Numbered from the stretch's first letter, positions 1-64,000 are shown. The stretch is DNA of 64,000 nucleotides from Raja brachyura (GCA_963514005.1 OY740782.1:67828001-67892000), one strand, 5' to 3'. The notes: generated from the sequence alone by a model not told the origin. Program-made: numbers and translations.

Positions 1-44
1 GTTACAAAAGTTAACCGAGCCGCCCTATCTTCTTGTGTTCTTTT

Positions 45-1090
45 TCCCAGGATCCACTTCCACAAATTGCCAGATCCTTCCGAATGCTGCAGACATTCTT
101 ACATCACTTTATTAAATTTTGTAACTTTTACATGAATGCATGGATTGTATCTTGGATATTTCAAAAATTTCCTCCTGAGCTTTCCTCCAACTGTCCCTCT
201 AACCTTGATAGAACATCCTCTACATCTTGTTCTTCAATCCATTCATTTATCTGTTGTAAACTCACTGACTCCCACAGTTATTTGGACGACATCTCCTCCC
301 ACCCTACCTCAAAAACACCTTGCTCTACTTTGATTTAGTCTGTCTGTACCGCATCTACTCCCAAGATGAGACTTTCCATTCCTGGACATCCGAGATGTCC
401 TCTCTCTTAAGAAAAGTTGGTTTTCACCCCAGCTGTTGAACATGGATCCTCACCCGCATGTCCCGCGGTTCTGTTCTCTCTCCCCTTTCCCCCTAAACAG
501 AACAAGGATAGATCTTCCCTATCCTTACCTTTCATTTCACCAGCCTTCTCATAATTCTCATTATTCTGGAGTAACTCAGTGGGACAGGTAGCATTTCTGG
601 AGAGCAAGAATGAGTGACCCAAAACGTCACCCATTCCTTCTCTCCAGAGATGCTACCTGACCCACTGAGTTACTCCAGCATTTTGTGTCTACCTTCAGTT
701 TAAACCAGCATCTGCAGTTCTTTCCTACACATTCCCACTATTTTCATCATTCTCTGTCATTTCCGCTACCTTCAACTTGATACCAATGTAACTCTCATCT
801 TCCCATCCCCACCACTTTCTGCACTGACTACCCCCACCACAACTCCATGGTTCATTCATCCCTTCCCATCCAAACCATCACCCATTCCCCAGAAACTTTC
901 CCCTGCAACATCAAGAGATCCAACATTTATCCCTATACCTCTTCCCTCGCATCCATCCAGGAATGACAAAAGTCCTTCCTTGTGAGGCAGATTCACGTAC
1001 ATCCTCTAACCTCATCTACTTACTACATTTGGTGCTCTCAATGTGGCCAAACATGAACACTTGCACTTGGCCTGCCAAGACTTGCTAGAT
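45..1090 (+). mobile_element. Degenerate Penelope-like element fragment with an inverted pLTR hairpin (566-678)
   Basis: KLTDSHSYLD..SSHP RT C-terminal motif, GIY-YIG-region remnants and pLTR sequence shared with other copies in the window. Confidence 0.75.
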
Positions 1091-1459
1091 GTCCCAACTA
1101 CTAACCACCTTATTGCTCGTGCCTTTTCTTCTCTTCCTCTCTTCATTCTGATGCAAGGTTTTCTTCATTATTTTGCACAAAACTGAATATTATACACTTG
1201 ATTTTTAATTATTAAAATGTCCATTAAACTTTGAGAGATCAATGTCCTGTTGAATTTGCATATTGTTTCAAATGTTACATCACACTGGTTTTGGAATGTG
1301 GTACGAATGTGCCTTATAATTGTCTTTTTGGTGAAGCGACTTAAGTAAATTTCACCTCACCGCCTCATTCTGAGGGTTGTGAATCATTGAAATTAGTTGC
1401 CTCTGATGTTGGTAGAGATACATTTAAGCCAGAGATGGATAACTGAGAGAATTAGGTTT

Positions 1460-1949
1460 ATCCTAATGGATAAATACAAACTTTTTGAACAAATATGGTC
1501 TCCATTCACTGATTATATGAAGGGGTAGCTGGGCTCAGCATTGTAATACCCGGTGGTGAGATCAGATGAAAAGGTTTAATCTGAGATTTGTATACTCGTC
1601 TCTATTTATTTGTTATTAGAAATTGTTCCATTCATTGTTAAGGTGTATACTTTTTTTTATTTTTAAGTATAATAATTGTTTGTCAGTAATATGGGTTTTT
1701 TTAAATTTATTTATTTATTTATTTTTTCTTCTCACATATAACCAAATTTATAATCAATATTAGTTAATCACACTTTTTAAATTAAACATCTATTATCTCT
1801 TTACTCTTTTTTCACTATCAAAAAAAAAGGCTTATATATATTGCTTTGTAATATTCATATAACTTTGGAAATATGTAATATGTATATCTGAAAAAACTGT
1901 TATTATTTGTAATACATATGGCTTCTAATAAAAATATATTAAAAAAAAA
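1460..1949 (+). mobile_element. L1/Tx1-like LINE 3' end
   Basis: FEQIWSPFTDYMKG-stop (WxPF ORF2 terminus), T-rich 3' UTR, AATAAA at 1927 and an A-tail. Confidence 0.55.
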
Positions 1950-1959
1950 GGATATTTCC

Positions 1960-3314
1960 TCTTAAGCTGTCTGCCGGTCATCACTGGTCTCATCAGGCCC
2001 ATTGTTTTGGCTTCTTCATTCAAATCCTTGACCTATTTAGCAAGGTCTGCACCAAACAGTAAGTTGGGTGGCTGGATATTTGATGGTTTGCAAAGCGCGG
2101 CGAACCTTGGATTGATGGTGGGCCTAATAGCCCTTTTCTTGATACAGTTAATCTCGAAATGGGTGCTACATAGCAACCCCAGAGCCTCTTGATGTGTTCT
2201 AGTCACATACCCTTCATCCATTGTCCTTGCGAATGCCATAATACCAGAGCCCAATAACTTTAGGACCCTCTGCATCTTGATTTCTTGGTTTCGCTTGCTG
2301 GGTCCGATCTGACCCCATATGACCTGATTCACAGTTGGTACTTTCAACAACTCACAGTTTTTAGGAGGCTCATGCTTTTTGGCTGTCTCATCCATAGTGA
2401 GCTTTTGGATCTGATGAGAAACCATATAATTTATTGTAGCGGCCAGCTCTTCACCTAGCGGCTCTCCTGCTCCTGATGGGACAGCAAATGGTGCTGCCAG
2501 GGGTGGAATATCTGGAAAATCCATTGTTTCTCCTAGCTGGACCTCTCCATCAGATTCGGGGTCAGGACTAATCTGACCCATTGCACTCCCCTCATATGTG
2601 AAGGGGTTATCTAGCAGCCCTGTTGCTGCTGGCGCCTCTGACTCTGAGTGGCGCTGACACTCCTTCTCCTGGGGTGTAGTTTGCTGGAGTACAGTGTGCA
2701 ACAGTTCCTCCACTTGGGATAGGAGTGAACCCACTCTATCCAGCCCCGGTGAGGAATCATTCCCCGACTCCGTGGGCCTAGCAGACTTTTCAGATGCCTT
2801 ACGCCCTACTGGCGCTGGCTCTGTGCTGTGTAGCACTAAGTCTTGTGGCTAAAGGGATCAGGGGGTATGGAGAGAAGGCAGGTATGGGATACTGAGTTGG
2901 ATGATCAGCCATGATCACATTGAATGGCGGTGCAGGCTCGAAGGCCGAATGGCCTACTCCTGCACCTATTTTTCTATGTTTCTGTGTTTCTAAGTCTGCA
3001 GTCGCTAAATCTGTAGCTGGCGACTGTACAGGGGTATGCGGCAGCGGTTCCAAACCCATACTTCCACGGCTGGCTGCGACTCGCCGCTTCCCTTTCCCTG
3101 TTTTGTCCATTGCTAGCGATCGGTAGATAAGCATACTGCAAGCACAAACTTACACTCCAGGGAAAGTTTTTCACTTACCTGGAGTCTTAATACTTACCGC
3201 TGGAGGAGCTCTGTTCCTCACAGCCCCTGTGCATCAATGCGGCTGACGTACTGACGCGCATGCAGCCTGAACAGGGTTCTTCACGGAATCACTCACGCGA
3301 CTCCGAAGTAAAAT
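1960..3314 (-). mobile_element. DIRS1-like retrotransposon copy 1 (5' terminus plus gag/ORF1 only)
   Basis: Terminus ttttacttcggagtcgcgtgagtga is shared with the other two copies. Gag-like ORF 2033-2836 (PKNCELLKVPTVNQVIW). Confidence 0.85.
2844..2989 (+). mobile_element. CR1 3' fragment inserted into DIRS gag
   Basis: CR1 3' UTR with TTCTATGT-type tail, flanked by the 8-bp duplication CTAAGTCT (2836-2843 and 2990-2997). Confidence 0.85.
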
Positions 3315-3918
3315 TAACTATTTCATTAATGTCCTGTCCTATTCCAAAAATATGTTTGCAGAAACGCTCCCAATCATCTTTTTACATGTGTACAGTTTAG
3401 TGTTTGTCTCTTATTCACTTTTGTGTTAAATTTCATCTGTCATGAGTCTATTTATTTTATCAACCTGTGTGTTCTATTTCCATCCACTTAAACATTTACT
3501 ATAGTTCCTAGTTCTGAGCCCTCTGAAACTGATTGTGCTGTGCAGACCTAGTTATTAATATGTAATGGAAACAGTATAGTTGTGAAACTTGACCCTGGGG
3601 CCTGTTACTGTAAATCTCAGTCAAAAGTATAATATTTACTGCAGCTTGTATCCTTTTTGCTGTTAGCAGAGTTGAAACTCATGGGATAACATATTGGGCA
3701 TCACTCTGCTAAATTCCTTTTGAAAGTTAATTTGCCTGATATATGGGTAAGTGCAGGTACCTGTGGCTAGGCTTTGGTACTTCAAGAAACTCAACGAATT
3801 TGCTCATAAATTTGCTGCATATCTTTAATTAATCCATATTCACCAAAGGCTTTTATTTTCTCTTCAGTTGTTTCTTTAAAAAAAATTCCCACAACCAATG
3901 GCAATGGGTTGGATTACA

Positions 3919-4872
3919 AGCCTCATTCTTCAGGGAACGGTGGTTCCCCTCCCCTACTGTAGATGAGGCTCTCACCAGGGTCTCTTCAATACCCCGTAAC
4001 ACTGCTCTATCTCCCCATCCCCCCCACTCATAACAAGGACAGAGCCCCCCTAGTCCTCACCTTCCACCCCACTAGCCGTCACATATAACAAATAGTCCTC
4101 CGTCATTTTCGCCACCTCCAACGTGACCCCACCACTCGCCACATCTTCCCATCTTCCCCCCTGTCTGCTTTCTGCAAAGACCGCTCCCTCCGTAACTCCC
4201 TGGTCAATTATTTTGTTCCCACCCGCACCACCCCTTCCCTGGGCACTTTCCCTTGCAACCGCAAGAGATTTTACACTTGTTGCTTTATCTCCCCCCTCGA
4301 CTCCATTCAAGGAACCAAGCAGTCGTTCCAGGTCCGCCAGAGGTTCACCTGCACGTCCTCCAACCTCATCTATTGCATCCGCTGCTCTAGATGTCAGCTG
4401 ATCTACATCGGTGAGACCAAGCGTAGGCTTGGCGATCGTTTCGCTGAACACCTCCATTAACAAACCTGATTTCGCTGTGGCTCAGCACTTCAACTCCCCC
4501 TCCCATTCCGAATCCGACCTTTCTGTCCTGGGCCTCCTCCATGGCCAGAGTGTGCACCACCGGAAATTGGAGGAGCAGCACCTCATATTCTGCTTGGGCA
4601 GTCCGCACCCTAGCGGCATGAACATTGACGTCTCCAATTTCTGGTAGCCCTTGCTGACTCTTCCCCTTCTCAGCTCTCCCTCAGCCCTCTGGCTCCTCCT
4701 CTTACTTTCTCCTTTCTCCTTCCCCTCCCCCCCCCCCACCCTACATCAGTCTGAAGAAGGGTCTCGACCCGAAACGTTGCCTATTTCCTTCACACCATAG
4801 ATGCTGCCGCACCCGTTCAGTTTCTACCTTCGATTTTCCAGCATCTGCAGTTCCTAGTTCCTTCTTCAACAA
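3919..4872 (+). mobile_element. Penelope-like element 3' part (GIY-YIG endonuclease plus pLTR)
   Basis: FTCTSSNLIYCIRCSRCQLIYIGETKRRLGDRFAEH and RKLEEQHLIFCLG...GMNID motifs, followed by a pLTR. Confidence 0.9.
4748..4781 (+). ncRNA. Minimal type I hammerhead ribozyme motif in a Penelope pLTR
   Basis: CTGAAGA-A-GGGTC-TC-GACCC-GAAA-CGTT: conserved core, 5-bp stem II and palindromic stem III. Confidence 0.7.
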
Positions 4873-4949
4873 CTAAGTGGAATTCATTTCTTCCTTTATT
4901 TTATGGGATGAAATGTATCAATCTACCAGTCTTCTGTATTGCTTATTTA

Positions 4950-6892
4950 CAGTGCTCTCCGTAATGTTTGGGACAAATCCATCATTTATTTATTTGCCTC
5001 TGTACTCCACAATTTGAGATTTGTAATGAAAGAAAATTGCATGTGGTTAAAGTGCACGTTGTCAGATTTGTATTAAAGACCATTTTTATACATTTTGGTT
5101 TCACCATGTAGAAATGACAGTAGTGTTTATACATATTCCCCTCATTTCAAGGCACCATAATGTTTGGGACACATGGCTTCACAGGCATTTGTAATTGCTC
5201 AGGTGTGTTTAATTGCCTCCTTAGTGCAGGTATGAGAGAACTCTCAGCGCCTAGTTTTTCCTCCAGTCTTTCCATCACCTTTGGAAACTTTTATTGCTGT
5301 TTATGAACATGAGGACCAAAGTTGTGCCAATGAAAGTCAAAGAAACCATTATGAGACTGCAGAACAAGAATAAAACTGTTAGAGACATCAGCCAAACCCG
5401 AGGCTTACCAAAATCAACTGTTTGGAACATCATTAAGAAGAAAGACAGAACTGATGAGCTTACTAATAGCAAAGGTAACCATATAACCATATAACAATTA
5501 CAGCACGGAAACAGGCCATCTCGGCCCTTCAAGTCCGTGCCGAACAACTTTTTTCTCTTAGTCCCACCTGCCTGCACTCATACCATAACCCTCCATACCC
5601 TTCTCATCCATATGCCTATCCAATTTATTTTTAAATGATACCAATGAACCTGCCGCCACCACTTCCACTGGAAGCTCATTCCACACCGCTACCACTCTCT
5701 GAGTAAAGAAGTTCCCCCTCATGTTACCCCTAAACCTCTGTCCCTTAATTCTAAAGTCATGTCCTCGTGTTTGAAACACGAGGTACTGGCAGGCCAAGGA
5801 AGACCTCCACAGCTCATGACAGAGGAAATCTCTCTATAATAAAGAAAAATCCCCAAACACCTGTCCGACAGATCAGAACCACTCTTCAGGAGTCAGGTGT
5901 GGATTTGTCCGGAGAAGACTTCATGAACAGAAATACAGAGGCTACACTGCAAGATGCAAACCACTGGTTAGCTGCAAAAATAGGATGGCCAGATTACAGT
6001 TTGCCAAGAAGTACATATAAGAGCAACCACAGTTCTAGAAAATGGACTTGTGGACACATGACACAAAGATTCTTATATCAGAGTGAAGGCAAGAGCAAAG
6101 TATGGAGGAGAGAAGGAACTGCCCAAAATCTAAAGCATACCACCTCATCTGTGAAACACTGTGGTGGGGGAGTTATGGCCTGGGTATGTATGGCTGCTGA
6201 AGGTGCTGGCTCACTTATCTTCATCGATGATACAACTGCTGATGGTAGTAGCATAATGAATTTTGAAGTGTATAGATGCATCCTATCTGCTCAAGTTCAA
6301 ACAAATGCCTCAAAACTCATTGGCCGGTGGTTCATTCTACAGCAAGACAATGATCCCAAACATACTGCTAAAGCAACAAAGAGGTTTTCAAAGCTAAAAA
6401 ATGGTAAATTCTTAAGTGGCCAAGTCAATCACCCGATTTGAACCCAATTGAGCATGCCTTTTACATGCTGAAGAGAAACTGAAGGGGACCAGCCCCCAAA
6501 GCAAGCATAAGCTAAAGATGGCTGCAATACAAGCCTGGCAGAGCATCACCAGAGAAGACACCCAGCGACTGGTGATGTCCATGAATCGCAGACTTCAAAC
6601 AGTCATTGCATGCAAAGGATATGCAACAAAATACTAAACATGACTACTTTCATTTACATGACATTGCTGTGTCCCAAACTTTATGGTGCCCTGAAATGGG
6701 GAATCTATGTATAAACACTGCTGTAATTTCTACATGGTAAAACCAAAATGTATAAAAATGGCCTTTATTAACATCTGACAATGTGCACTTTAACCACATC
6801 TGATTTTTTTCTATTACAAATCTCAAATTGTGGAGTACAGAGGCAAATAAATAAATGATGGGTCTTTGTCCCAAACAATATGGAGGGCACTG
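4950..6892 (+). mobile_element. Tc1-like DNA transposon (IR/DR type) with defective transposase
   Basis: TA then CAGTGCTCTCC...GGAGGGCACTG inverted repeats of about 200 bp with an internal direct repeat. Transposase pieces GRPRKT, VKHCGGGVMAW, QQDNDPKH, and SPDLNPIE after a frameshift. Confidence 0.93.
5478..5780 (-). mobile_element. CR1 3' fragment nested in Tc1
   Basis: TRGHDFRIKG...FFTQRVVAVWNELP, octamer-repeat tail, AGGTA duplicated at both sides. Confidence 0.88.
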
Positions 6893-7259
6893 TGACCTAA
6901 TTCTCCCTGGATTATCAAACTGAAATCTACCTTGTATTTTTCTGCAAAATCCTTTCGAATGTCTTTAAGACCTTATTTCAATAAAAACTAAAAATACTTA
7001 GCTGCTGACAATATGGGGGGGGGGGACAGAAAATACTGGAAATCCTCAGGAAGGTCAGGAAGTGTCAGATTACTTTGACTTGTAACAACTTCTGCTTTGA
7101 CAAAAAGGAAACTTTTCTGTGAACTGATCAGGTTAAATTCTTCAAGATGTAGCAGGCCTGCTTTATTTTAAAATTACCAATTCTTCTGAAGCATCTAGCA
7201 AGAAAAAACATCAAATGTAACATTAATGGCCTCTGATAATAGTTGGCATCTGTCCAACT

Positions 7260-7520
7260 GCAAGAGATGATGGTGCGGCTTTGCTATTGTCCAGTTTGCA
7301 GAGGGAACGTTTCATCCATGGCTGCATTTCCTGCTGTGGCTGACTAGGCCTATCCTTGACAGGCAAATCCTCATACAAATTATGTGTCTCTGGCCATTGG
7401 ATAGGGGAGTGTGTTGATCTTGCTGTTGATCATTTGGTGGCGTTGGCGTCTGACCACCAGAGTACTGGGCCATATGCTGTAGTGGTGTTTTACACCCGCC
7501 TGAAGGTCCTTTCTCCACTT
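7260..7520 (-). mobile_element. RTE-clade LINE 3' fragment
   Basis: ICMRICLSRIGLVSHSRKC is typical of the RTE ORF2 C-terminal zinc finger. Confidence 0.6.
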
Positions 7521-8070
7521 CCTCTGGGCCTCAGCAGCCACTTCACAGTCATCAGTGCCAATGTTAAAGTTAGTTGTATCTCTTTAAGTCATATCCTTGT
7601 AGCAAGGCTTTGTTCTTCTTCTTTGGCAGCCTCCCAGTATAGCACATTTGGGGATGTGTACATGTCCAAGCCAGCGGAAATGCTCGTGCTTGAAGATCGC
7701 AGCAATGCCAGGCATGTTGATCAGGGAGGATAGATTCATTAGTGATTTTGTCCTGCTATGAAACTCCCGGAAGACAACGGAAATTAAAATTATTTTGTTT
7801 CCATTCTTGATGTTCTAAGTCATCCAAGATTCACTACTGTACCGTGATATGCTCATGAAGCTTTTTAGAGTTTTATAGAGAGTTTATAGAGACTTATCTT
7901 GGTCTTGGTTGCTGCCTTTCCAATATGCAAGTTGATTTCCTCATCCAGAGAGAGGCTATCATTCACCAAAAATGTTAAATCAATTGTGTACCTAATGTAA
8001 TAAACAGTTTTGCGCTTTGTAACAGCAATTATATTTCTGAATTGTCATCCTTTTGCAACAGTGCTAATAA

Positions 8071-8280
<210 letters not shown>

Positions 8281-8494
8281 TAGTCTCAATACAGTTTTTG
8301 CAAAAGGCTTCAAGGGGTTCAATTTAACTATCAAATGAAAAATAGATGGTATCGAAATTTAGTTAAAACCAATGGTGTTGTGATTATTCTCAGAATGCTC
8401 TACCACTGAAATGCCAGTCACCTGGCCAGGTTAATTTCCCAATATAAGGTCCACTATGGACCAACTTTGAGTTGAACTATCCACATTTTGTTTC

Positions 8495-9040
8495 AATAGA
8501 CAATAGGTGCAGGAGTAGGCCATTCGGCCCTTCAAGCCGCACCACCATTCAATGTGATCATGGCTGATCATCCCCAATCAGTACCCCATTCCTGCCTTCT
8601 CCCCATATCCCCTGACTCCATTATTTTTAAGAGTCCTATCCAGCTCTCTTTTGAAATAATCTAGAGAACCTGCCTCCACCGCCCTCCGAGGCAGAGGATT
8701 CCACACTCACAACTCTCTGTGAGAAAAAGTGTTTCCTCGTCTCCGTTCTAAATGGCTTACTCCTTATTCTTAAACTGTGGCCCCTGGTTCTGGACTCCCC
8801 CAATACCGGGAACATGTTTCCTGCCTCTAGTGTGTCCAAGCCCTTAACAATCTTATATGTTTCAATGAGATTCCCTCTCATCCTTCTAAACTCCAGATTG
8901 TACAAGCTCAACTGCTCCATTCTCTCAGCATATGACAGTCCTGCCATCCCGGGAATTAACCTTGTAAACCTACGCTGCACTCCCTCAATAGAATGTCCTT
9001 CCTCAAATTAGGGGACCAAAACTGCACACAATACTCCAGG
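8495..9040 (-). mobile_element. CR1 LINE 3' fragment
   Basis: QRRFTRLIPGMAGLSYAER...SRTRGHSLRI followed by the CR1 3' UTR. Confidence 0.92.
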
Positions 9041-9092
9041 GATACTCAGGAATCTCTCTTGGATACACCTAGCAAATTTTGCACCTTGGAAG

Positions 9093-9761
9093 CAATGTTC
9101 CCTCTAATTTTCAGTAGTTCGTGTGCGCAGAAATCTTGTATTGGGCAATTTTTTAATGTTGTTACAAACGTGTCTGCGTATTGAATTCTTGTGCAAATAT
9201 AAACCTGAAATTGTTTCATGATATTTTTGCCATAGCCTCTCATGGCTAATAAAAATGTATTGCCATTTTTAATATAATACAAATATCATATTTGTAGAAA
9301 TATGAATGCAATTTATGGTTATGTATTCAGTTAAGATTTTTTTCCTATACTTGTGAAGCTTGAACTATTTTGTTCAGTTTGTTGTTCCATTAAATAAACA
9401 AGAGTCTGTATATCATGAGTATATCTACGACATACAGACTCCTGAATGCTTTCATTTTTCAAATGAAACAGTTGTTTATTTTAACACTGTAACAAGTCCT
9501 CCCCTCCCACCACTCTCCTGCCCCCCCTCTCCTCCACCTCTCCCCCCCTCCCCGCCACCTCTCCCATCTCTCCTCCTCCTTCTCTCCGAGTCGGGTCGCG
9601 GATTTTGAAATTCGGGGGGAAATTGATCTCCGCTGTAAAATTTCTCCGTTATCATTTATAGCAGAGATTTTTTTTCTCCCGAATTTCAAAATCCGTGGAA
9701 TCCTTTTGTGTGCATATAAATTTTCTTCGTGCGCTGGTTGCAACACTTAGAGAGAACATTG
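9093..9761. mobile_element. Non-autonomous hAT-like element
   Basis: TIRs CAATGTTCCCTCTAA / TTAGAGAGAACATTG; 8-bp TSD CTTGGAAG / CTTGTAAG. Confidence 0.8.
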
Positions 9762-10154
9762 CTTGTAAGCCTTTTGTACTAAGGAAGTCTTGGTCAATGT
9801 CCAGGAAATTAGCCATGCATGAAGATAACTGTTGCTTTTATATTTTGGCTCTTAGGAGGCCTATAGTATAATCCCACCAGATTGACCAATACTATAACTC
9901 AGAAATAAGAGCTCTACCCATTTTGCCTCGGCCGATGAGCCCTCTGAATGCAGCTGTGACATTCTCACTAATTAGTAAGGCAACTGCTGTACCTCTTACT
10001 TCTCTCTCAATCACAACTGAAACATAGAAACCCTTGACTATTAAGCCACCAGTTATATCTCTCTCACCACCTGGCCCCATAATTGCCACAGCATCATAGT
10101 TCATTCATTGATTCAAGCTCTATCATCATCCGCATTGCCCATATCTACGTATTG

Positions 10155-12410
10155 TAATAAACACAAGATCGACACAAAACGCTGGAGTAACAGCGGCTCA
10201 GACAGGATTCTCTGGAGAAAAGGAATAGGTGATTTTGGATCGAGACCTTTCTTCAGACTAAGAGTTAGGGGAAAGCGAAGTGTTATAGAGAGATATTCGA
10301 AACAAATGAATGAAAGATATACAAAAAAGTAACGATGATAAAGGAAACCGGCCATTGTTAGCTGTGGCCCAGGTGAGAATGGGTACAGATAATGAGGCTC
10401 AACAAGACTGCTTTGAAACTGTTATGACGAGGGTGGGGGAGGGATGGATTGAGAGGGAAAGCAAGGGTTACTTGAAGTTAGAGAAATCAATATTCATGCC
10501 ACTGGGTTGTAAGCCGCCCAAGCGAAATATGAGAGATATGAGAAATATGAGAAAGCCGTTCATCCAATTCGCATTTGGCCTCACTCTGACAATGGAGGAG
10601 GCCTCAGGCAGAAAGGTCAGTGTGGGAATGGGTAGGGGAATTAAAGTGTGTGGCAACCAGGAGATCAGGGAGGTTAAGGTGGACTGAGAGAAGGTGTTCA
10701 GCGAAACGATTGCCCAGCCTGCATTTGGTCTTGCCAATGTCCACACCTTGAACAATGGATACTGTAGATGAGGTTGGAGGAGGTGCAAGTGAACCTTTGA
10801 CCAAGGACCACAACAGTCCTTTTGGGTTAAGCAGAGTCAAGGGAGGATGTATAGGGACAGGTGTTGCATCTCCTGGAACAGGGTTTTGTTCAATGTATCC
10901 TACAAGGAGGCAGGCAGAGCTGGGGCCCGTGCTAGTGCCCATAGCTGTACCTTTGATTTGGAGGAAGTTTGAATCGTCGAAGGAGAAGTTGTTAAGAGAA
11001 CCAGCTCCGCTTGGCGGAGGAGTGTCACTAGAAGGAAATTGACTGGTTCTGCCATCAAGGAAGAAATAGAGGGCCTTAGGCCTTCGTTGGGGGATGAAGG
11101 TGTAGAATGACTGAACGTCCACAGTAAAAATGAGGGAGTGGCAGTTCGGAAAATGGAAGCCATTAAGGAGACGAAGAAGCATCTTGGACACAGATTGGGG
11201 GAGATTAGAAAAGGGGGATAGAATGGAGTTAAGGTACATGGAAATGATTTCAGTGGGAGAAGAGTAGGCAGAAGCAATGGTTCTGCCAGGGCAGTTGTGT
11301 TTATGGATTTTGGGGAGAAGGTAAAACTGGGCCGTGCGGGACTGGGAACAATAAGTAGCAATGTTACAAAATTTTGAGATTTTAAAAATCAAGTCTGCAA
11401 TTTATCCCATCAGATAAAGCATAACAAGAAGTTTAATTTGACACCTAATTTACTTTCATATCTTCAGTATTAAGAAAGTTATGGCCATTTTCATGCTCGG
11501 AAATGAGTATCTTGCTTCCCATTGACTTAACTCAAAAGCTGTGATCTGGAAAAATTAAAAGCCCATAACTTTATTAAAAATTAAGAGAACTTAATGAAAT
11601 TTTCAGTCATTATAGATTGAAGCATTCTGAAACAAATATAAAACAATCTTACTTGGATTACCTGAAATTAAAGTATATAATTAGTTAGTAATCTAATTGT
11701 AGCTAATTACAAAATTCAATGAGTAGATCTAAACATCTATCAATTTCTTAAGAAAAGATAAACTTTTTTTTAATTGCCTAAGTGTCCAAATAACATTCAC
11801 ACAATAATCCACAATATAACATAATTTTTAAATCTCATTTTCATGAATTTCTGGGCCAAATGGAAGGAATTTAGTGTTTATGCCTGTAAATTAATGGCCA
11901 TTTAAATCAACTAGCGAGTGGGTTTTAGTGGAATGCGGTGGATTAGAACGTTGCGGTTAGCGGTGAAGACGGGGGGGAAAATACTGGGGGTTCATACATT
12001 TTTTGGGGACCCCATTTCGCAACATAAAAATATTATTAATGCCTCCCAAAAAACCAACTTTTAATAAAAAAATAAAGTATTTACCTTTTTTTCTCCCCTA
12101 CGGAAAATGCTTCCGGTTGTCTGCGGTCACGGCTTTTGAAGGTGATTTTTAAATTACTCTAGTTAATAAATAATTTAGAGTAATTTAAAAATACCTTAAT
12201 GGATGAAATGTGGGAGCGATTTTTCTTCCGCAATTAAATCGCCCGACATTCATCGATTATCCTGGTCTGGTGAAAATCGGCACTTTAAGCCCGCCCCCCT
12301 CTGAAAGGCGCTAAAGTCGCACACACGGGGAGCGGCAGAAGTGCAGCGCCGCTAAAGGTAAGTTTTGTAACATACCTACAATAAGGTTGGAGGATGAGGA
12401 GGGCAGACAG
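10155..12410 (-). mobile_element. Penelope-like element interrupted by a DNA transposon at 11356-12378
   Basis: RTAQFYLLPKIHK, QIKGTAMGT and GMNIDFSNFK motifs. The coding sequence resumes on the far side of the insertion. Confidence 0.88.
11356..12378 (+). mobile_element. Non-autonomous TAG...CTA DNA transposon with 7-bp TSD (hAT/hATw-like), copy A
   Basis: Imperfect TIRs TAGCAATGTTACAAAA / TTTTGTAACATACCTA; exact TSD CAATAAG (11349-11355 and 12379-12385). Confidence 0.88.
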
Positions 12411-13891
12411 ATGGAAGTGATAAAATTAGAAATGGTCTGTTCTACCCATCACTCTCACCTTGTTTATTATCCTCTTCCTGCACATCCTTTCTTTCAGACT
12501 TATTTGTCAAACCTTTCTTATCCCACATCGATCCTTCCACACGCTGACCTACGGCTCTGGTTTCCACCGCTCTGTCATTCTAAATACTCCTGAGTAGATC
12601 GAGCAATTGCAAACCGAATAGAGAACAAACGCATTTGGGGATTGAGAGCGTAATGGAGGTTAACACCTTGCCTTTCATGCACAAGATCAACCCAATTGCG
12701 AGTCTAACTCTTGCCCTTCAGATTGACTTTGACCAACATTATTATCCCCAACCTGGTGTATGCATTACCGGCATGCAAGCTTGACTTCTCTCATACAAAG
12801 ACTGATCCTCACACCAACCAGTTGAGAGCCAAACCCCACTGGCTGAAGAGAGTCCAACTCTCCCCAGTCCCACCTAAATCCCAACTGTTGAGTGTTCTCT
12901 TCTATTATACAAGCCTGATTCCTTCAAGAATCACTGTACTCCCCTCACCTTGATCATGAGTCATGGACTCAATGGAAAGTAAATCCTCAGTCTGTGGGAC
13001 ACACACTCATTCGCCCTTAAGAACCCCATCTCGGCTGAGCCTTGTATTTCAACCTTGATCACAAACCCAATCCTGACCCTCCTGAGCTGATTGCAAAGTT
13101 GATCCTTGTTCTCCCAAACTAATCATGAACATGACTTTAATGTTCCCAGAAATTAATCATTGCCTCTATCTTCCCCTCCCTCCACCCCCAATAGACAGAC
13201 GCACCTTTTTCCTAACCCGACTGCAGGTCTGAACTGTGCCCTCAGCGGGGTTTGAGAGACTACCAGTTGCACCCAACCAATGGAGAGTCGATCTTTACTA
13301 TTGGACTGAAAAAACAACCTTTTGTACCCAAAGTATGAACTCAACTATAAATCTAACCTAAGTTGCAAGACTAACTTTCAACGCCTTAGCAAGTGTGAGC
13401 TAACTCTTGCATCCACAGGTGCAAGCCTGATTCTCACCTCCCCAACCCACTTCAGTGCCTACCCCTTGACCCCAGCCAAATTGCAAGACAGATTCTTACA
13501 TTCCATTGTAGACCCCAACATGCACACCACCTCCTCCTTGAGAAAAGATTCTGCAAATACCCTTTTTTAATTTGTTGGGCAAAAGATCATGGAAAGCCAA
13601 AATCTGGCCAATGCAAAAAAGAACTAAACATTCTCCAGTAAAGAGGCATGGTTCAATGCAACTGCTGCTAGCAGACAGGTTCATGCTGTCTGATTAAAGT
13701 GGAGATTTTCTGATCTTCAGTGTATCAGTATAGCAACTTGCCAGCCCTCTTTGCAGCCCTGTATCATGGAACAGAATGGGATTGGAGAGGCACCAAGATA
13801 TTCAAAAATGGCACTGAAAGAATGATATGTATTGTTGGATTATTCAATGGTTGAAAATGGACTGTAATGCTAAAATTGTATTGTCACACAG

Positions 13892-14005
13892 AAAAATAAA
13901 AGAACACTGGATACAGCCGCAGCTGAAGGAGAGGACTCTGCAATGAATTATGACGTTGTCCCTGAAGAAATGTCTGAGGTTGTGGAATTGGATGAAGATG
14001 AGTGA
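13892..14005 (+). CDS. ANKH: ANKH terminal coding exon
   Basis: Acceptor cacag at 13887-13891, phase 0. Reads KNKRTLDTAAAEGEDSAMNYDVVPEEMSEVVELDEDE-TGA, matching the ANKH C-terminus (EGEDSAM motif, acidic tail). Not in the ORF track. Confidence 0.94.
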   Translation, partial: KNKRTLDTAAAEGEDSAMNYDVVPEEMSEVVELDEDE

Positions 14006-17000
14006 GCTGGATTTACACACTGTGGCAATCACTCTGGTACTACATTATGCCCTCCATTTCTTCTCCCTCTTCCATTTTATTTTTCTAGAAGTGTCTATTG
14101 CCAAAGACAACTTCTAATTGTACTGCAGTATTGTTTGAACTATCGGACAAGTGCAGGCAAGGAAGGATCTCCTTATGTACAGTGCTGTTCCATTTCTGCT
14201 ATTACATGGAGGAAGAAAAACTAAAAGAAAACATCCAGAGTGTCTTCCACCTTTAGCTTGGCTGACACCTTGCCTCTCATGATATTAGCAACACATGTGC
14301 AACCAAAGCATCTTACATTTTTCTTTTGGTGGCTCTCCTGTTGTCCTGTTTTCCATATATCTTTGAAATGCAAATGGTATATATTTGGGAATGTAACTTT
14401 ATTTAATTACTTAAGTATTACTTCTTTAAAATGTTTGTTTGCAGTTAGATTTCTAGTGGCCCGTGGGATTTACTGCCATAATGCTTGCTGTTCAAGGTGG
14501 AGCTCAAGTCACCAAAACCACAAAGTACACAATTTAGAAAAAGGTTAAAACAGATCAAGATTATTTTTTTAATACCAAAAAGTGTTTGATAACAGAATTT
14601 GAGCATAATGATGTGCGTGGGATGGTGTTGCAAGTAAAATGCTAAATGTGGAGAAATTAATACTAACACAGACATTACTTGAATTTCATAAACTCGGAAT
14701 ATTAAAAAGGTACGACGTCAATACTTGAAAAATATATATTTTAAAGTTGTGTGAAATTTGACAACATCAAAGTACACAAGTTTGTTACACATATTTTAAT
14801 ATGTGAACTGATTCAAAGCATTGTATATTGTAAAGAGGGAATCATTAATTCATTACAGCTTATTAGATAGAGTTTTACATGTTGAAAAATAGCTATTTCT
14901 TACAAACATTGATGACACGTACATTGCAGCTGAGTGCTTGGTAGGGTTCTTTGGAAGAGTGTCACCAGCACAGACTGATGTCCAATAATGTGCAAATACC
15001 TTTTCACTGTTTAAGTGGCATTTCATTTTCTGCATGTACATTTGAAGTTAAAGGGACCTTGATTTAAATATACTCATCTGTATACTAGTTTGATAAGCCA
15101 TTTGAAAAGTTATTACATTTCTTCAGATAATAGACCTTTGTTCTAAATCATTAAGTTCATTCTGCCGGTCATTATTTTAATCCAATTGTTACTTTGCTTC
15201 AGTGAAAAATATAACAAAAGGTTATAAGGATGAAAATCGCTTATTATTGAACCTATTGAACAAGTGACAACCTTTAATTTATCTTTGAAGGAAATATCTT
15301 TGAGTGCCATAATGGCTGGCTCTCAGGGACAAGGTTAACAGAGTAATACACTGTTAGGACAGAAGAGAGGAGCTTTGCTTTTCATTTAACACTCCCGCAC
15401 ATGGCCACAAAGTGCCCTATGATGTGATTGGGTGTGGAAATTCCAAAATATCAGCAGATTTGCTTAAGAGGAAAAAAAAAATCACAGCACCCTTTAGTAA
15501 ATCAATGCTTTTTGTGAGTGTGTGCAATAGGCACCTACAGGCAAAATATGTAGTAATACCCAAAATATTTGGTAAGCAGTTCACCCATTACTGAAAGGCA
15601 CAAAATGGCTTGGCAAGAGCAGTGTTTTTAGTCAGGGAAATAAAAGCCTTTTTTTTTAAAATTAGTGCATCATGTGATCATTGCTAAACGGAGTGTTTCA
15701 AACACTTATGGTCACAATATTCTTCTATTTAACTTGAAGAGGCCCCTGACAATATTAATTGAAATTATCTTGACGTGTTTCTCAGCATTACTGTTACTAA
15801 ATAGTTAGATTAGCTTTTGTGTAAAAATTATGAATGTTGTGTAAATGAGTGAAAACCTGTTCTCTTTAATAGCCAACCTAGTTCTACAACATGCTTTACA
15901 TTTCTCCAAGCAGTGAAATGTTCCAAAGTTTTCATTAATTTAAGGTACCAATATGCCCAGTTTGACATATGTGTCATTTTAATATACCAAATATATTGTT
16001 ATTTCCTTCTATATATAATGTGTATTTTCCACAGTATTAATTTGATTTGAATCCATTATTTTGGGCTTATGATCTTGTGCTTTTTCAGTTGACTATTCAA
16101 TTAAAAAAAATCATGTTGATCACTTTTGCATAGTGCCATATGAAACAGTTTGACGTTTTATAAAATAAGATTCAAGGTTTAAATTTCAGTTACACTACGC
16201 AGCAGAATAGGGCAATAAAAAACACAACATAACAAGGTCATCACACACATTGCTCAACTTGGAGATTTTTCCAAATAATATGTTAATTATTTGGGAAATA
16301 AACAGTAAGGAGCGACACCTATAATGAAGAGATTTATTCCCGATGTAAGTAGATCAATTCAAAGTGATTATTAAAATGATTAATGTCATAATATTAAGTA
16401 CAATTATTTACAAAATTAACAGCACCACGTGCAAAAATGGTAATTGCTTCAACTCATTTTGTTCTGTTCAACATTGTAATAGCATCTACCTTAGCCAATG
16501 ATTAACTGCATGGAAAGTTTTCCTATTCTTTTCTCAGAGGACTTTCTGCAGCCCTTTCCAGCAGATAATTTCATACAAATTGTGGTGATAACCTTGAACT
16601 GAAAATACAGATTACAAGATGCCGAGTACAATGTTTCTGTGTTATCTCATCTTTACAAATTGCCTGCACCATTTATTTTTCACTTTTTCATCTCCTGATA
16701 ACTAAACAGCAACTAAATTCAACCAGTATATTCACAGCCATGTATTAATAATATTGACAAATAGTCTATGGAAAGATGCATGTAATTTTATGTTTAAGGT
16801 TAGAGAAATATCAGTCGAACTTTTTTCACTCAAAGTGTCAAATAACTAATCAATATATTTTATTTTACTTAAAGCTACCACCTTTCATATATTTAACACA
16901 GTCATGCTGGTTATCAATGCCTTCTCATGGTACACACTATCATTTGAGCAATGTGTTGGTTTTCATGTTTTGACTAACTTGTTGCTCAGACAGTTATAAA

Positions 17001-17429
17001 TCCAATATAAAGCCCTTATACCATCACATTCTGTACATCCCTTCAGGGGCATTATTTTAACAATCTGTTTGTTGACATTGCAGCCAAGATCTCACCCATT
17101 CCCTTAAATTGATATTCTTGAATCAACTGATTTAAATACCTTTTAAAAAGGTCAGAAGCTCACACCATGGATCAAAAGATAAAGTCAAGAATTGCACAGC
17201 CAAATGTGTTTTAAGTTAGGTATTATCAAAAATTTATTTGGATGCAATATCCTGTAAATGGATTCCACATATCAGGCATGCTACGGCAATCTAAAATAGC
17301 CTAATGGGACATCAAAACAAACCATTTTCTCAAGTTTCTCAGGTAAGGTTTGCTGTTAGAAAATAATGCTGTATTTCAAAAACATCAAAAGCAACTCAAT
17401 ATGTAAGCCTTGACCAATGGTATTAAGCG

Positions 17430-17657
17430 ATTCAGTGTGGAAACAGGCCCTTTGGCTCAACTTGCCCACACCGGCCAACATGTCCCAGTTACACTAGTCC
17501 CACCTGCCTGCTTTTGGTCCGTATCCCTCCAAACCTGTCTGATCCATGTAACTGTCTAACTGTTTCTTAAATGTTGGGATAGTCCCCGACTCAACTACCT
17601 CCTCTGGCTGTTTGTTTCATACACTCACCACCCTTTGTGTGAAGAAGTTACCCCTCG
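17430..17657 (-). mobile_element. CR1 3' fragment
   Basis: Similar to other CR1 3' ends in the window. Confidence 0.7.
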
Positions 17658-18392
17658 GTAACATAGGCACATCGACACTGCTCATCTCCTGCACTTTACC
17701 AGCAACATGTTCCCCATCTCTTGGTGCACCCTAATCAAAATCCTCATCCATGCCTGGACGGAATGAATGTGCAGAATGACCTATCCTAGAGCGAGTCCCA
17801 GCACCAGATTCGCAATGCCTCAAGCAGGACTGCAGCTGTCTGCACTTTGAGTATTTCCCTGCCATGTGCCCTCCCAAACCCATTTGCTCAGCTCTCACAG
17901 TGCCAATCTCTAAGGATGTTCAATGTCATGTCAGAAATAATGACACACTTCATTGTCATCTTCCTCCTTTTACTCCACTCTTCCCTCCTGTATCTTTGGT
18001 TCTTCATGTTGTAGCGAGGACAAAAATAAGGGGCATCTCTTTGCAGCCTGGGAAAGCAAACCAGAAGAGAACTGTAGGCTGCTCCCAGAACATACTTTAA
18101 AGTGATGAAATGGGTCATTACCAGCTTGCATGGTAATAACATATGTGGTTATCGATATTTGATTGTGCACACCAGGTTGAATGTATTCGTTGAAACAGGG
18201 GGGACCAGGTGAAGGTTGCAATCTCCCACCCCACCAATTACAATGAAACGTGCTGAAGAGTACACTTGGAAGATTTTACATAACTTTGAGTCCTGATACG
18301 GTAATCTTACTCCTTGCTGTTTTAGCCTAAATTGAAATGAAAAACATCATTTTCATTTCACCTTTTCATTATCCACATTTCAGGGCTTTAGC

Positions 18393-19423
18393 TAGGTATG
18401 TTACAAAACTTACCTTCAGCGGCGCTGCAGTTCTGTCACTGGCCGTGTGCGCGACTTTGGCGCCTTTGAGGGGGGCGGGGTTAAAATGCGGGTTTCCCTT
18501 GCCATCCGGAATTATATTTTCTCGGATTGCGAGCTTTTGCTAAAGATTCACTCCGACTGCCGGTAAGTGAATTTTTCAAAAAAATTTTTTTAAATCGCCC
18601 GACTATTTCAGCGTTGCAGTAAAATAAAAATTAGCTCCTAATGCCGTGAACGCCGACAACAGGGACGGATTTTACGTAGGGGACAAGTAAATGAAAGCTG
18701 TTCATTTTTTCATATAAACTTGCTTGTTTAGATTACCTTAATCAACATTTCATGTTGCGAAACGATGATTTATTCCCCATATGAACCGGCAGTATTTTTC
18801 CTGCCGATATTGGGTTTAAATTCACCGCAACCAATCCATCGCTTTCCAGAAAATCCCACTCGCAAGTTGATTTAAATGGCCATTAATTTACGGGCATTAA
18901 ACATTAAATTCTTTCATTTTGGCCTATAAATTAATGACAATGAGATTTAAAAATCATGTTATATTGTGAATTCTTGTGTGAATGTTATTTGGACACTTAG
19001 GCGTTTAAAAAAACGTTAATATTTTCTTAAGAAATGGATAGATGTTTAGATCTAGTAATTGAATTTTGTAATTAGATATAATTGGGTAACTAATTATATG
19101 CTTTAATTTCAGGTCATCCAAGTAAGATTGAAGCATTCTGAAATATGAAACAATCAATAATAACTGAAAATTTCTTTCAGTTCTCTTAATTTTTAAGAAA
19201 GTTATGGGCTTTTGACTGTCCTCGATCACAACTTTTGTGTTTAGTCAATGGAAAAGCAATAGGGAATAAGATGCTAATTTCCGAGTATGAAAATGGCCAT
19301 ATCTTTTTTTAATACTGCAGATATGAACGTGAATTAAGTGTCAAATTAAACTTTTTATGCTTTATCTGATGAGATAAATTGCAGACTTGATTTTTAAAAT
19401 CTCAAAATTTTGTAACATTGCTA
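18393..19423 (-). mobile_element. Same TAG...CTA family, copy B, inverted relative to copy A
   Basis: Reverse-complement similarity to 11356-12378 along its length; TSD CTTTAGC / CTTTACC. Confidence 0.88.
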
Positions 19424-20002
19424 CTTTACCCGAGTAGGAGGTTGCTGGAACTAAATGTGGACAGAGGGATATGATTTGTGGGAGGTCGGGTGCACGTATC
19501 AATCTTTACAAACATAGAAAAGTAGATAACAATAGGTTTACTTGTCTGTGACTCTCATCTCGACAGGGCATGAAACCTCTGGCAACATAGCTCCACTCCT
19601 TTGAGGCCATTCTTGTGAAGGCCTTGTTGTGTCTTCAGCACTCCCAGCTGAGCAGAGCTTCTCATTGATATCGGGCCACAATGGGGATGCACCTTTAAGG
19701 GATGACACCTGCCTGAGACCTGCACAGCAAAGAAGCTGCGGGCACACTTGTAATGGATCCTCCCAAAAGTAGTGGCATTGCCTTCCAGTGCTTCTCTGGA
19801 TGGAAAAGCTACGCAATCCTGATGGACTTTTGTTTTTGCACCTCCAAAAAATTTTGAAATTGATGGAGCAATGATATTTTAGCATACCAAAAAGGTTAAA
19901 TATAATTTTTAGGCAGACTGCCAAGTCCCTCATTCAATAAAGTTCTCAGAAGTTTGGAAATTAAATCATTATACATCTCAACACTTACATGTATAATAAA
20001 TG

Positions 20003-20008
20003 TTTATT
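20003..20008 (-). terminator. Candidate OTULIN polyadenylation signal
   Basis: AATAAA on the - strand about 250 nt after the stop, followed by GT-rich sequence. Other candidate signals exist. Confidence 0.3.
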
Positions 20009-20257
20009 TATATCATTTCCAAGTATTATTTATGAAGACAGTTTCTGTGTACAAAGGAACAATCTTACAAAGTATTAATGGAACAGCAGATTTGTTCTTC
20101 TTGCTTAGATATCATATACTCAACCTTTTATTTTAACCTGAGCATTTTTTAAGATTCGTCATGCATCTCAGCTGCAACTCTTTTCCAAAAAAGCCAAAAT
20201 GGATTTTTAAAATTCCAGATATATATTGCCAATTACATCCATCCCATCAAATTCACC

Positions 20258-20452
20258 TTATAAAATAGTCACTTGGTGGTCTTTCATTGGTACATTATAA
20301 TGTCTGTCATCCTCTGTTATTAGGGTAACCATGGGCCAATCATCCTTGTGATCATCAGGATAATAGGTGATAAACTCATCAGTTCCAAATTTGTAGAGCC
20401 TGAATACTCGAATAGTCACTTGCAAGGAGTATCCCAGAAGAAACATTTCCAC
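20258..20452 (-). CDS. OTULIN: OTULIN terminal coding exon with catalytic His/Asn
   Basis: aacag|GTG GAA ATG. Reads [10 protein letters not shown]...[30 protein letters not shown] corresponds to human H339/N341; C-terminal T-I-L fits a class I PDZ ligand like human ETSL. Confidence 0.95.
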
Positions 20453-21203
20453 CTGTTATGTTTGAGAAAGAGAGAATATATCAGTTTGATAACAGTTATT
20501 GCACATAAGTTTTATTGTTGCAGAAGGGGTAACTATCAATTAATACAATCAATAACTCAAGTTAAATTTCAAACTGATTATAAAGGTACTCATTATTAAT
20601 ACAACCAAGGCATATTGCCAGTTTATTTTTAACTATTAATTTGCTCGTGGGACACATTATACCAACAAAATAAATGAAAACCCTGAACTGGTATTTCAAG
20701 GTAACTTACAATATTACATCCATTACTGTTTCTGTGCACACCAACAGCGAAGGCATAAACTCACAAAAATAAATGAGATAAAGGAATTGATAAAAGCACA
20801 GTAAATACTGATGTAGTCACATGTATAAATCTATATACTAACATGCCACGTTGTTCCTGATAAAACTATAATTGAAACTTACAAGGATAAAATGGAAGTG
20901 TATATTGATTTTCAGGATCTGGGCATCATTGACAGCCCTGCATTTAGTGCCTATCCTTAATTACTCTTCAGAGCATAGAGTTGAGCCACGTTCTTGAACT
21001 GTTAAGTTATTACCGTGAAGCTATTGCCAGTGCTTTCGAGCAGGAGTTTCCAGAATTTAGACCCACTAATAATGAACTACCAACAATATATTTCCAAATT
21101 GGAATAGTATCCAACTTGAGAGTAGAACATGCATGTGGTGTTCCAATATGCTGTCCCTCTCCTTGGAGATGTATCCTTGGCAGTACTGGTTCTTTTTGTA
21201 GAC

Positions 21204-24200
21204 AATAGAAAGATTAAACGAGAACTTATCTGTTCGAAGTTTGATCTTTATTTTATGAGAAGTTACGATGAGGGATTACGTGAAGAAGCCCCGCCTGGCG
21301 CTGGATCGGCATACTTCAAAGCAACGGCATGAAAAACCCAGAACCAATCGCCGGAGTAAGATAGTAAGGCCCAACATAGACTAGAACTACCAATGATCAT
21401 TTATATTATGAGGGTTGGGAGCGGAGGGCATGTAATCCCTCATCGTAACTCCTCATAAAATAAAGATCAAACTTCGAACAGGTAAGTTCTCATTTAATCT
21501 TACTATTTTACTTCGGAGTCACGTGAGTGACTACGTGAAGATATTAAAGCTCTGTTTTTTATGTCGTAGATTCATTCCATACGACTCTGTTTAGTCAAAA
21601 CAGTAGTGAGTAAATAGTATTTTAAGACATTGTTACAATTTATGTAATAAGTCCTTTAAAAAAGAACAATTTAAAAAATAATAATAACCCCTCTATCGTA
21701 GGGGAAAATTACAAAAGAAAAATGATAAATGATGTCAATGGTAACATAAATCGATAATATAAATCGAAGCAAGCATTTAAAGGGAACCCAGTACTGAGTG
21801 GCCAAATCCTGGCACCGTGACAACAGGTTTATTGTAGAACTTTGAAAACGTTTCTTCTCTACACCACCCTGCAGCCTCTAAAAATTTGATCGAGTGGTAC
21901 GTCCTGTACCTTCGCCGCGGACGTAGCTGCCGCCCTAGTGGAGTGAGATTTAAACACATCAGTGTCTATTCCTGCTAGACTTAAAACCTGTTTTAACCAT
22001 CTGGAAATGGTTTGAACTGAAATTTTGTATGTGGTTTTTTGTGCGTTATCAATAACGCTTCCTCAGAACCTCTGAGAGTTTTGGTTACCTCAATGTATTG
22101 AGTTAAATGCTTACTACACACAATGTTTCATCGATAGGATATGCTTTAAACATTATCTTAGCTCCAGTTCTCCCTGGTCTGCTTTGTTTGATCAGGTCAT
22201 AAACATAAAACACAATGTTATCTGCAGTCACATACATGCAATCCAACCGTAACAATTGTAAAGTTTGTACTCTTTGAGCTGCCATTAATACCAATGGCAT
22301 TAATACCAATGCCATTAACATTACTACCTTCAATGTTAACGTCTGCAAAGACATTGAAGTAATTGGAGTCCATTGCTTAAGCAAAGTGAGAACAATGCTA
22401 ACATCCCAAAATTCTGTATATCTGGGCTTGGGAGGATTTTATTAAAAATTCCTTTCATGAATCGGGACACTAATGGGTGAGACCCAAATGAATCCCGATC
22501 AGAAATTTGTGCTTAGTAGGACGACAATGCACTACGAGCACAATTAATGGCACTATCAAATGTTCATCAAAATGTAACCCAGCAAGGAACTCCAATACAT
22601 TTGAAATGTTTGCAGTATGATAAGATATATTTGACTGTGTACAAAAACTTCACATTTCCTTATATGTGACATATATTGTTTTTTAGTGTTATTCCTCCAA
22701 GCTGCATCTATAACATCCACGGTCCTGTCAGACAGTTCAAACTCTTGCAATGGTCTGGTCAGAACCTGCAGATTAACAAATTCATATGATCATGCAATGG
22801 ATGAATTTCTTTTGTTACTGGTTGTGTCAACAGATTGTCGCAACTGGGAATTGTCATACATGGTTCAATAATCATTTTTAGCATCAATGGGAACCATGAC
22901 TGCGTAGGCCAATTTGGCACCACCAAAATGCCTTTGGCAGCGTCTTGCGCTATTTTCTTGAGACATTGCCCAATCAGAGAGAATGGGGGAAAAACATAAA
23001 AGAATGTATTCCCCTAGTGTAGCGAGAAAGCATCCACCGCTACTGCCCCTGGATCGTGTTCCCAAGACACGTATTTGGGCAATTGGTGATTCAATCTAGA
23101 TGCAAACAGATCAATGTCAGGCACTCTATACCGACTGACTATATTTTTGAAAATTTGTGGATTAACATCCATTCTGTATTGTCTTTAAATATTCATGATC
23201 TTTTGTCTGCCACAGCATTGTCTCTCCCTGGGAGATAAATAGCTGACAGCCAAATATTTTTACCAATACACCATTGCCACATCAGATTTACCAGATGGTC
23301 ACATGATATTGATCTTACACCACCCATGTGATTGATATAAGCCACAGCTGTGGTATTGTCTATTTGTATTTGGACATGCAAATCCTTTAAAGTAGAACAA
23401 TAAGCTTTCAATCCATAAAATGTTCCCAGTAGCTCCAAATAATTAATACCATATGTTTGGAGCAATAAATCCTCTTGGATAGTCCATCTGCCCCCACAGC
23501 TGGTCTCATTATCCGTAGCCCCCCATCCGAGAGAACTTGCGTCAGTTTGCAAAAGCACTACTGGCTGCTGAACTAAAATGTTCTTAGCAGCTTGTGGAAC
23601 ATTCTCAATCCACCAATGCAATTCTGATAAGGCTTCCTTTGGCAATTGCATAGACCTATCAAAATGGCCTGCTCACTGTACAAGCGCTTGAGTTTTTGCC
23701 CTTTGATATTTTGGTAATGTAGTGAACCAAATTCTACTGCTGTAAATGCTGCTACCAACTTCCCAATAACCTTAGCAACTTCTCGGATGGAGGGATAAGG
23801 TTTGTTAATCAGGCTCTGACACAAATTTGTCAAATCAATCACCTTTTCCATTGGTAAAGTTACCAACATGGTAACTGAATTAATCACAAACCCCAGATAT
23901 TCAATGGTTTGGGATGGCTGTAACTTAGATTTTGTTGGATGAATCAGGAACCCCAGCTTTTCAACCAAGCTTGTAGTTGCTGAGACTGATTTTTCAGCTG
24001 ACTCCTGATTAGCATTGACAATTAAATGTCATCTAGATAAGCCATAACGATGTGTTTTTGTGCCCTTAGCAGTGCAATTGCTGGCTTCAACATTTTAGTG
24101 AACAATCTAGGTGCTGAGCTTAATCCATTATGTAACGCTTTGTATTGCCACAGCTGTCCCATCTATTTAAACTTTAAATACCTGCGAACGCGCTGATGAA

Positions 24201-25234
24201 TTGGAACTGAATAATATGCATCTTATCCTTCCAGCTTGTCTTCCAAAAGACAGTGATGCCAAAATTAGCTTGAGGATTCTTTGAATCGTAATTCCTGCAC
24301 CCGCATCATTGATGACATTGGCGCCCAAATAGCCGGATTCACCATAGGTACCTTCAGTGAGGTACAATTAATAGGTGTTTTAATCCAAATCTGCTGTCTC
24401 AACCATAACAGCTTCTTGAGGCAGGTGAGAGACCAAATAATTAATATTGGCCGCCAGGTTTCCTTCCATGGCCTCACCGCCTCCTCCAGGTGTAGCAAAC
24501 TTTGTGCCACATCAGACACACCTGGATCAACATATTTGTATTGTGGTGGGTACTTCTGACCGCAAACACCACTTTCAGGGTCAGTCTCATACAGCCCTGG
24601 TACTCCTGAAACTTGTTCAAGGAGACTTCCTCCAGCCCAATCCCGGGCACTGGAGTTTCAATTCCCAATTCAAACTGGCACCATATTCATGATATGGAAC
24701 CCTCTCAGGAGCTGCCTGGGAATATTCTGGGTTCTTAGACCCTTGGTTGATTGTTGTTTGGAGTATTTTCTCCATTAGATCCATTCTTAGCCAAAAGGCT
24801 TTCCTTTCAGGACCTTACAGAAACCTCAGGCCTTTCAATCTTTTCTTTTACATTTTAGGCACTGGGTTTTCAAAGTTTTTGTTTGTGGAGCAACCAAAGG
24901 CTCACTAACGGGTATTTCAACGGCTACCGGAATCGGAACCGGCTCCGCAATAATCTTGTCCCGACTTTTCTACACCCCGGGACGCACGTTTTACCCGCGA
25001 TTTTTTTACATTTTTTATTTTAATTTAACTCCTCCTGGTTTACCCACCAGCCTACGGAGTTTTTAGAAAACGCCCTGGAAGTAAAATAATTTTACTTACC
25101 TGCGGGCCGTTTCCCTACCGCTGTGTTGGAGCTGCACTCTGCAGCTCTTCCTCTACTGACAGCGTCGACGCAATGCCGATCCAGCGCCAGGCAGGGCTTC
25201 TTCACGTAGTCACTCACGTGACTCCGAAGTAAAA
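21204..25234 (-). mobile_element. DIRS1-like retrotransposon copy 2 (both termini, ICR, degenerate gag, RT, RNase H, MT and YR)
   Basis: RT (YLDD, LGFLIHPTKS), RNase H (QTDASSLGWG, DNTTAVAYINHMGG), methyltransferase-like (DLFASRLN, FPPF) and tyrosine recombinase (AAGW..E.TFSKFYNKP) remnants. ICR 21432-21540 is complementary to both ends. Confidence 0.95.
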
Positions 25235-26809
25235 TACATATTGCAGCTACTGTTCACTAGTAGCAGAAAGAATGAAAGGTTAGGATAGTTCATGGGCTTA
25301 CCGCTCAAGTCGCTGTTTTATACCAGATGGTGTTAAGGTCTTGAGAATTGTTGGCACATCCAGGAAGTGGAGAAAATTCCATCACATTCATGATTCATGT
25401 ATTGTCAATGGTGGAAAACTCTTCTGCCTCTGGACTGTTCTCAGAGCCATGGTATTTATTTAGTTGGTACTATCGAGTTTCTAGCCAATGGTAACCCTCC
25501 AGGATATTGATATTGGTGAAATCAACATTGGTAATGTCATTGAATGCCAGGGTAGGTGGTTAGATTCTGATTTGTGGCCTTGACTCACATTATGTGAATG
25601 GGTCGCTGCATGCAAGCACAAGAATTTAAAAAGTGGGAACAGGAGTATGCCCTTTGAGCATATTCTGCCTTCCATCAGGATCATGGCTGATCTGCCACTG
25701 ATGTACCATTTCTAGCACCATCCCCACATCCTTCCATTGTCTTAATGCCCAGAAATCTATTAATCACTGATATGAATGAACGTAGTTGTTGAACTACCAC
25801 TGCTGTCCACGTTAAAGAATTACAAAAATTCAATACCATTCAAATGAAGACATTTCTCATCCTTTCCATCATAAATTGACTGACTATCCCTTATTCTCAG
25901 TCTGTGCCATAGCTTCTGGATACATCAGTAAGAAGAAACATTCTCCTGTACCTTGTCTGTCAAGCCCTTTAAGATTTGGTAAATTTTGAAGAGATCTCCT
26001 CTCGTCCTTCTAAGCTCCAGAATCTAATCAATCTCTCTTCATAGTACAAGCCCACCTTTTTGGACCGTCTACTGAATCTTTGTTTTACTCCTCTCTATGT
26101 CCTTTCTTAGGCAATAGGACTAAAACTCTACGTATCACCCAGGTGTTCTCTCGAAGATTTTTGGCTATTTCATTAAGACTTCATTACTCCTGACAAACCC
26201 TCTCATATTAAAGGCTGACATGCCATTTGCCCTGTTTTATATGCTAAATACTTGTGAACATAATTGAACACTGTGCATTCACTGGCATCTGAGTTTATGA
26301 TGATTGGGAAGGTGATTGCTGAAGCCGTTTGATGGTTTGACTGTGTGTATTGCCCTGTGGAACTTCTGCACTAATTTTTAAAACGTGCTGGAGGAACTCA
26401 GCGTGTCAGATAGCATCTGTGGAGGGAAATGGACAGAATGTTTTGGGTTGGGATATTTCTTCAGTCAGATGGAGTAGGAGGGAGAAACATAGTACAAAGG
26501 GTGTGCAAAGCCTGGAAGGTGGTGTGGATACAGATGTAGAAGGGTGGAGATAGTAACAAAGATTCAAGATGAAAAGGAGAAAATGTGTCAGAGAAGAAAG
26601 GAAAATAAGTGAAATGTAAATCTGAAGGGAAGGAAAAGGGTACCTACCTATTCTTCCATTGCACTTTTAGTCTTTGTCATCATTTCCACCCATCTGTAAA
26701 TTGCTCCTCCTCACATCTCCAACTATCACTTGTCACACTTAATTTGCTTTTTCAGCATTTTCTTCCCTATTCCATCAGTCTGAAGTCCCGACAAACTCCT
26801 GACATGACT

Positions 26810-27078
26810 TTAGAATTAAGGGACAGAAGTTTAGGGGTAACATGATGGGGAACTTCTTTACTCAGAGAATGGTAGCGGTGTGGAATGAGCTTCCAGTGGA
26901 AGTGGTGGTGGCAGGTTCGTTGGTATCATTTAAAAATAAATTGGATAGGCATATGGATGAGAAGGGTATGGAGGGTTATGGTATGAGTGCAGGCAGATGG
27001 GACTAAGGGAAAAAAAGTTGTTCGGCACAGACTTGAAGAGCCGAGATGGCCTGTTTCCATGCTGTAATTGTTATATAA
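26810..27078 (+). mobile_element. CR1 3' fragment
   Basis: Near-identical to the reverse complement of 5478-5760. Confidence 0.85.
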
Positions 27079-27457
27079 TTATTTTTTACCAGTACCACAA
27101 CAGCAAAATTATTGCATTGAACAATTAACAAAAAGTCATCAAAAAAATTGGTGAATTTTACAAGCCTGTGAATGTTGTTTAACAACCAGCTAAATTCGGA
27201 AAAGGAATGAACATTGCCCTTTGCAGAAAGCAAGTGATGATAATTAATTTCTGAGGTTACAATGGCCATTTCAGAAACTTGCTACAAATTACAATACTGC
27301 CACCTGCTGTGGGCAACCTGTTCCCGGTGAAAAAACTGGTGGTTCTTTCACCAGATGGCTCACTGAATTAGTACCAGCAGATAAATGGCGTTTCATTTTT
27401 CCACTTATTCCTCAATGCTGCACTGCTGTTCATTAGGCAAGTGGTGAATGTGCAAAA

Positions 27458-27956
27458 CAGGGGTCGGCAACCTACGGCCCCAGGGCCGGATCCAGTCCGT
27501 AACCCGAAATCATCCGGCCTACAGGCGTATTTTTTTTCAATTCGTTTTCGCGACCTGGGAATTGTCCCGGGGCACGCAGGCGATCTGGGAACTGCAGCCA
27601 GTCCCGGGTCACGCAGGCAACTTGGGCGCTGCAGCCGGTCCCGGAGCAGGCGAGCCGACCTGGGAACTGCAGCTGGACCTGGGGCACGAAGGCAATTGGG
27701 CGCTACAGCCAGTCCCGGGACCGGCGAGATGACCTAGGAACTGCAGCCAGTCCCAGGGACGCGAGCTGATCTGGGAACTGCAGCCAGTCCCAGGGCACGC
27801 GAGGGACCTGGGAAGTACAGAAAACGAATTGAAAAACACGTGAAAACGAATGCGAAAAACAACACCAAGTGTCACACAATGGTGATAGATGTGGCCTGCC
27901 ATCCGCTCACAGACATGGGTCCTGGCCCCTATGCAGAACAAGGTTACCGACCCCTG
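27458..27956. mobile_element. hAT-Charlie-like MITE with an internal minisatellite of about 37 bp
   Basis: TIRs CAGGGGTCGGCAACCT / AGGTTACCGACCCCTG; degenerate TSD GTGCAAAA / GTGTAAAG; about 7 CTGGGAACTGCAGCCAGTCCC units at 27555-27815. Confidence 0.85.
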
Positions 27957-28974
27957 GTGTAAAGGAACATTTGGTCAAAGCCTCCAAGATTAGCAAGCTT
28001 TCTACCAAAGATTATAGAGGAGCTCATCTATAATCTTTGCTTTCTATTGCAGCCAGAAGATTCAGCCAGTTGGCAGAATGTGTAGATGCATCTCTTCTCT
28101 CATCACTACCAATTTATCCTTTATTATTTACATAACTTAAAATGTTAACTTTTTACACCGGGCAATTAAACATTTTTGCAATCATAAAATTGGTCGATGA
28201 GAATAAAATTTTAACCATTTAGAAAGACAGAGTCTTTCCATCAGAAAGACAGTCTTTCTGAATGGATTAAGTTTCCTGGGCTTTTCTGGCAACCTTGAAG
28301 GAATGATTGGATCTGTGGACCTATATGGCATATTTGCTCAGTCCTTGCTGACAGATTCACCAGACGATGCTCCCTTTGATGCAAGCGCAGTGATCCCATA
28401 CCTGGGCAGCTAGATAATTAAAAGGGGAATTTCAAATTTGGGCAGTTTTCATTTGTTCAGTGGGAAATGCATACTGGCAAATTTCAGATACCCGAGGTGC
28501 AATTGTGTGACCATGGAATATTCGATTCTTCATGTACATCAGCTAATGCTTTAAAACTTTTTCAAAGTTCAAACCCCACAAAACAATATGAAAATATCCC
28601 ACTCTATTCCACTATAAGAAGCTAACTCCCTAAATTGATAAGCAGGTGATTGTTCATCAAGAGATTATGCATTTTGGAGAAACAAATTGCAGGACTAGTG
28701 CCATGAAAGGATGATGGATGGCAAACACATGGAACTGCTGTTACTAGTTTGCAATTAAAAGACACAAAGTGATAGAATAACTCAGCAGGTCAAGCAGCAT
28801 CTCTGGAGAACATGGACAGGTGATGTCTCGGGTTGGAATCTGAAATGTCACTTATCCATATTCACCAGAGATACTGCTTGACCCGCTGAGATACTCCATC
28901 ACTGTGTGCCTTCTTTGTTAATGATGGACAATGGGTACAGGCTCACTAGAAATTAAAGAAAACAAACTCAATGC

Positions 28975-29525
28975 TAGCATTTATTTCAAGAGGGCTTGTA
29001 TACAAAAACAGGGATGTAATGCTGAGGCTCTATAAGGTGCTGGTAAGGCCGCATTTGGAATATTGTGAGATATTTTGGGCACCATATCTAAGGAAGGATG
29101 TGTTGGATCTGGAGAGGGTCCAGAGGAGGTTTACAGAATGATCCCAGGAATGAGAAGGTTAACCTATGATGAGTGTTTGTCGGCACTGGGCCTGTACTCG
29201 CTGGAGTTTAGAAGAATGAGGGGAACCTCATTGAAACATACAGAATAGTAAAAGGCTTGGATAGAGTGGATGCGGAGAGGGTGTTTCCACTAGTCTAGGA
29301 CTAGAGGTCAGAATTAAAGGATGTTCCTTTAGGGAGGTGAGGAGGATTTTCTGAGAGGGTAGTGAATCTGTGGAATTCTTGCCACATTTTTAAGGCAGAT
29401 AGATAGATTCTTGATTAGTACAGGTGTCAGAGGTTATGGGGAGAAGGCAGGAGAATGTTAGGATGGAGGGATAGATCAGTCATGATTGAATGGCGGAGTA
29501 GACTTGAAGCCCGAATGGCCTCATT
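28975..29525 (+). mobile_element. CR1 LINE 3' fragment (degenerate)
   Basis: LYKVLVRPHLEYC-type sequence followed by the CR1 3' UTR. Confidence 0.85.
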
Positions 29526-29739
29526 CTACTCCTATCACTTATGATCTTCGTAATCCTTCAGTTTGGAAGAACAATGAATAAAAGAAAATCATTTTTGATC
29601 TTAAGACCTGTCAGAATTCTGTGGCTGGCATTGACCTCCAAATGGCAAGAAAACACTTCATAAAAGATAAGATGAAGGTTAACAACTTCCTTATTTTATG
29701 GGGATCTCTAGGAACAAATGATGAACCTTCCGGACACTG

Positions 29740-29997
29740 CTTTAGTTCAGAGATACAATGTGGAAACATCCCCTTCAGATTCCATGCTGACTAGCACTGT
29801 CCTACACACAAGGGATAATTTGCATATTTTACCAAAGCCAATTAGCCTACAAACCCATATGTCTTTAGTTTGTGGGAGAAAACTGGAAAACCCACGTAGT
29901 CATGGTGAGAACGTATAAACTTTGTACACCTGTAGTAAGGATCAAAGCCGGGTTTCTGCCACTCTATTGCTGCTCCACCGTACTGCCTATATTGCTG
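29740..29997 (-). mobile_element. tRNA-derived SINE (HE1/V-SINE-like), degenerate
   Basis: Reverse-complement similarity to 57280-57540 and 59185-59470. Confidence 0.65.
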
Positions 29998-30377
29998 CTC
30001 GCTAAAGGGAGAAAAGTGAAGTTGAGTCACCCATGTATTACCTTCCCCACAGAGCAAGCACTACGAGTCATGGGGAATTCAGATTTTCTAGTCACAGATT
30101 AAGGGGAGTGGGAAGGAAAGTGGAGGCAAGGCAAACATCGATCAGATCAGCCATTATCTTACTGATGGAAAAATAGGTTTGAACGGCCAAACGGCCAATT
30201 CCCGATTCTATTCCTTATGCCCGAATGTGAATAATCTTGCAAGAATCTTGCCTAACATTACGGCAGCAGCTATTGACCAGTCACTGCCCTGTGAGCAAAA
30301 GCATAGCTGCTGAAAAGCGATTGCACAATAACAAACCCAAATTCCCAGAGCTCATTATTTAGTAGTCTTTCATTTCA

Positions 30378-31171
30378 TCCTGGCGTCCTGGTGCCATTGC
30401 AACAACCTGGAGCTCAATGCTCTTAAGACAGTGGAATTGATAGTGGACTTTAGGAGAGCTCCCCCTCCCCTCACTCCCCATCAACAACACCAGCCATATC
30501 TGTGGAGTCTTTTAAGTTCCTGGAACCATCACCTCCAAGGACCTTAAATGGGGGGGCACCATCAACTCCACAGTCAAATAGGCGCAACAGAGGATGTACT
30601 TCCTGCGGCAGCTAAGGAAGCACAATCTGACACAGGCAATGATGGTCCAATTCTATACAGCCATTGTAGAGTCTATCCTCACCTTCTCCATCATGGTCTG
30701 GTTTGGCTCAGCCACCTAGCACAACATCTAGAGACTGCATCGAATCGTCCGATCAGCAGAGAAGGTTATTGGCTACAACCCTCCCTCCATTGACGAACTG
30801 TACACTGCAAGGGTCAGGAAGCGAGCGGGTAAGATCATCACTGACCCCTCTCACCCTGGCCACAAACTCTTTGAATCACTTCCCTCTGGAAGGCGACTCT
30901 GGACTGTCAAAGCTGCAACAGCCAGACATAAAAACAGCTTTTTTCCCCACAAGTAGTAGCTCTACTCAATAACCAAAAATCTGGAGCCTCCTTTTGCTCT
31001 AGTATTTTATTTAATTCACATGTTTAATCAATAATGTTTTATTATTAATGTTTAATGTTTTATGTGTCATTCCTAACTGTCACTGTATGTCATGTTGTCA
31101 CTTGTGGGTGGAGCACCAAGGCAAATTCCTTGTATGTGAATACTTGGCCAATATACGTATTCATTCATTCA
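30378..31171 (+). mobile_element. Rex1/Babar-like LINE 3' fragment
   Basis: WCHCNNLELNALKTVELIVDFR and HPGHKLFESLPSGRR motifs, ending in a (TTCA)n tail. Confidence 0.8.
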
Positions 31172-31451
31172 TGTCACAAGTTCTATTTGCTGACCATAAT
31201 CTACTTTCATCTGCATGGAGCTTAAATGAGGTATAGCATAGTTAAAAGTTGACATTCCGTTTATTTTATGCACATCCAATTTAAAAGGTTGTACATTGTA
31301 CAAAACCTATGGACTGGCTCCACTTTGTGCTTAAATGCAGTGAACAAGCATTGAAATGTGAGGAGTGAAATGACAATTTTGGACTCCTGATGATGCAGAG
31401 CTCCTAGTCTTTGATAGTTTATTTCAAGATTTTATCATTGTAATCCCTTAC

Positions 31452-31721
31452 CTGATCCAGTCCACAAGTGTTGCCGACATGATTCAAATGATTTTTCATG
31501 AACTGATAAGGGTTAGTAGAAGTATCACGAGCAAACATCAGCCAGCAGAATAGAGGGACGTCTTTTTCTTGCACTTTATTGCAGTCGAGTTCAATAGCCT
31601 TAGCCAACATCATAATTTTCACAGCTTCAAACATTGTGTACTGCTCTGTATCGGTCTGGAACAGTTCTTCACAGGCAGCCTTTCTTTCTTCCCAGGAATC
31701 CATTTCACATAAATGAGTGCA
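31452..31721 (-). CDS. OTULIN: OTULIN coding exon (270 nt)
   Basis: cattag|TGC...GATCAG|gtaagg, phase 0/0. Reads CTHLCEMDSWEERKAACEELF...LMFARDTSTNPYQFMKNHLNHVGNTCGLDQ. Confidence 0.95.
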
Positions 31722-32229
31722 CTAATGATGGTGACAAGAAGGGGCAGAGGGAAAAGTTAAAATCACAACGCATCAATTATGTAACCAGTGAGCTTTGCAA
31801 ATTCCTGTTGTCAACAATTGAAAATTGATCACAAATTTTACACATGCACAATAATAACATACAAACTATGGGAATAGAATGCCAAATGCTCAAATTTGTT
31901 CCACCATTCTATAAGAGCATGACTAACCAATTGTTGCCCCGACTCCTTTAAAATCCAAAAATCTATCTCAGCTTTGAATATATCTAATTAGTCTCATCTA
32001 TAGTTCTCTGGTGTACAGAATTTCAGAGATTTACAGCTTCAGCTCAGTCGAAATTATACCCCTCATTCTAGATTCCCCTTATATCTATCCTTCAATCAAC
32101 ATTCAAGAAATTGCCTAGCACTCTTCTAAATTCCAGAGAGCTTAAGCTCAATTTACAAAATTATTCTGCATAAAAGAACACTTCCTCCCAAGAATAAATC
32201 TTTTGAGCCTTTGTGTTTCTGTTCCAAGG

Positions 32230-32230
<1 letters not shown>

Positions 32231-32290
<60 letters not shown>
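32231..32290. repeat. (TA)n(TG)n microsatellite
   Basis: Directly visible. Confidence 0.98.
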
Positions 32291-32454
32291 ACACCTGGTG
32301 CAGGACTTTTTGCAGTCCTTCCTTCTTGCAATAAAAATTAATCCAAATTATCCTAAATACCACCATATTAAACCTCGCCATCCAAACTAATATTCTGCCT
32401 TTTTTATTCTTCCTACTAAAATGGAATACTTTACTCGCATTATATACGATAATT

Positions 32455-33775
32455 TGATACCGAGATGTCCTCTTTATTTAGTAAACGTGGTTCGCCCCCG
32501 CTGTCATAAATAGATCCCTCATCTGGGTCGCCTGTTTCCCGTAGTTCTGCTTCTTTACCCCCCATACTTGATGGAACAAGAATAGAGTTTCTCTGGTCTG
32601 CACCTTGCACCCCACCAGCCTCTACATCCAACATATCATGCTCAGACATTTCCATCACCTTCAATGTGATCGTACCACCAGTCACAACTTCCCATCCCCT
32701 TTTTGTCTTCATTCAGAGACAGAGCCAGCTGCCCCTGCAACTTCATGGTTCAATCATCTCTTCCCATGCATTTCACCCCATTTACTTCCCCCTGCGACCG
32801 CAGGAGATGTACCATCTGTCCCTATAGCTCTTCCCTCACCTCCATCCCCTTCAGTTCTTCCAGGCAGGCTGGATCAACCATTAAGCAAAATAAGCGCGTG
32901 CTTAGGGCATCAAGGGAAGGGGGGCACCACAGAAAGTAGGAGAAAACTTTTCAAATATAAATAAAGTGGAAGTATATAAAAATAAACATTATTTTCCATC
33001 TTACTGTTAGTTTTGTTTCATTTTGAAAAATAAAAATGTATTTTATGGTTTATTATTGTTTATATTTTGAATTACATATATATGGGGGTACCAAAATCTT
33101 TTAAGTGCTTAGGGCCTCTATGGGTCTTAATCCGGCCCTGCTTCCAGGCAGGTGCACCTCCTCTAACCTCATCTACTGCATCTAGTAAAGTGGCTTCCTT
33201 TACTTTGGCCAAACCAAGCATGGAGTCGGCGACCTTTTCACCAAACATTTGAGCTTAGTCTACCAAGGTCTGCTGGATCTCCTGGTTGCCAACCATTTTA
33301 GCTCCCCTTCCCATGCTGACTTTTCTGTCCTGGGTCTTCACCATTGCCTGAGTGAGGCCACATGCAAACTGGAGGAACAACACCTCATATTCTGCTTGGG
33401 TTGGTTACAATCCAACGGTTTGAACATTGAATTCTCCAATTTTGGGTAACTAACCTCTAAAACCACATCATCCACTCCCTGGTCCCCACTTCTTCCCTGC
33501 ACACCAATTTCTCCCCTCCCCTTCCACATATTCCTTCCTCTAGCTTTAAAATTCGCACCTTCTCTCCTTATCTCACACATTTCACCTCTGTCCTTTGTGC
33601 AACCATCTACCCATCACTCACAAGACTTTGTCCTGCCCCCACTATTACCAGTGTGGGGAAGGATGCCACCCCAAAATGTTACCTATCCATGTTCACCTAA
33701 AATGCTGACTGACATGCTGAGTTACTCCAGCACTTTGTCTTTCTTTGTAAACCAGCATCTGCAGTTCTTTGTTTC
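32455..33775 (+). mobile_element. Penelope-like 3' fragment interrupted by a MITE
   Basis: CKLEEQHLIFCLGWLQSNGLNIEFSNF followed by a pLTR. Confidence 0.8.
32865..33140. mobile_element. hAT-like MITE
   Basis: Termini CAGG.. / ..CCCTG; exact 8-bp TSD CTTCCAGG (32857-32864 and 33141-33148). Confidence 0.82.
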
Positions 33776-35789
33776 TAAAATCATTTGGTGCTTCCGCTCA
33801 CAAACTAACATTCCCATCTAAATTTGAAACATCAGCAAATTTGGATAGAATTTACATTTACCTCCATGGATATATATATATACACACATACATACAAAAA
33901 CACTTGTAATGTGTGCAAGTGTAAAAAATCACAATTGTTAAGCGTTGACAAGTCTCTTCAGGTCAATAGAGCAAATATTATTCACTCATGGAATACGATC
34001 AACACAATCCTTCCAAGACTTTCTACTGTTGCTGTAATGTAATCAGAATCCCTTAAGTCCAGCCTAATTTGAATTTACCCACAACTTTGGTTGTACGTAT
34101 AAACACACTAGACTCAGTTTTACATCTAATAAGCATAGTAGACGTTAGTACTTTAGAAGTGTTTGTTTTTTGTTTGGGGCAATACAATGGAAATTTAAAC
34201 ATTAACACGGATAATAAACTATTTCAGAAGTGTCATGCTAACAACCATGCATGAACTTTAAAAAAAAAAAAATGGGAAAAACACACAAAAAGCATTTCAT
34301 CTGTCAGTACACTGAAGCAACAATTCAACAAAGTTCATTAAGCAGCCACATGGTTGCACATAAAATCACTGAAGAAAGTGTTGTTTTAAGCAGCAAAGCA
34401 TGCCATAACTTTGGGGACTGCAAGCATCACCTCGAACCTGATCTGGTCCTCACCAAAATTGTTTTCCCTTAAAAAGCCTCAGCCACCACTTCCTCTCCCC
34501 TTGACTCAAAGGCATCCTACTGGGAGATGCACTAATACACAAGAACACAATACATTAATGATTATGATGAATAGGCATAACTTAATGATTCAGGACAAAC
34601 AATACAGGAAATGTGTGTAATACTCAGCAATTACAGTCAGGCAGAGAAAAAGAGCCAAATGGATGCTCTTCTATCAAAACTAGGAACAGTTTAGCAAGTA
34701 TACATTAACGGGGGAGATGAGGAGAGCGATTAGGTCTGCAATAGGGTTGGCAGCAGAGACCAAGGGACAAAAGTAGTAATAGTGAAACATTAAGAGGAGG
34801 AGCAATGCAAAATAATTATCTTTTCACACCCCCTTACTTGACCTGCTGGAGTATTTCAAAGATTAAAATTTTATTTAATTTACAAATAATAGTTATGCAA
34901 TTTCCTTAACAAATAACATGATTGAAATGTTTAAAATTTCCACCCTCTTTGATATTTTCTCACTGTTCATAACTGTGATTTAAGGAAGCAATCAGAAAGA
35001 TATACAGATTGCAGATCTACACAGATAAAAAGCACAGGTAATACTTGTGGGCCAAAATAGATTCAATTGTGGATAACACATCGCACAGGATCGTAATTCC
35101 ACAAATACATCAAATTTAGCAGAGTCAAAAGTGGCATAATTAAAGGACTAACAGGGAATCAGGGAAAAATTACCCGGATGGAAGTGTCAAAATAAGAGGG
35201 AATAATGTTAAGAGTCCCTAATGTTTAATTGTCATATGTACCGAATCAGAACAATGGAATTCTTACTTGACAAAATTAGAAAATGAGAAACTCCACAAAC
35301 TAGATATGTGAGAGGGAACTGCAGATGCTGGTTTACACCGAAGATAGACACAAAATGCTGGAGTAAATCGGCGGATCCAGCAGCATCTCTGGAGAAAAGG
35401 AATAAGTGACATTTTGGGTTGACTGCCGGACCCACTGAGTTATTCCAGCATTTAGTGTCTAACTTCACCAGCTAGAAATTGGAGATGTAGAAAAACACTT
35501 AGCAGGTAAGGCAGCATGAGTGGAAAGAGAATGAGAGTTAATGTCAGGTTGAAGAGCGTTCATTAGAAGTTGGAGCTGGGTTATTCACACATAGTCGAGA
35601 AACACTTCTTCACAAAAGGGCAAGGATCGAAACAACTCAAATTTCAAACCGGTCAGTTGTAATTCGGACACTGCCAATTTAACCTTTGAACTCCTTTGAA
35701 GCTGGATCAATCGAAATTCCTTTTATGAATAGATCAAATTGTGGTAGAAAATCCAAGGAGAGATAGCTGACTAGAAGGCAGCAGAGGCT

Positions 35790-36730
35790 GATGGTGGAAG
35801 ATAGCTTTTCGGACTGGTCTGAACCTAGTGGTGTGCCTCCATGCTGGTGCCATTGTTGTTTGTCATCTCTATCAATAATTTGGATGAGAACGTGCGAGGC
35901 ATGAATAGCAAGTTTGCAGATGACACTAAAGTGGGTGGTATTGTAGATAGTGAAGATGGTTCTGAAAAATTGCTGTAGGATTTTGATCAATTTGGCAGGT
36001 ATTCTGAGGAACAGCTGATAGAATCTAATAGAAATAAATGTGAGGTGTTGCATTTTGGGAAGTCTAACAAGGGCAGGACCTACACAGTGAATGGTAGGGA
36101 TCTGTGTACTGTTGTAGAGCAGAGGGATCTAAAAGTGCAGGTACATGGTCCAAAAGGCTTTTGGCACTTTGGCCTTCAGCAGTCAGAGTATTGAGTTAGA
36201 AGTTGGGAGGTCATGTTAAAGTTATACAATACATTTAGAGTAGATTTGGTCACCCTGTTGTAGGAAAGATGTTGTTGAGCAGAGCAGATTTATGAGGACG
36301 TTGCCAGGACTTAAGGGCCTGAGCTATATGGAGAGGTTGAGCAGGCTAGGACTTTATAACTTGGAGTGCAGGAGAATGAGGGGTGATCTTATAGATGTGT
36401 AGATCATGAGAGAAATAGATAGGCTAAACGCACAGAGTCTTTTACCCATAGTAGGGAATCGAGAACCAAAGAACATAGTTTTAAGGTGAGGGGGAAAAGA
36501 TTAAATAGGAACCTGTGGGGTGACTTTTGGTTTTTACACAAAATACGGTAGTTGAGGCAGGTACTATCACAACTTTTAAGAAATATTTTGACAGGTACAT
36601 GGATAGGATAGGTTTAGAGGGTTATGGGCCAAGCTTGGGCAGGTGGGACTAGTGTAGATGGGGCATGTTGGTCGGCGTGGGCAAGTTGCACTGAAAGACC
36701 TGTTTCCATACTGCATGACTTTGACTCTCT
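35790..36730 (+). mobile_element. CR1 LINE fragment (older)
   Basis: SKFADDTKVGG motif through to the 3' UTR, with many disruptions. Confidence 0.85.
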
Positions 36731-36939
36731 GAAAGACCACAATACAACTGAATGGCAGAAAGCAATCAAGGGGCTGAATTCCCTAATATTCTCTGAGTTA
36801 GCTGTCCATTAACTTGAATTTTCTATTTAAAATAGGCATTTAAGAGCAAAATAATGTAGAATGGTTTTGGACATTTCAACATTTTTGTTTGTTAACACTG
36901 AGCAATTATTATATAGCATAAATTAACAGAATTATGCAC

Positions 36940-37065
36940 CTTGTCTTTCAATGCCATCAAATATCCACTCAAGAGTTTCACAGGATTTTCATCCCCAGAG
37001 TCATGAACGCTAAAATACCACTGCTTAATCCAGATATGTTTTTCTCCAATGAGTTTATCTGGTAT
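36940..37065 (-). CDS. OTULIN: OTULIN coding exon (126 nt)
   Basis: ttctag|ATA...AAG|gtgcat, phase 0/0. Reads IPDKLIGEKHIWIKQWYFSVHDSGDENPVKLLSGYLMALKDK (human LPEKLISKYNWIKQW...). Confidence 0.93.
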
Positions 37066-37926
37066 CTAGAAAGGAGAATAATTGAATTGATTCTGAATGT
37101 TGCAATGAAACAATAATAAATCAGTTGTTTCAATATCAATACCTGTTTAAAATGATATGGATATCCTAACACATAGCAAGAACAATGACGTGGAAATCAT
37201 AGACAATATCTAAAATCTCTGCAGGTACGGAACTCAAAGGTTCTGTACCTGCTTTGAGACGGAAACCCATTACTGGACTCCTCAGCCTCTGGATACTTCC
37301 TCTCCATAGTCTAACATTCCAGAAACGTTATACGTTTCGATTAGATCACTTCTCATTCTTTTAAACTCTTAATAAGATCTATGTGTTCTTCTTCTTCTGG
37401 GGAAGTGGGCCAGCCTACTCGAACTCTTCTCACATAACTGACCAGTTATCCCAGAATCCAGTATAGTGAAAAACTTTCTCTAAATCTTCTAAAATATAAA
37501 CCTTCTTTTAGGGAAGGAGATTAACTTTGTCACATAAAGGAAAACAACAATCACTTTTGTTAAAAGCTAATGAGTGGTTAGGATTTGAATACCCAACATA
37601 AAGGATACTGGACACAGAGTAATCTTAACTTTCAAATATGTGAGCACAAATATGGCATGGTTCGAGAACAAAGCACAGAGCAAAGCCGTGCAATTCATTC
37701 AGTGAAAAAGTTGGTACCAACTTGAATGGCTTGCCTCTGTATGGTTGGACTCGGTAAATCATAACTTTCATTACCCAACACAAATTACTTTCAAATATAA
37801 ATTTCATGTGATAAAACACAATTCTAATTACATAACAATGATTTAAGCTGAGGAAACCTTCTGGTCAAGACACAGAAAAAGTGAATAGATGGATAGATTG
37901 AACAATAACCGCATACACGGAAATAC

Positions 37927-38067
37927 CTGGTCCAGATCATCCTGTTGCAGGCATGGAAGTTTTTCAGCACTATGCAATGCTTGAAATAGTGTGGCTCTCA
38001 GAGCACAATAATTATCACCCCGAACTCTGCGTATGGAATTGAAATCTTCACATACAGCTGCATAGGC
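37927..38067 (-). CDS. OTULIN: OTULIN coding exon with catalytic Cys (141 nt)
   Basis: aaacag|GCC...CAG|gtattt. Reads [33 protein letters not shown]..., where GDNYC carries the Cys129 equivalent. Confidence 0.96.
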
Positions 38068-39159
38068 CTGTTTAAAAAAAAAGTTGATTCTTTTTAAACT
38101 TCAGGTTTATCGCTGGTTTTGAAAGGCAAGTTTGAATTGGAAGAGGACAGGCCAAGGGTTGATCAGCAAGATGACTTGGCAACGATCTCAAGTTCCTGGT
38201 GCACAGCAGTTGAGTTAGAATTGCACCTAAGAGTTCAGGGAATGTGAATGTGTTGATTGCAGTAGCCATCACATGCTGCACTGTAAGATCTGAGAAAGCT
38301 TCTACAATTTAAAAATAACAACAATAACAAACAAGTATCAGAGAAAATGGACTCGGCAAACCCAGATCATCATTCAAAATGAATATTGATTGGTTTCCCA
38401 ACTTGATAAGGCACAGGATCACAAAATTATCAAAATATTATGCATCATAATAACCTAAGCAGATTGTGAACAAATACAACTAGCATTTATATAGTTCTGC
38501 TAACTGTACAAAACATCTGAAATTACTTCAATGGTGCAGCACAAGCATAATTTTCCTTTAGATCTCAAGGAAGTTTGAGGCACAAGGAAACGTTTGAGCA
38601 AAGAAGTAGTTTTAAGAAGGACAGAGCTTACAACCCAGGCAGCTGAAGTCACGTTCATTAATGGTGGAGCAATTAAAATTGGCAATACATAAGAGTTCAG
38701 AAATAGAGCAGCACCAAGATCTTGCACATGTACCAGCCTGATTATTATTATTTCTGAAGGGAAGCTAGAGCCATGCAGGCATTTGGAAACATTAAGAATG
38801 CAATAACTGAGCTGTCATGATTACATGGGTTACATGCGAGAATGGAGATCAGAGTACGAAAAGAAGAATTAGCTCAATATTTTGGAGGGTAGAGGAAAGC
38901 ACAGTTTTGGAACTGAATTAATAAGGAGATTGGTGATGGATTTAAAAAGAGATAAACTGAACCACAGGTGGATTGGAGAGCTGAATGCTCAGCAGCAGTT
39001 CAAATACAGGAGTTTGTTTGCAAACCCTGTGGTTCACCTTCAGACAATTGCCAGGAGCAGCATTCAGTCAAAAACCAAGACCAGATGTTGTGCTAGAAAT
39101 ATTTAATTTGATAAAATATCCTTCAAAGACCAAATAATAAAAATAAAGTAACTACTGAC

Positions 39160-39263
39160 ATTTCTTATCAGCTGGGCTTTTGCTGTGTTTCCTTTCCATT
39201 CTCTAGTACAATATTCCAAAATGGCCATGCTGGGTTCAATAGTGGACCTCTCTGAGGCAACTG
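39160..39263 (-). CDS. OTULIN: OTULIN coding exon (104 nt, NAGNAG acceptor)
   Basis: ttttcag|CAG...AAT|gtcagt, phase 1 to 0. Reads VASERSTIEPSMAILEYCTREWKGNTAKAQLIRN (human DYCKKEWRGNTQKA). Confidence 0.92.
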
Positions 39264-40266
39264 CTGAAAAATAAAGTCATTTGAAAGAAAGTCATTTCTC
39301 TCCTTTAGCAAATTATATGAACCATCTGGAATACTAAACATAAATTTTCTTGCAGGATATTGCATGAATTCTTGCTTTGATTAGAACAGATGTCAAAGGT
39401 GATGGGAAGAAGGAAGGATAATGGGATTAGGAGGCAGAGATCAGCCATGATTGAATGGCGGGGTAGACTTGATGGCCCGAATGGCCCAATACTACTCCTA
39501 TATCTTGTGGACTTATGTTACATGATAATCTCATAAATGGAAAGAGAACAGTACAATTTCAACTGGATGCAAAGATTGTTAATCACGTGTTCAAATTCTC
39601 CTTCAGATCTAACACAGGCAGATTCCCTTCTACGATACGATACGTTAGAACTTTATTTCTCAGAGGCAATTCTTGGAGGCACTATATTTTGGTTGTTACT
39701 TGGTTGTTACTAAAGGGTGGTGAATCTGTGGAATTCATTGTCACAGAAGGCTGTGGAGGCCAAGTCAATGAACATTTTTAAGGCCAAGCTGGATAGATTC
39801 GTGATTAGTAGGGGTGTCAGGGGTTATGGGGAGAAAGCAGGAGAATGTGGTTGGGAGGGAGAGATGGATCAGCCATGATTGAATGGCAGAGTAGACTTGA
39901 TGGACCGAATGGCCTAATTCTGCTCCAATTATTTAGGACCTTATGAACTGAATCTCGAGTCACCTGTAGGTGAATATTTAAGAACAGGCCATTCTTTTTT
40001 ATTGAAGATAGGCACAAAATAATGGAGTAACTCAGTGGGTCAGAAAGCATCTTTGGAGAAAAAGGACGGGTGACATTTTGGGTCAGGACCCTTCTTCAGA
40101 CTTAGGTGCAGGGGGTGGTGGAGGGAGGGAGGTGTGGGTGCGGTGGGTTGAAGAGCAGGAGGCGAGAAAAGACCATGACAAATCAAGGCCAGCCAGAAAC
40201 AACCTGGTAAGCCCATTGTTGGCTGGAGACGGTGTGATCTCAAGAGGAAAACAAAAGAGTGTGTGT

Positions 40267-40299
<33 letters not shown>

Positions 40300-41349
40300 G
40301 TAGATAAAAGTTACTTAAAATTAGTCATTTTAATGTTCATACCACTGGGATGTAAGCTACCCAAGTGAAATACGAGGTAGAGCAGAGACAATAGTGGCAT
40401 TTAGGAGAATTCTGGATAGGCGTATGGAAATGCAGGAATAGAAGGGATACGCGTTATGTACAGGTAGATATGCGATGGTCTTGGCATCATGTACATTGTG
40501 GGCTGAAGAGCCTGTTCTCGTGGTGTACTGTTCTATCTGCCAACAATATAAGCAGCTCCTTAATTTCCACCTAATCTTCCGTTCTTCACCACTGGCTGCC
40601 GTGCGTGCCAATTACAAAATGCACTGCAGCACCTCGATTAGATTTCTTCAATGGCACTTTCTAAACTTACAGCATACTCAATCTGTATGCCCAATGGCAG
40701 CTTGATCATGGCACAGAATAAGCTGCAAGTTCTTGCCTCAAGTTGCAAACAGTGGTGAATTGGAAATTACTTGTTTTTCTTTGCTGGGTCTAAACCCTTG
40801 GACACCCAATCCCACAGCACTGGGGGGGGGGGGGGGGGGGGGGAGCTTTCATCCTTTCATCACACACATTAGTGTGATTCAAAATGGGAACAATTGACTT
40901 TTAGATAGGCATATGGATATACAGACAACGGAGGGTTATGGACCATGTACAGGCAGGCAAGATTAGATCATCTTGGCATCATGTTCAGTACAGACACACT
41001 TTGATAAAGAGCTTGTTCTAGTGCTGTATTTTTCCATGTTTGATGTGCTATGACTACCAGTATGCTTCACCCAAATTGGCATGAACCAACTACATAGTGC
41101 TGCTTTAATGTTACATATGAGTTTCCACACCAATACAAACATTCCATTTCAACTGTTTTGGGGGATCTTCCTTAGTCCAGTAACGTTACTGCTTTTTCAT
41201 TTCTTAGTGCCCCTTTTACTTTAAACTGAGAAGCTTAACTACAAAATCATCAGTGATGATTTTTGATTCTTGTCAAATTAATTGGGCTGAGGAGGTTTAA
41301 AACAAGAAAAGTGTGGGGAAAGGTAGGCTGCAGCAAGAAACAAGATTAC

Positions 41350-41429
41350 CTGCAAGCTGGCATTCATCATGCAGCCTTTGGGATTTGTCTTTCTCTATTT
41401 CATCTTCATCGCGGTAAAGGTCTTCCTCT
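41350..41429 (-). CDS. OTULIN: OTULIN PIM exon (HOIP PUB-interacting motif)
   Basis: tttgtag|A...GCAG|gtaatc, 80 nt, phase 2 to 1. Reads EEDLYRDEDEIEKDK (human EEDMYRAADEIEKEK, Tyr56). Confidence 0.92.
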
Positions 41430-42300
41430 CTACAAAAGAAGAATACATTATTTGTTCCACATTTAGGGGAAATTTAATTACAAAGCATGAAAAGGTATAT
41501 TAATCAACTATAAAATGATTTTCTTCAACCTCTGCCACACCTCATTTCCAATGTAGTTTGGGACCTTAATGTAAAAACAAGGTATTTATTCATTGATGTC
41601 CTCAAAGGTTGGTATTCGGACTCTTATTTTGCTTGGAATATAATAATACCTTGAACATGGGAGCAATTTTCTAGTTTTGGTCAAACAATTGTTTTAAAAA
41701 GGTATGGATGTAAGGGACAACATTTCAAGATTTAGAGACAAAACTTTGTGTGGGAGACAGTGAGGAGGATAGTGACCAATATCAAGGTGACAGACAGTGG
41801 AATAGAAAGAAATTAGACAAAGGTTAATGCAGAGATGTCCCATATGATTCATTAGGAAGGAGGAAGACGAGCACAAATATAAAAAGTGCCAAAAATAGCT
41901 TCAGGAAAACAGATCCAGGGTCAGAACAGAAATCTTTCAAGATATCAACACAGGAGGAGAGAAATGATTTGGAGATCATACTGGTCTTTTATAAAGAAAA
42001 AGTATGCAGCACAAAAGCCAGAAGGTTACGTTGAACAAGTATAAGACAACGGTTTGGTAAACAATTGGAGTATCATGCCCATTCACTTCATGTTTAAAAG
42101 GATTGAAGACTTTCTTTTATAAAGTTTAGAAACAAAATATTTGAAGGTGAGAGTGGAAAGATTTAATAGAAACATGAGGGACAACTTTTTTTTACATAAA
42201 GACAGGTGGGTACATGGGACGAGTTGCCAGAGAAGGCAGTTGAGAGGTACTATCATAACATTGAAAAGACATTTGGACAGGTACATGCATAGGAAAGGTT

Positions 42301-43232
42301 TAGACAATAGACAATAGGTGCAGGAGTAGGCCATTCGGCACTTCCAGCCAGCCAGCCATTCGAGCCAGCACCGCCATTCAATGTGATCATGGCTGATCAT
42401 CCCCAATCAGTACCCCGTTCCTGCCTTCTCTCCATATCCCCTGACTCCGCTATTTTTAAGAGCCCTATCTAGCCCTCTCTAAAATTAACATCCAGAGATC
42501 TTGCCTCCACTGCCCTCTGAGGCAGAGAATTCCACAGACTCACCACTCAAAAAGTGTTTACTCGTCTCCGTTCTAAATGGCTTACTTCTTATTCTTAAAC
42601 TGTGGCCCCTGGTTCTGGACTCCCCCAACATCGGGAACATGTTTCCTGCCTCTAGCGTGTCCAAACCTTTAACAATCTTATATGTTTCAATGAAATACCC
42701 TCTCATCCTTCTAAACTCCAGAGTGTACAAGCCCAGCTGCCCCATTGTCTCAGCAATAGTCCCGCCATCCCGGGAATTAACCTTGTAAACCTACGCTGCA
42801 CTCCCTCAATAGCAAGAATGTCCTTCCTCAAATTAGGGGACCAAAACTGAACACAATACTCCAGGTGTGGTCTCACTAGGGCTCTGTACAACTGCAGAAG
42901 GACCTCTTTGCTCATATATTCGATTCCTCTTGTTATAAAGGCCAACATGCCATTCACTTTCTTCACTGCCTGCTGTACCTGCATGCTTACTTTCATAGAC
43001 TGATGTACAAGGACCCCCAGATCCCGTTGTACTTCCCCTTTTCCCAACTTGACACCATTTAGATAGTAATCTGCCATACTGTTTTTGTTACCAAAATTAA
43101 ACTTCATCTGCCATGCATCTGCCCACTCCCCCAACCTGTCCAAGTCACCCTGCATTCTCATAGCATCCTCCTCACAGTTCACACTGCCACCTAGCTTGGT
43201 GTCATCTGCAAATTTGCTAATGTTACTTTGAA
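42301..43232 (-). mobile_element. CR1 fragment nested inside an older + strand CR1 3' end
   Basis: ISKFADDTKLGG...RPHLEYCVQFWSP. The host CR1 3' UTR is split across 42140-42300 and 43233-43290. Confidence 0.9.
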
Positions 43233-44160
43233 GGATATTGGCCAAAAGCAGGCAGGTGGGACTAGTGTAGATGGGGCATCTTAGTCAGCAAAACTTCCTA
43301 ACCAAGTTAATAATTTTGTTTCAATTCCATGAGCTTTAACTTCAGCCAACTAACATTCACTAGCGAGCTTGTCAAATATTCTCAGATTACTTGCAAATCA
43401 TGAGTGGTCTTACTTTACTTTCTTCTCGAAGATGATCCAAATTCTTCAATCCACTGAATAAATTTGATTTCACTTGAATTCTGCTTGAGAGATTTCCAAT
43501 CTACTTCCATTCTAGACAGCCTTTCTATTGATATCCTAATTGTGGGATATGGTACCGGTAAGCAAATGAATGATTGTCGTGGAGTCGGATAGATCTCAAC
43601 CAGATAGGTAGGGTTCAGGGAGGGTAAGGAAGCAAGGATGAGGATCAAAAGAGCCTTTTCTGAGACTTTTGTGCATGGTTGCAAAATGTAGTTTGTATCT
43701 ATGATCAATGTAGATTATTTGGGATAGCCAGCAGTATGGGGTAGTCACGTACAATACCGTCAGTTTTCACCTATCCTCCCTACCACCCCATCGGTATGAG
43801 GAAGAGGCTCAACTCAAAACATCATCTCTCCATTTCCATCCATAGATGCTACTAGACCTGCTAAGTTACTCCAGAACCTTGTTCTTTGCTCAAGATTCCA
43901 GGACCGTAAATCCTCATTAAATCAGACCTTGGGGTGGGGGAAAAAGGTGCTTGTTATTGCCAATTGTCTGCTATAACCAAGTAAGGGATTACTGAGTAAT
44001 ATAGTATCATTGTAAAAGTAGTAGAAACAAAGAACTGCAGATCCTGGTTAATACACAAAAGGACAAAATGATAGGGTAAATCAGTAGGTCAGGCAGCAAA
44101 GATTGACACAAAATGCTGGTGTAATTCAGCGGGACAGAGCCTCTCTGGATAGAAGGAATG

Positions 44161-44191
44161 GGTGACGTTTCGGGTCAAGACCCTTCTTCAG
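44161..44191 (-). ncRNA. Minimal hammerhead ribozyme motif in a Penelope pLTR
   Basis: CTGAAGA-A-GGGTC-TT-GACCC-GAAA-CGTC-ACC, with a GUC cleavage triplet. Confidence 0.65.
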
Positions 44192-44439
44192 GGAAGCATA
44201 TTGAGAGAACATGGAAAGGTGACATTTTGGGTTGAGACTCTTCTTTCGACTCTTGATCTGGAACTGTGCCTGGAATCCAGGCGAGTTGACAGCTCAAGCG
44301 TGATGGCGGCTTGGGAGGGGTGAGAATCGGCAGTCATTTGCTGCGGCCTAAGTTTGGCCAAAGTGCAGGCAAGGGCCGGTGGTGGTAACAGGTGCGACCT
44401 GGAAAAGGTCCGGGATGGCGGTGAAGATCAGAAGGTCGC

Positions 44440-47400
44440 TGTAATGTATTCATATAGATGTATATGTTAATGAGTTGGTGTTCAATATAAGCAGGGAATG
44501 TTGAGTAGTAAATCTCTCTCTTGTGATCCACATAACCCGCGTGTAAGTTGTTATTCATTCTGCCGTCCGGAATATAACGAAATTGGCAACGAGGATGGGA
44601 TATACTTTGTGAAATCATCCTTTAAATACAATGCAGGACTATTTTGCAACATGCAGTATTGTTTAACATTTTAAACAGAAAATACGGAATTGTGTCGCAG
44701 TTGTTTGCAAATTGGACACGATAGGCTGTAGATCCTTTTATGCAGGGGACTGTAGTTTAAAACAGCAGCTGGATAAATCGTCGAGAGTTTGTCAGGCTGT
44801 CTCTATGTTGTGTCTACTTGGCAAGATGCCGTCCTTGGGATTGTATAAGATTTTTGTTTGTCGAGTTGTTCAAGCTGAATAGCCTTTGTTTTAGGTGAAT
44901 TGTTACGCCAGAACAGACAGGAAATCGGGGTTTTTTTTAAATGGACTTTAAAAAAAATAGAACGACACAATGGCAGTGTCCACGGGCTATCGGAAACCTT
45001 GGCACTTTTTACAAGAGTAGAGCGCCGTTTAGCTCCTACATGGAGAGAGCGAACATGTTTTTCAGGGCAAACAACATAATGGTGCTTAGAGGTGAAGGAG
45101 AGATAGTGACTGAAATAAATAAGGCCATTTGTGAATGCATGAAAGCGATTCTGCTCACGGAGATCGGTCCTGAAGTGTACGCACACTCATGAATCTTCTT
45201 GCGCCCATAAAGGCAAAGGACGTTCCATTCAATGACATTATGAAGAAGTTTTTCATAATGAAGGAGGAGCATTTCAACCCAAAGCCTCTGGAAATTGCAG
45301 CAAGCTATAAATTCGGCATTAGAAACCAGAAGCAGAATGAGACAATCAATGAGTACATTGTTGGCTTGAAAAACATAAGTTTACAATGTAACTTTGGAAC
45401 CTTTCTCAGACGCGCACTATGCGACAGATTTGTTTATGGTCTAATGGATGAACGAATTCGGTCCAAACTCATGAACACTCCAGATCTTACATTCGAGAAA
45501 GCATGCAAGATTGCTACCACAATAGAAGTGGCATCAAAGAATGCTCGTGAGATTCGTCCACCACGGACTGCAGTGGCCGTTTACAGTAACAAGGCAGTGC
45601 CTATGGCCAAATCAAGAGGCGCCAAAGCATCTTGCAAACCAAAGCATGACGGGGAGCCGAGTTCAGCCAGTTGTTATTGTTGCAACGGTAATCACTCATC
45701 CCAATTTTGTCAGTTCAAAATGGCCAAGTGCTATAACTGCCAGAAGAAAGGCCATATCGCCTCAGCATGTCGGGCCAAGTTTAAAACAGGAAACCAACAA
45801 TCTGCGAGAATCAAGCGACAACACCAGAGAGGAGTTCACAACTTGGAGGTGAACCCAGATGGAAATGAAATTGGGTTGTACACCATTTATGCAACCAAAA
45901 TCAATAAGCCTACAACCAGCCAAGGCAAGGACTTTCAAACTAAACTATTGATTAATGAATAGTTATTCGATACGTGTATTGACACAGCAGCAGATATTCG
46001 GTCATGAGCAAAGACCTGTACGAAACAAAGTTCCCACAGAAACCATTGTTTGAGAGTAAGGTCAAGCTGAGAACTTACTCAGGCGAAATTTTGGAGACAT
46101 GTAGCCAAGTGAACTGTAAAGTTCAGCATAATGGTCAGTCAGTAACACTGCCCATCATAGTCGCCAGCTACAGAAATAAACCAACCCTCCTTGGAAAGGA
46201 TTGGCTGAGAGTTAAACTGGAAGAACATTTTCAGCGTCGATTTGTCCAAATCACGTCTTGAAAACGTCATAAGGAAACATGCAAACATTTCTGCTGACAG
46301 TTACACAGGAATAACAGGGAACTCTGCACACATTCGACTTAAACAAGATGTGAGACCTGTGTATTGTTGAACAAGACCTGTACCATATGCACTAAAGCAA
46401 CAAGCAGAGGAAGAACTTGACAGGTTAGAGCGGAATGGAGTACTCGTGAAGACAGACCAGAGTAACTGGGCAACGCCAATTGTGGCCGTACCCAAGGCCG
46501 ACAAAACTGTTCGACTATGTGGTGACTACAAAGTCATAATCAACCAAGCCGTTGATGACGAACAATATCCGTTACCAACCTCGCATGATCTGTATGCAGA
46601 ACTTAATGGAGCAAGAGTCTTCACTAAACTGGATTTGCCTCACGCTTATGCCCAACTCAATGTCAACAAGGAAAGTCAACACACATAAGGGCTTGTATTC
46701 ATATACAAAGCTGCCCTATGGTGTGAAATCCTCCCCTAAAATTTTCCAGTCTGTCATGGACTAAATGTGACAAGGCATTCCAGCACTGTGTGTGCAACCA
46801 GGATGACCTACTGATATTCACAGAGGGCATGGTAGAACATCTGGAATCCTCGAGCAGTTCAATCCACTAAACTGCCACAATGTCAAATTATGACAAAGTA
46901 AATATGCATTTGCGCAGTCAGAATTGGGCTACCTTGGACTCAAAGTGGACACCAACAGACTTCGCCCTGTGAAGGCGAAAGTGGAAGCAATAGCGAATGC
47001 TCCAAAACACAACAATGTGTCAGAGCTACGATCATTCCTTGGGATGGTGCAGTTCTATGCACAATTCCTTCAAGATTTAGCAACTGTGCTAAAGCCACTA
47101 CCTCATCTGCTACAAAAATATGTGAAATGGCTGTGGGGAATGGAACAGCAACGTGCATATGTCATCTGCACGGAAAACTTGACAAATGACAAACTCCTTG
47201 TTCACTACGATACGACACACAAGATGAAACTTGCTTGTGATGCTTCAAGTTATGGTGTAGGTGCAGTGATCTCCCACGTAATGAATGACGGACAGGAAAA
47301 GCCTATTGCTTTTGCATCCCGCACCCTATCACCGAGTGAGCGTAATTATGCACAGATAGAAAAGGAAGCACTCAGCATCGTGTTCGGAATCAAGAAATGC

Positions 47401-49223
47401 CATCAGTTTCTTCTCGGCAGATCATTCACCCTAGTGCCTGATCACAAGCCACTACTAGTGATACTTGGTCCCAAGTCAGCTATACCTTCCATGGCGGCAT
47501 CAAGAATGCAGCGCTGGGCAATTTTGCTGTCCCAGTAAAGGCTACAAGTACAGAAGCTTCAAGTGCAATGCAGTTGCAGATGCGTTGTCACGGTTGCCCC
47601 ATGAGAACTTTGACGTGGGAAGTGAGAACTCAATCTACACACTGCAAGTTGTAGATGAAGACTTTTCAGTGACTGCAACAGAAATTGCACCAGAAACAGA
47701 GAAAGACACTGTGCTGAAGAGAGTCTATGAACAGACATTGAATGGTTGGACTGAAATCGATAGTGGATTTAACTCAGTTCTGGACTCAGAGCTGAAGCCT
47801 TTCCATAATCAACGCCATGAATTATCATGTGAGGAGGGATGCATTAAGTGGGGTTACAGAGTGGTTGTACCAGAGTCTTTGAGAAACAAAATTATGAATG
47901 AACTTCATGCCAACATCCTGGCATAGTAAACATGGTCAATTGCCAGACGTTTTGTGTATTGGCCCAGTATTGACAGTGACATCGAGTCACTGGTGAGCAA
48001 ATGTAGTGTCTGCCAAAATTGCTGGAGTAAACCACCAAAAACACCACTGCAACCCTAGTCATGGCCAAGTAGACCTTTTCAGAGAGTTCATGTAGATTTT
48101 TGTGAAAAAGGTAATGATCATTTTCTGGTACTAGTAGATAATCATTCCAAATGGATTGAGGTTAAGCACATGGGGTCAAGCACTACTACTGAGTGTACCA
48201 TAGATGAGTTGAGATCAATTTTTGCATGCCATAGTTTACCGGAAGAACTTGACAAGTTTCTGATAACGGGCCTCAGTTTCGTTCAGAACGGTTCAAAGAG
48301 TTCATGCAGCGGAATGGTGTAAAACACACACTTGTTCCCCCCATACCATCCAGAGTCCAATGGGGTGGCGGAAAAGTCTGTTAGAGTTGTCAAAGATACT
48401 CTCAAGAAACAGGTTTTGCAGGGTAGTTCAAAGCTCAGCATGAAACATCGTTTGGCTAGTTTCATGCTGAAGTACAGAACCACACAACACACAACGGGTT
48501 ACTCACCTGCAGAACAGTTGAGGAAGAGAAGGCTAAGAATACGCCTGTCTAGTTCAACCCAATTTGGCCTTGAGAGTTGAACGAAAACAGTTACATCAAA
48601 AACGACATTTTCACTCCCACAAAAAGGAGAGGTACTTCAAGCCAGTTGAGCAGGTTTGTGTTCTCAGTCCTCCCAACAAGTCCAGTCGAGACAAATGTGA
48701 TGTTGGGAAAATAGTGGAAGTGTGTGGAACAAAAAGATACTTAGTTGGAGATAGGATCAAAAGTGTTCATGTTGATTCCAGCCAAAGATGAACCAAAAAC
48801 TGAATATGAAGCCCTAATCCCTGAGTTTGTATCTGAAAGTGAGTTGGAAGAGACCACTGTGATTGAAACACAAAGTTCAGGTAGTCAGAACCTGTAAACC
48901 AGTAGTCAGATTAGGTTTGTAAGTTAAGTAACTCACTGTATAAGTAAAACTAAAATATGTAGATAGGTAAAATAAATATGTTTATCATTTAAGATTTCAT
49001 AAATACTAGTTTAAATCAAGTATCACAACAATAAAATTGTAACTGAGTACTTAGATTTAATACTTTAAAAAAGGAGAGCAGTAATGTATTCATGCATATT
49101 CATGTATATGTTAATGAGTTGGTGTTTAATATAAGCAGGGAATGTTGGGTAATAAATCTCTCTCTCGTGATCCAGGCAACCTGCCGGTAAGCTGTTATTC
49201 ATTCTGCCCTCCGGAATATAACA
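44440..49223 (+). mobile_element. Ty3/Gypsy LTR retrotransposon (Mag-like), full span but degenerate
   Basis: LTRs 44440-44579 and 49080-49223; TSD GTCGC; PBS TGGCAACGAGGATGGGAT (44584-44601, one mismatch to the tRNA-Ser(GCT) 3' end); PPT about 49067-49078. Gag with two CCHC fingers, protease IDTAA, RT, RNase H (CDAS, NYAQIEKE) and integrase (YHPESNGVAE). Confidence 0.95.
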
Positions 49224-49681
49224 GTCGCTATAACCAAAATCCATTATAAAAGGATGTTTATAATGAACGTTTACTATATCAACAGTCACGTCTTCAGTTT
49301 ATAGCCATGACAGTACATTAACATTTCAAAGTGGAAGGCAAATAAATGTCAGGCACCATTCCAAGGCACATCAGATGAAAAAAATGCCACAGGTTTAAGA
49401 TTAACAATGAACATGAAAAATGAATACAATGACAATTGCCTTTTCCTCCGCTAAGTGCAGAAATAGTCTCATTGCAGACCTACTTTCATAAGGCCAAGAA
49501 ATGATCAAAGGATACCATCAAGATGAACCAAAACTATATTTCTCTGTTCGACTGCAAATCAGAATTATGTTGCATTCCATGCCGCATTATTTAGAAAAAA
49601 TGCCTAGCTTTGAAGTCAATTCAGGAAATGTTCATATTTGTACCCAGTAAATAGCGAAGTAAAATCCAAGTTGCAACATAC

Positions 49682-49951
49682 CCATCATTTCCTTCCTGAT
49701 TGCAGACCATATGAACATTAGTATCCGCAGCAACGGAAACATCATTTTTAAAGAGGTTATCTTTTGTTTCCAATAATTCTGTTTCTTTAAAAACCTGTTC
49801 AGTTGCTTTCACACTGGTATGGATATGTTCACTTTGCTGGTGGTTCCTCATCCCTATTCCAAAATCCAACTGTTCACTTTCTAGATGTTTTGCTCTGGTT
49901 TCATCCTCATGAATCGTCACTTGCGTCTGACCAAACTTTTTTTCATGGTCT
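49682..49951 (-). CDS. OTULIN: Inferred OTULIN N-terminal extension exon (270 nt)
   Basis: T-rich tract, ttagtag| acceptor and GG|gtatgt donor. Open frame DHEKKFGQ...QEGNDG, phase 2/2, joining the PIM exon in frame. Non-repetitive sequence. Confidence 0.7.
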
Positions 49952-50141
49952 CTACTAACACAAAAAACAAACAAGCATTACAAAGATATTTCAAAAACAA
50001 GGCAACAACAGCACTAGGTTTACTGCTGTCTGGCTTGCAATTGTGACTCAGGCATGCCTCTATTATCTATTAAATTAATTATGGTCAAAACAGCACTGAT
50101 CAATAAACTATTTATCAAAGAAACACAGTGTGAAAGATTCA

Positions 50142-52176
50142 TTTTATAGATGCGCTGGGACACATCCTGAGTGATGTGACCTGGGATCATCGGGTGTTTC
50201 GTGTCTCACAACATCAGACACCCTTGCCCAGGCGACCCAGCCGGGGTTGATCAAGCCCCGACTTGCGTCCCAGCAGCAACCGCCCACGGATCAGCCCTCT
50301 TAATCCAAAGCCACCTAGTAGCTTCCTCTGCGGCTTCACTTGCGGATTGAATGGCCCTCTTCTTTGCCAGCCCTGTAATGCCCAACTGGTTGAGGACTTT
50401 GCAGAGTGAGCGTCCTGCAAAGCCTCTACAGCCCACCTCTATCGGCTCATAGTATGTCTTCCAGCCTCTGTCCTGGCACATCTCCACCAGTTCCTGGTAC
50501 TTTGCGTGCTTCCTCTCATTAGCCTCTTCAATACGCTCTTCCCAGGGCACTGTCAGTTCCAGAATGATCAGCTGTTTTGTCACTTCGGAGGTGATGATCA
50601 TATCTGGCCGGAGTGATGTTGCTGTGATGTGCTGTGGAAATTTCAGCTGTTTGCCCAGATCGACATGCAGCTGCCAGTCAGTGGCTGTGTAGAGGAGGCC
50701 CGTCCTTGATTTTGTTGTGGTTGGGGTTTCTCTCCAGCATTGACAAAAATGATTGATTTCTTTGGTGCATGGTGGTGTTTGCTGTTACTGATGGCAATGG
50801 CTATGCTCTCAGCAACCACCTTGAGCACCTGGTCATGCCACCACCGATAGCGACCTTCCCCAAGAGACTTTGGGCAGCTGCTGAGGAGATGTTCTAATGA
50901 TCCTCTTCCAGAGCAAAGTGGGCAGGAAGGTGTCTCGCTCTTGCCCCAGACGTGGAGGTTTGCTGGACTTGGTAGGGCATCGTAGACAGCTTGGACAAGG
51001 AACCAGACGCGCTGGAAGTCTGCCTGCATGATGTTTGACCAGGTAATCCTGCGCTGTGGTATGCTCTCCCACCTTGTCCACGCTCCCTGCTGCCTGAGCC
51101 CCACCGTCCTGTTGACACGCTCTTCCTCCACACCTGCTCGGACCTCTTTCTGCATTAGATGGCATCTCTCCTTGCCCTGGGCCTTGCCAACCGGTGTCTT
51201 AGGGAAGTATCCCAAACCCGCTCTGCCAGTTGCCATGACTCCCACCAATGCCTTTTGCCTTAGGCGTGACTCTGCCACCTCCACTGCTTTCGCCGCCCTC
51301 CATTTCCTCCTTGTTCTCACCTCAATGACAGCCGTGACGCCTTCTGGTCCCTGGAGTCCCTGTACTGCAGTGCTTCTCTTGTTCGCGCCACCATAAACTC
51401 TTCCGTGAGGCCACTGAACGGGAGCTGCAAGATGTTACTGGTCCCATACAATGCACCACTGTTGAGGCTGCGGGGAAAGCCAAGCCACCTGCGGAGAAAG
51501 CCGCTGACCTTCCTTTCGGGGGACTCAACTGTGGTCAATGGAACAGCGTAAACCAGCAGAGGCCACAGGACTCAGGGCAGGATGGAATGCTGATAGATCC
51601 AGGCCTTGAATCTGCCTGGCAGACCCGACTTGCCGACTTTGGTGAGCCAGGCTTCAAGGTCTTTGGTGGACTTTTGACTGGCGACAGAGTCTTTCAGAGT
51701 TGCATCAAAAACCGTCCCCAAACTCTTGACAGGTTGCTCAGTGATGGAGGAAATGGCAGTTCCGGATAGTAAGATGTGGAATCTGTCAGTCACCTTCCCC
51801 TTCTTCAGCACCATGGACCTTGACTTCATTGGCTTGAAACTCATCATTGCCCAGGTGATAAGTTTCTCAAGACCTTGTAAAATCCTGGGACCGATGTTGT
51901 GGTGATGGTAAGGTCGTCCATAAAAGCTCTAATTGGGGGCTGTCACACACCAGACTTGGTTAGGGGGCATCTGCATTCCACCTCGGCTGACTTGGCCACC
52001 ATATTCATGGCAAGAACAAAAATAACAGAAATGGTGCATCCCGTAATTATTCCTTATCCAAGCTGATGCCAGTCTGATGTTTCGGACCCAGAAGTCACCC
52101 TCAGCCTGCAACTATGGTAATAATCCAGGATCAGGTCCTTGATCTTGCTGGGAACATGGTGTCGCCAGCTCAACCA
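50142..52176 (-). mobile_element. Hero-clade (RLE-type) non-LTR retrotransposon, 5'-truncated
   Basis: RT remnant (FMDD), CPLC..EHLLSSC knuckle, WHDQVL, RPDM...LELTVPWEE and K..KY restriction-like endonuclease motifs, ending in WLWIKR. Confidence 0.85.
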
Positions 52177-53377
52177 GAAATGTTAACTCTTGCTATAAAA
52201 TTAAAACACATTTTTTTTTTTCCACTCAAGTACAACCACATCCTATTGTAATTATACTTCTCAAATCAACAGATCCAATGTAAAGGAAAACAGCACTAGC
52301 AGTTATATCTTAACTAAGAATGAGTGACTAATGGTTACACATGTTAATCAATGGTTAATAATAACATGGTTAACTAATAATTAAGGTGGCCAAGCAGAAA
52401 GAGATACAAGGGGAGCAGGAATTTTCTGGGTGGCAAAGGAATAAAAAACAAGGTACCCAATTCAGCAGATTAAATATCAGGGGAAGAGATTAGATTCAGT
52501 AACTGTAAGATTTTCAATGCCACGAGATATCCCAAGATTCCAAAATAATGCCTGCAATGTATGTGTACTCTCTGGGCACAGAATGTGAAGGACACTCACT
52601 GGTGAAGGAGGTAGCATGAGAACACCCAGCTTGTGCCACAAGGGTGGAGTGTGAGCAGATTCAATCAGAATGAATTGCTGACTTGATCTCATGCTGGCAT
52701 CTTGACGCTCCACATTCCTATCTTCTCTGAACCGGTCAAGCAGATCCCATGTTATATGGAATGTAGCATCTTGAGGTAGCACAGCTCCCTTTTTATTCCT
52801 TTATTTCTGGCAAGTCAAAACTAAGCCTTAAGTCACTTCAAAGGGTTTATACCGGGTGGCAGCCTTGCCACTAGTCTGTCTCGTCCCTTTCTTCTCTTGT
52901 TGCTTTTAGTCTAGTGTTAAATGTATATTTTAGAGTGTTTTTAATTTTGCATTATGTGGAGGAAACTTTTTTTATCTTTCCTCAACGGAGATGCAACTTT
53001 TCATGTGTCATATCTCCGTTTGCAATGCGGCCTAACATCGTGGAGCTGGCGGCCTCTTGCTGGCGATTGACTTTGGGAGCTCCAACCACGGGAGCCTGCG
53101 GATTTAACATCGTGGAGCGGGCGATCCCTTTGTCAGGGATCGGCTTCGGGAGCATCAATCACAGAAGCCTCGACCACCCTGACATGGGAGCATCGATTGC
53201 CAGCTGCGGAAGGTTCGATCGCCCCAACTAAGGATGGTTCAATTGCCCCGACCGTGGGAGAAAAGGAGGGGGGGAAGATAAAACTTTATTGCCTTCCATC
53301 ACAGTGCACTGTGGTGGATGTTTATGTTAACTTTTATGAAGTTGTGTGTCTTGTTGCTTTTTCTTGGTATGACTGAA

Positions 53378-56127
53378 AATAGTAAGATTAAACGGGAACT
53401 TACCAGTTTGAAGCTTGATCTTTATTTTATGAGGCGTTACGATGAGGGATTACATGACGTATCCATACAACGTGGTTGCCAGATATGACGTGGTTGCCAT
53501 ATAACAACCTTTTCATATCAGCTGCTAACCCTAACATAAGAATTTAGTCGGGTTAGGTCCAGAATGATTCGACACCCACCATCCTTTTTATGCCTGGGGA
53601 ATATATTGGACACAAATTGTTGAGGATGATATGCTGTCCTTTCAATTACCTCTTTTTGGAATAAAACCCCAATTTCATCATTCACCTGTAGAGTTTCTGG
53701 TCCTGAAAAAAACAATACCCAACTAGGCGTATTTTGTGCGGGTGGATGTATTCCTGACATAAGCTCAATTTGAGACCCCCGGACACTGTCCAGTATAACT
53801 AGATCTGATGTTATGCAGCACCATTCGTCATAAAACAATTGCAACCTACCCCCGACCGGAAGCTGCTCCCCAGAGGATATATCCTGGACTGAACCAGTTA
53901 CTCGTCCCACCATAGCTGATCTCAGATTTCTCAACCTCCTGTAATAGTTGGGGGTGTGAACGGCGTGTAGCTGGAAACCCTCTGCTTGGTCCTTGACCTG
54001 CTCCAGCGTCTGTAGCCCGCCTGAAGGGAAAAGGCTTCAGGTGGTATCCTGACCTAGGGTATATAGGTTTTAATGAGGCTGATGGTTTTTGCCTCTTCCT
54101 CGAGATCTTTAACTTGCTTCGCCAGGTCTTCACCAAATAGAAAATTGAGCGCATTGAGCCGCAAAGCGTGGATTGAGTGTTGGCTTTATGGCGATCTTCC
54201 GGATGCAGTTGAGCTCAAAATGAGCATTGCACAGCAGGGCCAACATATCCTGCTGTGTACCTGACATCAGCGCTCCTTGGACCATTCGCCCAAACGCTGT
54301 TATCCTCGCCCCCACCAATTTGAGGACTTTATGGAATCAGACTTCTTGCCCCCTCATAGATGCGCTCATTTGCCCCCAGATGTCAGAGTTTACGGTGGGC
54401 ACCTTGAGCGACGCACAGTTAACAGATGTCTGCTAACGAAGCGATGCTTCCTCCATAATGGAGTCCTGGAGCTGGTGAGAGGCCATATAATTAATGTTGC
54501 TGGCCAGATTATCCTCCATGGCTTCACCATAGAAACATAGAAACATAGAAAATAGGTGCAGGAGTAGGCCATTCGGCCCTTCGAGCCTGCACCGCCATTC
54601 AATGTGATCATGGCTGATCATCCAACTCAGTATCCCGTACCTGCCTTCTCTCCATACCCCCTGATCCCTTTAGCCACAAGTGCCACATCTAACGCCCTCT
54701 TAAATATAGCCAATGAACTGGCCTCAACTACCTTCTGTGGCAGAGAATTCCAGAGACTCACCACTCTCTGTGTAAAGAATGTTTTCCTCATTTCGGTCCT
54801 AAAGGAATTCCCCCTTATCCTTAGACTGTGACCCCTTGTTCTGGACTCCCCCAACATCGGGAACAATCTTCCAGCATCTAGCTTGTCCAACCCCTTAAGA
54901 ATTTTGTAGGTTTCTATAAGATCCCCCCTCAATCTTCTAAATTCCATCGAGTACAAACCGAGTCTATCCAATCTTTCCTCATATGAAAGTCCTGACATCC
55001 CAGGAATCAGTCTGGTGAATCTTCTCTGTACCCCCTCTATGGCAAGGATGTCTTTCCTCAGATTTGGAGACCAAAACTGTACGCAGTACTCCAGGTGTGG
55101 CCTCACCAAAACCCTGTACAACTGCAGTAGAACCTCCCTGCTCCTATACTCAAATCCTTTCGCTATGAATGCTAACATACCATTTGCTTTCTTCACTGCC
55201 TGCTGCACCTGCATGCCTACTTTCAATGACTGGTGTACCATGACACCCAGGTCTCGTTGCATCTCCCCCTTACCTAATCTGCCACCAGTCCCCTCCGGTA
55301 TGGCAAAATTTCTGGCCACATCCAGGACACCTGAAGCATGGCTCATGAGCTTTGGTGTATGCACAAGAGCAGTGACACCAACTTCAGGGTCAAATTCCTC
55401 CTGCCCTGGCTCTCCCAAGCCTTGCTCTAGGGAGGTATCACCCAGCCCTAAACAAGGTGCTGGTGATGGGGATTCCCACTGGAACTCGTAGGTGTGCTGG
55501 TAGTCCTCCTCGCCATACGGGCCTCGGCCTGAGGCCGCTCCAGGAAGCCTGGGGGTATGTGACCCCGACTGGAACACTCCATGGTTTAACATTCGCTCAA
55601 TCAATTGTTCCATCTTTTCAAGATGTCCCCAGACCTTCCTGTTTGAAGGAGGGGAGTCTTCCTGGTCAGACTCATCCGAGTCAACAGGCCTGACTGATTT
55701 TCTCATGGCCTTCCTCCCGACAGGTGGCCACAGCGCTCTGAGGCACCGGAGTTGATGGAATCAGCTGAGCTGCCAGCGGTTCTGTAGTCGGCGTCCTTGG
55801 AACCGGCGTTACTGAAGCCGGTGTTTCCCTAGCCGACCTACGCTCACTAACCGTGGTCCCATGGGTAAATATTTTGCTCCAAACGGCAGCAGCCTCTTTT
55901 GTTATTCTCTCCATTCTGAGTTTTCTCCCGCTGGCTCTTGAAACCAGCCTTACGGAGTTTAAATAACCGCAGAAAGTTGTTTAAAACCACTTACCTGCTG
56001 GTTTGTTACTTACCGCTGGTGGAGCTGCGCTCTCCAGCCCATTGGTGCGCCATGCGTCGGACGTAATGACGCGCATGCGCCTGGCGGGGCTTCTTCACGT
56101 AGTCACTCACGTGACTCCGAAGTAAAA
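53378..56127 (-). mobile_element. DIRS1-like retrotransposon copy 3 (internally deleted)
   Basis: Both termini match copy 2. Gag and the RT N-terminus (FPRHKKDGGCRIILDL) are present; RNase H, MT, YR and ICR are missing. Confidence 0.9.
54530..55282 (-). mobile_element. Young CR1 3' fragment nested in DIRS gag
   Basis: Uninterrupted ORF2 C-terminus, (TTCTATGT)n tail, CACCA duplicated at 54525-54529 and 55283-55287. Confidence 0.92.
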
Positions 56128-56199
56128 TGGCAAATCAAATTCTTTGTATGTTCTTCTTACATACTTGGCTAATAAATGTCCTTGTAATCCTTGTAAAAG

Positions 56200-56622
56200 T
56201 GGTTAGTTTAGTTCAGTTTATGGTAACGTGTACCAAGGTACAATTTTGTTGCATGCTAACCAGTCAGCGGAAAGACTATACATAATTACAATTGAGCCAT
56301 CCACAGAGTACAGATACATGATAAACAAGGGTTAGTGCAGATAAAGTCCAGTAAAGTCCGATTGAAGATAGCCTGAGGGTCTCTAGTGGGGCAGGTAGTA
56401 CCTCAGGACTGCTCTCTAGTTGTTGATAGAATGGTTCAGTTGCCTGATAACAGCTGGGATGAAACTATCCCTGAATTTGGAGGTGTGCGTATTCGCACTT
56501 CTGTACCTTCTGCCCCGATGGGGAAGGGGAAGAGTGACCAGACTGAGGCTTGTCCTTGATTTTGTTTGTGGACTTGCCGCGGCAACATAAAGTGTAAATT
56601 ATGTCAATAGAAGGGAGGTTGA
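56200..56622 (-). mobile_element. Rex1/Babar-like LINE 3' fragment
   Basis: LPSIDIIYTLCCRGKST and FRDSFIPAVIRQLN-type sequence. Confidence 0.65.
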
Positions 56623-56713
56623 ATGTTAGATGCAAGGTTATGGAAGGCAAAAATAAATGATGAAAAATAAAGTGCAATTAATCAACTGGCCAGAGCTTAA
56701 ACAGAGGACCCAC

Positions 56714-56932
56714 CCATCACTCGAATCACATTGAGATTGTTTAGCTATTTTTGCCTGCTTGTCAGAATCTTCCGAATCAAACAAATGTCTTCTCTCTGCA
56801 GATCCTGGTAACGGGTCCCTCTCACATTTTTCTGGCGCAGAATCCAATGGCTGGTTGTTTTCGTAATTTTGAATTGTTTTGTTCACAACCATGCCAAAAT
56901 TCTCTTGTTCGGTTTTTTCAATTACTTCACAG
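56714..56932 (-). CDS. OTULIN: Inferred OTULIN N-terminal extension exon (219 nt)
   Basis: ctaac branch-like site, cctag| acceptor and GG|gtgggt donor. Open frame CEVIEKTEQENFGMVV...QCDSSDG, phase 2/2. An alternative in-phase acceptor exists at 57010. Confidence 0.65.
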
Positions 56933-57279
56933 CTAGGTTTTAGAAGACAGTTAGAATCATGTTTTAGTGATACTAATATCCAATCAAGACATTTTTCAGA
57001 ATGTAGACATCTGCATATGTTTACAAAACAGCATTTTCAATATATTAATCACAGCGATACTTTTTCCCTAAAGTGTACATTGACCAAGTTTTACATCAAA
57101 ACAATTAAAACCCTTGAGTTGGTCAATTTACCCGTTGACACTGCTTCCCAATTAGAGTGCTGGTGAATTTTAGTAACAATTCTTATTTCATTCAATTATT
57201 TGGCACAATAGCTATTTTCTATGTCTCCTTCCAAAATTAACCAAGTCAGTTGTTGTTGGTGCTTTAGTCTCCGACAAGA

Positions 57280-57540
57280 GGGCAGCATTGTGGCGCAGCA
57301 GTAGAGGTACAGTGCCAGAGACACGGGTTTGATCCTTTCTTTTGTACATTCTCCCTGTGACCTCATCAATTCGGTGCTTTGGTTTCCTTCCACATTCCAA
57401 AGACGTGCACTTTTGTAGGTTAAATTGGATTATGTAAAATGTCCCTATGTGTGTAGGATAGAGTAGGGTACAGGTGATGGCTGGCCGGTGCGGAAGTGGG
57501 CTGAAGGGCCTGTGTCCACGCTATTTCTCTAAACTAAACA
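57280..57540 (+). mobile_element. tRNA-derived SINE (HE1/V-SINE-like)
   Basis: A-box TGGCGCAGCAGTAG, B-box-like GGTTTGATCC, CR1-like tail ctaaactaaac. Confidence 0.75.
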
Positions 57541-58449
57541 AAAAAGAATGAGTGTATCCAATAAGCTACTTAATGTGATAACTATTTTACAATTACTGGA
57601 AATAACAATTATATACCCTTGTCCCTGAGAATGATCAATCATATTTCAAGCAAGCTTTTTATTAATCTTGCTGTTGATACACATAATTGATTTTAACATG
57701 TTTTTTACATTTAAACTGGTTTTAAACTATATTCTGCAGACTGATAATAGTTGAACTGTGAATTGGACATCGAGAAAGCACTTGATGTTAATAAATGGGG
57801 TTTATTTGCAAGTCTCAGGAGTAAAAATTATAAATTATAAATTTAATTCAGATGTAAATCAGCTCCCAGTCTAACCGAACATGCTTTCAAGAGAGTTAGA
57901 TTTAGCTCTTAGGGCTAAAGGAATCAAGGGAACGGGGAACTAATTTTAGATGATTAGCCATGATCATATTGAATGGCAGTGCTGGCTCGAAGGGCTAAAT
58001 GATCTACTCCTGCACCTATTTTTCTATCTTTCTAGTGAACAAATGATGAAAGCTGTGTTTGCATTAAGGCCATATCAGTATGAAATGTATATGACCACAT
58101 AGTAAGAAATTTTGGTTAGTTTCAAACATCCAAAGACAGATTACCAAAACCCAATGAAATAGTAACCCAGCAAAAGTGTAATCCCAATCTTGTATTAAAA
58201 TACTGACTACAAGGTTTGTCTTGCTTAACTAACTAGTCCAGAGAGGCATGGTTAAATATGCCTGCTGTACACTGGAAAGGTATTAATAATATAGCACATG
58301 TGAAATAAACACAAAGCAAGTTTTGCTTTAAGTTGCATGTAGCACATTCCGTAGACAGTTACCTTGACTTCCCACTCTAGCAAACAAATGTCTAATTACT
58401 CCAGAAACTAATGTACATTGGAAAACAATGTTGCAGTATTCAATGTTTA

Positions 58450-59150
58450 ACAAGGAGCTGCAGATGCTGGAAAATCGGAGGCAGACAAAAATGCTGGAGA
58501 AACTCAGCGGGTGCAGCAGCATCTATGGAGCGGTCTCAAAGCCCTCCGTTTCTTCCTTGATCGGAGAACCAACCAATCCCCGTCTTCAGATACTCTCCTC
58601 CGCCTAGCAGAGCTGGTCCTTACCCTAAATAACTTTTCGTTTGACTCCTCCCATTTCCTCCAAATACAAGGCGTAGCTATGGGCATGTGCATGGCTAGCT
58701 ATGCCTGCCTCTTTGTAGGATACGTCGAACAATTCTCGTTCGAGACGTACCAGGGTCCCATCCCCGATCTCTATCTCTGCTACATCGATGACTGCATTGG
58801 TGCTACCTCCTGCATCGACACACACAACTCACTGACTTCATCCATTTCACCACTAACTTCCATCCAACACTCAAATACACCTGGTCCTCCGTCATTTTCG
58901 CCACCTCCAACGTGACCCCACCACTTGCCACATCTTCCCATCTCCTCCCATCTGCTTTCCGCAGAGATCGCTCCCTCCGTAACTCCCTTGACTATTTGTC
59001 CCTTCCCACCCGAACCACCCCCTCTCCGGGCACTTTCCCTTGCAACCGCAGGAAATGCTACACTTGCCGCTTTACCTCCCGCCTTGACTCCATTCAAGGA
59101 CCCAAGCAGTCTTTCCAGATGCGGCAGAGGTTCACCTGCACCTCCTCCTC
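58450..59150 (+). mobile_element. Penelope-like fragment with an inverted 5' pLTR
   Basis: QIQGVAMG and YIDD RT motifs, preceded by an antisense pLTR. Confidence 0.85.
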
Positions 59151-59184
59151 CAATACTCTTTGAATCCAGCTATCCCTGCACTGA

Positions 59185-59470
59185 GGTGGCACGCTGGCTC
59201 AGCAGTAGAGTTGCTGCCTAAGAACACCAGAGACTGGGGTTCGATCCTGACTACGGGTGCTGTCTCTATGCAGTTTGTACCATCTCCCGTGACAGTGTCG
59301 GTTTTTCCCGGATGCTCCAGTTTCCTCCAACTTTGGCTTTGGAAAAAATTGTAAATTGTCCCTAATGTGTAAGATAATGTTAGTGTACAGGGATCCTAGG
59401 GAATACAATCCCTGCACGGACTCGGTGGGCCAAAGGGCCTGTTTCCGCAGTGTATCTCTAAACTAAACTT
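59185..59470 (+). mobile_element. tRNA-derived SINE (HE1/V-SINE-like)
   Basis: A-box TGGCTCAGCAGTAG, B-box GGTTCGATCC, tail tctctaaactaaact. Confidence 0.8.
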
Positions 59471-59479
59471 TACACTGAA

Positions 59480-60862
59480 CTCATCCTCACAAACCTTGAT
59501 TCCATCCTAAGCCCCCTTTGTCCAATCCTTTCCCACTTTCACCTGAGGCACCTCACAGGCCCTTCAACTCTTTAATAACTTTCAGTTTTTACACTTCCAG
59601 TCACTCATCTTTACCATGGACATCCAATCCCACTACATCTCCACCCCAGGAAAGTCTCAAGACCCTCTGTTTTTTCCTTGAACAGAGGAGACCCAACCAA
59701 TTTTCCTCTCCTTTTACTCTCCTCCACTGAGCGGAACTTGTCCTCACTCTTAACAACTCTTTTGACTCACTTTCTCCAAGTTAAAGGTGTAGCCATGGGC
59801 ACTTGCATGGTCACCAGATATGCCAGCCTTCTTTGTTGGTTACGTTGAACAGTCCTTATTCTTACCATTAACTGGTCATTTCCTCTAACTCTTCTCTACT
59901 ACATTGGCAACCGCATTGGGGCTGCTACCTGCACCCATGCAGAACTCATGGACTTCATTAATTTCACCACTAACTTCCACCCTGGCCTCAATTTCACCTG
60001 TACTATCTCTGACACCTCTCTCCCCTTTCTTGATCTCTGTTTCCATCAAAGATGACAAACTATCAACTGACATTTACTACGAACCCACCGACTCCCACAG
60101 TTATCTTGACTATACATCATCCCACCCAGACTGTCTTTATACCTCCTCTCTTGACTCCATCCAGGGACCCCAGCAGTCCTTCCAGTGAGATAGAGGTTCA
60201 TATGCACCACCTCTAACCTAATTTATTACATCCAATGTCCCCGATGTGGGCTACTGTACAAAGTGTAGACTTGGCAACCGTTTCGCTGAACATTTAGGCT
60301 CGGTCCGTCCGTATAGGCCCACAGGATGTCCCATTTTCTAACCATTTAAACTCTTCTTCCCATTCTGAACTGGACCTCCTCCATAGCCAGAGTGATGCCA
60401 CATGCAAAATGGATGAACAGCATCTCATATTTCCCGTGGGCAGCTTACAAGTCATCAGTATGAATGTTGAATTCTCTAATTTCAGGTAACTTCTACAAAC
60501 ACCTCTCCCCCTCCTCCCATCACTCTCCCTCTCCCCCCCATTTCACCCCCTTATTCCACTAAAGGTTGGTTAACTAGTTCCACAGCTCACAACGATACAT
60601 CCTTCTTATGTGCACACCATCCCTATCCAACAATTGTCCTATCAGGGAGTCTCCTTGCCTGAGGTCATCTGTTGCCAGTTCTGATTTGTCCTGTTATTAT
60701 TCTCTCTTCCGGTTTCGTCTCCCGACACTATAATCAGTCTGAAGAAGGATTCAAACCCAAAATGTCACCTTTCCATTTCTCCAGAGGCGCTGCCTGACCC
60801 GCTGAGTTACTCCAGCATTTTGTCTATCTTTGGTAATAAACAAGTGTCTGCAGTTCCTTTTT
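59480..60862 (+). mobile_element. Degenerate Penelope-like element with 3' pLTR
   Basis: DIYYEPTDSHSYLDYTSSHP, GIY-YIG remnants and a degenerate hammerhead near 60738. Confidence 0.82.
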
Positions 60863-61094
60863 ATTACCAATCTGGTAAGTCTGCATTGCTGCTTCTCCTA
60901 GACCAAGAGATCTTTCCTGCAGTCTGTTATCTAAAACTGATCACAGAACTCTACGTGACAATGGCAACGATACTTTATTGTCATGTGTACGTAAATACAG
61001 CGACATTCTTTGTTTCTGCCCACAATCTGGTAAAATCATACTCTGGATAAGCACAATCATAGATAAATACAAAAGTACAATGATTGGAGTGGAA

Positions 61095-61632
61095 GACAAC
61101 AGATAATAGACAATGGGTGCAGGACTAGGCCATTTGGCCCTTCGAGCCAGCACCGCCATTCAATGTGATCATGGCTGATTATCCCCAATCAGTACCCCAT
61201 TCCTGCCTTCTCCCCATATCCCCTGACTCTGCTATTTTTTAAGAGCCCTATCTACCTCTCTCTTGAAAGTATCCAGAGAACCAGCCTCCATCGCCCTCTT
61301 AGGCAGAGAATTCCACAGACTCACAACTCTCTGTGAGAAAAGGCGTTTCCGAATCTCCATTCTAAATGGCTTACACCTTATTCTTAAACTGTGGCCCCTG
61401 GTTCTGGACTCCCCCAACATCGGGAACATGTTTCCTGCCTAGCGTGTCCAAACCCTTAACAATCTTATATCTTTCAATAAGATCCCCTCTCATCCTTCTA
61501 AACTCCAGAGTATACAAGCCCAGTCGTTCCATTCTCTCAGCATATGATAGTCCCGCCATCCCAGGAATTAACCTTGTAAACCTAAGCTGCACTCCCTCAA
61601 TAGCAAGAATGTCCTTCCTCAAATTAGGGGAT
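61095..61632 (-). mobile_element. CR1 3' fragment
   Basis: SPNLRKDILAIEGVQ...RTRGHSLRI followed by the 3' UTR. Confidence 0.9.
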
Positions 61633-62202
61633 CTGGCGGCGGCAAGGTCGGTGTGGCAGGGGTGACCTGCCCAGCGATGCTGTGTGTCTTCCACCGCTCC
61701 ATCCCGCTGCAGGCCGTGTCTGATACAAGCCCTTGTCCGACCTCTGCGGGGCCTCCAACAGCGCCCGAATCTCGCGATCTCCTGGCTGCTGCAGGGCCTC
61801 CAGCAGCCCAATTCACCAGCCCCTTGCCTCTCGCAGCCACCACTCAGCCTCCACGCTCTGGGTTACCTCTAGCAGTTGGCCTCGGAACTCTCCAGAGCAC
61901 TTCCAAGGGTGCAGGAGGCAAGCCCACTGCCTGCTGGGAGACAGCAGCTCTACCAGCTGCACCTCTGTGCTAACCTCCCCATCCCCAATCCCATATACTC
62001 AGTACTTTAATAGCCAAAATTATTCAAATTTGCAATTCATAAAAGCATTGAAATAAACACCACTTTTGTGGTGGTTTCTGTTGGATGGCTACGAGTTCAT
62101 ATTCCTTTTCATCAAATCACCAAGTCATAGGCTAATACATTGAAAGTGTACTGAAGCAGATGTAAACCGTGAAATTAGCAGAACTGAAAACAAAAAAAAT
62201 AC

Positions 62203-62411
62203 CTTTTACAATCCTCAGTGTTGTCAGTTCCATTTCTTGGCTCTGATGGATCCTCGCTGCCTGATTTATGAGGAGATATTGATTGCTCTTTAACATCATT
62301 TGTCTTGCATGAACTGGTATTGGTAACATGCAGTAAAGCTTGTTCACTCTCAGCCATAGATTTCACCTCACTTTGGCAATGTGTCCATTTACAGCACACA
62401 GCATTGCCCAT
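62203..62411 (-). CDS. OTULIN: Inferred first coding exon of OTULIN (MGNAVCC...)
   Basis: Strong Kozak aaaATGG, in-frame TGA upstream at 62468-62466, donor AAG|gtattt in phase 2. An acceptor ttctgttgcag| at 62599 implies a 5' UTR exon outside the window. Confidence 0.68.
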
Positions 62412-62840
62412 TTTAATCTTTACTGAGAAAGTAATCCATGATTGTCCGGCAATCCTACAGAGCTGTCATGCAACGTTTGCACACTGTTGCCTGAACCTCT
62501 AAAGGTGAGTGAAGGTGATATCAGATGCCTGAAGTAAGAACTAACTCCTGGGTTTAAATGTTTTTGACATTCACCAATTATATTGGTGAATTGATTTACC
62601 TGCAACAGAAAAGAACTGTTAAAAAACAAAAATAACTTATTGCGTGCTATTTTCTTATTTGAACAGGAATTGTCAAAATAATACGCAAATTAATAATATA
62701 TAATGCTTGCGCACATTTCATAGCATTTTTTAAATTAAATATATTGGTTGGTATTACTTGACAAATAATACACAACCTTCTTGACTTTAATATTGTGTAT
62801 TGCCCAGTTCTTAAATGATTAATTTTAACATTCATCCATT

Positions 62841-63466
62841 CGGCTGGCGCCAGCAATGGCTGCCTCGCCAACAGTCGGTCTCATCCCTTCCTTCTTTCTT
62901 GTTTTTTTTTTAGTATGTTTTAAATATATGTTTTAGTGTTCTTTAGCTTGTTTTATGTGGGGGGGTGGGGAACTAATTTTAATTTCTTACCTCGACTGAG
63001 ATGCAATTTTTTTTCCATATCGTATCTCCGTTCTCACTGCGGCCCAACATCGAGGTGCTTGCGGCCTCTGCTGGAGACCGACTTTGGGAGCTTCAACCGC
63101 GGGAGCCTACAGAACTTACCATCGTGGAACTCGTGATCCCTGTCGGGAATCGACCTTGGAAGCTCCAACAGCGGGAGCCTGTGGAATTCAACATCGTGGA
63201 GCTCGTGGTCCCTGGTTAGAGACCGACTTTGGGAGCTCCAGGCCCCAGTAGCTTTGACCACCCCGACGTGGGAGAATAAAGAGGAAGAAGTATGGACTTT
63301 ATTGTTTTCCATCACAGTGAGGAATGTGGGGAATCTGCTGTGGTGGATGTTTATGTCAGCTTTTATATAGTTGTGTGTCTTGTTTTTTTTAGTATGGCTG
63401 TATTGTAATTTGGGTTTCACTGTACTTTAGTTGGTACATGTGACAATAAACTGACCTTTGAACCTT
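62841..63466 (+). mobile_element. Non-coding SINE-like repeat with 72-bp internal tandem units
   Basis: Units start at 63049, 63121 and 63193; AATAAA plus a short-repeat tail; paralog at 52842. Confidence 0.6.
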
Positions 63467-63749
63467 TATTACTAATGGTACGCTGGTCCATGTTGCGTAA
63501 TGCAAAATGAGCTCAAGTCAATTAGCAGAAACACTGGAGTTCTTGCAAGAAACAAGTTTATGATTGGCGTGTTTTCAATCTCTCCAGCCCACCAGTCATT
63601 AACTTTTATTTGAATTGAATTGAAGAAGCGAGTTTGGTATTCCAAAAAAGGCAAGGAATCATGGGATTTGTCAAAGGTCACTCATTGTAAAGAAAAAGTT
63701 ATGAAGCGCTGACTGTATAAACTGTGTATAAATTCTTATCTTTATAAAG

Positions 63750-63868
63750 ATAGCAGAGTCAGGGGATATGGGGAGAAGGCAGGAACAGGGTACTGAGTAG
63801 GGATGATCAGCCATGATCACATTGAATGGAGGTGCTGGCTCAAAGGGCAGAATGGCCTTTGCCTGCAT
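63750..63868 (+). mobile_element. CR1 3' UTR fragment
   Basis: ggggatatggggagaaggcagg...atgatcacattgaatgg, as in other CR1 ends here. Confidence 0.8.
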
Positions 63869-64000
63869 CAATTGTCTATTGAGCAGAACATCCTCCTCAT
63901 CAGACTTGTCACTGTCAGGATGAGGTCCCGAGGCAGATGCTGCAGCTAGGTCTTCTCCAGTGTCAGGCCTCCTTGCCCTCATCCCTCCTGCAGGCCACAA

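Follow-up and report, generated by a model that had tools for sequence, protein, structure and literature searches.

A candidate lipid anchor and acidic dileucine motif at the N-terminus of OTULIN in a skate and other jawed vertebrates

The window analysed here, the whole stretch of 64,000 nucleotides from Raja brachyura, carries on its minus strand an OTULIN gene whose protein has a long N-terminal extension, starting with a predicted N-myristoylation site (Gly2) and predicted S-palmitoylation sites (Cys6/Cys7) and continuing with a variant of an acidic dileucine motif. Sharks, bony fishes, lungfish and caecilians retain both anchor and dileucine, which are absent from the bird and mammal sequences checked, and the ancestral enzyme was, therefore, likely fixed to membranes. 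On balance, we think it probable that the OTULIN of ancestral jawed vertebrates, predicted to be dually acylated, was sorted to endolysosomes, and that amniotes lost the anchor. What the analysis shows directly is how the gene is built and spliced, its orthology, which residues are conserved, and how both motifs are distributed among the retrieved orthologs.

To our knowledge, OTULIN is the only strictly Met1-specific deubiquitinase, and it underlies the autoinflammatory disease ORAS. The available sections of two papers describe it as cytoplasmic, 352 aa long and built of three modules (PMC13487742), and list its route to particular membranes and its control of autophagy and mTOR signalling as open questions (PMC7862380). 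The literature search returned no published description of an anchored long OTULIN and no published experiments testing whether any long OTULIN is acylated, where it resides or whether it is active, and the word 'otulin' is absent from the main text of a myristoylome paper (PMC10994533). Long OTULINs are already present in RefSeq, often named 'uncharacterized', 'nestin-like', 'midasin-like' or 'fap1 adhesin-like'. The module may have gone unremarked because of this misnaming, and because several non-mammalian sequences in the 2013 discovery alignment were, in its available part, noted as N-terminally truncated. If the proposal is true, most anamniote OTULINs would constitute a natural tethered version for studying both questions, fish models would not mirror the location of the human protein, and N-terminal tags on fish constructs would block the anchor.

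Orthology, gene structure and splicing

Profile, PDB, residue and tree comparisons all uphold the name given in the earlier note: the gene is an OTULIN ortholog. Exon 6 alone matches the PF16218 (Peptidase_C101) profile above the cut-off, as well as OTULIN entries in the PDB. The catalytic triad is kept (C315/H524/N526, equivalent to human Cys129/His339/Asn341), D521 and Y277 match human Asp336 and Tyr91, and the S1/S1' ubiquitin-binding residues W282, L444 and E499 correspond to human W96, L259 and E314; the roles of these residues are described in the available parts of PMC3690481 and PMC4017264. The PUB-interacting motif (PIM) is also retained, as EEDLYR rather than the EEDMYR type (Met55 replaced by Leu). 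From these residues, Met1-chain hydrolysis and HOIP binding are predicted for the skate enzyme. In the tree, skate OTULIN falls with mammals in a 20-row OTULIN clade (support 94/92, just below the starred level), and the AU test rejects a clade of chondrichthyan sequences with OTULINL (p-AU 0.006, with one named OTULINL row in the tree), ruling out that the gene is OTULINL. The skate protein has a PIM and does not show the OTULINL hallmarks (hydrophobic N-terminal segment, no PIM). ANKH lies downstream of OTULIN in the human locus; no ANKH family match was found in 110 plus-strand frames of at least 45 aa at 1-21000, where short exons can be missed and beyond which, outside the window, the gene may lie. 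No second, short chondrichthyan OTULIN appeared among the 120 of 600 matches listed.

The coding sequence comprises nine exons (Table 1) separated by eight introns, all with GT-AG sites (8/8), and totals 1614 nt, i.e., 537 aa plus stop. The three exons that the earlier note had assigned to the extension were recovered with the same sizes, splice sites and phase, being open, flanked by GT-AG sites and all in phase 2. They are joined back to back in one contig per run in 4/4 sequencing runs, none of which is recorded as RNA (their kind is guessed or unknown, and run X11 is flagged as probably DNA), and the junctions 62203/56932 and 56714/49951 are thus spliced as proposed. In run X17, for example, the contig (2278 nt, depth 120) carries the exon pieces at record positions 1184-1453, 1454-1672 and 1673-2071, and aligns to the window with 0 mismatches and 0 gaps across 888 nt. 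The comparison of read contigs with the window covers these two junctions and ended before exon 4. The proposed connection to the PIM exon (49682/41429) lies outside it, but is backed by the length of the X17 contig, which runs 1183 nt past 49682 when the remaining coding sequence requires 916 nt, by RefSeq models from three skates, and by Logan proteins of 521-539 aa on contigs of 1.8-2.8 kb. Two sites of possible variation were noted: intron 4 ends in a tandem acceptor, with an alternative exon 5 acceptor 3 nt downstream, and exon 2, which contains a degenerate K[KR]x[KR]-hydrophobic motif (56760-56746, minus strand), is left out of 466-aa RefSeq isoforms in two skates.

The exon containing the start codon has its 5' boundary near 62599, where a splice acceptor precedes it; because every contig extends a further 88-973 nt in the 5' direction, this exon is probably not the first of the transcript. 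MGNAVCC is still N-terminal because an in-frame TGA (62468-62466) lies upstream of the ATG within the same exon, which rules out, for the observed splice form, an upstream coding exon that would make the motif internal. A candidate acceptor 11 nt 5' of the ATG is unused in the four contigs.

Table 1. Features of the skate OTULIN gene, in window coordinates
Feature	Position	Strand	Basis or remark
5' untranslated part of first coding exon	62412..62599	-	contig pieces end at 62598-62601, 4/4 runs
8-codon uORF, stop 1 nt before main ATG	62413..62439	-	strong Kozak context
Coding exon 1, aa 1-69, acylation motif, M19 and dileucine motif	62203..62411	-	209 nt CDS, spliced contigs
MGNAVCC, Gly2 (predicted N-myristoylation), Cys6/Cys7 (predicted S-palmitoylation)	62391..62411	-	conservation
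Met19, possible alternative start giving an anchor-less 519-aa form	62355..62357	-	Logan proteins starting there
E21-S-E-Q-A-L26-L27, skate variant of acidic dileucine	62331..62351	-	E at -5 and -3, S at -4
Coding exon 2, aa 70-142, phase-2 cassette exon	56714..56932	-	spliced contigs, 219 nt
Coding exon 3, aa 143-232, acidic low-hydrophobicity linker	49682..49951	-	spliced contigs, 270 nt
Coding exon 4, PIM EEDLYR, aa 234-239 (Y238 = human Y56)	41350..41429	-	sequence; PMC4017264 (available part)
Coding exon 5, Y277 and W282 (= human Y91, W96)	39160..39263	-	residue comparison
Coding exon 6, catalytic C315 at 38007-38005	37927..38067	-	PDB OTULIN matches, E about 2e-11; PF16218, E 1.2e-15
Coding exon 7, OTU domain	36940..37065	-	sequence
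Coding exon 8, OTU domain, L444 (= human L259)	31452..31721	-	residue comparison
Coding exon 9, E499, D521, H524, N526, C-terminal VTIL and stop	20258..20452	-	residue comparison

The N-terminal module and its distribution

In a 32-row alignment of OTULINs starting with MG..CC, M1, G2, C6 and C7 are invariant. Such starts were found in sharks, rays, chimaera, sturgeons, gar, teleosts, lungfish and caecilians; the extension, which the earlier note had treated as a feature of this lineage, is thus shared by jawed-vertebrate groups from sharks to caecilians. Among annotated records, which are proteins and not genomes, MG..CC occurs in 31/36 from chondrichthyans, 0/54 from birds and 0/76 from mammals. 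It is missing from 5/36 chondrichthyan, 4/12 sturgeon, paddlefish or gar, and 12/17 named teleost records, counts that include isoforms, partial models and duplicates, with no zebrafish OTULIN retrieved by name. As none of the four lamprey records carries the module, the data do not extend it to the ancestor of all vertebrates. Judged from this distribution, the long anchored form is most likely the ancestral jawed-vertebrate state, and the short soluble human form would, therefore, be derived. None of the three observations that the earlier note had named as speaking against it (no joining reads, an internal MGNAVCC, unconserved Gly2 and cysteines) was made.

The acidic dileucine is a second signal, recognised by its consensus and not contained in the earlier note. 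Within the first 45 aa, 52/64 distinct N-termini of the MG..C type have the strict form, [DE]xxxL[LI], with its first Leu at 17-29, against 18/421 control windows of the same extensions; shuffled N-termini carried it in 1.3 cases on average, with a maximum of 7 in 2000 shuffles, although the 64 N-termini are related and these counts are not independent events. Glu occupies position -4 in 52/57 and Gly or Ala position -1 in 35/57, where Pro is not within the six commonest residues. In a set of ten lineages selected for carrying the motif, 10/10 have E(-4) and L(0) and 9/10 have L(+1), conservation at the remaining columns within 10 residues is at most 6/10, and the gap from CC to the first Leu ranges from 13 to 20. 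The window's own protein, with Ser at -4, departs from the strict consensus, as do those of three further skates, the spacer being one residue short, while other batoids have a strict ExxxLL.

The rest of the extension agrees with the long disordered tether previously suggested, since it is spliced in and has negative FoldIndex values over aa 31-233, a composition-based score of disorder. Hydropathy reaches a 19-aa maximum of 0.28, so that a transmembrane anchor in the extension is ruled out. Pfam gave no match in the three extension exons, and an ESM Atlas search with aa 1-40 returned one match at 0.78, within chance.

Proposed membrane address and alternative readings

In the proposed mechanism, N-myristoyltransferase (NMT) would myristoylate Gly2 after Met removal, and a DHHC enzyme would palmitoylate the Cys pair. 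An AP complex, most likely AP-3, would then read the dileucine, and the anchored protein would leave the plasma membrane for the endolysosomal limiting membrane. There, the disordered linker of about 200 aa would let the PIM hold HOIP/LUBAC near the membrane, and the OTU domain would trim Met1 chains beside it, for instance where lysosomes are damaged or around pathogen vacuoles. In amniotes, the anchor was likely lost and another N-terminus is used. The lipid sites are retained in the skate protein, but a dileucine spacer one residue short may make its sorting weaker. The available part of one report describes human OTULIN restraining Met1 chains on damaged lysosomes (10.1101/2023.10.06.560832). 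A broader scenario, plausible although its chances fall slightly below even, is that OTULIN originated in jawed vertebrates as an enzyme residing at lysosomes, where a LAMTOR1-style double lipid anchor and an AP-3 signal would hold OTULIN and LUBAC, as eraser and writer, together on the endolysosomal membrane. Soluble or nuclear-type forms would stem from alternative starts and the cassette exon, and amniotes would have discarded the anchor; free human OTULIN would then be derived, with lysosome, xenophagy and mTOR phenotypes that recall the ancestral address.

Motifs of the [DE]xxxL[LI] type are also used in AP-2 endocytosis. According to the available sections of PMC3418312, they bind AP-1, AP-2 and AP-3; at -1, AP-3 accepts Ala or Ser and AP-1 prefers Pro, the TYRP1 signal, with Glu at -5, binds AP-1 only and not AP-3, and a match to the consensus is insufficient, two of the three OCA2 motifs being inactive. 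This breadth of adaptor binding leaves room for another destination, which we regard as unlikely but worth weighing, and most applicable to skates with their shortened motif: a dually acylated OTULIN active at the plasma membrane and on endosomes of the early or recycling type, with the dileucine acting as an AP-2/AP-1 endocytic or recycling signal and OTULIN-LUBAC placed beside TNF and Toll-like receptor complexes. Lam1 in which Leu21/Leu22 are changed to Ala spreads partly to the plasma membrane (PMC5752196, available part), lipidated AP-3 cargo reaches it without AP-3 (PMC8859911, available part), and in Xenopus laevis and Spea the N-terminus is Cys-rich and polybasic but lacks the dileucine. 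However, the spacing and layout are close to the LAMTOR1-type anchor (first Leu at 17-29 versus 21-22 in Lam1), and the Pro preferred by AP-1 is not within the six commonest residues at -1, which argues against this destination.

The start codon raises a different question, as to how much anchored protein skates produce. Its strong context (AAAATGG) and the upstream in-frame stop are as the earlier note had stated, but the ATG exon also holds three upstream ATGs, one of which, at 62439 (ACAATCATGG), is itself in strong context and opens a uORF abutting the start. Together with Met19, this uORF could yield an anchor-less protein in skates. An improbable extension of this idea is that initiation at the first ATG is suppressed by the uORF, so that most skate OTULIN would come from reinitiation at Met19 and be soluble, the module being real in the family. 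Starts at M19 (521-aa forms) make up 6/11 of the Logan members listed in the skate cluster, the dileucine spacing is shortened specifically in skates, and the basic motif is degenerate in the window's protein, all of which fit this reading. Against it, G2, C6 and C7 are retained in 4/4 skates, identity among skates is 77-87% over aa 1-30 versus 80-85% for the linker, the -3 base of Met19 is weak, and automated start calls on transcript contigs are unreliable. The M19 starts of Logan proteins may also reflect the choice of the gene caller. A cytosolic long OTULIN whose Cys pair binds metal or protein and whose dileucine is some other binding site would agree with the cytoplasmic human enzyme (PMC3690481, available part), but is very improbable given that Gly is fixed at position 2, CC lies at 4-10 and the internal spacing of the dileucine is kept across lineages with little-shared flanks, the pattern expected of acylation together with AP sorting.

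Comparison with known systems

Over the PIM and OTU domain, skate OTULIN is about 51% identical to a 352-aa mammalian protein (153/299). It shares with its human ortholog the triad, the PIM tyrosine, the residues of S1/S1' and a C-terminus of the class I PDZ type. It differs in having 233 aa before the PIM versus about 51, in carrying Gly2/Cys-Cys and the acidic dileucine, and in ending with VTIL, without the acidic residues of mammalian EETSL. Mammalian OTULIN reaches endosomes via its SNX27-binding C-terminus.

Gly2 with a nearby Cys, as in skate OTULIN, is the dual-acylation signature of Src-family kinases and G-alpha-i, the analogy drawn in the earlier note; it leaves the conserved acidic dileucine unexplained. 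The paralog OTULINL (FAM105A) has an OTU domain and is also membrane-bound, but its anchor is a hydrophobic segment (hydropathy 1.94 in frog OTULINL versus 0.28 in skate OTULIN), and the human form is ER-localised, inactive and does not bind LUBAC, according to the available part of PMC7862380.

The LAMTOR1/Ego1-type anchor is a closer analogue than the Src-family one, because the conserved acidic dileucine comes after the cysteines. As described in the available part of PMC5752196, Lam1, LAMTOR1 (p18) and Ego1 have a common layout of Gly, Cys and acidic dileucine, and changing GCC to AAA renders Lam1 cytosolic. OTULINs with an MG..C start resemble them in Gly2, a nearby Cys and, in most cases outside skates, a strict acidic dileucine about 20 residues in; the dileucine motif of skates is one residue shorter than the LAMTOR1-type consensus. 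LAMTOR1, Ego1 and Lam1 are Ragulator scaffolds and OTULIN is an enzyme; the likeness is one of layout, with no homology claimed.

Exon structure and spliced sequence

The three extension exons lie where the earlier note had placed them, on the minus strand, each an open frame between AG and GT, and each ending in phase 2. Six further exons, modelled with skate relatives as guides, complete an OTULIN coding sequence of 1614 nt (537 aa) with eight GT-AG introns. A tandem acceptor (CAGCAG, 39263-39260) adds or removes one Ala, and each version is annotated among skate RefSeq isoforms. With exon 1 as the sole query, three proteins are found among four candidates, all skate-type OTULINs (466-539 aa, 83-84% identity). 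The clusters of these matches contain Rhinoraja, Amblyraja, and Leucoraja RefSeq models; one of 67 members includes Logan proteins from contigs of 1.8-2.8 kb (15 listed of the 40 members examined).

Reads from four runs, issued from four studies, were mapped to 49400-64000. In all four runs, 49682-49951, 56714-56932, and 62203-~62600 are adjacent in one contig, which bears out the predicted 62203/56932 and 56714/49951 junctions. In one run, X17, the three pieces abut exactly, with 0 mismatches and 0 gaps over 888 nt, and this run, therefore, comes from the same or a near-identical organism. All four runs are of unrecorded type. A contig without either intron comes from mRNA or from a retrocopy; the perfect match favours mRNA. 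The third proposed junction, 49682/41429, leading to the exon of the PUB-interacting motif (PIM), falls outside the mapped region and is supported by the relatives' proteins, in which it is present, and by the X17 contig, which extends 1183 nt beyond 49682, where 916 nt suffice for the rest of the coding sequence.

The ATG exon starts near 62599, preceded by an acceptor. Due to an in-frame TGA inside this exon, no upstream exon joined to that acceptor can lengthen the frame, which rules out, for this acceptor, an upstream coding exon making MGNAVCC internal. Each contig continues for 88-973 nt further 5', unplaced among the pieces listed. The exon holds three upstream ATGs, the last in a strong context, with an upstream open reading frame (uORF) ending 1 nt short of the main ATG. 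Immediately 5' of the acceptor, 62600-62829 is covered by a low-depth X17 contig (depth 5.4, 0 mismatches), possibly a retained intron, an alternative 5' end, or DNA.

Broken mobile-element remnants occur in the introns and downstream of OTULIN, several being abundant in the mapped runs. By eye, they presumably comprise open frames of LTR, LINE, and DIRS-like type; also present are a Tc1-type transposase piece (PF01498, E 8.8e-12) and a weakly scoring GIY-YIG match.

Features located in the window
Feature	Position	Strand	Remark
In-frame TGA	62468-62466	-	inside ATG exon
K[KR]x[KR]-hydrophobic motif, degenerate KQAKI	56760-56746	-	aa 128-132, coding exon 2
Mobile-element remnants	about 53520-55760	-	
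Mobile-element remnants	about 50250-51930	-	
Mobile-element remnants	about 45170-48580	+	
Mobile-element remnants	about 22100-24030	-	
Mobile-element remnants	about 5255-6017	+	
Mobile-element remnants	about 4089-4457	+	

Orthology within the OTULIN family

On all features that could be assessed, synteny aside, the window protein belongs to this family. Compared with 352-aa mammalian OTULINs, the equivalents of Y56, Y91, E95, W96, C129, L259, E314, D336, H339, and N341 are kept, while those of K116 and E287 differ (residue roles from PMC3690481 and PMC4017264). As non-mammalian FAM105A retains catalytic residues (PMC5381560), orthology is carried by the PIM and the tree, not by the triad. Catalytic-domain trees (a quick one of 64 rows, a careful one of 30) place the protein among skates, inside chondrichthyans (100/100), and inside a clade shared with mammalian OTULIN (94/92); a frog OTULINL and a fish paralog whose N-terminus is hydrophobic fall outside this clade. 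A chondrichthyan plus OTULINL grouping is rejected (p-AU 0.006, with one named OTULINL row in the tree).

Several retrieved protein records stand apart. The P0251/P0290 cluster (sturgeon, paddlefish), P0231, and P0259 form a third clade, separate from OTULIN and frog OTULINL, whose members have a hydrophobic segment at the N-terminus and an acidic-Tyr stretch resembling the PIM. P0194, P0195, P0199, P0212, and P0243 are long family members whose N-terminal region contains a hydrophobic stretch, and those tested fall outside the vertebrate clade; membrane attachment may, thus, recur by different means across the family. Isoforms P0041-P0044 (Carcharodon, Cetorhinus, Rhincodon) keep the anchor and PIM and miss the catalytic-Cys segment; whether exon-skipped or mis-annotated, such forms would be inactive LUBAC binders.

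Distribution and conservation of the N-terminal motifs

The extension is widespread rather than peculiar to this lineage. The 120 matches listed, of 600, are mostly 400-700 aa long, and 50%-cluster representatives include teleost-type proteins of 600-1100 aa. The MG..CC start (Met-Gly with a nearby Cys pair, first 80 residues) was counted across named protein records; as these comprise isoforms and partial models, the figures are not species counts. It occurs in 31/36 chondrichthyan, 8/12 sturgeon, paddlefish, or gar, 5/17 teleost, 1/1 lungfish, 3/4 caecilian, and 1/14 frog records. It is absent from the first 80 residues of named salamander (0/1), turtle (0/8), crocodilian (0/3), squamate (0/14), bird (0/54), mammal (0/76), and lamprey (0/4) records. 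As chimaera, sharks, ray-finned fishes, lungfish, and caecilians carry it, one origin in the jawed-vertebrate ancestor is the simplest reading, drawn from annotated proteins rather than genomes, and the textbook soluble form is probably derived. Turtles (P0083, P0097, P0374, P0377) and one of two alligator isoforms (P0145 and P0387) start with MGN, with cysteines shifted or lost and an EQKTML- or PKTMLL-type sequence, apparently a worn remnant of the acylation exon. The other alligator isoform has a GC-rich N-terminus joined to the downstream sequence that both share, and may represent an intermediate step in amniote anchor loss. The N-termini of P0061 (Xenopus laevis) and P0081 (Spea bombifrons) are different, being Cys-rich and polybasic and lacking the dileucine; these frogs may have changed over to a different membrane anchor.

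Eighty-seven catalytic-domain proteins of at least 430 aa with MG..C near the start yielded 64 distinct N-termini. A strict acidic dileucine, [DE]xxxL[LI], is found in the first 45 residues of 52 of these 64 (first Leu at 17-29), which are related, so that the counts are not independent; control windows from the remainder of the same extensions contain it in 18/421 cases, and with residues 3-45 shuffled 2000 times, the mean is 1.3 and the maximum 7. Of the 57 N-termini that have LL or LI, 52 have Glu at -4 and 36 an acidic residue at -5. When ten lineages are compared by one carrier each, near-invariance is confined to E(-4), L(0), and L(+1), and the Cys-to-dileucine distance ranges over 13-20 residues, a pattern indicative of selection acting on the motif. 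Among the 12 exceptions are three skates in which Ser occupies -4. The window motif likewise has Ser at -4, having lost one residue compared with Pristis, Narcine, Hypanus, and Mobula and kept Glu at -5 and -3; it fails the strict consensus that most non-skate orthologs match.

A K[KR]x[KR] motif followed by a hydrophobic residue, which we take to resemble a monopartite nuclear localisation signal, occurs in the extension of 27 among 42 tested non-mammalian OTULINs (mean 2.8 and maximum 9 in shuffles). In the window it falls in the cassette exon that 466-aa skate isoforms skip; squamate and frog proteins devoid of the lipid anchor retain the motif.

Proposed anchoring and sorting, and comparison with known systems

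The idea of a lipid-anchored OTULIN is partly supported and is here extended, by the dileucine and by a broader distribution. The Gly, Cys, and acidic dileucine layout is common to fission-yeast Lam1, human LAMTOR1, and budding-yeast Ego1; Lam1 becomes cytosolic without its Gly and Cys, and spreads to the plasma membrane without Leu21/Leu22 (PMC5752196). Lipidated AP-3 cargo, such as Ego1, is found at the plasma membrane when AP-3 is absent (PMC8859911). At position -1, AP-3 tolerates small residues and AP-1 wants Pro; the Glu at -5 of TYRP1 is functional, with AP-1 only, and some dileucine consensus matches are inactive (PMC3418312). No hydrophobic segment was found in the window extension, which is predicted from its composition to be disordered; linker identity between this skate and sharks or chimaera is ~31-39%, against 63-76% for the PIM and OTU domain. 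Together, the shared layout, AP-3 data, lack of a hydrophobic segment, and disordered linker favour acylation with AP-3-type sorting, a reading that is rather probable. Beyond the sequence motifs, all its steps are ones we infer: the N-terminus would be myristoylated and palmitoylated, AP-3-type sorting would carry OTULIN to late endosomes or lysosomes, and the linker would allow the PIM and OTU domain to act close to the endolysosomal membrane. Such a function is plausible: in humans, the enzyme restricts Met1 chains at damaged lysosomes (10.1101/2023.10.06.560832) and acts on endosomes via SNX27 (PMC7862380).

A plasma-membrane or recycling location is unlikely, though the best placed of the alternatives. 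That the skate protein is mostly anchor-less, via the uORF and a start at Met19, is improbable, although Met19 begins 6 of the 11 Logan proteins listed. That the extension motifs have another role is hardly credible.

OTULIN is a much-studied disease gene whose long proteins RefSeq already includes; the apparent novelty lies in recognising an anchor-plus-sorting module and its amniote loss. An OTULIN acylation or dileucine module appears in no title or abstract opening found in the open-access full-text literature, a search covering mostly titles and abstract openings. The words 'evolution', 'zebrafish', and 'isoform' do not occur in a 2026 review (PMC13487742), nor 'myristoyl' in a 2020 one (PMC7862380). 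The N-terminal 80 aa have been described as poorly conserved except for the PIM (PMC4017264), and several non-mammalian sequences of a 2013 alignment were N-terminally truncated. The window protein is set apart from OTULINL by the type of anchor, the PIM, and its place in the tree; its N-terminus is predicted to work like the anchor of LAMTOR1 and Ego1, a likeness for which homology is not claimed.
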